From: Candidatus Scalindua sp. SCAELEC01
GTDB lineage: Bacteria > Planctomycetota > Brocadiia > Brocadiales > Scalinduaceae
Direction: 5' to 3'
Assembly (NCBI GenBank): GCA_004282745.1
Contig: SHMT01000008.1
Span: 19,909-51,908 of the forward strand
Length of the DNA stretch: 32,000 bases
Of the stretch, positions 1 to 32,000 are shown one piece after another. Each line of letters opens with the position of its first letter. Positions within the stretch are counted from its first letter, which is position 1. The position numbers were made by a program, and so were the translations under genes. Under the pieces are notes generated by a model. It had not been told where the DNA came from. It did no database searches and was given only the letters and a program-made list of their open reading frames with translations.

Positions 1-658
1 AACCTAAAATTTGAATCACTTTGATGTCGTAATTCTTATATCGTAAAAAATTTAACCCTTTCCTGTAGACTTCGGGTTCCAACATGAAATCAGATATCAA
101 CACAACGGTACCTCTCGTACTCTTGACATCGTATGCATATTTTACGATAGAATTAAAAAAATCTAGTGTTCCTTCCGGGACAACGTTGTCTAAAAAATCA
201 GATATCTTAAAGATATTTTCCTTCTTCTGGAAAAAGGGTGTTCGGGTATTGAGGATAGAATCACCGTCCGCCAGTTTTGCAACCCTTACGCTATTTTTGC
301 TTGATAAGGCGATATAGCTCAATGCAATCGCAAGGTTCTTTGCATATTCAAATTTTTTGTCCTCTTTCGGAAACAGCATTGACCTACTGGAATCCATAAG
401 GATGTGAACAGAAAGCTCCACCTCTTCTTTAAAGGTTTTTATCAGTAATTTGTCAAGTCTTCCGTAAATATTCCAATCGATATATCGGAAATCATCTCCG
501 GGAACATATTCCTGGTAATCGGCAAATTCGATGCTGCTCCCTCTCTTGTTTACCATTTCATAATTACCTTTTCGGTTTCCAAGATATGTTTTCCTGCATC
601 CGATACATAACGATTCAAGTTTTCGCAGAAAAGTAGCATCAAAAATATCTGCAAGCAT
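1..658 (-). CDS. DUF58 domain protein (vWA-like partner of MoxR ATPases); C-terminal part lies beyond the window start
   Basis: Absent from the ORF track because there is no stop inside the window. My minus-strand translation from ATG at 658 stays open to base 1: MLADIFDATFLRKLE...KRGSSIEFADYQEYVPGDDFRYIDWNIYGRLDKLLIKTFKEEVELSVHILMDSSRSM. The S-x-EF..Y.PGDD.R.IDW block is the DUF58 signature. GAGGGA lies about 9 nt upstream of the ATG. Confidence 0.85.
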   Translation of the reverse strand, partial: MLADIFDATFLRKLESLCIGCRKTYLGNRKGNYEMVNKRGSSIEFADYQEYVPGDDFRYIDWNIYGRLDKLLIKTFKEEVELSVHILMDSSRSMLFPKEDKKFEYAKNLAIALSYIALSSKNSVRVAKLADGDSILNTRTPFFQKKENIFKISDFLDNVVPEGTLDFFNSIVKYAYDVKSTRGTVVLISDFMLEPEVYRKGLNFLRYKNYDIKVIQILG

Positions 659-1001
659 ATAATTATTCCCTCGATTTTGTGCATGACGCACGCCAGAACG
701 AACGTCGGGCTAGCACAACGTATTCAAAATGATTAGATCGCCGCCAGCCAAAATAATAGAACACAAGGATGAACCCGTTCGGAATGGGTCAGACTATTCA
801 CACTTCAGGCGGAAGCGCTAACGCACTTTTTTACCCATCACAAATTGATTATCGCAATGGGTTTCATTCTCATATTATCCGTGACAATTATTATAAATGA
901 GTGGGTCTGTTTTGCAACATAATTCGAAGTGAGAAGGTCGCTATGGAAGGCAGGAATTACAGGAATGGTTAATTGAAAAACACGATAATGCTCTTGTTAG
1001 A

Positions 1002-1361
1002 TTAGTCCAATACTATTGAGGTGAGCGCTTTATTTATTAGTTTGTTTAAGCTTTCACCTTTGCTGATTGCTTTTATTGATAATCTTTCATGTAATTCTGG
1101 CGATAGTCTTAAATGAAGTTTTCCTGAATATTTTTTATTGGCAGTTGGTTTTGGCAGGGGCTGTCCTGATTCATTATATAACTTAATTACTTCTTTTGCT
1201 ACTTGGCAGAGTTCTTTATAAACTTTTTCTTCCTCATCACCATGTATACCGCCATCGATTAGACCTGGTATTCTTCCTATAAAACAATTGTCTTCATCAG
1301 ACCACTCTACAATCTTAATATATTGCGAGGAAACTCTGTCTTTTTTTATATTTTTTTTCAT
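1002..1361 (-). CDS. hicB: HicB-family antitoxin (type II TA)
   Basis: 119 aa. HicB-like N-terminal fold (IKIVEWSDEDNCFIGRIPGL..GIHGDEEE) plus a C-terminal ribbon-helix-helix-like tail (LRLSPELHERLSIKAISKGESLNKLINKAL). The start overlaps the hicA stop in an ATGA at 1358-1361. Confidence 0.8.
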   Translation of the reverse strand: MKKNIKKDRVSSQYIKIVEWSDEDNCFIGRIPGLIDGGIHGDEEEKVYKELCQVAKEVIKLYNESGQPLPKPTANKKYSGKLHLRLSPELHERLSIKAISKGESLNKLINKALTSIVLD

Positions 1362-1555
1362 GATTTTGATTCTTCTATTTTTCTTTTTACATCTCTTTCC
1401 TGATATTTTTTGGCATCACTACCCAATTTACCTGAAAGTGTTATTGGTTTTTTACAGTTGTAATGAACAAAGTTTCTATGGCTTCCCTTACCACCTTTAT
1501 CAATAAAACCTGCCCTTGTAAGGTCCCGTATAAGGTCTTTAATCTTTCTGGGCAT
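1358..1555 (-). CDS. hicA: HicA-family mRNA interferase toxin
   Basis: MPRKIKDLIRDLTRAGFIDKGGKGSHRNFVH is the typical HicA N-terminus. I prefer the ATG at 1555 (Met7 of the 71-aa ORF that runs to 1573). It is translationally coupled to hicB. Confidence 0.8.
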   Translation of the reverse strand: MPRKIKDLIRDLTRAGFIDKGGKGSHRNFVHYNCKKPITLSGKLGSDAKKYQERDVKRKIEESKS

Positions 1556-1582
1556 GACAGTATGATACCACAATGATACCGA

Positions 1583-1981
1583 ATGTCAACGCTGGATATT
1601 AATTTACTTGTCACACATAATGCCGGAGTTGTCCGTTTTGAAGGTGATAAAGATAGGAGAGATCTCTTAAAGCTGTTTGAACATGCCGTAATTTTAGAAT
1701 TTATTAGAGGGATACGTTCTCTAAATGAAGATTACAAACTCTATTATTATTGGCGTACGGCTGGAGGTGCAGAGGTTGATTGTGTTATTGAGACCGGTGC
1801 CTTGTTAATACCTATTGAGATGAAAGCAAGTTCCAGGGTAACGCTGTCAGATGTTCGTGGACTGTTAAGTTTTATTAATTCATATGAAGGGAAAACAGAA
1901 CAGGTGTTTGTCGTAACAAACGGGAGGGTTTCGGAAAAACTGTCGGATATGATTCCGGTCATTCCGTGGAAATATTTGTAA
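1583..1981 (+). pseudogene. C-terminal fragment of an AAA+ ATPase with DUF4143 domain; the Walker-A half is missing
   Basis: The 132-aa ORF aligns by eye with the C-terminus of the intact paralog at 12937-14094 (YYWRTAGGAEVDCVIE..IPIEMKASS versus YYWRSHGGNEVDIFLE..LAIEIKSVK). No ATPase domain lies upstream; hicA begins about 10-28 bp away. Confidence 0.6.
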
Positions 1982-1984
1982 TTG

Positions 1985-2110
1985 GTGTTTGAACAAAAAG
2001 TGCCCGGCTACAAGACGCGTAACAATTTCGTAACCGGAGCGTACTCAAGTACGTGAGGATTACGGAATCGTTACAGTAACGCAGTAGATGGGTAGTTTTC
2101 GTCCAAACAC
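1985..2110. mobile_element. MITE family A, copy A1 (short form, forward)
   Basis: About 126 bp. Terminal inverted repeats GTGTTTGAACAAAAAGT ... AGTTTTCGTCCAAACAC. The interior (CGTAACAATTTCGTAACCGGAGCGTACTCAAGTACGTGAGGATTACGG..GCAGTAGATGG) recurs at 10803, 12483, 14166 and 14778. There is no ORF. Confidence 0.8.
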
Positions 2111-3159
2111 TATCTACTCTCCTTCGCCCTCTCCAGTATATTCTCTATAATGTCTTTTGATTTAATATTATCTGCATCTGCTTCAAAATTTAAGAGCAAT
2201 CTGTGGTTAAGTGAAGCGACCGCAACCTTATCAACATCATCGTAGCTTATGTTTGCCCTGTTGTCTAAAAGGGCCATCACCTTTGCAGCCAACACAACAG
2301 ACTGTGCACCCCGAGGACTTGACCCAAAGGTCACATACCGCTTAATAAGGTCTATGGTATCGTCTCGCTCTACGGTCTGGCTGCTCACCTTCAGATTATC
2401 TGGATGTGTCATCGATATGATGTTTACAACATAATCCTCTACTTTCGATGAAACTAAGACGTTTCTCACCAACTTTTTCATTTCTGCAACCTTTTTTGCA
2501 GCATGTTTGGGATCAAACACCGGTTGAATGGCATATTTCTCGTTGACGGTCGTCTGGCGTAATATCTCCTTTAGTTCATTGTTATTTGGGAAAGCGAGGT
2601 TAACTTTAACGAAAAACCTGTCCAGCTGAGCCTCTGGTAAAGTGTACGTACCTTCCATCTCAATTGGATTTTGGGTCGCCAAAACAAAAAAAGGGTTTAC
2701 CAATTTATGGGTCTTACCGGAGACCGTGACCTGCCCCTCTTCCATAGCCTCCAACATGGCAGATTGTGTTTTCGGCGTTGCGCGATTAATTTCGTCAGCA
2801 AGGATAATGTTAGAGAATATGGGGCCTGCAGAAAACTCAAATTCCTTTATCCCCCCACTCCTTTCAACGACTATCTGAGTACCAACAATATCTGCCGGCA
2901 TCAGGTCAGGCGTAAACTGTATTCTGCTGAAATCGAATCCGAGTGCCTTGCTTAAAGATTTTACCAGTGAGGTCTTACCTAATCCGGGAACCCCTTCGAG
3001 AAGAACATGCCCGCCGGCAAAAAAAGCTGTCAAGACCGCCTCTATGATATCTTTGTTTCCCACTATCTCTTTGCCAATCTCATCACATAGATCACGAAAG
3101 ACCTTTTGAAAACTCTCTATCTCTTCCTTTATGCCAATCGCATCTTCATTAGTATGCAT
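2110..3159 (-). CDS. MoxR-family AAA+ ATPase
   Basis: Walker A GVPGLGKT and Walker B ILADEINRA, with MoxR-type length and C-terminus. The ORF is open to 3195, but MHTNED at 3159 has GAGGAG upstream. Confidence 0.9.
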   Translation of the reverse strand: MHTNEDAIGIKEEIESFQKVFRDLCDEIGKEIVGNKDIIEAVLTAFFAGGHVLLEGVPGLGKTSLVKSLSKALGFDFSRIQFTPDLMPADIVGTQIVVERSGGIKEFEFSAGPIFSNIILADEINRATPKTQSAMLEAMEEGQVTVSGKTHKLVNPFFVLATQNPIEMEGTYTLPEAQLDRFFVKVNLAFPNNNELKEILRQTTVNEKYAIQPVFDPKHAAKKVAEMKKLVRNVLVSSKVEDYVVNIISMTHPDNLKVSSQTVERDDTIDLIKRYVTFGSSPRGAQSVVLAAKVMALLDNRANISYDDVDKVAVASLNHRLLLNFEADADNIKSKDIIENILERAKESR

Positions 3160-3239
3160 AGTTACCTGTTTCTCCTCTGCTGAAAAAAAAATCACCTCCG
3201 TACTCTGAACAGCTTCCTTAAGCTCCGAAAAATAACAAC

Positions 3240-3297
3240 GTATTAGGGTAAACCCACCACAAATTGAAACTAATTTGTGGTGGGTTTACCCTAATAC
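3240..3297 (-). terminator. Perfect 26-bp stem hairpin between the giant ORF and moxR; on the minus strand it is followed by TTGTTATTTTT
   Basis: GTATTAGGGTAAACCCACCACAAATT / GAAACT loop / AATTTGTGGTGGGTTTACCCTAATAC, read directly from the sequence. It occurs once in the window. Confidence 0.5.
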
Positions 3298-3302
3298 TCC
3301 CC

Positions 3303-6300
3303 CTACTCCTTCTCAGTATAAATCTTCTTGATTATATCTTCATATTCTAGTGGTATTGAAGTATTCTCTATTGCATCATCTTCCGCTTGCTGGGTACTGA
3401 GTTCTGCCTCATCATCGTAACCAACAGTCGGTAACCTCCTTTTCACAGAAGACTCTCCCTTGCCAGAAGATATTGATTCCCTTTTTGTTCCGCTTTCGTC
3501 TTTCGTCCCCTTTACCTTAAGTCCAAACTTTTGAGCATCCGTTGACGAGTCGATTTTTTGAGGTTCGGAAGAGTAGAGCTCGCCCCCCGATTGACTTCCA
3601 CCTGGTCCTTCCGTCTCTTTAATGCTCCCCTCCAGCTGCCTGGCCCCTTTATCTGTCTCTGATTCAACACCCCTCTGTTTCTGCTGCGCTAAATCCTTCA
3701 TATCCTCATGCTTCCCCTCATCTGCACCTTGAGACCCACTCTTACCAGATGAATCAACCCCCATTTGCTTCTCAAGGTCTGATATTTGAGTAGAGAGATC
3801 TTTCATTTGATTTGATATTTCTCTCTTTAAGTCTGCAACATCCATTTTTTCATCTTGAGTACCAGCTTTTTGGCCAGGATCGGAACCAGCCTTTTGCCCC
3901 GCTTTGGTCCCAGATTCTGATCCTGCCTGCTGGCCCGCTTCGCTTCCCGGCTCTTGACCAGCCTTCTGACCCAGTTCGGTCCCCGCCTTCTGGCCACTCT
4001 GACTACCTGATTCCTGACCAGATTCTGTGCCAGACTTTTTGCCAGCTTGGTTTCCCGATTCTTGCCCTGTCTTCTGGCCGGTTTGCTGACCTGCCTCTGC
4101 TCCTGCTTGCTGACCAGCTTCTGCTCCGGCCTGTTGACCCGCTTTCTGTCCGGCCTGTTGACCCGCATCTGCACCTGCCTGTTGACCTGCTTCTGCTCCT
4201 GCCTGTTGACCCGCTTCTGCTCTTGCTTGCTGGCCTGCTTTCTGGCCGGCCTCTTGACCCGCATCTGCACCCGCTTGCTGACCAGCTTTCTGGCCGGCCT
4301 GTTGCCCCGCCTCTGCACCTGCCTGCTGACCCGCTTTCTGCCCAGCCTGTTGACCTGCTTCTGCTCCTGCCTGTTGGCCAGCCTTCTGCCCGGCCTGCTG
4401 CCCTGCCTCTGCTCCTGCCTGCTGACCAGCCTTGTGCCCGGCCTGTTGACCAGCTTCTGCTCCTGCTTGCTGTCCCGCTTGTTGCCCTGCCTCTGCCCCG
4501 GCCTGTTGACCTGCTTTCTGGCCGGCTTCTTGACCCGCTTCTGCTCCGGCCTGTTGCCCTGCCTCTGCCCCTGCCTGCTGGCCTGCTTTCTGTCCAGCTT
4601 GTTGCCCTGCCTCTGCACCAGCCTGTTGACCTGCTTCTGCTCCTGCCTGTTGACCCGCTTTCTGCCCAGCTTGTTGCCCTGCCTCTGCACCCACCTGCTG
4701 ACCCGATTTCTGTTCTGCCTGCTGGCCTGCCTCTGCCCCCGCCTGCTGGCCGGCTTTCTGGCCAGCTTGTTGCCCTGCTTCTACACCAGCCTTCTGACCA
4801 CTCTCACTGTCCGAATCCTGGCCAGATTCTGTGCCTGACTTTTTATCCGCCTCGCTTCCCGATTCCTGTCCAGACTTCTGACCACTCTCACTGCCCGAAT
4901 CTTGACCCGATTCTGTACCGGTCTTTTGACCCGATTCGCTTCCCGATTCCTGTCCAGACTTCTGACCACTCTCACTGCCCGAATCCTGACCCGATTCTGT
5001 GCCTGACTTTTGACCCGATTCGCTTCCCGATTCCTGTCCAGACTCCCGACCACTCTCACTGCCCGAAGACTGGCCCGATTCTGTGCCGGACTCTTGACCC
5101 GCTTCGCTCCCCGATTCCTGTCCAGACTTCGATCCACCATTCTCACCGGCCTCTTTTTGTTCAGCGCCTGCCGTATCTGCATCCATTGGTGTTTGAGATG
5201 CAGATGGACCTGAACCATTTGGACTACCCTCTTCGTTCGAATCCCCTTTGTCTGAATCTTCACCCTTCATTTCTGAGCTACCACCCTGTTGCGATTTGGA
5301 TTCTGGTCCACTTTCCTCTTCCAAATCGGAAGGTGCAGATGAAGATTTTTCAGATTTTCGGGGCTCACTAGTTGGCCCCTCTTGTGATGATTCACTCTGG
5401 GAAGAATCGGAGGTCTCTTTGGACGGAGACGATTCTGTTTCTGCTTGCCCCGTCTTGTTTTGTTGGGCATCACCTTGATCTTTGTTCATATCTTCTATAG
5501 GAATATCCATTGGCGGGGCGCTATTTTTATCTTTATTTGACATGAACAGTTGTGCCAGTTTTTGCAGTAATTTTGACTTAGGCGCCTTGGGTTTCTCCTC
5601 CTCTTGTTTACTCTCAGGTGGTTTTTCTTGAGGAGTCTCTTTGTCTGGAGTGGCAGCATCTGCTGTCTTTGGTTGCTCCTCCTCGTTCTTTGGACTTTCA
5701 GACGGTTCGCTTTTAGGCTTTTCATTCTCCTGTGGGGAAGCATCCGCACTTTTATTCTCCTCACGCTCCTTTCTGTCCGTTGGTTTCTTATCCCTTTCCG
5801 CCGTCTGCTTTGACTGTTTATCTCTCTGTTCGTTCTCTTTTTTATCCAGATCAGAAACTTCTGCATCTTTACTCTTGTTTTCACTACCAGGTTGTGTTTT
5901 ATTCTCAAGATTATTCAGGGTATTGTTAAGTTTACTCAGCAACTCAGAAACCTCTTCTTCCAACGTCTTCGGTCCTTTCTGCTGTTCACTTATCTCCGAT
6001 AGAGACTCTTCCTTGTCTTTATCCTTTTGTGCCTGTAACTGGTTTTTCTCTTCTCCCCCTTGTTCTTGTTTCGTTTTTTCACTCTTGGCATCAGCGAGTT
6101 CACGCTCTTCCCGTTCACTCTGAGACTCTTCTGAGTGCTCCTCTTGTTTCGCCACCTGCTCTTCTTCCGCACTTTTATCCTTCTCCTCTTGGCCCTCAGG
6201 TTGACCAGGCTCTTCTCCCCTCTCTTTTGAGTCCGATATCTCTGCGACTGAATCTCTTATCTCTTGAACAATTTCCACTGTCTTTTCCGGATAGATAATG

Positions 6301-6842
6301 GGAAGAAGAAGCAATAGTAATAGCAGTATGGCGACAGGAATTAATACTTTTGTTACCCCGGGAAGTTTGTGTGGAATGGTCGCCTTTATGCCTTTATCAT
6401 CAAGCTGAGTGGTAATATCAGCAACAAGCATATCTAAAAACCTGTTTGACTCTTCCTGGTCTGCATACTCTAAACCCGTAACAAGTCGCTCCTTAAAATG
6501 CATCTCTTCGTCTAAGAGGCTCGCCGCCTCCAATTTTCCGATCCAATTGATAATAATAAATGCGAGGGTGACAAAGAAATATATCGTGAATGCTGAGATC
6601 AGGATAAGGGGTATGTAAGAGGGTAGCTCGATAAATTTCTGGGCAATAAGTGTGACCAGGGCTATCGTTAGACCAATTGCCAGAACGGTAAAGAGTGCTT
6701 TTTCACACCTAAAAAGGTTGTATCTGAAGCGAACCTTCTCAACTCTCTCTTCAATTTGCTTTTTAGAAGTTTTCACCTCTTGACGGCTCACGTTATTGTC
6801 ATCAATTTCCATATTCTTTTCCTTATTTGCGTATTTTTTCAT
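3303..6842 (-). CDS. Giant membrane-anchored low-complexity protein (three predicted TM helices, then about 950 aa of acidic/polar disorder including [S/A]G-x-x repeats); function unknown
   Basis: A single uninterrupted ORF (maximal 3303-6971, 1222 aa). Hydrophobic segments: ALFTVLAIGLTIALVTLIA, YIPLILISAFTIYFFVTLAFIIINWI and VLIPVAILLLLLLLLPIIY. Probable starts are 6842 (MKKYANK) or 6812 (MEIDDNN, with AAGGA upstream). The first 43 codons of the maximal ORF look non-coding and contain a 9-bp inverted repeat. Confidence 0.75.
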   Translation of the reverse strand: MKKYANKEKNMEIDDNNVSRQEVKTSKKQIEERVEKVRFRYNLFRCEKALFTVLAIGLTIALVTLIAQKFIELPSYIPLILISAFTIYFFVTLAFIIINWIGKLEAASLLDEEMHFKERLVTGLEYADQEESNRFLDMLVADITTQLDDKGIKATIPHKLPGVTKVLIPVAILLLLLLLLPIIYPEKTVEIVQEIRDSVAEISDSKERGEEPGQPEGQEEKDKSAEEEQVAKQEEHSEESQSEREERELADAKSEKTKQEQGGEEKNQLQAQKDKDKEESLSEISEQQKGPKTLEEEVSELLSKLNNTLNNLENKTQPGSENKSKDAEVSDLDKKENEQRDKQSKQTAERDKKPTDRKEREENKSADASPQENEKPKSEPSESPKNEEEQPKTADAATPDKETPQEKPPESKQEEEKPKAPKSKLLQKLAQLFMSNKDKNSAPPMDIPIEDMNKDQGDAQQNKTGQAETESSPSKETSDSSQSESSQEGPTSEPRKSEKSSSAPSDLEEESGPESKSQQGGSSEMKGEDSDKGDSNEEGSPNGSGPSASQTPMDADTAGAEQKEAGENGGSKSGQESGSEAGQESGTESGQSSGSESGRESGQESGSESGQKSGTESGQDSGSESGQKSGQESGSESGQKTGTESGQDSGSESGQKSGQESGSEADKKSGTESGQDSDSESGQKAGVEAGQQAGQKAGQQAGAEAGQQAEQKSGQQVGAEAGQQAGQKAGQQAGAEAGQQAGAEAGQQAGQKAGQQAGAEAGQQAGAEAGQEAGQKAGQQAGAEAGQQAGQQAGAEAGQQAGHKAGQQAGAEAGQQAGQKAGQQAGAEAGQQAGQKAGQQAGAEAGQQAGQKAGQQAGADAGQEAGQKAGQQARAEAGQQAGAEAGQQAGADAGQQAGQKAGQQAGAEAGQQAGAEAGQQTGQKTGQESGNQAGKKSGTESGQESGSQSGQKAGTELGQKAGQEPGSEAGQQAGSESGTKAGQKAGSDPGQKAGTQDEKMDVADLKREISNQMKDLSTQISDLEKQMGVDSSGKSGSQGADEGKHEDMKDLAQQKQRGVESETDKGARQLEGSIKETEGPGGSQSGGELYSSEPQKIDSSTDAQKFGLKVKGTKDESGTKRESISSGKGESSVKRRLPTVGYDDEAELSTQQAEDDAIENTSIPLEYEDIIKKIYTEKE
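3855..5135 (-). repeat. In-frame tandem tetrapeptide-repeat region of the giant ORF (12/24/48-bp periodicity)
   Basis: The protein reads SGSESGQKSGQESGSESGQKSGTESGQD..., then many AGQQAGAEAGQQAGQK units, then mixed S/A units. It ends at the Gln codon 3855-3857 just before DEKMDVADL. This is roughly 100 tetrads of the form [SA]-G-[QSTA]-[QEKD]. Confidence 0.9.
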
Positions 6843-6880
6843 AAAAAGAGAGACATTACCAGTTAAAAAGCGGTAGATCT

Positions 6881-6917
6881 TTACGCATTGACAGCGTTTA
6901 GGAACGATAATGCGTAA
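6881..6917 (-). promoter_or_regulatory. 9-bp inverted repeat TTACGCATT-N19-AATGCGTAA upstream of the likely giant-ORF start (candidate operator or 5'UTR hairpin)
   Basis: Seen directly, 40-75 nt upstream of ATG 6842. It has no known binding-site identity. Confidence 0.2.
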
Positions 6918-7177
6918 AATAACACGCAAGTGGAAGGATTGAATCTCCATTTCAGCATTGATGTAATCCATTAGCCATTTTGGCAGGTGAACATCTGCAA
7001 GTTGAGTAGTGCCAACGAAAACCCTACCCTTTGAAGAAATGGACCTCTCTTTTGGTGAAAAGGAGATATGTCTTTTAATACTAGTTGGGGAGAAAGGAAC
7101 AAATCAGGCTGTAAGAGTAACTGAGCTTATCCTTCGGCACCCGCTGATTGGGCACGTCCCGGCTGAGAGACAGAGCG

Positions 7178-7345
7178 TTATACTGATCTCATAATGGTTT
7201 TCGGATAAAATCTGAAAAAAAAACGGAGCAAGTTAAGCCCTCGGACCCTTTGTCCGGGGATAACGACCCGCCTGAACGACGTGTCGGGCAGGCAACCGCG
7301 ATTTGGTTTTCATCAAAACCGAAAACCAAATCGACTTGAGTATAT
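7178..7345. mobile_element. MITE family B, copy B1 (reverse orientation)
   Basis: About 168 bp sharing termini (ATATACT..GGTTTTCGG / CCGAAAACCATTATGAGAT.AGTATA) and interior with 12606-12749 and 24102-24299. It is non-coding and sits between the lipoprotein gene and the giant ORF. Confidence 0.75.
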
Positions 7346-7380
7346 GTCAACGTTGAATTGCTTTTCTATTTGTTGATCTC

Positions 7381-7878
7381 TTATTCATAGTGCGCTGGAA
7401 TCCATGTCTTCTCTTCGTATTCATTCCAATTTCCCGAAGGTACAAGTCTATCTTCATAGTGGCCCTCGATCCTTCGGTCACCGTCAACACGTTCTTCTAC
7501 CCAGACTCTCTCTTTTTTTGACGTATCGACCCACTCCCTCTTTTTTACATATTCATAGTGGCCTTCAATATAATTCTTCCCTTGGCCGGAGCTAGATTGC
7601 CTTTCAAGCTCAAGCTGTCTTTGCATATCAGCCCGTTCTCGATCTTCCCTTTTTTTATCCATACTGTCTCCAACCAAGGCCCCTCCCAAAGCTCCTGCAC
7701 CGGCACCGATAGCGGCGCCGAGAGCAGGATCACCGACAATTGCACCGATACCCGCCCCGAGCGCTGCTCCTACCCCGGTTCCAACACCCGCACTTTTTTG
7801 TGTAGTTGTCAAACAACCTGCGGTAAGGATTGATACTACCGCCATGCCAATTACGAAAAGAAATACTTTGCGATTCAT
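7381..7878 (-). CDS. Glycine-zipper lipoprotein
   Basis: Signal peptide with lipobox LTAGC. Glycine-zipper stretch GVGTGVGAALGAGIGAIVGDPALGAAIGAGAGALGGALVGD. The C-terminus has repeated EGHYE..W motifs. Confidence 0.75.
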   Translation of the reverse strand: MNRKVFLFVIGMAVVSILTAGCLTTTQKSAGVGTGVGAALGAGIGAIVGDPALGAAIGAGAGALGGALVGDSMDKKREDRERADMQRQLELERQSSSGQGKNYIEGHYEYVKKREWVDTSKKERVWVEERVDGDRRIEGHYEDRLVPSGNWNEYEEKTWIPAHYE

Positions 7879-7952
7879 CTGTTTTCTCCGACAAGGATAA
7901 AAGGTTACACTATCTAAATATACTACAATGGCCCAGAATAACTAAAACAATT

Positions 7953-7977
7953 GCAAAAACCTAACCGGACACTACCG
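7953..7977. repeat. Solo terminal repeat of MITE family C
   Basis: GCAAAAACCTAACCGGACACTACCG matches the right TIR of 11752-11940 (GTAAAAACCTAACCGGACGCTACTG). The rest of the element is absent. Confidence 0.55.
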
Positions 7978-8213
7978 AGACTGAACATACTTTGCGGATA
8001 AATTCTTTTAATGGCTGAGGCTGTAAATCGCTTTAGCCTCCTACCTAGAAACGATGAGACATACAGAAAAATCCTTCCTCTATCAATCTAAGCGAAACCA
8101 TTTGAGCCCCTAACCTTATAAACACCCTCGCAGGATGTTTTGTTCCGCAGTGATGCTATCAAAAGGGTAGATTATTGTCAATATTATTTGTAATGGTTGT
8201 TATTACCAAACCT

Positions 8214-8972
8214 TCACACCTCAACCGTTAATCCATCGTAAGCCAGTTTAATGCCATCGGGTAGAGTTCCATTTATCTTATCATATTCTACTTCGTGGGC
8301 TATATGCGTAAACAATGCCTGTTTTGGTTTCAGTTGCGCCACAATGTCAAGGGCCTGTTCAATGTTAAAGTGTTTTTCGTGGGGACGTATCCTCAATGCA
8401 TCAAGGATTAAGAGATCAAGTCCTCTTAATTTATCCAGAGAACCAGTAGGAATATGGCTTACATCGGTTACATAGGCAACATTGCCAATCCGGTATCCGG
8501 TAACCACTTCCAACCCATGCATTACCTCAATGGGAATTATTTCAAAATTGGAGATAGCAAATGATCCATCAATGGATTTCAGGGTAAATCTCGGTTTACT
8601 GCCATTGGAAATTGTCTCTTCAAACACATAAGAGAACATCTTCTCTATTTGATTCACTGTCCCCTGAGATCCATATACGGGAATCACTGCCTTCTGCCTT
8701 ATGTTGAAGTGCCTCAAATCATCTAACCCCAATATATGATCAGCGTGAGCGTGGGTTAATAACACGGCGTCTACTCTCTTTACTTCATTCTTCAGACATT
8801 GAATACGCAGCTCTGTTGCTGCATCTATCAGGATATTCTGCTCTCTCCTGGATATCAAGATCGAAGAACGTGTCCTGGCATTTTTTGGGTTGTCAGAAAT
8901 ACAGACACTACATTCACAACCAATCATAGGGACACCATATGACGTTCCGGTACCCAGAAAAGTAATTCTCAT
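8214..8972 (-). CDS. MBL-fold metallo-hydrolase (PhnP-like, with an N-terminal Cys cluster)
   Basis: HAHADH motif and CECSVC near the N-terminus. MRITFLGTGTS at 8972 is preceded by GGAGGA..AGAGG. It overlaps the MATE stop by 4 nt. Confidence 0.8.
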   Translation of the reverse strand: MRITFLGTGTSYGVPMIGCECSVCISDNPKNARTRSSILISRREQNILIDAATELRIQCLKNEVKRVDAVLLTHAHADHILGLDDLRHFNIRQKAVIPVYGSQGTVNQIEKMFSYVFEETISNGSKPRFTLKSIDGSFAISNFEIIPIEVMHGLEVVTGYRIGNVAYVTDVSHIPTGSLDKLRGLDLLILDALRIRPHEKHFNIEQALDIVAQLKPKQALFTHIAHEVEYDKINGTLPDGIKLAYDGLTVEV

Positions 8973-10309
8973 ACCTCTATCTTCCTCCATCTCCCCAGTT
9001 TAAATATCACGCAAACGGCAATAGAACGAAAGATCCAGTCAAGTGCCACCCCAAACCATATCCCCGCCAGTCCCCATTTTAACACGATTCCAAAAACATA
9101 GGCAACCGGTAAATGAAAACATAATGTTCCCACTACCGTAATAATCATCAGGCTCAGGGTATCTCCTGCTCCTCGCAGGCCTCCGGCATAGACCATGAAT
9201 ATTGCCAAAGCAGGCTGTTCTAGGGCTGCAATCATAATACATAGTGAACTCAGAGCAAGAACATCCTGCTCAGGATGGAAGAGTTTCGCCATCGGTTTCG
9301 CAAGGGTTAAAAATATAAGAGCAAAAAAACCCATAACCGTAAGGGCGATCAAACAGTTCCTCCTCATGCTTAATCTTGCGAGATCAATTTTCCCCGCCCC
9401 AAGACTCTGCCCCACTAAGGTGGCCGTTGTTACCGCAAAGGCATAGCTCGGCATAAATGATATGGCCTCTATTCTGAGGGCAATCTGGTGCGCAGCAAGA
9501 GCGACCGTTCCAAGAATTGCAACTATCTTCATAAAGAAAAGATATCCTATCTGGGTGAGAAAGGCATCTAACATTGCGGGTAGGGAAATCCTCAGCATTC
9601 TCTGTATCCGGGCTTTCCTTACGCCAACTACGTATTTCAACTTTATTGTCAAAATACTTTTTCTGTTTAAGAGCTTATAAAAAATAAAAGACGCTCCGAT
9701 CATATACGCAATCGAGGTACCCCATGCGGCGCCAGCCACTTCCAAACGGGGAAACCCCCCTATACCAAAGACAAGAAGACAGCTAAAGACTACATTTACA
9801 CAATTCATGACGAGCGTCATCACCATTGGGGTACGGGTATCACCTGCGCCTCTGAATATTGCGCTTCCCGTTAAAATTATCAAACGGAGAATAAAAAAAC
9901 TTGAAATTATCTTAAGATAGGGAGTTCCCAAAACCACAACATCATATTCGGCGCTCATTGCTATCAAGAACTTTTCGGCAAAGAAAAAAACCAATGGACT
10001 GATTATGAGGCCCAGGATTACTGATAAAAATATGGACTGACCGGCAACTCTTTCAGCCTCTTCCTTCTCTTTTGCACCGATACTCCTTGCCACAAGAGCT
10101 GTGGTACCAACATTTAGTGCAGAGAATATCATTGAAATAATGAAGCTCAGGGCACCTGCCAACCCTACTGCAGCAACAGGAGCTGTCCCCAACCTGCCGA
10201 CAATGAGGATGTCCGCGATAAAGACAGCCATATGCAAGAGGTTTTCCAAGGCCACAGGAAGAGCGAGTTTCATGATATTTTTATTTAAATTTTCTTCGGT
10301 TAATTCCAT
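8969..10309 (-). CDS. MATE family efflux transporter
   Basis: 446 aa, about 12 hydrophobic helices, with typical NorM/DinF-like MATE repeat motifs (GRLGT..VAAVGL; FRGAGDTRTP and LRGAGDT). Confidence 0.85.
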   Translation of the reverse strand: MELTEENLNKNIMKLALPVALENLLHMAVFIADILIVGRLGTAPVAAVGLAGALSFIISMIFSALNVGTTALVARSIGAKEKEEAERVAGQSIFLSVILGLIISPLVFFFAEKFLIAMSAEYDVVVLGTPYLKIISSFFILRLIILTGSAIFRGAGDTRTPMVMTLVMNCVNVVFSCLLVFGIGGFPRLEVAGAAWGTSIAYMIGASFIFYKLLNRKSILTIKLKYVVGVRKARIQRMLRISLPAMLDAFLTQIGYLFFMKIVAILGTVALAAHQIALRIEAISFMPSYAFAVTTATLVGQSLGAGKIDLARLSMRRNCLIALTVMGFFALIFLTLAKPMAKLFHPEQDVLALSSLCIMIAALEQPALAIFMVYAGGLRGAGDTLSLMIITVVGTLCFHLPVAYVFGIVLKWGLAGIWFGVALDWIFRSIAVCVIFKLGRWRKIEV

Positions 10310-10440
10310 AAAGCTCTTCCTAAACGAGTGTTATAGTTATGGTTACCACGGTGGCTTCATCTTTATCATTCCACCTCTTCCATATCACCAGCAAAAATTG
10401 TTTTGGTGTAGTAATAAAAGTTCAGACTTCCTGGCCCTTA

Positions 10441-10621
10441 GGGCCCAGGAAAGAATAACTTGTCGTTCTTGCATCTCATTTTCAGGTCACCTTCGGCCAC
10501 TCTTCACTCGCAGTATCCTCGCTGTAGCTCAGGCTACGCCTGCGGTCCTGCTCGATCAGATCGACCAAATCTGATCTAAAACTGAGCGCTATAAAACAAC
10601 AAGTTATTTTTTCCTGGCCCC
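10441..10621. mobile_element. MITE family D, complete copy D1 with a TTA target duplication
   Basis: The 23-nt TIRs GGGCCCAGGAAAGAATAACTTGT and ACAAGTTATTTTTTCCTGGCCCC match at 21 of 23 positions. TTA flanks both ends (10438-40 and 10622-24). A further right-TIR scrap TTCCTGGCCC lies immediately upstream (10428-10437). Confidence 0.75.
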
Positions 10622-10802
10622 TTAGGATATTCTGCCGTTCACCTTATTTCTCCTTTAAAAACTTTTGCAAATGTCCTGCTTTGTCATATTGACACGTAAG
10701 ACGCCTTTATGATACTTTTTTAGTGAGCATTCAGTAAACGACGTTTGTTTAGCGGAAGAGTAGTTTCGTTAAAAAGCAGAAATGAATTATGAAGATCGAT
10801 CA

Positions 10803-10970
10803 TTGAACGGAAAACCTGTGTTTGAACGAAAACTGCCCAGGTATAAGGCACGTAATGATTCTGTAACCGGAGCGGACTCAAGTACGTGAGGATTACGGAA
10901 TTATTACAGTAACGCAGTAGATGGCTTGCCTTCCAAGTGTATGCAAGCTTGGGAGTTTTCGTTCAAACAC
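10803..10970. mobile_element. MITE family A, copy A2 (long form, forward)
   Basis: Same termini and core as A1, plus an extra half-TIR at the left end (TTGAACGGAAAACC) and a roughly 30-bp internal hairpin module (CTTGCCTTCCAAGTGTATGCAAGCTTGGG) shared with A3. Confidence 0.8.
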
Positions 10971-11004
10971 TATTGACATGATGAATGAGGAGTTATCCAT
11001 CTAA

Positions 11005-11027
11005 GGGCCCAGGAAAGAACAACTTGT
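11005..11027. repeat. Solo TIR of MITE family D
   Basis: GGGCCCAGGAAAGAACAACTTGT preceded by TAA. No partner TIR lies within 1.9 kb. Confidence 0.55.
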
Positions 11028-11190
11028 ATATGTAGTACGCTATTACAAGAAACGTTCGTTACCCAGGTGGTTTTTCCGACCATTGATCCCTGTTTTCAAG
11101 AGTTGCTCGGCTCGGTTGTTCTGGAGAGGGACTTCTGGATTATCGATAAATATCGTATATACATGACTCTAATATGTTTGCAAAACACTT

Positions 11191-11496
11191 TTACCCGAAT
11201 AGTTTTAGAGCGGCAAACAGCATTGCGGAAGTTCCAGAAATAATAGCAAAGATTTTAAGTAACAGATCTTTTTGAGCATATGCCATACGAATTTCCAGAT
11301 TTTTTATATCCTCTTTGAGTTCATATCGTATAGTGTCTCCAAGGCTCTTGTTTTGGGCAAGAATAAACTCTTTCAGGCTTTCATGACTATCAGCATGGGA
11401 ACATTCAATAATCTTTGCCAATGTTTTGGCCTGTTCGTGATTAAAGTTTACGGCTTCAAGCACTTCTATATTTTCTAATTCTCTTGTAATAGGCAT
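11191..11496 (-). CDS. DUF1640-like coiled-coil protein with a C-terminal TM anchor
   Basis: 101 aa. The pattern F..EQAKTLAKIIE ... coiled coil ... KDLLLKIFAIISGTSAMLFAALKLFG matches the remembered DUF1640 architecture. Confidence 0.55.
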   Translation of the reverse strand: MPITRELENIEVLEAVNFNHEQAKTLAKIIECSHADSHESLKEFILAQNKSLGDTIRYELKEDIKNLEIRMAYAQKDLLLKIFAIISGTSAMLFAALKLFG

Positions 11497-11751
11497 GGGT
11501 ACAACCTAACAAAAATATTAAAATAAGTCAATTGTAATCAGCAAACAGTTTTAATCAACAATTATAGAGTACCTTATCATTTGGCACAGATCTAAAAACA
11601 GACTTTGGCCTCACGATTGGATTTAGATTAAAATTTTTAAACAGTTGTCTAATAAAAATCATCCTATATATACCAATCACAAGTGAGTTTTCGGTTTTCA
11701 TATCAAGCAATACCGATGACAAGGGTAAATCTGAAAATGCTTATAACAATT

Positions 11752-11940
11752 CAGTAGCGTCCGGTTAGGTTTTTGCGGAGGCAGCTTTTGTCATACCCGA
11801 AGACTTTTATCGGGTATCCAGAGATTTGTTAATTCTAGATTCCCGCTAAAAACATGCCTGCCCGAATAGGTACAGGCGGGCGGAAATGACAGTTTTGGGG
11901 CAATCAATTAAACACGTAAAAACCTAACCGGACGCTACTG
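11752..11940. mobile_element. MITE family C, copy C1 (forward)
   Basis: 189 bp. The 25-nt TIRs are CAGTAGCGTCCGGTTAGGTTTTTGC and GTAAAAACCTAACCGGACGCTACTG. The interior recurs inverted at 22875-23085. Confidence 0.8.
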
Positions 11941-11989
11941 AAGGTAAATACGTTTAACCGTTTAATTTTTTTTGAAATCGAAAATATGG

Positions 11990-12018
11990 TTGACAACACC
12001 CCATACAACCATTAGATT
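11990..12018 (+). promoter_or_regulatory. Sigma70-like promoter candidate for acpS (TTGACA-N17-TAGATT)
   Basis: Hexamers read directly, about 90 nt upstream of ATG 12107. No experimental support. Confidence 0.3.
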
Positions 12019-12106
12019 TTTCTATACTTTTTACTTACCTTGTCAGATATTAGTGAGAAAAACAAAAACTTATGCAAAATAAACTTCTTAGATTAAAATT
12101 GTATAA

Positions 12107-12487
12107 ATGTATACGGGTATCGATATTATTGAAGTGAAGAGGATTGAACGGGTCTTTCTCTCCCATGAAGGCTTTGTCAGAAGGGTTTTCACGGAAGATG
12201 AGGTGAAATATTGCCAATCGAAGAGGAACTGTTTCCAGCATTATGCAGTTCGTTTTGCAGCAAAAGAGGCCGTTCTTAAGGCCTTTGGGACAGGCTTAAG
12301 AGAGAGGATGAAGTGGACCGACGTAGAGACACTCAACGAAGAGTCAGGAAAACCGTATGTAAATCTCTATGGCCGGGTTAAAGAGATGGCGATTGAAAAA
12401 AATATCTGTGAGATTTCAATCTCTCTGTCTCATTGCAAAGAATATGCAGTCGCTCACGCATTATTGGTTACACGCAACAATGGTTGA
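12107..12487 (+). CDS. acpS: Holo-[acyl-carrier-protein] synthase (4'-phosphopantetheinyl transferase, AcpS type)
   Basis: 126 aa. GIDIIEVKRIERV, FTEDEVKYC, FAAKEAVLKAFGTG and ISLSHCKEYAVAHALL are the AcpS family blocks. The stop codon TGA (12485-87) lies inside the MITE A3 terminal repeat. Confidence 0.9.
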   Translation: MYTGIDIIEVKRIERVFLSHEGFVRRVFTEDEVKYCQSKRNCFQHYAVRFAAKEAVLKAFGTGLRERMKWTDVETLNEESGKPYVNLYGRVKEMAIEKNICEISISLSHCKEYAVAHALLVTRNNG

Positions 12488-12770
12488 ACGAAAACTCCCA
12501 AGCTTGCATACACTTGGAAGGCAAGCCATCTACTGCGTTGCCATAATAGTTTTGTAATCCTCACGTACTTGAGTACGTTCCGGTTACAAAACTATCACGC
12601 GCCTTATATACTAAAACCGATTTGGTTTTAGATTTTTCCCGTCCGAACGGCTGACAGGCCGGGCGGGCTGAAAACCAAAGCTTGGTGAAGGTATACTCGC
12701 TCCGTTTTAACTCGGATTTTATCCGAAAACCATTATGAGATGAGTATATCTGGGCAGTTTTCGTTCAACC
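12483..12770. mobile_element. MITE family A, copy A3 (long form, reverse), interrupted by a family B element
   Basis: The A sequence runs 12483-12605 and resumes at 12750-12770 (CTGGGCAGTTTTCGTTCAAC). The uninterrupted junction is visible in A5 (GCCTTGTATCTGGGCAG). Confidence 0.8.
12606..12749. mobile_element. MITE family B, copy B3 (short form, forward), nested inside A3
   Basis: It runs ATATACTAAAACCGATTTGGTTTT ... CCGAAAACCATTATGAGATGAGTATAT. It lacks the GC-rich module present in B1 and B2. Confidence 0.8.
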
Positions 12771-12918
12771 AATATTTTGCAGCTTAAACTTTTCAGACTA
12801 AACCACCTTAACGCAGGCCGAAAGTAGGGGTTCCAATTTTGCCCCCTGCAACAAAATTTTGTTTTTCTCTGCGGCCTCTGCGTTAAAATGTAATACTAAA
12901 GACTTGCTATGAAAACCC

Positions 12919-12936
12919 CTATTCTTTCCTGGGCCC
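12919..12936. repeat. TIR fragment of MITE family D abutting the stop codon of the ATPase gene
   Basis: CTATTCTTTCCTGGGCCC is the reverse complement of GGGCCCAGGAAAGAATAG. The following TTA (12937-39) is the TAA stop of the minus-strand CDS. Confidence 0.5.
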
Positions 12937-14094
12937 TTAAATAATGATCTGGTTTTTCCATAGCAAACGCAAAAACTCCATTGCGGGATAAATATATATA
13001 CCATCCATTTTGGTCACTCTTTCTCCGAGAAAAATCCCTAAACATTTCACTTTCCCTTCACCCAATTCCTCACGTAATCTATGCAACCCTCTGTTATATT
13101 TTCTCTCCCAAACCTTCACGCTTTTTATCTCTATAGCGAGAAACTCATTCGCTTGCTCCAAAAATATGTCTACTTCATTGCCACCGTGGCTTCTCCAATA
13201 ATATAACGGGTATTCATTATCATTATAGTGTAGATAAGCTCGCAATTCGTTTATAATGAACGTCTCAAAAAGAGGGCCCAACTCCTCATGCAATATAGGA
13301 TATGCCAGCCTCCCGGATAAAGCGCGAACAACACCGGAATCAAAAAAATAAAACTTTGGGTGGGCTACCTGCTTTGTAGATGTTTTTAACTTCCATGGAT
13401 AGAGCCAAAACCCGGTTAAAGTGTCTATGAGGATCTCGAAATAGCCTTGTACAGTTTGCCGAGCAACCATTGCGTCTCTTGATATTGAGGATACGTTGGT
13501 TATTTGTCCGTTTTGCCTTGCCGCAACTTCCAAAAATCTTGCAAAATTCCCGATATTTCTGGTTAAAGCTTCCCCCTTTATCTCCTCTTTCAAATAGGTT
13601 TCAGCGTAGGTTTTCAAAAACCGCATGGGCTTTTCCGATAAAAAGGAGAGAGGCAGCATTCCATAAGTAATCTGTTTTTTCAAGTCAAAATCAAATCCAA
13701 CCTCTTTTGAAACAAAAGGAAAAAGATAGAAGGTGATGGCTCTGCCGGCCAATAAATTAACACTCGATCTTCTCAATTTACGAGCGCTTGAACCGGAGAG
13801 AATAAAAAACAGATTTCTATCTTCTATTATGCGATGCACTTCATTAAGCAAGTCCGGAACTTTTTGTATTTCATCAATTACTACCGTAGTCTTAGGCGGT
13901 AAATGTATGGTTTCGTCATAAAGCAGAGAAGGTTGCCTGCTAAATCTGATAACTTCCGCAGTATTTAAAAGGTCATAGGTAATAGCATTGGGGAAATGAT
14001 GTTTGATCCAAGTGGACTTACCTGTACCTCTCGGACCAAGCAAAAAAGCTGAAGAGCTCATTTTTTTTAATACTCTCTTAAACATAGTCGGCAA
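12937..14094 (-). CDS. AAA+ ATPase with C-terminal DUF4143 domain
   Basis: Walker A GPRGTGKST, Walker B VVIDEIQ, and a DUF4143-like C-terminal half (GEALTRNIGNFARFLEVAA..; YYWRSHGGNEVD). The codon at 14094 is TTG; the first ATG is at 14085. Confidence 0.85.
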   Translation of the reverse strand: MPTMFKRVLKKMSSSAFLLGPRGTGKSTWIKHHFPNAITYDLLNTAEVIRFSRQPSLLYDETIHLPPKTTVVIDEIQKVPDLLNEVHRIIEDRNLFFILSGSSARKLRRSSVNLLAGRAITFYLFPFVSKEVGFDFDLKKQITYGMLPLSFLSEKPMRFLKTYAETYLKEEIKGEALTRNIGNFARFLEVAARQNGQITNVSSISRDAMVARQTVQGYFEILIDTLTGFWLYPWKLKTSTKQVAHPKFYFFDSGVVRALSGRLAYPILHEELGPLFETFIINELRAYLHYNDNEYPLYYWRSHGGNEVDIFLEQANEFLAIEIKSVKVWERKYNRGLHRLREELGEGKVKCLGIFLGERVTKMDGIYIYPAMEFLRLLWKNQIII

Positions 14095-14165
14095 TTTTAC
14101 GGGAAATTTGCCTATATGTCAATCAGATTTCCCATATATGCTAAATTCATAGGCCTATTTAGTGT

Positions 14166-14306
14166 CTGAACGAAAACCCTGTGTTTGAATGAAAAGTGTC
14201 TAGGTACAAGGCGCGTAATAATTTTGTAACCGGAACGTACAATTGTACTTGAGGATTGCGAAATTATTGCAGCAACGCAGTAGATGGGTAGTGTTCGTTC
14301 AAACAC
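14166..14306. mobile_element. MITE family A, copy A4 (short form, forward)
   Basis: It runs CTGAACGAAAACCCTGTGTTTGAATGAAAAGTG ... GCAGTAGATGGGTAGTGTTCGTTCAAACAC, with the same doubled left terminus as A2. Confidence 0.8.
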
Positions 14307-14777
14307 TATTTACTCGTTGACTTAAATGATAGATCATTTTATCATTTAAATTATCAGGGAATTATTGTATAAGGCACCATTTGGAAAATTCGTCAAAAAG
14401 CAATCAAGGCCTTTTCAACTTGCTAGAGAAGATGAGAAGCATTATTACAATCATGATAAAGTGTTCGACGAAATAAGACAATCTCCATTTACCATAAAAA
14501 AAGCGTCTGAGTATCTTTAGGGAGCGGAAATAACCGTCAGAAGGTGGGTATAGATTCTTAACCCCACGTCCCATCTGCGATAATCTGTGCCCTCTCCTTT
14601 CTCTCTTCCCTTTTGTTTCAAAAGAAGTTGAATTCAACTTTGCATTATCTGAATTCTCAAAAAAGGTAACCCGGAACGGTGAACACTGAACCGGTGATCT
14701 CGCACGAATGCACATCCGTTTAAAAAGATTAAAACATGGACTTGATAATGGGTGAAAATAGTGTAAAATACCGTCAA

Positions 14778-14898
14778 GTTAAACTAAAATCGCCCATCTA
14801 CTGCGTTGCTATAAAAATTTTGCAATCTTCACGTACTTGAGTACGTTCCGGTTACAAACTTATTACGCGCCTTGTATCTGGGCAGTTTTAGTTCAACG
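14778..14898. mobile_element. MITE family A, copy A5 (short form, reverse, degenerate outer terminus)
   Basis: It runs GTTAAACTAAAATCGCCCATCTACTGCGTTGC...CGTACTTGAGTACGTTCCGGTTACAAA...CTGGGCAGTTTTAGTTCAACG. It is in inverted orientation relative to A4. Confidence 0.7.
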
Positions 14899-15025
14899 TG
14901 ATGGTTTGCATCTTGATTATGTTGTAAATTCTGCCTAGAAGAAGACTTATCATGAAAAACCCTATACCATAGAGTTATGCTCTTTTTTTATAACGTTATT
15001 TTTTATCGAACCTAAATTTAAAAAA

Positions 15026-16492
15026 ATGAAAAAGTTAATTCTCATTAATCCTCACCCCGTTGGTAATGTTGGCGAGGAGAATGTCTCCGTATTAAATCAG
15101 ATGCCCGTAAACCTGGGGTATTTGAAGACGCTGACACCGGATCATTGGGATGTAGATATTATTGACGAGACACAAGAGCTGGCAGTGGATGAAAAGGGTG
15201 AGAACATCTGTTTTGAAAAGCCTGATTTGGTCGGAATTACGTGTGTGAGCTATCAGGCTCATCGGGCATATCAGATAGCTACGGCATGCAAAAAAAACGG
15301 GATACCCGTTATCATGGGCGGTGTACACGCTACAAGTAATCCCGAAGAAGCGGCCCAATATGTTGATTCTGTCATAATAAGAGAGGCAGTTACGATTTGG
15401 GCCGAGATAATTGCTGATTTTGAGAACGGTGCCCTTAAGAAATCATATGATGGCGGCCTCACGCCTATGGAGATGTACAAAGAGCTCTACTCGGATCGAG
15501 AGTTTTTAAAGGAGAAATATAAGTATCGCTATTCCGGCATCATCACGACTGCCGGGTGCCCCTTTAGTTGTGATTTTTGTTCGGTTCCTCAGTTTCAAGG
15601 GAGAAAGTATCGGGAAAGACCGATCGATGATGTGCTCAACGAGCTGGAGAAAATCAAAGGAGAGTATCGGGGCCTTATCCTGACCGATGAAAATTTCTAT
15701 GGACACAGTAAAAAATCAAACGAAAGAGTGCGCACTCTCTTTAAGAAGATGGTAGAGAGAGGCATATATCAGAATTGGTTTGGCTTCACGTCGTTAAACA
15801 TCTATCAAGATGATGAAACATTAGACTACATGGTAAAGAGTGGTTGTGTTGGAGTTCTCATTGGGATTGAATCTATCAATGAAGAGACGTTAAAGACGAT
15901 GAATAAGGGCGTCAACTTGCGCATCACCGTCGACAAATATAAAGAAGCGGTAAAAAATATTCGGAAACATGGTCTTGCAGTATGGGGTACAATGGTTTTC
16001 GGTAATGATGGTGATACACCGGAAGGTTTTAAAGAGGTAGTAGATTTCATTGTTGATGCAAAGATCGACATTATGACCTGTGGTATTTTATGCCCTTTTA
16101 TTAATACCCCCCTATATCTGAGACTTAATGGTGAAAAGAGACTGTTTCGGACAAATTTCCCCGAAGATTGGATCTACTATACTTCGCACCATCTTACCTA
16201 TGTATTAAAACTTTCACTTCAGGAATTCATTGATGGTCTGGAGTATGTCTATGAGAATATCTATTCAACTGATGTGATTAGGGCGAAATTCCGAAATGCA
16301 AAGACGGAGTTAAACAACCTCAACGCCGCTATGTTTGCCTTTCGGGTAAATCTTGACTGGCAATATGTCTTTCACCATTTGTTAGAAAACTTAAGGGAAT
16401 TACAGGCTTCAGGTGTCTATGAAGAGGCACGTGAACGCTACGAAAAAATGAAACGTAGTAAGGATACCGGTTTAGCAAGCGCAAGGTCTTAA
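15026..16492 (+). CDS. Cobalamin (B12)-binding-domain radical SAM enzyme
   Basis: 488 aa. N-terminal Rossmann-like B12-binding region (LINPHP..DLVGITCVSYQAHRAYQIA..PVIMGGVHAT). Radical SAM cluster motif AGCPFSCDFCSVP (Cys178/182/185, nt 15557-15580). Confidence 0.85.
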   Translation: MKKLILINPHPVGNVGEENVSVLNQMPVNLGYLKTLTPDHWDVDIIDETQELAVDEKGENICFEKPDLVGITCVSYQAHRAYQIATACKKNGIPVIMGGVHATSNPEEAAQYVDSVIIREAVTIWAEIIADFENGALKKSYDGGLTPMEMYKELYSDREFLKEKYKYRYSGIITTAGCPFSCDFCSVPQFQGRKYRERPIDDVLNELEKIKGEYRGLILTDENFYGHSKKSNERVRTLFKKMVERGIYQNWFGFTSLNIYQDDETLDYMVKSGCVGVLIGIESINEETLKTMNKGVNLRITVDKYKEAVKNIRKHGLAVWGTMVFGNDGDTPEGFKEVVDFIVDAKIDIMTCGILCPFINTPLYLRLNGEKRLFRTNFPEDWIYYTSHHLTYVLKLSLQEFIDGLEYVYENIYSTDVIRAKFRNAKTELNNLNAAMFAFRVNLDWQYVFHHLLENLRELQASGVYEEARERYEKMKRSKDTGLASARS

Positions 16493-16662
16493 GCAAGGAC
16501 TATTTTTTTCTCCACACAGGTACAAGATTTCTCAAGTAGTGAGGAGCAAATCCGCAGAATATTTTCTCGGAATCAGGTGAGACCAACACTTTTACATTTT
16601 GTGCATACCCTGAGTTTTGAGATACCTATCATATCTTTTGTGTTATTTCTGAAGGAAAAATC

Positions 16663-17871
16663 GTGTCAAAAGTCGTTGTTACGGGTTTGGGATTAGTATT
16701 AGCCAATGGCATTGGAGTTAAGGATGCATGGGAAGCACTCATTCAGGGCAAAGATGGCTCAGGAGAGGTAACCTCATTTGACACCTCACCGTATAAGATC
16801 CATCGTGCCTGTGAAGTGAAGGATTTCAAGATAGATACCACATTTGAAAATGAAACGCCTGCCCATACGATCCACAAGTATGCCTATTCAGCGGCTAAGG
16901 AAGCGTTAGAAGATAGTGGTTTACACAATGTCGCCAAATATGATTGCGAAAGATTTGGAATTGCGATTGGAACCCTTGCCGGGGAACTTCCCCCGTTTGA
17001 ATACCTGTTACGCAACTCCCCTGATGAGAAGGCTAACGGTTTTGACATGAACGTCGCCTTAACATACCCTCCATCCTCAATAACTTCCCTACTCTCCGAA
17101 GATTTTGGTTTTGAAGGCCCGAATATGGTTTCGTTAAATGCATGCTCTTCCGGCAACCACGCTATCGCATGGGCATATGATCTCTTGCTAAACGGGAAAG
17201 TTGACGTAATGCTCGTAGGCGGCGGTGAACTAATACCGCAAACGGAGTTTACCCATTTTCACAATTTAAAGGCGCTCACTCCCGAAAAATGTCGCCCTTT
17301 TGACAAAGAGAGGAAGGGACTCATTATTGGTGAAGGTGCAGGGATTATGGTAATAGAGAACCTCGATTTTGCAAAAAAAAGAGGGGCGAACATTTATGCG
17401 GAATTAAAGAGCTATGGAATGAGTTGTGACGGTCACCATATGACAGCCCCACATCCAGAGGGGGCGGGAGCAATCAGGTCAATGATGGACGCTCTATCAG
17501 TTGCACAGCTCTCCTATAAGGACATTGATTACGTTAACGCGCATGGTACTGGCACGCCCTTGAATGATCGGATGGAAACGATGGCCATTAAATCTGTCTT
17601 TAAGGAGAGGGCAAAGCAGATTCCCGTTAGTTCAATAAAATCTATGATTGGCCATACCATGGGTGCGGCAAGTGCAATCGAGTCGGTCACAAGCTGCCTT
17701 TCGATCAAGAACAATATAGTTCCCCCTACAATAAACTACGAAACCCCTGATCCCGAATGTGATTTAGATTATGTGCCCAACGAGGGGAGAGAACTCAGAG
17801 TCAATTGCGTATTGAATAACTCCTTCGCCTTCGGAGGAAACAATGTCACCAATATTTTTAGTAGGCTTTAG
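16663..17871 (+). CDS. fabF: Beta-ketoacyl synthase, FabF/KAS-II type with an intact Cys-His-His triad
   Basis: GTG start with GAAGGA 7 nt upstream. Active-site NACSSG (Cys161, TGC 17143-45), GHHMTAP and NAHGTGT, and a C-terminal NSFAFGGNN. Confidence 0.9.
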   Translation: MSKVVVTGLGLVLANGIGVKDAWEALIQGKDGSGEVTSFDTSPYKIHRACEVKDFKIDTTFENETPAHTIHKYAYSAAKEALEDSGLHNVAKYDCERFGIAIGTLAGELPPFEYLLRNSPDEKANGFDMNVALTYPPSSITSLLSEDFGFEGPNMVSLNACSSGNHAIAWAYDLLLNGKVDVMLVGGGELIPQTEFTHFHNLKALTPEKCRPFDKERKGLIIGEGAGIMVIENLDFAKKRGANIYAELKSYGMSCDGHHMTAPHPEGAGAIRSMMDALSVAQLSYKDIDYVNAHGTGTPLNDRMETMAIKSVFKERAKQIPVSSIKSMIGHTMGAASAIESVTSCLSIKNNIVPPTINYETPDPECDLDYVPNEGRELRVNCVLNNSFAFGGNNVTNIFSRL

Positions 17872-17893
17872 GAGCTGGATAACTAAATTATCA

Positions 17894-19123
17894 ATGAATA
17901 AAAAAACGGTAATTACGGGTATTGGAGTTGTTTCTCCAATTGGTATCGGCCATCAAGATTTCTGGAAAAATCTCGTTTCGGGTAATTCCGGCATTACCCC
18001 TATGGAATCATTGGATCTTTCTAAATATGAATGCAAAAATGGGGCAGAGGTAAAGAATCTAGATCCAGCGGAGTTTCTCGGTCGTAAAGGACTCAGATAC
18101 CTACACAAGGGAACTAAATTTCTTGCCTCCAGTATAAAATTGGCGCTTGATGACGCAAACCTGAACATAGATGATGAGATATCAAGCCGGACGGGCATTC
18201 TCATAGGGACATCCCTTGGTAATTTTTCTCAAACCACCGATTATTTTCATGATATAGTTCGGGAGGAGCCTTCTGAACTCTCGCCAATGCAGAGCTATGA
18301 TGTTGCACTCAATTCGTCAATAAACTACGCCTCGGTCTTTTTCAAGATAAAGGGATTTGCCAGGACAATCTCTTCCGGTTTTACGTCGGGAATTGACGCT
18401 ATTGGTAATGCACATAGGCTGATTCAGAATGGAAAAGCAGACGTAATCATCGCTGGTGGTGTTGAACAGATATCGTTGGACCTCTACATGATCTTTCTCC
18501 TGAGAAAGATGTTGTCCGGTTCACATGGTGCAGACAGTGAGATCAGCATGCCATTTGATAAGAGACGGAATGGCTTCATAATGAGTGAAGGCAGTTACGT
18601 ATTCGTAATGGAGGAGCTTGATTTTGCCTTGAGTCGTGGCGCAAAGGTGTATGGTGAGGTATCCGGGTTTGGAACTATTTTTGCTGGAAACAAAAAATAC
18701 GATACGGGAAGAAGGGTCGAAAAGGCCCAGTCGGCAATGAAAGCGTGTATGGATGACGCAAACATTTCTCTTCAAGATCTTGACCTTATTCAGGCCAATG
18801 GAAATTCAGGCCGACTATCAGACCATATTGAGGCACAGGCTATTTTCGAGTTGTTTGAAAAAAGAGGGGACGAGATACCCGTATGTGCAGTTAAATCTAT
18901 TGTGGGTGAGTGCTATGGCGCCTCCGGGGCAATGCAAACCGCAGCAACGGCACTCGCAATTCAAAACAGTCTCATACCTCCGACAATCAACTGTGAAGAG
19001 AAGGACCCTGAGTGTAACGTAAACATAATTCATCAGAAACAAGCGTGTAAGATAAACACGGCACTTGTCAATTCGTTTGATTATACAGGCAATAACTCCT
19101 GTTTAATGGTCAAGAAATTATGA
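17894..19123 (+). CDS. Ketosynthase paralog lacking the catalytic triad (chain-length-factor-like partner subunit)
   Basis: Thiolase/KS fold is clear (VITGIGVVSPIGIG; ADVIIAGGVE; NSFDYTGNN). The Cys position reads SGFTSG (Phe163, TTT 18380-82). His1 aligns to Lys (GNKKYD) and His2 to Asn (QANGNSG). The N-terminus MNKKTVITGIG fits the family; an alternative upstream ATG lies at 17843. Confidence 0.85.
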   Translation: MNKKTVITGIGVVSPIGIGHQDFWKNLVSGNSGITPMESLDLSKYECKNGAEVKNLDPAEFLGRKGLRYLHKGTKFLASSIKLALDDANLNIDDEISSRTGILIGTSLGNFSQTTDYFHDIVREEPSELSPMQSYDVALNSSINYASVFFKIKGFARTISSGFTSGIDAIGNAHRLIQNGKADVIIAGGVEQISLDLYMIFLLRKMLSGSHGADSEISMPFDKRRNGFIMSEGSYVFVMEELDFALSRGAKVYGEVSGFGTIFAGNKKYDTGRRVEKAQSAMKACMDDANISLQDLDLIQANGNSGRLSDHIEAQAIFELFEKRGDEIPVCAVKSIVGECYGASGAMQTAATALAIQNSLIPPTINCEEKDPECNVNIIHQKQACKINTALVNSFDYTGNNSCLMVKKL

Positions 19124-21165
19124 GTGAGCTATTTGAACCCATTAACCTAGGTAGCATTAAGGTAAAAAACAGACTTGCCATGTCTGCAATGGACCTCGGA
19201 TTTACCTCCGACGGTTCGGTAAATGAGCGTTTCATCGATTTCTATGTAGAGAGGGCCCGGGGAGGAGTAGGCTTAATCGTAATAGGAGGTTGCTATCCTG
19301 AGATGAATGGCAAGGTGTGGAAGAGTATCATTGGCCTGGACAAGGATGATTTTATACCGGGTTTAAAAAAGTTTGCAGATACAATGCACAAGTATGATGT
19401 TAAGGTTGCCGCTCAACTCCTTCATGGCGGCAGAAGCGCCTCCTCTTTCTTTACAAAAATGCGGCCTGTCTCAGCATCAAGTTTGGCACATGTCAACATC
19501 AAACAGGCACCTCACGCACTCACCATACCGGAGATCAAGAGAGTCATTAAGGGATTTGTTGATGCAACCATGCGATTAAAGAAGGCCGGCTTTGATGCGG
19601 TAGAGATCCACGGAGGCATGGGCTATTTGATCAATCAATTCCTTACCAGGGCTACGAATGAGCGAAGGGACCGATATGGAGGGAGCCTCAAAAACAGGAT
19701 AAATTTTGCCAGAGAAATTGTGATTGCAATCAAAGATAAAATTGGTAAGAACTTTCCCATCATATTCCGCTTGTCCGGAGACGATTTTGTTGATAACGGA
19801 CTCAAGATCGATGAGAGTATTGAGATTGCAAAGGAGCTGGAAAAGGCGGGTGTAGATGCATTCAATATATCTCCCGGTTGGCATGAGAGTCGGACCCCCA
19901 TAATGCTTATGTCCATCCCAAGAATGTCCTACATATTCTTAGCAGAAAAAATGAAGGACCAGCTCCAAGTACCCGTCATTGGATCGGTGAGAGTAAACGA
20001 TTTGGCATTAGCTGAAGAGATTCTGGATAATGGGCAGTCTGACATGGTATCGATAGGAAGGCCCCTCATCGTCGACCCGGAATTACCCAAAAAGTACAAG
20101 AAGAAACAGTTCGAAGATATTAGAAGATGTATTGCCTGCAACCAAGGCTGTTTCGATTCGTTGTTAAACTTTAAATCGGTAAGCTGCATCTACAATGTGA
20201 GGGCCGGAAGAGAGCGGGAGTTAAAGATCAGGAAGGCCAAGAAAATGAAGAGGGTAATGGTGATCGGTGGTGGTCCCGGAGGTCTCGAAGCGGCAAGGGT
20301 TGCCGCACTACGAGGGCACGAGGTCCATCTGTATGAGAAAAATAGTGTCCTTGGCGGACAACTAAGATATGCCTATCTACCTCCTGGAAGGGGAGAGATA
20401 GAAAACGTCATTACCTTTCTCGAGGCACAGATAAAAAAATTAAACGTAAAAATTCAACTACACAAGAAGGTCGATACGAAGGAAATTAAGAATTTAAAAC
20501 CCGATGCCGTAATTGCCGCTATTGGAGGTAGCCCCATCATACCTCCTATTCCGGGCATCAGAGAGAAGAATGTCGTTGTGGCCGAGGATATCTTTGATAA
20601 CCGGGTAAAGATCGGAAAAGATGTGGTCATTATCGGTGGCGGGACGATTGGGTGTGAAGTCGCCTTGCACATTGCAAAAATGGGAGCAATGAATCCTGAG
20701 GTGGCGTGCTATCTCCTGCGAAATGGGGTCATAAGCGGTGATGAGGCGGTAGCGTATACCTCACGAGGAAAAAGGAATATTACAATCTTAGAGATGAAGA
20801 ACAAGATTGGGGGCGCATTTGGCATCTCAACTCGCTGGGTCATCATAAAACAGGTGAAAGATGCGGGGGTTGAGTGTATGAACGGCTTGCATGTCAAAGA
20901 GATCAAGACGAGCAAAAATGGAAAGAGGTCATCCAAGGCAAAATCTCAAGATACAAAAATCTGCGTAACCTTTGAAAAAGAGGAGAAGGTAAATTCGATT
21001 TATGCCGATACCGTCGTCATAGCAGTTGGATATAAACCCAATCAAGACCTGCTCAGAAAGTTAGATGGAACAGTAGACGAATTTTATACAATAGGAGATT
21101 GTGTAACGGTCCGGACTGCCCTTGAAGCCATCCACGAGGGATTTGAAGCGGGTTTGAAAGTTTAA
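19120..21165 (+). CDS. FadH-like (2,4-dienoyl-CoA reductase family) Fe-S flavoprotein: OYE-type TIM barrel plus a FAD/NAD(P)-binding domain
   Basis: 681 aa. OYE-like N-terminal domain (HGGMGYLINQFL, RYGGSL.NR), a 4Fe-4S motif CIACNQGC..C (Cys337/340/344/356, nt 20128-20187), then VIGGGPGGLEAA and a second IIGGGTIGCE dinucleotide fold. The start overlaps the upstream stop (ATGA). Confidence 0.85.
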   Translation: MSELFEPINLGSIKVKNRLAMSAMDLGFTSDGSVNERFIDFYVERARGGVGLIVIGGCYPEMNGKVWKSIIGLDKDDFIPGLKKFADTMHKYDVKVAAQLLHGGRSASSFFTKMRPVSASSLAHVNIKQAPHALTIPEIKRVIKGFVDATMRLKKAGFDAVEIHGGMGYLINQFLTRATNERRDRYGGSLKNRINFAREIVIAIKDKIGKNFPIIFRLSGDDFVDNGLKIDESIEIAKELEKAGVDAFNISPGWHESRTPIMLMSIPRMSYIFLAEKMKDQLQVPVIGSVRVNDLALAEEILDNGQSDMVSIGRPLIVDPELPKKYKKKQFEDIRRCIACNQGCFDSLLNFKSVSCIYNVRAGRERELKIRKAKKMKRVMVIGGGPGGLEAARVAALRGHEVHLYEKNSVLGGQLRYAYLPPGRGEIENVITFLEAQIKKLNVKIQLHKKVDTKEIKNLKPDAVIAAIGGSPIIPPIPGIREKNVVVAEDIFDNRVKIGKDVVIIGGGTIGCEVALHIAKMGAMNPEVACYLLRNGVISGDEAVAYTSRGKRNITILEMKNKIGGAFGISTRWVIIKQVKDAGVECMNGLHVKEIKTSKNGKRSSKAKSQDTKICVTFEKEEKVNSIYADTVVIAVGYKPNQDLLRKLDGTVDEFYTIGDCVTVRTALEAIHEGFEAGLKV

Positions 21166-21169
21166 AATT

Positions 21170-21970
21170 ATGAAAGACATACGAATGAACAGGGGTGATG
21201 ATTCCGGATCTCAGCACCTCGAATATGAAGAGGTAGAGCTAAAAAACAACAGATATGCCGGAGTCATTAAGATAAAGAAGCCACCCCGGAACTCTATTGG
21301 TTCCTGGTTGCTAGATGCACTCTATGACAGGATTGATTCATATGAAAAAGATGACACGATAGCGGCCATCATTATCACGAGTAGTATACGGGGGGTCTTT
21401 TGTGATGGTGCAGATAGAGATGAGCTGTTCGGTTCATGGATATCGGGTTTAGTGGCTGAAAAAAACTACGATAGATTTGTCAGGGCTCATGAGATGTTTA
21501 GGGAGATAGAGAATTGCCAAAAACCGCTCATTGCCGCACTGAATGGTGTTACCATAGGGGCAGGACTGGAACTCGCCCTCTTATGCGACATCCGCATAGC
21601 CTCAGAAATCGCGTTTTTCAGTCTCCCTGAGGCAAAACCTGAATTGAGCATAATACCGGGGCTTGGAGGGACTATCAGACTTCCGAAGATAATCGGTACC
21701 GCACGGGCCAAAGAGATGTTGTATTCGGGAAAGATGATTCGTGCGAAAACGGCACTGCAGTGGGGTTTGGTGAACAAACTTGCACCCGTTAGGGAGGTAC
21801 TTAAAGAGGCGCTCGATTACGCCAAGGTGCTGGCTGAGAACAACGGCAAGGCAATACAGACAATGAAAAAGTGTATAAACTTTGCAATGGAACACGATAC
21901 AAGCGAGGGTATCAAATATGAAGTTGGTCTCTTTGCGGAGATGATGCGAGAGAAACTGGTAAAGACGTAG
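21170..21970 (+). CDS. Enoyl-CoA hydratase/isomerase (crotonase) family protein with both catalytic Glu positions retained
   Basis: ALNGVTIGAGLELALLCDIRIAS and SLPEAKPELSIIPGLGGT are the crotonase oxyanion-hole and catalytic blocks. Only 4 nt separate it from the upstream stop. Confidence 0.85.
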   Translation: MKDIRMNRGDDSGSQHLEYEEVELKNNRYAGVIKIKKPPRNSIGSWLLDALYDRIDSYEKDDTIAAIIITSSIRGVFCDGADRDELFGSWISGLVAEKNYDRFVRAHEMFREIENCQKPLIAALNGVTIGAGLELALLCDIRIASEIAFFSLPEAKPELSIIPGLGGTIRLPKIIGTARAKEMLYSGKMIRAKTALQWGLVNKLAPVREVLKEALDYAKVLAENNGKAIQTMKKCINFAMEHDTSEGIKYEVGLFAEMMREKLVKT

Positions 21971-22033
21971 CCGTACTGAGTTAAGTTTTTAAGTAATTTT
22001 TTTATCACTACATTTTCACCTGGAGGCAAAGAG

Positions 22034-22771
22034 ATGAAAGACAAAGTTGCAATAGTGACAGGCGGCACAAGAGGTATCGGTCGGGCAATAGTCCTTGAAT
22101 TAGCACGGAATGGGTGTAATGTTGCCTTTAATTACGCAAAGAGTGAGGAGCTGGCAAAAACCCTTGTAACAGAAGTTGAGTCACTCGGTGTCAAGGCCTT
22201 GGCAAAACAGGCAGACGTAGTAGATTTCGAGGCAGCAAAGAGTATGGTGGCTGAGGTTAAGGAAGAGTTCGGACAGATAGATTTTTTGATCAACAATGCC
22301 GGTGTGACCAGGGACAAGCTCCTCGCCTTAATGAAGGAGAGCGATTGGGATGAGGTGATCAACACCAACCTCAAAAGCGTCTATAACTTTTCCAAGGCCA
22401 TAATTATGACCATGGTCAAACAGAAGAGCGGGAACATCCTCAACATTACGTCAGTAAGTGGAATCGCCGGAGTAGCAGGACAGACGAACTATTCCGCTTC
22501 GAAGGCAGGCGTCATCGGCTTTACCAAGGCCCTGGCCAAAGAAGTTGGCAAGGCAAAAATAAATGTAAACGCGATTGCGTGTGGCTTCATTGAGACAGAC
22601 ATGACCGCCTCGCTCCCGGAAGAGTATAAGAGTAAGATGATAGATATGACATCTCTCAAACGGTTTGGAAACCCCGAGGAGATAGCCAAGATTGCGAAAT
22701 TCATGCTCTCAGAAGAGGCAAAATATATTACCGGACACGTTCTTACCGTTGATGGCGGTTTGGCGCTATAA
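22034..22771 (+). CDS. fabG: 3-oxoacyl-[ACP] reductase (SDR, FabG type)
   Basis: TGGTRGIGRA, NNAG and YSASKAG motifs, 245 aa. GGAGG lies upstream of the ATG. Confidence 0.9.
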   Translation: MKDKVAIVTGGTRGIGRAIVLELARNGCNVAFNYAKSEELAKTLVTEVESLGVKALAKQADVVDFEAAKSMVAEVKEEFGQIDFLINNAGVTRDKLLALMKESDWDEVINTNLKSVYNFSKAIIMTMVKQKSGNILNITSVSGIAGVAGQTNYSASKAGVIGFTKALAKEVGKAKINVNAIACGFIETDMTASLPEEYKSKMIDMTSLKRFGNPEEIAKIAKFMLSEEAKYITGHVLTVDGGLAL

Positions 22772-22874
22772 ATGAGCTCCTTTCAGTCGCGCATGTATTG
22801 CTTTTTGCTTCGCAAAAAGATAACTGATATTATGATAAAATATGTACCCTTATGTACAAAATATTGTTCTTAGT

Positions 22875-23085
22875 CAGTAGCGTTCGGTTAGGTTTTTGCG
22901 TGTTTAATTTATTGCCCTAAAACTGTCATTCCCGCCCGCCTGTACCTATTCGAGCAGGCATGTTTTTAGCGGGAATCTAGAATTAACAAGTCTCTAGATA
23001 CCCGATAAGCTTGTCCTCGTGAAAACGGGGAAGACTTCGGGTATGACAAAAGGCGCCTCCGCAAACACCTAACCGGACGCTGCTG
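22875..23085. mobile_element. MITE family C, copy C2 (reverse) with a 9-bp target-site duplication
   Basis: TIRs CAGTAGCGTTCGGTTAGGTTTTTGC and GCAAACACCTAACCGGACGCTGCTG. It is flanked on both sides by GTTCTTAGT (22866-74 and 23086-94) and carries a roughly 22-bp insertion relative to C1. Confidence 0.85.
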
Positions 23086-23142
23086 GTTCTTAGTAATTTT
23101 TTTCAAAAATTACCTTAACAACTGAAAGGAACTACGTTCAAA

Positions 23143-23454
23143 ATGCTATTCTTGTTAAAGGTCCAGATAAAGAAAGTACCCGATATTCCCTTAAAAGATT
23201 TCCTGGGATTTGTGGTCAAGGAGTGGGAATATTTTTTGAGGATGAAAAGAAGGGGCAAGATCCTTGCCGGAGGTAAGTTAGCCGGAGGCAGAGGAGCTGC
23301 CGCCATTATTGAGGCTGACTCACATGAAGAATTCGACCAGATCGTGGGAAACCTGCCACTCTTTCCTTTTTTTACTGACATAGAAGTAACACCGCTCATT
23401 TCCACTGAAAAAGCCTTGACTGACGTTAAACGGGTCCATTCGCTTATGAAGTAG
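23143..23454 (+). CDS. Muconolactone delta-isomerase-like (ferredoxin-like fold) small protein
   Basis: 103 aa. MLFLLKVQI start and GNLPLFPFFTDIEVTPL resemble the MIase family block LPLFPY.DIEV.PL, from memory only. Confidence 0.5.
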   Translation: MLFLLKVQIKKVPDIPLKDFLGFVVKEWEYFLRMKRRGKILAGGKLAGGRGAAAIIEADSHEEFDQIVGNLPLFPFFTDIEVTPLISTEKALTDVKRVHSLMK

Positions 23455-23761
23455 AATCAATCGTAAACATAACGATTTAATAAGAACTTTGAGAAACGAA
23501 AATATATATTATTAGTGACGCATGTGTCCTTTGTTGGTATACTGAGGACTAGTTATTAACGTGGCCTTAACTTTTCTTAGGGATTTTTCTCAAGAAAAAC
23601 TTTAATAGCCACGCAAACTGTACATAAGAAGCTTCACACTCAGGCCCTGAGGGGAATCGGGAGGAATATCCGTGACTCACACCCGGTGTGTTGCACAAAA
23701 AATAATTAGCCGAATGTCGGCTTTCGCTATCTAAAGAATCAGTGTGCTTGGTTTTTGATAG

Positions 23762-23767
23762 TATAAT
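23762..23767 (+). promoter_or_regulatory. Perfect TATAAT -10 box about 30 nt upstream of the RRM gene start
   Basis: The hexamer was read directly. No convincing -35 element. Confidence 0.25.
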
Positions 23768-23798
23768 CTCAGTCAACGCACAAAAAAGAGGAAGATAC

Positions 23799-24071
23799 AT
23801 GAATATTTATGTGGGAAATCTGCCATACAGTGTAACTGAAGCCGATCTGAGGGAGGCTTTTTCTGGGTTTGGTGAAATATCGAACGCATCTCTTATCAGC
23901 GATAAGTTTTCAGGCAAATCAAAAGGATTTGGATTTATTGAGATGCCAAACGACGAAGAGGCGAATGCCGCGATTCAGGCCCTCAATGAAAGTGACTTGC
24001 AAGGAAGGAATATCAAGGTAAATCAGGCGAAACCAAAAGGTGACCCCTCTGAACGCAGGCCAAGATATTAA
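23799..24071 (+). CDS. RRM-domain RNA-binding protein (short-tail type)
   Basis: RNP2 MNIYVGNL and RNP1 KGFGFIEM, 90 aa. AAGAGGAAG RBS. The ORF-track start at 23742 adds 19 unlikely residues. Confidence 0.9.
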   Translation: MNIYVGNLPYSVTEADLREAFSGFGEISNASLISDKFSGKSKGFGFIEMPNDEEANAAIQALNESDLQGRNIKVNQAKPKGDPSERRPRY

Positions 24072-24101
24072 CCGGTAACAATGTCATCTACTGGAAATCA
24101 A

Positions 24102-24299
24102 ATATACTAAAACCGATCTGGTTTTCGGTTTTACCTGTCCGAACGGTTGACAGGCCGGGCTGGCCGAAAACCAAATTTTGGTTGCCTGCCCGGCATGTTG
24201 TTCAGGCGGGCCCTTTTCCCCGGACAAAAGGTGCCGGGGACTTTCCTCGTTGAATTGTATCTCGGATTTTATCCGAAAACCACTATGAGATGAGTATAT
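24102..24299. mobile_element. MITE family B, copy B2 (long form, forward)
   Basis: It runs ATATACTAAAACCGATCTGGTTTTCGG ... CCGAAAACCACTATGAGATGAGTATAT over 198 bp. It sits between the RRM gene and the helicase start. Confidence 0.8.
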
Positions 24300-24392
24300 T
24301 ATTTCCTCCCATTATTCATTATGCTTCTTTCCTCCTATAATTGCTGACTGTTCATCAGGTAAGTACAAATAATTATTAAGGTGATTTAAATT

Positions 24393-25721
24393 ATGAAAAC
24401 CTTTGCAAATCTTGGTTTGACTGAAAATTTACTGCGTGCCGTTAAAGACAAAGGCTACGAGATGCCTTCTCCCATACAGGTCCGCGCCATCCCTGCCATA
24501 TTGACCGGTAAAGATATACTTGCCGCAGCGCAAACGGGTACGGGTAAAACAGCAGGTTTCACCCTACCGATGGTACAGATCCTCGATCAGACAGTATCTG
24601 ATGGGGGACGTCCGATCAGGGCACTCGTTTTGACTCCAACCCGGGAGCTAGCAGCACAGGTCCAAGAGAGCATCAAGGCCTATGGTAAATACCTAACCCT
24701 TAAAAGCATGGTTGTTTTTGGAGGTGTGAATATCAAACCACAGATTGATCAATTAAAAAAAGGGGTGGATATTCTGGTTGCTACACCTGGTCGATTACTA
24801 GATCTCTGCAGCCAGAAGGCATGCAGATTGAACCAGGTCAACATGCTGGTCCTTGATGAAGCAGACCGTATGCTAGACATGGGTTTCATTCATGACATCC
24901 GCAGAGTTATCAAACTGTTGCCACCAAAACGGCAAACACTCCTCTTTTCAGCCACCTTTTCAACAGAGATTCGTGCCATGACACGCGAGTTTCTTGTCAA
25001 ACCCACCACCATTGAAGTAACACCAGAATACAAGGCTGCACAGACTGTCTCCCAGTGTGCATATCGATGTGACGCCAAGGCAAAGACCAGCCTTGTTACC
25101 CATCTGATCAACGAAGGAAACTGGGCCCAGGTACTGATTTTCACGCGTACCAAACATGGTGCCAATCGCCTGAGCGTTAAACTTGCACAGGCAGGCATTA
25201 AGACCAATGCCATACATGGCAACAAGACACAGCCCTCTCGCATCAAGGCCCTGGACGATTTAAAAAAACGTAAGATTCGTGTCCTTGTAGCCACTGATAT
25301 TGCCGCACGCGGTCTGGATATTATCCAGTTGCCGCATGTTGTCAATTATGATCTGCCCAATGTACCGGAGGATTATGTCCACCGCATTGGTAGGACAGGA
25401 AGAGCTGGTATGGAAGGCGAAGCTATTTCCCTGGTCTGCAATGAAGAGCGGGCTTTTCTACGCGGTATCGAAAAACTGACTGGTCAATCGATTAAGCTAT
25501 TGGATGTGTCAGGTTTCGAGCCAACCATCTGGCCGAGAAGAGCCCCAACTGCCAGTGAAGTGCAAAAAACTGCCGCAATACGCAAAGAAACCGCACGTCA
25601 GGCACGTGGCCCTCGCAGACAAACTGCAACCAGAACTTCAACCAGAGAGAGCACTGCTACGGGTAAAAAACCCAGCAGAAGCGGTAATCAAAAACGGAAA
25701 TTTCCTGGTGGAAAAGGCTAG
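24393..25721 (+). CDS. rhlE: DEAD-box ATP-dependent RNA helicase (RhlE-like, basic C-terminal tail)
   Basis: Q motif (F..LGL...L..A....GY..PSPIQ), [21 protein letters not shown] and [10 protein letters not shown], plus an Arg/Lys/Thr-rich tail. Confidence 0.9.
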
Positions 25722-25746
25722 TTGTATCCCCTAAAGAGATGGCCTG

Positions 25747-26187
25747 TTACCTTCCCCTTCCACCCCTGCCACCACTGTACCCTCCCTTGCCACCACCATA
25801 TCCGCCTTTTTTGCTACCACTGTATCCTCCCTTGCCACCACCATATCCGCCCTTTCTGCTACCGCCATATCCACCCTTACCTCCACCCTGTCCGCCACCG
25901 AAACCTCCGCCGTACCCACCACCTGAACCTCCTCCAAAGTTTCCGGTACGAGGACGTGCTTCATTCACGTTAAGCGTTCTTCCCTTTAACTCTTTACCGT
26001 TCAACCCATCAATTGCCGCTTGTCCTTCAGCTTTAGATGGCATTTCAACGAATGCAAATCCTTTTGGCTGACCACTAAACTTATCTTTAATGATATTAAT
26101 TGATTCAATCTTACCGAATGGTTCACAAGCAAGCCGTAAATCTTCTTCGGTGGTGTCGTATGACATATTTCCAACATAAATATTCAT
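25747..26187 (-). CDS. RRM-domain RNA-binding protein with a long glycine/tyrosine-rich C-terminal tail
   Basis: MNIYVGNMSY (RNP2) and KGFAFVEM (RNP1), then GGGSGGGYGGGFGGGQGGGKGGYGG... The ATG at 26187 is preceded by AAAGGAAAAG. Confidence 0.9.
   Translation of the reverse strand: MNIYVGNMSYDTTEEDLRLACEPFGKIESINIIKDKFSGQPKGFAFVEMPSKAEGQAAIDGLNGKELKGRTLNVNEARPRTGNFGGGSGGGYGGGFGGGQGGGKGGYGGSRKGGYGGGKGGYSGSKKGGYGGGKGGYSGGRGGRGR
25769..25858 (-). repeat. Two tandem 45-bp coding repeats (GGYGGGKGGYSGSKK-type unit) in the Gly-rich tail
   Basis: Units 25769-25813 and 25814-25858 are near-identical, and a degenerate third unit follows. Confidence 0.7.
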
Positions 26188-26250
26188 TCTCTTTTCCTTT
26201 CTCACAATAAAGTTTTACTTAAGATATCATTTTTACAATGGGCATATATC

Positions 26251-26288
26251 AAAGCCCCCGATACCCTTTCATTGATATTGGGGGCTTT
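26251..26288 (-). terminator. Candidate terminator hairpin downstream of csp (9-bp stem AAAGCCCCC/GGGGGCTTT, 20-nt loop)
   Basis: Read directly. It has short T runs on both strands. The large loop makes it weak. Confidence 0.3.
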
Positions 26289-26398
26289 TACGTAATCATT
26301 ACAATAATATTTTGCAACTACCCTATATTAATTATTACTTACAACTCTCTTTCGATAGATTATGCAGTATAAATATATGAGGATATCTTAAAACATAT

Positions 26399-26599
26399 TT
26401 ATATTTTGACAACGTTCGAGGCTTTGCTGCCCTTTTGGCCCTCTTCGACTTCAAACTCTACCTGGTCCCCTTCTGAAAGGCTTTTAAAGCCATCAGACTG
26501 GATTGCGGTATGGTGAACAAAGACATCGTCTCCGTTTTCCTGAGAAATGAAGCCAAATCCCTTTGAGTCGCTAAACCACTTAACTGTTCCATTTTGCAT
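26399..26599 (-). CDS. csp: Cold-shock domain protein (CspA family)
   Basis: [18 protein letters not shown] (RNP1) and VFVHH (RNP2), 66 aa. AAGGGGGTGA RBS. The upstream 49 codons of the ORF-track call are non-coding leader. Confidence 0.92.
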
Positions 26600-26630
26600 A
26601 CTGAAAATCACCCCCTTAAAATAGTAAAAA

Positions 26631-26678
26631 GGTATAAAAATAAAAAAAGGCTGCAAGATTGGAAACCTTGCAGCCTTT
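26631..26678 (-). terminator. Intrinsic-terminator-like hairpin plus T-tract inside, or just upstream of, the csp leader
   Basis: On the minus strand, a 12-bp stem AAAGGCTGCAAG/CTTGCAGCCTTT with a 9-nt loop is followed by TTTTTTTATTTTTA. It ends about 32 nt before the csp ATG. Confidence 0.5.
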
Positions 26679-26744
26679 ATACAAACAAATATATATCGAA
26701 CGATACAACTACCAACTTGAACCACATAGTAACACACATTAAGC

Positions 26745-26774
26745 ATTAAAGCAAGGGGAAATATATTTTGTCAA
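26745..26774 (-). promoter_or_regulatory. Sigma70-like promoter candidate for csp (TTGACA-N18-TTTAAT), implying a roughly 135-nt leader
   Basis: Hexamers read from the minus strand. Confidence 0.3.
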
Positions 26775-27095
26775 ACCAAAAGAGAATGGCTCTCCTGAAA
26801 ACACCGTATAAGATACATGTTTTCAGGAGCGTATTGTGGCAACAGAAGAGATTATTACATGTAATTATTGTAAATTGATTTTCTGTTTTCAATCGGTATA
26901 CTAAAGAGAAAGCAACGCATAAGAAAAGAGTCTCAATAAAGTAAGTGAAAACGATGGCGCTGTTTGAGAAAAATTATCGCACATAGGATTTGACGAGAAG
27001 TAAGACCCATAAAGTAAATTTTAATTACCACTATTGTGGTAATGGTTTTTTCCTAAGCCGGCGCTTGGGAACAGGAAAGTAAGGGGGTAACAACA

Positions 27096-27305
27096 TTGAA
27101 GGTCACAGTTATTATTATCAGTTCTCTTTCTATTTTATTCTTATTTGCCGCTATACACTACGGTTTTGGGGTTCATGCAGGGAAGATTAGGGCATCCGAC
27201 CATATGACAGTCGCATTAATTGCAACCGGCATCTCTATTATCACCCATGGGTTCGTTATTGCCTTTTTCCCAGAAAAAAAGAGAACAGAGAATGATAAGA
27301 AATAG
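27096..27305 (+). CDS. Small two-TM membrane protein
   Basis: TTG start with AAGGGGG 12 nt upstream. Two hydrophobic helices and a basic C-terminus. No recognisable family. Confidence 0.45.
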   Translation: MKVTVIIISSLSILFLFAAIHYGFGVHAGKIRASDHMTVALIATGISIITHGFVIAFFPEKKRTENDKK

Positions 27306-27559
27306 AACCGTATTTTGTCTTCTGTTTCTCGGGTTTTTGTCCACCACCTTAACCACAGGGTGTGATCAAAAAAATGGTCAATGAGGTTGTCGACTCTGTA
27401 TCAGAAGATCAGGTGTTTTCTGAACTGGCATTGAATACTTTCGAAAAAGAAACAGGCGTAAAGGTAAGGGTTGTCTATGATACGGAAGAGACAAAAGGCA
27501 CAGGAGTGAGGAGCTTCTCTTTACCCTTGTTGAAAGTGATGATGCTACAAATGCAATAA
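27292..27559 (+). pseudogene. Frameshifted and truncated remnant of an ABC-transporter periplasmic substrate-binding lipoprotein (Fe3+-type PBP2 family)
   Basis: Frame 1: MIRNRTVFCLLFLGFLSTTLTTGC (lipobox), stopping at 27382-84. The +1 frame continues NEVVDSVSEDQVFSELALNTFEKETGVKVRVVYDTEETKGTG, which resembles the N-terminus of iron-type SBPs. An A7 run sits at the frame junction. The ORF ends after about 65 aa, whereas a full-length protein would be about 340 aa. Confidence 0.55.
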
Positions 27560-27650
27560 GGGAATGTTTTTACAATGCGCCCCACAGTAAAAATATGTTG
27601 TCAACGTCTTGTTAATTATTAATTTTGTTTTGTGTAATGGAAGGATTTAG

Positions 27651-29294
27651 ATGATGAAAGCTTCTGATTTGTTTGTGAAAGCCCTTGAGAATGAAGGTGT
27701 TAAATATGTGTTTGGAATACCGGGTGAAGAGAACTTAGATTTTTTAAATTCCCTTAAAGACTCTAAAATAGAGTTAATTTTAACCCGCCATGAACAGGGT
27801 GCCGGTTTTATGGCAGCCACCGTTGGCCGCTTAACGGGTAAACCGGGAGTTTGTCTTGCCACTCTAGGACCTGGTGCTACCAATCTGGTAACTACAGCAG
27901 CTTATGCTACCTTAGGCGCGATGCCTATGCTCATGATCACAGGGCAGAAGCCCATAAAGAAAAGTAAACAGGGCCGGTTCCAAATTATTGACACCATCGA
28001 TATGATGCGTCCCATTACCAAATACAGTAAACAAATAGTCAATGGTAATAGCATTCCGTCCATGACGCGAGAAGCCTTCAGGGTAGCACAAGAAGAGAGG
28101 CCGGGAGCCGTTCACTTGGAACTGCCCGAAGATATTGCTGTTGAAGAGTGTGAGGAGCGTATATTTGAGGTGGTTGGCTACCGGAGACCTGACGCAGATG
28201 ACCTGGCTATTTCAAAAGCCACCCAGATGATTAAAGATGCCAAGATGCCTCTAATTCTGATAGGTGCGGGAGCTAATCGAAAGCGCACGAGCAAAGCCCT
28301 TCGGAATTTGGTTGAAACAACACAGATTCCCTATTTTACTACTCAAATGGGTAAGGGGGTCATTGATGCAAGACATCCACAATGCTTAGGCACCGCAGCG
28401 TTGTCAGATCATGATTTTGTACACTGCGCAATTAGCAGGGCAGATTTGATCATTAACATTGGTCATGATGTAATAGAAAAGCCACCTTTTTTTATGGCTG
28501 ATCACCAAAAAGTCATCCATGTAAACTTTTTCCCGGCCCATGTAGATGATGTCTATTTTCCTCAACTTATTGTAGTTGGCGATATTGCAACATCCGTAGA
28601 GCATCTTGCCCGCCATCTTGGAGAACTGAAAGCCAACTGGGACTTCTCTTATTTTAAGCGTATCAAAGATAATGTCAAAGAGCACTTATCAAAATATTTT
28701 GAAGATCCTCGCTTTCCCATACTCCCTCAAAGAATTGTGAACATCATCAGACAACAGCTTCCTGACGATGGTATTGTCAGCTTAGATAATGGTGTTTATA
28801 AAATCTGGTTTGCCAGAAGCTATCCCTGTTATAAGCCAAACACTCTTCTTTTAGACAACGCTTTGGCAACCATGGGAGCTGGATTGCCATCAGCCATAGC
28901 TGCTAAAATGATAAAACCTAAAAAAAAGGTGATTGCTGTCTGTGGTGATGGTGGTTTTATGATGAACTCTCAAGAGCTGGAAACAGCTACCAGGCTCGGT
29001 TTAGATCTGACAGTAATTATTCTGAATGACGGCGGTTATGGTATGATAAAATGGAAACAAGAAGGCCTGGGCTTTGATAACTTTGGTTTAGAGTATAAAA
29101 ACCCCGATTTTGTTAAGTATGCTGAAAGTTACGGAGCCAGAGGCTATCGTCCTCGTAGTGTACAGGACTTTATAGATATACTGAAAAAAACGCTCACGAC
29201 TCCTGGTGTTCACGTGATTGATCTGGCCGTTGACTACTCTTTAAACCACAGCATCTTAAACGTCTTGCTCAAACAAAAAACCTGTATATTATAA
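27651..29294 (+). CDS. Thiamine-diphosphate enzyme of the acetolactate synthase large-subunit family
   Basis: 547 aa. N-terminal Pyr domain (GVKYVFGIPGEENLDF..RHEQGAGFMA) and the ThDP-binding motif GDGGFMMNSQELETA...NDGGYG. Confidence 0.85.
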   Translation: MMKASDLFVKALENEGVKYVFGIPGEENLDFLNSLKDSKIELILTRHEQGAGFMAATVGRLTGKPGVCLATLGPGATNLVTTAAYATLGAMPMLMITGQKPIKKSKQGRFQIIDTIDMMRPITKYSKQIVNGNSIPSMTREAFRVAQEERPGAVHLELPEDIAVEECEERIFEVVGYRRPDADDLAISKATQMIKDAKMPLILIGAGANRKRTSKALRNLVETTQIPYFTTQMGKGVIDARHPQCLGTAALSDHDFVHCAISRADLIINIGHDVIEKPPFFMADHQKVIHVNFFPAHVDDVYFPQLIVVGDIATSVEHLARHLGELKANWDFSYFKRIKDNVKEHLSKYFEDPRFPILPQRIVNIIRQQLPDDGIVSLDNGVYKIWFARSYPCYKPNTLLLDNALATMGAGLPSAIAAKMIKPKKKVIAVCGDGGFMMNSQELETATRLGLDLTVIILNDGGYGMIKWKQEGLGFDNFGLEYKNPDFVKYAESYGARGYRPRSVQDFIDILKKTLTTPGVHVIDLAVDYSLNHSILNVLLKQKTCIL

Positions 29295-29700
29295 ACGCAC
29301 ACAAATTGTTAACCAGAAATCCCGATACAATAAACTTCATTTTGCTATGAATCTTCAGTTGTCAATTTTTGCACTCCGTAGAAAAATGCAACATCGATGA
29401 GAAATGCCACCTTATTTATCTGCACCAGAAATACGCCGAGGGAGACCTTAACTTGTATGGGAGTAAAGCCTTATTGATATCGATACTATCCACAGAAGTA
29501 ACACTATACATGTGGCACATTAGTTGCTACAACATTCCACATATAGTACTATACAGCCATCACTTCTGTCTGTTTAAAAGTAAAAAGATCTATTTTCATT
29601 GACGCACTTGCTTGACGAGAGAAAATAGGAATAGATTACTGTATATCCAGTATAAAGAGATGAAAAGATCTCTTATTAACCTATTTAAGGAGGCAACAGA

Positions 29701-29832
29701 TTGAAATCACACCACGACTACAATCACTATTACGGTGATATCTATCCATCTCTTCTTAAAAGACCGACGTCACTCTTGAGAAGATTTTTTTTACCGATAC
29801 GTTGGTTTTGGTTGAGTATCTGGAGCAACTGA
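29701..29832 (+). CDS. Candidate 43-aa small protein (His/Tyr-rich N-terminus, Trp/Arg-rich C-terminus)
   Basis: My own read: a perfect AAGGAGG 7 nt upstream of TTG 29701. Translation MKSHHDYNHYYGDIYPSLLKRPTSLLRRFFLPIRWFWLSIWSN, stop at 29830-32. It is below the ORF-track size cutoff. Confidence 0.3.
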   Translation: MKSHHDYNHYYGDIYPSLLKRPTSLLRRFFLPIRWFWLSIWSN

Positions 29833-29855
29833 TGTCAATATAAAGGAGTTGAAAA

Positions 29856-30257
29856 ATGGACAATAGAAAAATTGATATGCCACTGAGAATAACATTCAGA
29901 CTAATACCCCTTATCGCCATGAGGAAGATTCCTAACGTCTGGAACAGGGTAACGGTCATGCGTGTTGGAACCGAAGGTTTCCGTTTTTCCCATAATGAAC
30001 ATTTAGAAGTTGGTTCTCTTATTGATCTAAAAATTGATTTTCCAGGGATTGGATATACAACACACTGTATTGGAGAAATAGACCGTACAGAGCAGTTTCA
30101 GCAATCCTCTCTTTTCTCTATTACCGTAAAAATAAGGGAGATGGAGAGGCAGGATAAAGAGTTTATGGAAACTATTGTTGAAGAGATGGTACTATTTAGC
30201 GAAAGCATATCCATAATAAAACAGGTAACTTCCTTTGAAACGCACATTCGACTATAA
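29856..30257 (+). CDS. Hypothetical protein, PilZ-like with degenerate motifs
   Basis: AAGGAG RBS. RITFR (RxxxR), then about 20 aa later RVGTEG where PilZ has [DN]xSxxG, followed by a LEVGSLIDLKIDFPG-type beta pattern. Confidence 0.5.
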   Translation: MDNRKIDMPLRITFRLIPLIAMRKIPNVWNRVTVMRVGTEGFRFSHNEHLEVGSLIDLKIDFPGIGYTTHCIGEIDRTEQFQQSSLFSITVKIREMERQDKEFMETIVEEMVLFSESISIIKQVTSFETHIRL

Positions 30258-30717
30258 AATAGGAATTATTTCAGATACCCACGGCCTTGTTCGCCCACAA
30301 ATTGTGAATCTATTCGCAGACGTCGATTTGATTATACATGCAGGTGATATCGGGAATCCGGATGTGTTAAAAGCATTACAATCCATTGCTAAAGTTCACG
30401 CCGTTCACGGGAATGTTGACGTTGGAAAATTAGCCGCAAATTTGCCGAAAATCGAAGTGATAAAAGTAGGTGAACTTCTTTTCTGTGTACTTCATGATAT
30501 TTACGACCTCGCCTTTGATCCCGCTGCAGCGGGATTTCATGCCGTAATCAGCGGCCATTCACACATACCGACAATCGAAAAAAGAGGCGGTGTACTTTTT
30601 CTCAATCCGGGAAGTGCGGGTCCCAAGCGTTTCAAGCATCCCGTTACTCTTGCCTTTATCTATGTAAAAGGTATTACTCTGGAGGCTGAGGTGGTTGAGG
30701 TAGGGGAGACAACTTAA
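30235..30717 (+). CDS. YfcE/MJ0936-type metallophosphoesterase
   Basis: ISDTHG, HAGD, HGN(V)D and GHSH motifs in the canonical order. TTG start overlapping the upstream gene by 23 nt. Confidence 0.8.
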   Translation: MKRTFDYKIGIISDTHGLVRPQIVNLFADVDLIIHAGDIGNPDVLKALQSIAKVHAVHGNVDVGKLAANLPKIEVIKVGELLFCVLHDIYDLAFDPAAAGFHAVISGHSHIPTIEKRGGVLFLNPGSAGPKRFKHPVTLAFIYVKGITLEAEVVEVGETT

Positions 30718-31058
30718 GATTCTGTTCCTGAATCAAGCTTTGATTTACTTATTGTCTCAATCATAGGACGAATGATCTCTTTTTTCTCCTCTCTAACAGC
30801 ATCTAGCAAGTCTTCTATACCATAAATACTCTTTAACTCTTCTATGATCTCTTGCGTAATCATTTTCTCGCCATAATGACCATGCATACCAAATGCAAGG
30901 GCATGTGCGATGCAGCTTGCACACTCACACGTACCAATTGTATAAAATGGGGAGGTATTAAAAGACCCAGTACCATGTGTCTCCTTAGAGTAGTGGTTAT
31001 TAAAATAACCATCATCCTGTATATGATTCAGTTTATAAACAATGTCTGTGTATTTCAC
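30714..31058 (-). CDS. Hypothetical Cys/His-rich small protein
   Basis: 114-aa ORF containing TCECASCIAHALAFGMHGH. Family not recognised. It is on the same strand as, and 240 bp downstream of, the HAO-like gene. Confidence 0.5.
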   Translation of the reverse strand: MKYTDIVYKLNHIQDDGYFNNHYSKETHGTGSFNTSPFYTIGTCECASCIAHALAFGMHGHYGEKMITQEIIEELKSIYGIEDLLDAVREEKKEIIRPMIETISKSKLDSGTES

Positions 31059-31298
31059 TCTTCTCTACCCTCTCTGTGTGGGTCGTAAATGACGGTAACA
31101 AATAATACAACCGCTTTCATATTATCGTATCGCTCTCATAAATAGGTTCGCCAGGATACCAGCACCTGCACGCTCGGTAAAAGGTAGTGTAGTAGTAAGC
31201 GACCTTTTGCATGTATAAATGACCCATCAAGCAGAATGCTTAGCATTACTATACGAATTCAAAGAACCGAGAATCACTATGTAATGGGCACAAAATCC

Positions 31299-32000
31299 CT
31301 AATCAGCAAGGCAATCTACCTGGTCATTGTGGAGACATTCAGATTTTGGAAGTACGTCACCCTCTTTACGGTTTTTCCCCTTTAATAGGTCTGTGTATTC
31401 CCCCTGACTCCAGAACTTGAACGGCACATGCTCAATATCCATAGCCTTCTCTAATCTCGCCATTCTCTTAAGCCTTGAAGCTTCCGCCTTAATGGCAATC
31501 AGCTTTCGGTGCATTGGAATGGCGCCGCCTCTACTATAACTGTGATTTTCCATCGAGGAGTGCGCCGCTGCTTTATACACGTTCGTTATCTGATACGTCG
31601 CCATTTCAAAAAACAACCGTTCTATGTTGGAAACATTATATACCCGCGTTTCTCCTTCAGGCAAAAGACTAAATATGCTATGCCCCTGCCAGTCAGGTGC
31701 CAGTCCTTCAGGCATAGGATCAAGTATACCTTCGTCATAAAGATCTATTATTATGTTGTAGGCCTCTCGTACCTTTGCAAAGTTAAGATTTACGATATCA
31801 TCCATAGCGCTCAGCTGGTCTCTTGCAAAGTTTGAAGAGTGACAATTTTTACAAACCTTAATCCACGCATTACGTTTCTTTTCATGTTTCTTTGCTCCAC
31901 GATCAACTTGCGATGAACCCATATAGGTAAACTCTGTTGAGGCGTTTAAAATATCATGATTTCCTTCCGGCATATGGCAGTAGGCACACGTGGGAGTTCT
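31299..32000 (-). CDS. Multiheme cytochrome c of the hydroxylamine oxidoreductase (HAO/HDH) family, C-terminal part; the N-terminus lies beyond the window end
   Basis: The ORF stays open to base 32000 (RTPTCAYCHMPEGNHD...). Two heme c motifs, CAYCH and CKNCHSSNF, then a long helical C-terminal region as in HAO-type octahemes. Confidence 0.75.
   Translation of the reverse strand, partial: RTPTCAYCHMPEGNHDILNASTEFTYMGSSQVDRGAKKHEKKRNAWIKVCKNCHSSNFARDQLSAMDDIVNLNFAKVREAYNIIIDLYDEGILDPMPEGLAPDWQGHSIFSLLPEGETRVYNVSNIERLFFEMATYQITNVYKAAAHSSMENHSYSRGGAIPMHRKLIAIKAEASRLKRMARLEKAMDIEHVPFKFWSQGEYTDLLKGKNRKEGDVLPKSECLHNDQVDCLAD

Follow-up and report, generated by a model that had tools for sequence, protein, structure and literature searches.

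The closest described relatives of the locus analysed here lie in Kuenenia stuttgartiensis, where the acpS-rSAM-KS-deadKS unit kuste2802-2805 (rSAM, radical SAM; KS, ketosynthase) was proposed for ladderane lipid synthesis and Kuste2803 was named as a candidate for ladderane cyclisation or ring formation (Rattray et al., 2009; PMC2649909). The four genes were later described as encoding an ACP synthase (kuste2802), a SAM radical enzyme (2803), a FabF (2804) and a non-canonical FabB (2805), and 34 candidate genes, Kuste2803 included, were expressed in E. coli, with no ladderane product reported in the parts of that paper available to us (Javidpour et al., 2016; PMC4790861). According to a subsequent paper, such expression gave no polyunsaturated fatty acids either; the paper also states that isotope labelling of the ladderane part of the lipids yielded no proposable synthetic mechanism, whereas labelling of the linear part agreed with canonical fatty-acid synthesis, and that neither methylated nor cyclopropyl intermediates have been detected in anammox bacteria (PMC10139942). 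Kuste2803 also appears in a review of Cbl-radical SAM enzymes from 2022 (PMC9204698), and the ring-forming ladderane enzymes are described as unknown in literature up to 2026 (PMC13459092; bioRxiv 10.64898/2026.05.19.726425). A second radical SAM enzyme, Kuste3608, belongs to Cluster I (kuste3603-3608: amxACP, amxFabZ, amxFabF2, amxFabFmut, PDH, rSAM), a cluster reported to be highly expressed in Kuenenia.

We analysed a stretch of 32,000 nucleotides from Candidatus Scalindua sp. SCAELEC01 (the window), the features of which are collected in Table 1. By tree and synteny, its radical SAM gene is the Scalindua-type ortholog of Kuste2803; as the latter has been a published ladderane candidate since 2009, the gene is not new and the window provides one more ortholog. 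The protein is 75% identical over its full length to the Kuenenia gene of this type (type A; genome G018), 55% identical to Kuste3608 and 53% identical to the paralog in its own genome (type B), which is located on contig C19 in an ACP-FabZ-KS-KS-PDH-rSAM cluster. In a tree of 103 proteins (SH-aLRT support: clade A, 100; clade B, 93; A plus B, 95; the Brocadiales subclade of A, 96) the window protein groups with the acpS-linked gene of Kuenenia, apart from the Kuste3608 clade. Phylogenetic placement had been put forward as a check in the original prediction, which was made from the letters of the window; it assigns the protein to the Kuste2803 orthologous group. The HMM scores of the protein are far under the HpnR and HpnJ cut-offs. 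The Kuenenia protein matching at 55% (P0080) was excluded as the ortholog: its gene belongs to Cluster I, and in the tree it falls with the second copy of the Scalindua genome.

The type A gene of Kuenenia G018 is flanked by acpS, a KS and a dead KS, and the residues of this dead KS (Phe163/Asn298/Asn300/Cys302/Glu333) form the signature published for Kuste2805 (PMC2649909, Table 2). The kuste2802-2805 locus and the window thus share the same neighbours, down to the same Cys-to-Phe, His-to-Asn and His-to-Glu losses in the dead KS. The window differs from that locus in two respects: (i) acpS lies 2.5 kb away from the rSAM gene, through an insertion made up of non-coding sequence and a DUF4143 ATPase gene on the opposite strand; (ii) the cluster extends downstream with FadH-like, crotonase, FabG and MIase-fold genes, whereas in Kuenenia and Brocadia these four are found at other sites, paired as OYE+ECH and FabG+MIase. 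None of the four was found among the candidate genes named in the parts of the 2009 and 2016 papers available to us (PMC2649909, PMC4790861). In the Scalindua-type arrangement they appear as accessory enzymes belonging with the Kuste2803 module.

Table 1. Features of the window around the type A radical SAM gene (positions in nucleotides of the window).
Feature	Position	Strand	Evidence
acpS (holo-ACP synthase), kuste2802 counterpart, ancestral first gene of the unit	12107..12487	+	Pfam ACPS PF01648, 70.4 bits
DUF4143/AAA_14 ATPase gene, lying within the acpS-rSAM insertion	12937..14094	-	Pfam
Type A B12-binding-domain radical SAM gene, Kuste2803 ortholog	15026..16492	+	Pfam, motif, tree, synteny
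B12-binding (Rossmann-like) domain, aa 27-124	15104..15397	+	Pfam PF02310, invariant columns, five parallel strands in model
Radical SAM core, aa 172-342	15539..16051	+	Pfam PF04055
CxxxCxxC, predicted [4Fe-4S]/SAM cluster motif, CPFSCDFC (C178, C182, C185)	15557..15580	+	Sequence, conservation
170-nt spacer between rSAM gene and KS1	16493..16662	+	ORF coordinates
Candidate stem-loop, arms 16565-16577 and 16609-16622	16565..16622	+	Conservation in two Scalinduaceae genera
KS1, FabF-like ketosynthase, Cys-His-His intact, kuste2804 counterpart; GTG start 16663	16663..17871	+	Domain and residue comparison
KS2, dead CLF-like ketosynthase (Cys to Phe, His to Asn, His to Glu), kuste2805 counterpart	17894..19123	+	Domain and residue comparison
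FadH/OYE-type flavoenzyme (2,4-dienoyl-reductase-like)	19120..21165	+	Pfam Oxidored_FMN and Pyr_redox_2
Crotonase-family enoyl hydratase/isomerase	21170..21970	+	Pfam; co-located in Brocadiales loci compared and in Blastocatellia MAG
FabG-type 3-oxoacyl reductase	22034..22771	+	TIGR01830, 313 bits vs cut-off 297.75
Muconolactone-isomerase-fold protein	23143..23454	+	Pfam MIase

Linkage of the radical SAM gene to the lipid-type genes was read across related loci. KS1 is directly downstream in 29/29 of them, and both KS1 and the dead KS2 are present in all six loci read further, which is the co-occurrence with the KS pair that the original prediction had asked to be checked. That prediction reasoned correctly that a normal fatty-acid cycle has no place for a B12-domain radical SAM enzyme and that any unusual carbon-skeleton chemistry of the cluster is likely to stem from it; what it missed is that the organism is an anammox bacterium and the gene the ortholog of Kuste2803. 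It had also placed the gene first in its operon, which is correct locally but not ancestrally, since acpS lies directly upstream on the same strand in 28/29 related loci and was moved away here by the insertion; none of the 29 loci showed a match to the DUF4143 ATPase gene at this place. The linkage of the rSAM gene to AcpS and KS1 (28/29 and 29/29 loci, respectively) provides the carrier link for the pathway proposed below; that the window's cluster contains no ACP gene counts against this pathway. The cluster also has no FabZ-type dehydratase of its own. The ORF of KS2 is open from 17843, while orthologs align from the ATG given in Table 1. Further downstream, the FadH-like gene adjoins the KS pair in five of the seven Brocadiales loci compared (the window counted) and in a Blastocatellia metagenome-assembled genome (MAG), and the MIase-fold gene is co-located in genomes G001 and G055 as well as in a Binatia MAG and the Blastocatellia MAG. 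A hydrazine synthase is encoded on the same contig as the window.

The gap that separates the rSAM gene from KS1 measures 170 nt, as had been noted, and its length is variable among relatives. We found no promoter-like or terminator-like site on its + strand and no Rfam match in the window, and the full spacer folds with a minimum free energy no better than that of shuffles (z 0.26). There is a weak indication from sequence comparison that the candidate stem-loop is conserved in two Scalinduaceae genera (92% of cells paired versus 20-54% when slid, with one compensatory pair in 7 sequences only). RNAalifold over 17 Scalinduaceae spacers returned no common structure, owing to one genus with unrelated, repeat-rich spacers.

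The ORF is uninterrupted and encodes a product of 488 aa that begins with MKKLILINPHP, as its orthologs do. By domains and predicted fold, the protein is a class B (B12-binding-domain) radical SAM enzyme: the B12-binding domain scores 44.4 bits (Pfam PF02310, cut-off 32.1) and the radical SAM core 78.8 bits (PF04055, cut-off 29.5). Both the N-terminal B12-binding fold and the CxxxCxxC motif had been predicted, the latter at its exact position. In an alignment of 60 homologs C178, C182 and C185 are the only invariant cysteines, while G98-G99-x-H101 of the B12-binding domain is invariant, along with other residues of the N-domain; no DxHxxG histidine-ligand motif is visible when aa 1-60 are read. 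An AlphaFold2 model (pLDDT 94.7) shows a Rossmann-like N-domain of five parallel strands joined to a radical SAM barrel, and its best matches among solved structures by Foldseek are the B12-domain radical SAM enzymes AprD4 (6fd2), TsrM (6wte), MgmA (9ccb), OxsB (5ul4), CysS (9n1b) and TokK (7kdx) (E 1e-15 to 1e-19, probability 1.0, TMq 0.58-0.68). These six enzymes share the two-domain fold and the CxxxCxxC motif with the window protein, but their substrates differ, identity is only 14-19%, and the window protein has a helical C-terminal region of its own (aa 398-487).

Comparison with curated HMM families gave scores 4-10 times under the cut-offs. The best match was the PhpK P-methyltransferase subfamily (TIGR04479; 105 vs cut-off 600, over the radical SAM core only), with lower scores for BchE (TIGR02026; 90.8 bits vs 481), HpnJ (TIGR03471; 84.1 bits vs 577.6), TIGR04072 (rSAM_ladder_B12; 75.3 bits vs 360) and HpnR (TIGR04367; 60.6 bits vs 650), and the HpnP model was absent from the 25 best of 27 matches. 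With scores this far under the cut-offs of all curated B12-rSAM families, homology does not allow a reaction type to be assigned, and membership in the HpnR, HpnJ, BchE, PhpK, BzaD, AprD4, MiaB/RimO and TIGR04072 families was excluded on the same ground. TIGR04072, 'lipid biosynthesis B12-binding/radical SAM protein', belongs to the same domain class and its name likewise refers to lipid clusters; its best match in the Scalindua genome is a different gene (C59:42757-44097, 315.5 bits), and about 25 further B12-rSAM-like matches are found in this genome. BchE and HpnJ, cobalamin radical SAM enzymes that catalyse cyclisation or ring contraction and not methylation, offer a precedent for C-C ring chemistry in this enzyme class, although they act on a tetrapyrrole and a hopanoid, respectively. 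In a published sequence-similarity network the ladderane candidate falls into the main cluster together with BchE and HpnJ (PMC9204698).

The tree places type A (the window gene) and type B (Kuste3608 of Cluster I) as two anciently duplicated B12-binding-domain radical SAM enzymes. Kuste3608 is a sister paralog (52-57% identity) with the architecture and length of the window protein; it too has a KS/dead-KS pair as its neighbour, and it is likewise universal among the Brocadiales searched. Its clade is a separate one, however, and the gene stands last in its cluster, after a phytoene-desaturase-like gene, and its partners are ACP and FabZ, whereas those of type A are acpS, FadH, ECH, FabG and MIase. 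Type A (68-94% identity) and type B (52-57%) occur together in 59/61 Brocadiales genomes, including all 44 of good quality; within the Planctomycetota sample they are present in 16/16 Brocadiales, and neither was found in 285 other Planctomycetota.

Outside this phylum, type A/B orthologs (53-58% identity) accompanied by KS pairs, ECH, SDR and MIase genes were encountered in the Binatia MAG and the Blastocatellia MAG, the former (G061) being assigned from its RpoB, which is 92% identical to a 'Candidatus Binatia bacterium' protein; HZS_alpha (hydrazine synthase) was not found in either. The gene order in the Binatia MAG (locus L060) is ACP-FabZ-KS-KS-rSAM-rSAM-rSAM(A)-KS-KS-MIase-ECH-SDR-ACP-FabH-AcpS, and that on a taxonomically unassigned contig (L061) is ACP-FabZ-KS-KS-PDH-rSAM(B)-rSAM-rSAM(A)-KS-KS-ECH. 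The Blastocatellia MAG combines KS-KS-rSAM(A)-DUF374-rSAM(B) with, elsewhere, KS-deadKS-FadH-ECH-FabG-MIase in the order of the window. A profile search of genome contigs with an alignment of non-Brocadiales type A proteins returned, among the matches listed, mostly distant homologs (28-35% identity) from many phyla. The Binatia and Blastocatellia carriers weaken the claim that the clusters are unique to ladderane producers, and warn that this phrase, judged from the sequences, no longer strictly applies to the genes.

Types A and B stand with KS pairs in one operon or locus in these non-anammox bacteria, which argues that the two enzymes, and with them the two anammox clusters, belong to one pathway. 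We tentatively raise the possibility, doubtful as it is, that kuste2802-2805 with FadH/ECH/FabG/MIase on the one hand and Cluster I (kuste3603-3608) on the other are halves of one ancestral ACP-dependent pathway with two to three paralogous B12-radical SAM enzymes in series. The full pathway would then be gathered into one operon in Binatia that are not anammox bacteria and in further uncultured bacteria, and divided between neighbouring modules in the Blastocatellia MAG.

On the evidence of orthology, distribution, domains, gene neighbourhood and predicted fold, the last with matches to CysS and TokK structures that contain pantetheinylated ligands, we consider it probable that the type A enzyme carries out a SAM-radical step on an ACP-bound acyl chain toward ladderane or ladderane-precursor type fatty acids, in series with type B. 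In such a scheme, the [4Fe-4S] cluster on C178/C182/C185 would cleave SAM reductively to a 5'-deoxyadenosyl radical, which would take a hydrogen atom from an unactivated carbon of the substrate. This substrate would be an acyl chain tethered to phosphopantetheine/ACP, assembled by the adjacent KS/CLF-like heterodimer and further modified by the FadH-like reductase, the crotonase, FabG and the MIase-fold protein. Whether or not cobalamin takes part, the resulting substrate radical might then form or rearrange a C-C bond, or become methylated, and the step would feed the ladderane, or ladderane-precursor type, fatty acid pathway together with the type B enzyme of Cluster I.

An alternative that we regard as unlikely, albeit with several observations in its favour, is a conventional class B methyltransferase, in which methylcobalamin would deliver SAM-derived methyls to unactivated carbons of the ACP-bound chain, possibly several in turn and shared by the A, B and third paralogs, so that the skeleton would stem partly from methyl carbons and not from direct radical cyclisation. 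Most characterised B12-domain radical SAM enzymes are methylases, as are the structural neighbours TsrM, MgmA, CysS and TokK, the last two of which methylate iteratively and were matched in structures crystallised with pantetheinylated ligands; yet the non-methylating BchE, HpnJ, OxsB and AprD4 score or match about equally, and the leading position of the PhpK methyltransferase model is tempered by HMM scores that are all so far under their cut-offs. The invariant GG-x-H of the B12 domain and the up to three tandem paralogs of the fused operons, which suit repeated, similar steps, would fit methylation, as would the ladderane-part labelling, which permitted no mechanism where the linear part was canonical, but the fact that no methylated or cyclopropyl intermediates have been detected in anammox bacteria speaks against it (PMC10139942).

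We think it improbable that the cluster is not specific to ladderanes at all and makes another ACP-derived lipid or polyketide-like metabolite common to anammox bacteria and some Binatia and Acidobacteriota, the ladderane rings being formed by other enzymes. The presence of the genes in 44/44 good Brocadiales genomes and 0/285 other Planctomycetota coincides with the known distribution of ladderanes and, along with the reported expression of Cluster I, argues against it, even though the additional B12-rSAM-like proteins of the genome could do the ring chemistry and the heterologous expression of 2016 led to no reported ladderane product (in the parts of PMC4790861 available to us). The orthologs in MAGs in which HZS_alpha was not found speak in its favour, although the non-anammox carriers may make related lipids. 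For the preferred reading they imply that, because the fused clusters reside in organisms that are not known ladderane makers, the product of the pathway may be other than a ladderane, or only a precursor.

That the N-terminal domain is a vestigial Rossmann fold of a cobalamin-independent radical SAM enzyme, converting a hydroxy- or enoyl-acyl intermediate by dehydratase or isomerase chemistry of the AprD4 kind, is very unlikely: AprD4, a B12-domain enzyme that works without cobalamin, is indeed the top Foldseek match (TMq 0.68), a DxHxxG motif is not visible in aa 1-60 and the window's cluster has no FabZ-type dehydratase of its own, but the cobalamin-binding matches follow closely in TMq (0.58-0.65), the cobalamin of most class B enzymes has no His ligand, and the Pfam B12-binding score exceeds its cut-off over a domain whose G98-G99-x-H101 and other residues are invariant.

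The biological building of linearly fused cyclobutane rings is a two-decade-old question, and the Kuste2803 family, here placed with probable rather than certain function in ladderane or ladderane-precursor synthesis, is one of the few standing candidates for it. We know of no genetic system for anammox bacteria. The fusion of Kuste2803 and Kuste3608 modules outside anammox bacteria offers alternative gene sets for heterologous reconstitution. If the notion of one ancestral pathway is true, anammox bacteria would not be the sole makers of ladderane-type (or closely related cyclised) fatty acids, and the compact fused operons would open a new, more tractable route to reconstituting this chemistry.

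The radical SAM (rSAM) protein encoded beside the ketosynthase (KS) pair had been predicted to combine an N-terminal B12-binding fold with a CxxxCxxC motif, and both are present: Pfam places a B12-binding domain at residues 27-124 (44.4 bits, above the cut-off) and a Radical_SAM core at residues 172-342 (78.8 bits), and CPFSCDFC, comprising C178, C182 and C185, occupies exactly nt 15557-15580. Across 60 aligned homologs these three alone among the cysteines are invariant, which argues for one Fe-S site with no sign of an auxiliary cluster; G98-G99-x-H101 of the N-terminal domain is likewise invariant. The structures closest to an AlphaFold2 model (pLDDT 94.7) are AprD4, TsrM, MgmA, OxsB, CysS and TokK, with 14-19% identity and a TMq of at most 0.68, and these matches to a predicted fold confirm the class of the enzyme, not its reaction.

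Features of the lipid cluster and its surroundings in the window
Feature	Position (nt)	Strand	Remarks
1222-aa ORF	3303-6971	-	without Pfam match
B12-binding-domain rSAM gene (type A)	15026-16492	+	ORF, 488 aa
Spacer	16493-16662		170 nt
Candidate stem-loop	16565-16622		13 pairs; arms 16565-16577 / 16609-16622
KS1, intact FabF-like KS	16663-17871	+	
Dead KS	17894-19123	+	Cys to Phe, His to Asn, His to Glu
FadH/OYE-type flavoenzyme, crotonase, FabG, muconolactone-isomerase-fold protein	3' of dead KS, in order listed	+	
RRM-domain protein, RhlE-type DEAD-box helicase, cold-shock-domain protein	23742-26746		RNA-handling run directly after lipid cluster
Hao-like multihaem cytochrome	31299-31973	-	window right end

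The nearest proteins come from Candidatus Scalindua (82%), followed by other Brocadiales. Among 61 Brocadiales genomes searched, 44 of them at least 90% complete, matches fell into two tiers per genome, one at 68-94% identity (type A, the window gene and its orthologs) and one at 52-57% (type B, a paralog). The two types occur together in 59 of the 61 and in all 44 of the more complete genomes, the two genomes without a match being 82% and 61% complete; some Brocadiales of one family (f2) carry 3-4 copies of the rSAM gene. In a maximum-likelihood tree built from 103 proteins, support is 100 for clade A, 93 for clade B and 95 for their union, and the closest protein beyond them is 41-43% identical. 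A Kuenenia protein (P0080, 55%) was rejected as the counterpart: it sits in amxACP-FabZ-KS-KS-PDH-rSAM, the published Cluster I (kuste3603-3608), and is therefore type B, and the Scalindua type B copy, on contig C19, is arranged as in Cluster I. The type A gene of a Kuenenia-like genome is 75% identical to the window gene and neighbours acpS, a KS and a dead KS whose Phe163, Asn298, Asn300, Cys302 and Glu333 are the signature of Kuste2805 (Table 2 of Rattray et al., 2009; PMC2649909). Read with the gene list of Javidpour et al. (2016; PMC4790861), which gives 2802 as ACP synthase, 2803 as a SAM radical enzyme, 2804 as FabF and 2805 as a non-canonical FabB, this signature identifies the window gene as the ortholog of Kuste2803, and thus as an already published candidate.

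The rSAM gene is shown to be tightly and anciently linked to a phosphopantetheinyl transferase gene and to the KS/dead-KS pair. The anticipated co-occurrence with the KS pair was borne out, KS1 lying immediately 3' in 29/29 related loci and KS1 plus the dead KS being found in all six loci inspected further; acpS lies immediately 5' in 28/29, the single exception being a contig end. The gene had also been called the first of its operon, which holds for the window, where acpS is displaced to 2.5 kb 5', but the ancestral unit starts with acpS. In this genome an insertion, made up of a DUF4143 ATPase gene on the opposite strand plus non-coding DNA, splits acpS from the rSAM gene.

The gap reported after the rSAM gene is real, and its + strand is without promoter-like or terminator-like sites. 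A candidate stem-loop ∼40-100 nt 5' of the KS1 start is common to two Scalinduaceae genera (n=7 sequences; paired cells 92% vs 20-54% in slid controls; one compensatory pair), with a variable loop sequence; spacers of a third genus are unrelated and repeat-rich.

In Scalinduaceae and one f4-family genus the KS pair is followed by FadH-like, enoyl hydratase (ECH), FabG and muconolactone-isomerase-fold (MIase) genes, and three other Brocadiales families have parts of this set there. Kuenenia and Brocadia retain orthologs (62-75% identity) at other sites; in Kuenenia they form two pairs, OYE+ECH and FabG+MIase. For one Kuenenia/Brocadia-family genus (L054, G055:C1 14704-16721 and 10870-12253; also L039 and L040) the FadH-like gene gives two overlapping matches (residues 1-113 and 110-681), which suggests a frameshift or assembly error, and the rSAM gene and KS1 lie ∼1-1.4 kb further apart.

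The same contig encodes hydrazine synthase alpha (PF18582, 75.6 bits) ∼10.6 kb past the window end (G000:C18:62498-62809). Together with the Hao-like cytochrome it places the lipid cluster near core anammox catabolic genes and, with the closest Scalindua proteins, identifies the source of the window as a marine-type anammox bacterium. The 1222-aa ORF, which lies upstream of genes for a MoxR-type AAA ATPase and a DUF58 protein, covers a stretch (4001-5000) of GC 0.61 and strongly negative AT skew, the window otherwise averaging ∼0.42 GC.

Phylogenetic placement, as had been proposed, left the protein outside every clade of known function: it scores 4-10 times under every cut-off of the curated B12-rSAM models (PhpK, 105 bits vs 600; BchE, 91 vs 481; HpnJ, 84 vs 578; TIGR04072, 75 vs 360; HpnR, 61 vs 650). 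The same genome holds ∼25 matches to B12-binding rSAM queries, several grouped on contig C88, and its top match to TIGR04072 ('ladder' B12 rSAM) is another gene (C59:42757-44097), which at 315.5 bits falls a little short of the cut-off of 360. On sequence, ring closure, rearrangement, ligation and methylation are all candidate reactions. The structural neighbours of the model are mostly methylases, while BchE, HpnJ and OxsB show the class to be capable of ring chemistry as well. Plain methylation is rather unlikely.

The original prediction that this enzyme supplies unusual carbon chemistry is reasonable but a rediscovery, since a ladderane role for Kuste2803 is the standing hypothesis of the field. 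Rattray et al. (2009; PMC2649909) suggested that it may catalyse 'cyclisations or oxidative cascades' on the way to ladderanes, and a review published in 2022 on cobalamin radical SAM enzymes (PMC9204698) names it as a potential cyclobutane-forming catalyst. It was among 34 candidate genes put into E. coli, with some soluble protein and, in the excerpted text, no ladderane product reported (Javidpour et al., 2016; PMC4790861). Papers of 2023-2026 still describe the ring-forming enzymes as unknown (PMC10139942; PMC13459092; bioRxiv 10.64898/2026.05.19.726425).

Within a sample of Planctomycetota, types A and B were present in every Brocadiales genome (16/16) and in none of the others (0/285). 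Beyond Planctomycetota the two modules are co-located. A Binatia-type MAG (L060; RpoB 92% identical to a 'Candidatus Binatia' protein) has the single run ACP-FabZ-KS-KS-rSAM-rSAM-rSAM(A)-KS-KS-MIase-ECH-SDR-ACP-FabH-AcpS-KS, and an unassigned metagenome contig (L061) has ACP-FabZ-KS-KS-PDH-rSAM(B)-rSAM-rSAM(A)-KS-KS-ECH; in a Blastocatellia MAG one run reads KS-KS-rSAM(A)-DUF374-rSAM(B), and a separate contig carries KS-deadKS-FadH-ECH-FabG-MIase in the order of the window. A search of the Binatia and Blastocatellia genomes for hydrazine synthase alpha found none. The fused operons carry three tandem B12-rSAM paralogs rather than two (L060 7054-11449, L061 5586-10082), the third kind being ∼500-512 aa; in the tree, other proteins of comparable length than these L060 and L061 copies (P0115, P0117, P0121) fall on a side branch of clade B.

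We favour, with some confidence, a radical enzyme acting on a carrier-tethered acyl chain in a pathway shared with type B. The type A enzyme, with its one radical SAM cluster site and conserved B12-type domain, would produce a 5'-deoxyadenosyl radical; its substrate would be a chain that the adjacent KS pair builds and the cluster's reductase, hydratase and isomerase adjust, and type B may serve the same pathway. That this pathway has no specific tie to ladderanes is unlikely. A 2026 preprint shows the sister KS pair in Cluster I to be a KS/CLF-like heterodimer (bioRxiv 10.64898/2026.05.19.726425). The extended cluster and the fused operons outside anammox bacteria make the open ladderane question somewhat more approachable.

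What the first reader, a model, noticed from the sequence alone, without database searches (positions are those of the whole stretch)
17894..19123. Second ketosynthase has lost all three catalytic residues (Cys to Phe, His to Lys, His to Asn)
Ungapped by-eye alignment of the two adjacent KS proteins gives:
- KS1 SLNACSSGNHAI versus KS2 TISSGFTSGIDAI, putting Phe163 (TTT 18380-82) at the nucleophile position
- KS1 CDGHHMTAP versus KS2 FAGNKKYDT
- KS1 VNAHGTGTP versus KS2 IQANGNSGR

The fold-defining blocks are retained. This is the logic of KS-alpha/KS-beta (chain-length factor) heterodimers in type II PKS and aryl-polyene systems. There the Cys is usually Gln or otherwise lost, and the inactive subunit shapes the product tunnel. 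A bulky Phe at this position is notable. It suggests a structural, chain-shaping partner rather than a decarboxylating primer.
Basis: seen in the sequence. Interest (0 to 1): 0.7.

Follow-up and report, generated by a model that had tools for sequence, protein, structure and literature searches.

The report
Catalytically dead ketosynthase partner in Scalindua
The second of two adjacent ketosynthase genes in this anammox bacterium (Candidatus Scalindua) really has lost its catalytic residues and is most likely a conserved, non-catalytic "chain-length-factor"-like partner of the first. The same loss was reported in 2009 for the likely Kuenenia counterpart, and a sister pair from the same bacteria was shown in 2026 to work as such a heterodimer, so this is a new member of a known kind.

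Summary
KS2 (17894-19123) is a real, intact FabF-fold gene. Proper alignments put Phe163 (TTT 18380-82) at the nucleophile Cys. The FabF triad is Cys163/His303 ('AHGT')/His340 ('GH'). KS2 has Phe163/Asn302/Glu339. The 'His to Lys' change affects a non-triad His. All three catalytic residues are still gone.

The window is Candidatus Scalindua sp. AMX11, an anammox bacterium. KS1/KS2 sit in a conserved module: AcpS, B12-radical-SAM, KS1, KS2, FadH/OYE-like reductase, enoyl-CoA hydratase, FabG, MIase-like. This matches Kuenenia kuste2802-2805, where Rattray 2009 already listed Phe163/Asn298/Lys328/Glu333 for Kuste2805.

The best PDB matches are chains B and C of 9s5h, evidently the Brocadia amxFabF2/amxFabFmut heterodimer. 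A 2026 preprint showed that pair to be a KS/chain-length-factor-like complex. The window pair is a paralog of it, only 36-38% identical.

- Phe163 is invariant in 121 orthologs.
- dN/dS is 0.12.
- The most conserved segment is the tunnel-forming helix-loop-helix.
- 32 natural KS-deadKS fusions exist in the same order.

The heterodimer reading is well supported by homology but untested for this pair. Phe is the commonest residue at this position in the wider family, so it is not exceptional.

The parts
12107..12487 (+). AcpS, holo-ACP synthase (4'-phosphopantetheinyl transferase). First gene of the conserved module and counterpart of kuste2802.
   Evidence: Pfam ACPS, E 1.6e-19. It lies directly upstream of the radical-SAM gene in L004-L007 and L085. 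Rattray Table 1 lists Kuste2802 as AcpS.
15026..16492 (+). Cobalamin-binding radical SAM enzyme, counterpart of kuste2803. It is a paralog of the Cluster I radical SAM enzyme.
   Evidence: Pfam B12-binding plus Radical_SAM. It is 54% identical to the radical-SAM gene of Cluster I in L008. It scores only 75 bits against TIGR04072, whose cut-off is 360.
16663..17871 (+). KS1, a catalytically intact FabF-type ketosynthase and presumed active subunit. Key residues: Cys161 (17143-45), His294 (17542-44), Lys326, His331 (17653-55), gate Phe390.
   Evidence: NCBIfam fabF, 420 bits. Best PDB hit is 9s5h_B, E 2.8e-123. Residue table; coordinates.
17894..19123 (+). KS2, a triad-less FabF-fold protein of 409 aa and presumed non-catalytic chain-length-factor-like subunit.
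   Evidence: Both Pfam ketoacyl-synt domains. Best PDB hit is 9s5h_C, E 4.4e-92. AF2 pLDDT 94.8 and TM 0.94 to FabF 4ls5. dN/dS 0.12.
18191..18313 (+). KS2 residues 100-140, the helix-loop-helix predicted to cover KS1's active site. It includes Ser134, Val137 and Ala138 (18293-95, 18302-07) at the positions of amxFabFmut Phe135, Thr138 and Val139.
   Evidence: This is the most conserved part of KS2: 22 of 35 columns (residues 106-140) are invariant, against 33% overall. S/V/A is invariant in 121 orthologs. F/T/V is invariant in 120 Cluster I proteins. Tunnel role taken from the preprint.
18380..18382 (+). TTT, Phe163, at the nucleophile Cys position.
   Evidence: Invariant in 121 of 121 orthologs.
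18692..18694 (+). AAA, Lys267, opposite the conserved non-triad His (E. coli FabF His268 by my own recollection of that sequence).
   Evidence: The position is K (39) or R (82) in orthologs.
18797..18799 (+). AAT, Asn302, at the first catalytic His ('AHGT').
   Evidence: N in 118 and S in 3 of 121 orthologs.
18893..18910 (+). Lys334 (retained FabF Lys335 equivalent) through Glu339, which sits at the second catalytic His ('GH').
   Evidence: Both are invariant in 121 orthologs. K and E are also nearly universal in the wider triad-less family.
19120..21165 (+). FadH/OYE-type flavoenzyme (FMN domain plus FAD/NAD(P)H domain) and likely enoyl or dienoyl reductase. Its ATG overlaps the KS2 stop (ATGA).
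   Evidence: Pfam Oxidored_FMN plus Pyr_redox_2. Overlap shown. It follows KS2 in L004, L005, L007, L085 and L086.
21170..21970 (+). Crotonase-family enoyl-CoA hydratase or dehydratase.
   Evidence: Pfam ECH_1, E 7e-48. Present in L004, L084 and L085; absent in L005, L007 and L086.
22034..22771 (+). FabG, 3-oxoacyl-ACP reductase.
   Evidence: TIGR01830, 313 bits against a cut-off of 298.
23143..23454 (+). Muconolactone-isomerase-like small protein, the conserved last gene of the module.
   Evidence: Pfam MIase, E 1.2e-12. Syntenic in L004, L007 and L085.

Best explanation
KS2 is the non-catalytic, chain-length-factor-like subunit of a KS1:KS2 heterodimer.

The pair belongs to a second module that I found in every anammox lineage sampled: AcpS, B12-radical SAM, KS1, KS2, FadH/OYE reductase, (ECH), FabG, MIase-like. 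This module is the Scalindua counterpart of Kuenenia kuste2802-2805. It is a paralog of the ladderane 'Cluster I' pair amxFabF2/amxFabFmut.

Shown here:
- KS1 keeps every FabF catalytic residue.
- KS2 keeps the fold but has Phe, Asn and Glu at the Cys-His-His triad.
- KS2 is under purifying selection.

Inferred by homology:
- The two proteins form an obligate heterodimer with a single active site, in KS1.
- KS2's helix-loop-helix (about residues 100-140) closes over KS1's acyl tunnel. It supplies Ser134, Val137 and Ala138 where Cluster I has Phe, Thr and Val, and so sets which acyl chains are accepted.

Speculative:
- Phe163 fills KS2's own vestigial acyl pocket, so the dead site cannot trap acyl- or malonyl-ACP.
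- The smaller S/V/A residues give a roomier tunnel than in Cluster I.
- FabG, ECH and the FadH-like reductase supply the ketoreduction, dehydration and enoyl reduction steps. The ACP is encoded elsewhere.
For: - Triad loss by three alignment methods; triad identity fixed.
- Best PDB relatives are the two chains of one heterodimer, 9s5h B and C. The preprint shows that pair co-purifies, is active only together, and that the dead subunit tunes chain preference.
- Conserved adjacency of KS1 and KS2 in all 10 loci examined: L001-L007 and L084-L086. There is a 22-nt gap between KS1 and KS2, and the KS2 stop overlaps the next start.
- 32 natural fusions have an intact KS followed by a degenerate KS. 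The fusion model has pTM 0.95 and matches the PfaC KS-CLF didomain 6riw, TMq 0.82.
- Phe163, Lys334, Glu339 and the S134/V137/A138 signature are invariant in 121 orthologs. The helix-loop-helix is the most conserved segment.
- dN/dS is 0.12 for KS2 and 0.078 for KS1.
- AF2 pLDDT 94.8, TM 0.94 to FabF.
- Paralogy with Cluster I. One genome (MHYW01) holds both modules (L006 and L008). S. rubra holds both P0034 and P0350. L084 has both in tandem. KS2 is 36-38% identical to Cluster I dead subunits, which are never Phe: V74, T19, E21, I6.
- The Kuste2805 residue pattern and the kuste2802-2804 gene order match.
Against: - No experiment or complex model exists for this pair. The tools offered no multimer prediction.
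- A simple net-charge count did not reproduce the electrostatic asymmetry reported for the Cluster I interface, even for the Brocadia pair itself, so that test says nothing.
- S. brodae amxFabFmut crystallises as a homodimer when expressed alone, so homodimers of dead subunits can exist.
- Asn302, Asn304, Lys334 and Glu339 are strongly conserved in the 'dead' site. This could hint at a residual binding or other function.
- Orthology to Kuste2805 rests on published residue tables and gene order, not on a sequence comparison. No Kuenenia, Brocadia or Jettenia names appeared among the top 120 profile hits.
- No ACP gene lies in the window.
- ECH and FadH families usually act on CoA thioesters rather than ACP thioesters.
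Confidence: 0.78

Rival explanations
1. KS2 is a decaying duplicate (pseudogene in the making) of KS1 or FabF, with no function.
For: All three catalytic residues are lost. KS2 evolves faster than KS1: 72.5% against 84% identity to L004, and 53% against 69% to L005.
Against: - The reading frame is intact.
- dN/dS is 0.12.
- Phe163, Lys334 and Glu339 are invariant in 121 orthologs.
- Synteny is conserved from Scalindua to deep-branching groundwater anammox lineages.
- The fold is predicted confidently, pLDDT 94.8.
Confidence: 0.02
2. KS2 acts on its own, as a homodimer or with another partner, and has a new non-ketosynthase role. Examples are an acyl-ACP binding or gatekeeping protein, or the coupling enzyme that Rattray et al. 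proposed to join a ladderane moiety to a short acyl chain.
For: - Polar residues in the former active site (Asn302, Asn304, Lys334, Glu339, Gln348) are invariant.
- S. brodae amxFabFmut forms homodimers in crystals.
- Rattray 2009 suggested a different substrate and function for Kuste2805 and Kuste3606.
Against: - KS2 has no nucleophile and no general base.
- The paralogous dead subunit is inactive alone, and its helix-loop-helix is disordered in the homodimer.
- The preprint argues explicitly against a catalytic role.
- Natural fusions tie this domain type to an intact KS.
Confidence: 0.1
3. KS1/KS2 are simply the Scalindua orthologs of the already characterised Cluster I pair (amxFabF2/amxFabFmut), so nothing distinguishes them.
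For: The best PDB hits are 9s5h B and C. A B12-radical SAM gene is adjacent, as in Cluster I.
Against: - Scalindua has separate Cluster I dead subunits (P0345, P0350, P0358, P0374). They carry Val or Thr at the nucleophile position and are 36-37% identical to KS2.
- S. rubra has both types.
- Genome MHYW01 has both modules (L006 and L008).
- The neighbours differ: no ACP, FabZ or phytoene-desaturase-like gene here. Instead there are AcpS, a FadH/OYE reductase, ECH, FabG and an MIase-like gene.
- The tunnel signatures differ: SVA against FTV.
Confidence: 0.02
4. KS2 is a chain-length-factor-like subunit, but its partner is a different ketosynthase (amxFabF2 or the housekeeping FabF) rather than KS1.
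For: Nothing direct. The two dead-subunit families share the Asn/Lys/Glu core.
Against: - KS1 and KS2 are adjacent in every locus examined.
- The branching order of the anammox KS1 and KS2 clades is congruent in the NJ tree.
- The fused homologs join neighbouring types in the same order.
Confidence: 0.06

Closest known systems
Kuenenia stuttgartiensis Kuste2804 (FabF) and Kuste2805 ('non-canonical FabB'), with Kuste2802 (AcpS) and Kuste2803 (B12 radical SAM). Sources: Rattray et al. 2009 (PMC2649909); Javidpour et al. 2016 (PMC4790861).
   Same: The gene order is the same: AcpS, B12-radical SAM, intact KS, triad-less KS. Published active-site residues for Kuste2805 are Phe163, Asn298, Asn300, Lys328, Glu333 and Gln342. 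KS2 has Phe163, Asn302, Asn304, Lys334, Glu339 and Gln348.
   Different: - Kuste2805 is listed with Cys302 and gate Phe392, where KS2 has Gly306 and Tyr397.
- The published Kuenenia cluster stops at four genes. In Scalindua and deep-branching lineages a FadH/OYE reductase, ECH, FabG and an MIase-like gene follow.
- Orthology was not checked by sequence here.
- The Kuenenia proteins were insoluble in E. coli and remain uncharacterised.
amxFabF2/amxFabFmut heterodimer of ladderane Cluster I (KustE3605/3606; Brocadia fulgida structures, evidently PDB 9s5h/9s5i). Source: Granatino et al., bioRxiv 10.64898/2026.05.19.726425.
   Same: - Closest solved structures for both KS1 and KS2.
- An active FabF-like subunit sits next to a triad-less one.
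- The dead subunit has Asn at the first His, a retained Lys, and Glu at the second His.
- A B12-radical SAM paralog lies in the same cluster.
   Different: - It is a paralog, not an ortholog: 36-38% identity to KS2.
- Its nucleophile position is Val, Thr, Glu or Ile, never Phe.
- Its tunnel-lining residues are Phe/Thr/Val, against Ser/Val/Ala in KS2.
- Its neighbours are amxACP, amxFabZ and a phytoene-desaturase-like enzyme, instead of AcpS, FadH/OYE, ECH, FabG and MIase-like.
Type II polyketide synthase KS-alpha/chain-length-factor heterodimers (actinorhodin 1tqy, ishigamide Iga11/Iga12 6kxd, AntDE 6smo)
   Same: The logic is the same: an active KS plus an adjacent inactive KS-fold partner that shapes the product tunnel.
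   Different: - KS2 is closer in sequence to FabFs than to any solved classical CLF chain. KS-alpha chains 1tqy_A, 6kxd_A and 6smo_B appear among the 60 best PDB hits, but no classical CLF chain does.
- There is no Gln at the nucleophile position (from my own knowledge, the actinorhodin CLF has Gln161).
- The accessory genes are fatty-acid-like, not aromatic-polyketide tailoring enzymes.
Fused KS-CLF didomains (PUFA synthase PfaC, PDB 6riw) and the roughly 800-aa KS-deadKS fusion proteins found here (for example P0123)
   Same: The order is the same, intact KS then degenerate KS. The model of P0123 superposes on 6riw over both halves.
   Different: Here the two halves are separate genes. The fusions are only 25-33% identical to KS2, and their second halves carry varied residues at the triad positions.
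Canonical FabF homodimer (E. coli, B. subtilis 4ls5)
   Same: The thiolase fold and length are the same. TM is 0.94 and identity about 32%.
   Different: KS2 lacks Cys, His and His, scores below the fabF equivalog cut-off (322 against 494 bits), and is paired with a dedicated active paralog.

Membership tests
[quoted passage not shown] | Score at or above the curated equivalog cut-off (493.75 bits) | tested here: not met
   KS2 scores 321.7 bits and KS1 420.4 bits. Both are FabF-like but outside the equivalog.
[quoted passage not shown] | Cys-His-His catalytic triad | tested here: not met
   KS2 has Phe163, Asn302 and Glu339. KS1 has the full triad.
Thiolase-fold condensing enzyme superfamily | Both ketoacyl-synt N- and C-terminal domains, with a FabF-like 3D fold | tested here: met
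   Pfam PF00109 (E 1.5e-29) and PF02801 (E 7.4e-22). AF2 pLDDT 94.8, TM 0.94 to 4ls5.
Kuste2805-type non-canonical KS of anammox bacteria | Active-site pattern Phe163/Asn298/Asn300/Lys328/Glu333/Gln342 (FabB numbering, Rattray Table 2) | tested here: met
   KS2 has Phe163, Asn302, Asn304, Lys334, Glu339 and Gln348. Two further listed positions differ: Cys302 against Gly306, and Phe392 against Tyr397.
Kuste2805-type non-canonical KS of anammox bacteria | Genomic context AcpS, B12-radical SAM, intact FabF, then the dead KS | tested here: met
   Window genes at 12107, 15026, 16663 and 17894. The same order occurs in L004-L007 and L085. Kuenenia gene roles.
Kuste2805-type non-canonical KS of anammox bacteria | Reciprocal best sequence match to Kuste2805 (CAJ73556) | not tested
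   The sequence was not retrievable with these tools. The profile search returned no hit named Kuenenia, Brocadia or Jettenia in the top 120.
amxFabFmut (Cluster I, KustE3606 type) | Orthology: clusters with Cluster I dead subunits and lies between amxFabF2 and the phytoene-desaturase-like gene | tested here: not met
   KS2 is 36-38% identical to Cluster I proteins, including Scalindua's own. It forms a separate clade and has different neighbours.
amxFabFmut (Cluster I, KustE3606 type) | Tunnel-lining Phe135/Thr138/Val139 on the helix-loop-helix | tested here: not met
   F/T/V is invariant in 120 Cluster I proteins. KS2 and 121 orthologs have S/V/A.
KS/chain-length-factor heterodimer (functional class) | Inactive KS-fold subunit encoded next to an active KS | tested here: met
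   KS1 is C-H-K-H and KS2 is F-N-K-E. The gap between them is 22 nt.
KS/chain-length-factor heterodimer (functional class) | Physical heterodimer in which the inactive subunit lines the active subunit's tunnel | not testable with these tools
   Inferred only. The basis is homology to 9s5h B/C, the natural fusions, and conservation of the helix-loop-helix.
Aromatic type II PKS chain-length factor (KS-beta, actinorhodin type) | Gln at the nucleophile position (decarboxylative priming) and membership of the CLF clade | tested here: not met
   Phe occupies the position. No classical CLF chain appears among the 60 best PDB sequence hits, whereas FabFs and KS-alpha chains do. The Gln feature itself is from my own knowledge.

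The most novel reading that the evidence does not exclude
Anammox bacteria may run two paralogous 'B12-radical SAM plus KS/CLF' modules with a division of labour.

- Cluster I has an F/T/V tunnel and prefers C6-C8 substrates in crosslinking assays. It would build the short linear part of the lipid.
- The KS1:KS2 module has an invariant, smaller S/V/A tunnel lining. It also has its own reductase, hydratase and ketoreductase set. It would be the condensing enzyme that accepts the long, bulky, ring-bearing or polyunsaturated intermediates of ladderane lipids.

That would make KS2 the specificity determinant for a step nobody has yet assigned.
Probability: 0.15. Interest if true: 0.8.

Novelty: new member of a known kind. 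Interest (0 to 1): 0.4.

Why it matters
Ladderane lipid biosynthesis in anammox bacteria is still unsolved, and attention has centred on Cluster I.

This analysis shows that every anammox lineage sampled, from Scalindua to deep-branching groundwater lineages, carries a second module. It has its own intact-plus-dead ketosynthase pair and a paralogous B12-radical SAM enzyme.

The dead subunit of this second pair has a distinct, invariant signature: Phe163, and Ser/Val/Ala at the tunnel positions that were shown by mutagenesis to tune chain preference in the sister pair.

That gives a concrete, testable handle. Co-expression, crosslinking probes and residue swaps could show whether the two pairs handle different intermediates.

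For genome annotation, proteins like KS2 are currently named 'beta-ketoacyl-ACP synthase family protein'. They should not be counted as active condensing enzymes.

Tried and rejected
- **Interface charge count.** I counted net charge in the helix-loop-helix and its partner helix, hoping to reproduce the electrostatic asymmetry reported for the Cluster I interface. The count did not separate the subunits even for the Brocadia pair, so it is uninformative.
- **Genome-collection scan.** The first alignment had no usable conserved stretch. Only L004-L007 are true orthologs.
- **Naming distant relatives.** Cluster look-ups and a third homolog search returned no Kuenenia, Brocadia or Jettenia names. 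Orthology to Kuste2805 could not be confirmed by sequence.
- **Paper search for '9S5H'.** It found nothing relevant. The link between PDB 9s5h and the preprint rests on matching residue numbering and on the description of the structures.
- **ACP gene search.** A motif scan and Pfam runs found no ACP gene in the window.
- **RNA and signal scans.** Rfam gave no hits. The promoter and terminator scan gave counts close to the shuffled expectation, so operon boundaries are not defined by these scans.
- **Pseudogene and Cluster I ortholog readings.** Both were considered and rejected; see the rival explanations.
Full report
**What is at the coordinates**

The window carries a run of + strand genes:
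- a cobalamin-binding radical SAM enzyme (15026-16492)
- KS1 (16663-17871, 402 aa)
- KS2 (17894-19123, 409 aa)
- a FadH/OYE-type flavoenzyme (19120-21165)
- an enoyl-CoA hydratase (21170-21970)
- FabG (22034-22771)
- a muconolactone-isomerase-like protein (23143-23454)

An AcpS gene lies upstream (12107-12487).

KS2 has both ketoacyl-synthase Pfam domains. It scores 322 bits against the fabF equivalog model, whose cut-off is 494.

The start at 17894 fits the orthologs, which are 407-413 aa and begin MNKK or MKK. The database call of 426 aa from 17843 would overlap KS1. The KS2 stop overlaps the next gene's ATG (ATGA).

**Check of the observation**

BLASTP of KS1 against KS2 gives 33% identity and E 5e-66. 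That alignment, the HMMER alignments to B. subtilis FabF and to PDB 9s5h_C, and MAFFT alignments all put Phe163 opposite the nucleophile Cys. The codon is TTT at 18380-18382.

'NAHGTG' in KS1 aligns with 'QANGNS' in KS2, so the first catalytic His is Asn302.

- The preprint on the homologous enzyme names the triad as Cys165/His298/His335, with gate Phe394.
- Counting along chain 9s5h_B with an offset of 5 gives exactly C, H ('SAHGTG'), H ('MMGH') and F at those numbers.
- The 'DAYH' His would be residue 263.
- Rattray's table (Cys163, His298, Lys328, His333 in FabB numbering) says the same.

The true third position is KS1 'SMIGHTMG' against KS2 'SIVGECYG', which gives Glu339. So all three catalytic residues are lost, but as Cys to Phe, His to Asn and His to Glu. 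Lys267 is an additional non-triad change, and Lys334 (FabF Lys335) is kept.

**It is not decay**

The 120 best database homologs are 72-100% identical, and those that carry a source name are labelled Scalindua, Scalinduaceae or Planctomycetes. The 100% match is annotated Candidatus Scalindua sp. AMX11 (GCA_013112645.1).
- Across KS2 plus these 120, Phe163, Lys334 and Glu339 are invariant, and Asn302 is present in 118.
- Against a Scalindua genome at 87% protein identity, dN/dS is 0.12 for KS2 and 0.078 for KS1. The other genes of the module range from 0.04 to 0.10.
- AlphaFold2 gives pLDDT 94.8, and the model superposes on FabF structures at TM 0.94.

**What it is related to**

The best solved-structure relatives of KS1 and KS2 are two different chains of the same entries, 9s5h/9s5i. 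Chain B matches KS1 at E 2.8e-123, and chain C matches KS2 at E 4.4e-92. Chain C has Val at the nucleophile position.

These chains fit a May 2026 preprint (bioRxiv 10.64898/2026.05.19.726425). It shows that the two FabF homologs of anammox 'Cluster I' (amxFabF2 and amxFabFmut; KustE3605/3606) behave as follows:
- they co-purify
- they are inactive alone and decarboxylate malonyl-ACP together
- they form a KS/chain-length-factor-like heterodimer
- Phe135 and Val139 of the dead subunit's helix-loop-helix line the active subunit's tunnel and influence chain-length preference

The preprint does not mention a second pair.

**The window pair is that second pair**

Rattray et al. 2009 list Kuste2802 as AcpS and Kuste2803 as a B12-radical SAM enzyme. 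They list Kuste2805 as a 'FabB' with Phe163, Asn298, Asn300, Lys328, Glu333 and Gln342. Javidpour et al. 2016 call kuste2804 a FabF and kuste2805 a non-canonical FabB, and say the four genes form a complete cluster.

KS2 has Phe163, Asn302, Asn304, Lys334, Glu339 and Gln348 in the same gene order. I could not compare sequences directly, and no Brocadiaceae names appeared in a profile search. This orthology is therefore likely, not proven.

The same module occurs in several other genomes:
- other Scalindua genomes (L004, L085)
- Candidatus Subterrananammoxibius (L005)
- two groundwater Planctomycetota (L006, L007)

The order is AcpS, radical SAM, KS1, KS2, FadH/OYE, sometimes ECH, FabG, MIase-like. 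L086 holds only the radical SAM, KS1, KS2 and FadH/OYE core.

**Paralogy with Cluster I**
- The genome that holds L006 also holds a full Cluster I (L008): ACP, FabZ, intact KS, dead KS with Glu at the nucleophile position, phytoene-desaturase-like enzyme, B12-radical SAM.
- A contig from a sequencing run (L084) has the tail of Cluster I, three B12-radical SAM genes, then a KS1-like gene, a Phe-type KS2-like gene and ECH in tandem.
- A profile of Cluster I dead subunits retrieves 120 proteins, including ones from Scalindua (S. rubra P0350). S. rubra also has the KS2-type protein P0034.
- In those 120 proteins the nucleophile position is Val (74), Glu (21), Thr (19) or Ile (6), never Phe. The three tunnel positions are invariably Phe/Thr/Val.
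- KS2 is 36-38% identical to them and has Ser134/Val137/Ala138, invariant in its 121 orthologs.
- In an NJ tree, the KS1 clade is sister to the Cluster I active subunits. The KS2 clade is separate from the Cluster I dead subunits within a larger triad-less family.

**Support for a heterodimer beyond homology**

Among the 150 best representatives of a 1.84-billion-protein library, 32 of the proteins of about 750-930 aa are fusions. In every one the N-terminal half has Cys, His, Lys and His, and the C-terminal half is degenerate. This is the same order as the genes here.

One such fusion (P0123) models with pTM 0.95. Its best PDB match over both halves is the PfaC KS-CLF didomain 6riw, TMq 0.82.

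Within KS2 the most conserved stretch is the helix-loop-helix. Of residues 106-140, 22 of 35 columns are invariant, against 33% overall. The best 15-residue windows start at residues 100-107. The region around the dead first His has only 3 of 15 columns invariant. This is what one expects if selection acts on the interface and tunnel rather than on catalysis.

**How unusual is Phe?**

Not very. Among the 46 nearest single-domain representatives that lack the triad, Phe is the commonest residue at this position (18), followed by Glu (7).

Adjacent intact-plus-dead KS pairs occur in other phyla, often with FabZ and a phytoene-desaturase-like gene:
- Phe types in Nitrospirae (L018) and Peptococcaceae (L034)
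- Met or Ile types in Omnitrophota (L009) and Acidobacteriota (L011)

Rattray's table also lists Phe163 for a Geobacter protein. Lys334 and Glu339 are nearly universal in this wider family.

**Proposed mechanism**

Shown:
- KS1 is competent.
- KS2 is an intact fold without catalytic residues.
- KS2 is conserved and always adjacent to KS1.

Inferred:
- KS1 and KS2 form an obligate heterodimer with one active site.
- KS2's helix-loop-helix completes KS1's acyl tunnel.

Speculative:
- The smaller Ser/Val/Ala lining gives a roomier tunnel than the Phe/Thr/Val of Cluster I. In Cluster I, Gly substitutions at two of these positions abolished discrimination between C6, C8 and C16 probes.
- Phe163 plugs KS2's own vestigial pocket.

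The neighbours FabG, ECH and the FadH-like reductase could supply ketoreduction, dehydration and enoyl reduction, with AcpS activating a carrier protein encoded elsewhere. By my own reading of the sequence, both crotonase catalytic Glu residues are present in the ECH, and a CxxCxxxC...C motif is present in the reductase. No ACP gene is in the window.

**Verdict**

It is a new member of a known kind:
- The triad loss with Phe was published for the Kuenenia counterpart in 2009.
- The heterodimer principle was shown for the sister pair in 2026.

What this analysis adds is that the second pair is a distinct paralog found in every anammox lineage sampled, with its own invariant tunnel signature.

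Noticed in passing
window 3303-6971 (-): A 1222-aa ORF with no Pfam match. It has an N-terminal membrane-anchored region followed by long low-complexity repeats (SGSESGQK and AGQQAGQK/AGAEAGQQ units). It explains the local GC rise to 0.54 and the AT skew of -0.49. It lies next to a MoxR-type AAA ATPase gene (2110-3195, -).
   Followed up: partly
window 12937-14094 (-): An AAA_14/DUF4143 ATPase gene on the opposite strand separates AcpS from the radical-SAM gene. In other Scalindua genomes and other anammox lineages (L004-L007, L085) no such gene intervenes and AcpS lies directly upstream of the radical-SAM gene. This looks like a lineage-specific insertion into the module.
   Followed up: partly
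window 17843-17893: The public annotation (P0001, 426 aa) starts KS2 at ATG 17843, inside the end of KS1. Orthologs of 407-413 aa support ATG 17894 instead.
   Followed up: yes
L084 1-10202 (Logan SRR13254584): One contig carries the tail of Cluster I (dead KS, phytoene-desaturase-like gene, B12-radical SAM). Two further B12-radical SAM genes follow, then a KS1-like gene, a Phe-type KS2-like gene and ECH. Both modules are therefore in tandem, with three radical SAM paralogs.
   Followed up: partly
window 15026-16492 (+): The B12-radical SAM enzyme scores only 75 bits against TIGR04072 ('rSAM_ladder_B12', cut-off 360), although it is 54% identical to the Cluster I radical SAM of L008. That NCBIfam model apparently describes a different radical SAM family.
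   Followed up: no
L009, L011, L018, L034: Omnitrophota, Acidobacteriota, Nitrospirae and Peptococcaceae genomes carry adjacent intact-plus-dead KS pairs. FabZ accompanies them in L009, L011 and L034, and a phytoene-desaturase-like gene in L009 and L018, but I found no radical SAM gene next to them. This fits reports that antiSMASH calls 'ladderane' clusters in non-anammox phyla (bioRxiv 10.1101/2022.12.20.521206).
   Followed up: partly
window 23742-26205 and the CSD gene seen in L001: Downstream of the module lies a set of RNA-handling genes typical of cold-shock responses. It includes two glycine-rich RRM proteins (23742-24071 +, 25747-26205 -) and a DEAD-box helicase (24393-25721). L001 also has a cold-shock-domain protein. 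The proline-rich ORF at 25739-26071 (+) is the antisense reading of the glycine-rich tail and is probably not a gene.
   Followed up: no
window 31299-31973 (-): A multihaem cytochrome with a hydroxylamine-oxidoreductase C-terminal motif, consistent with an anammox genome.
   Followed up: no
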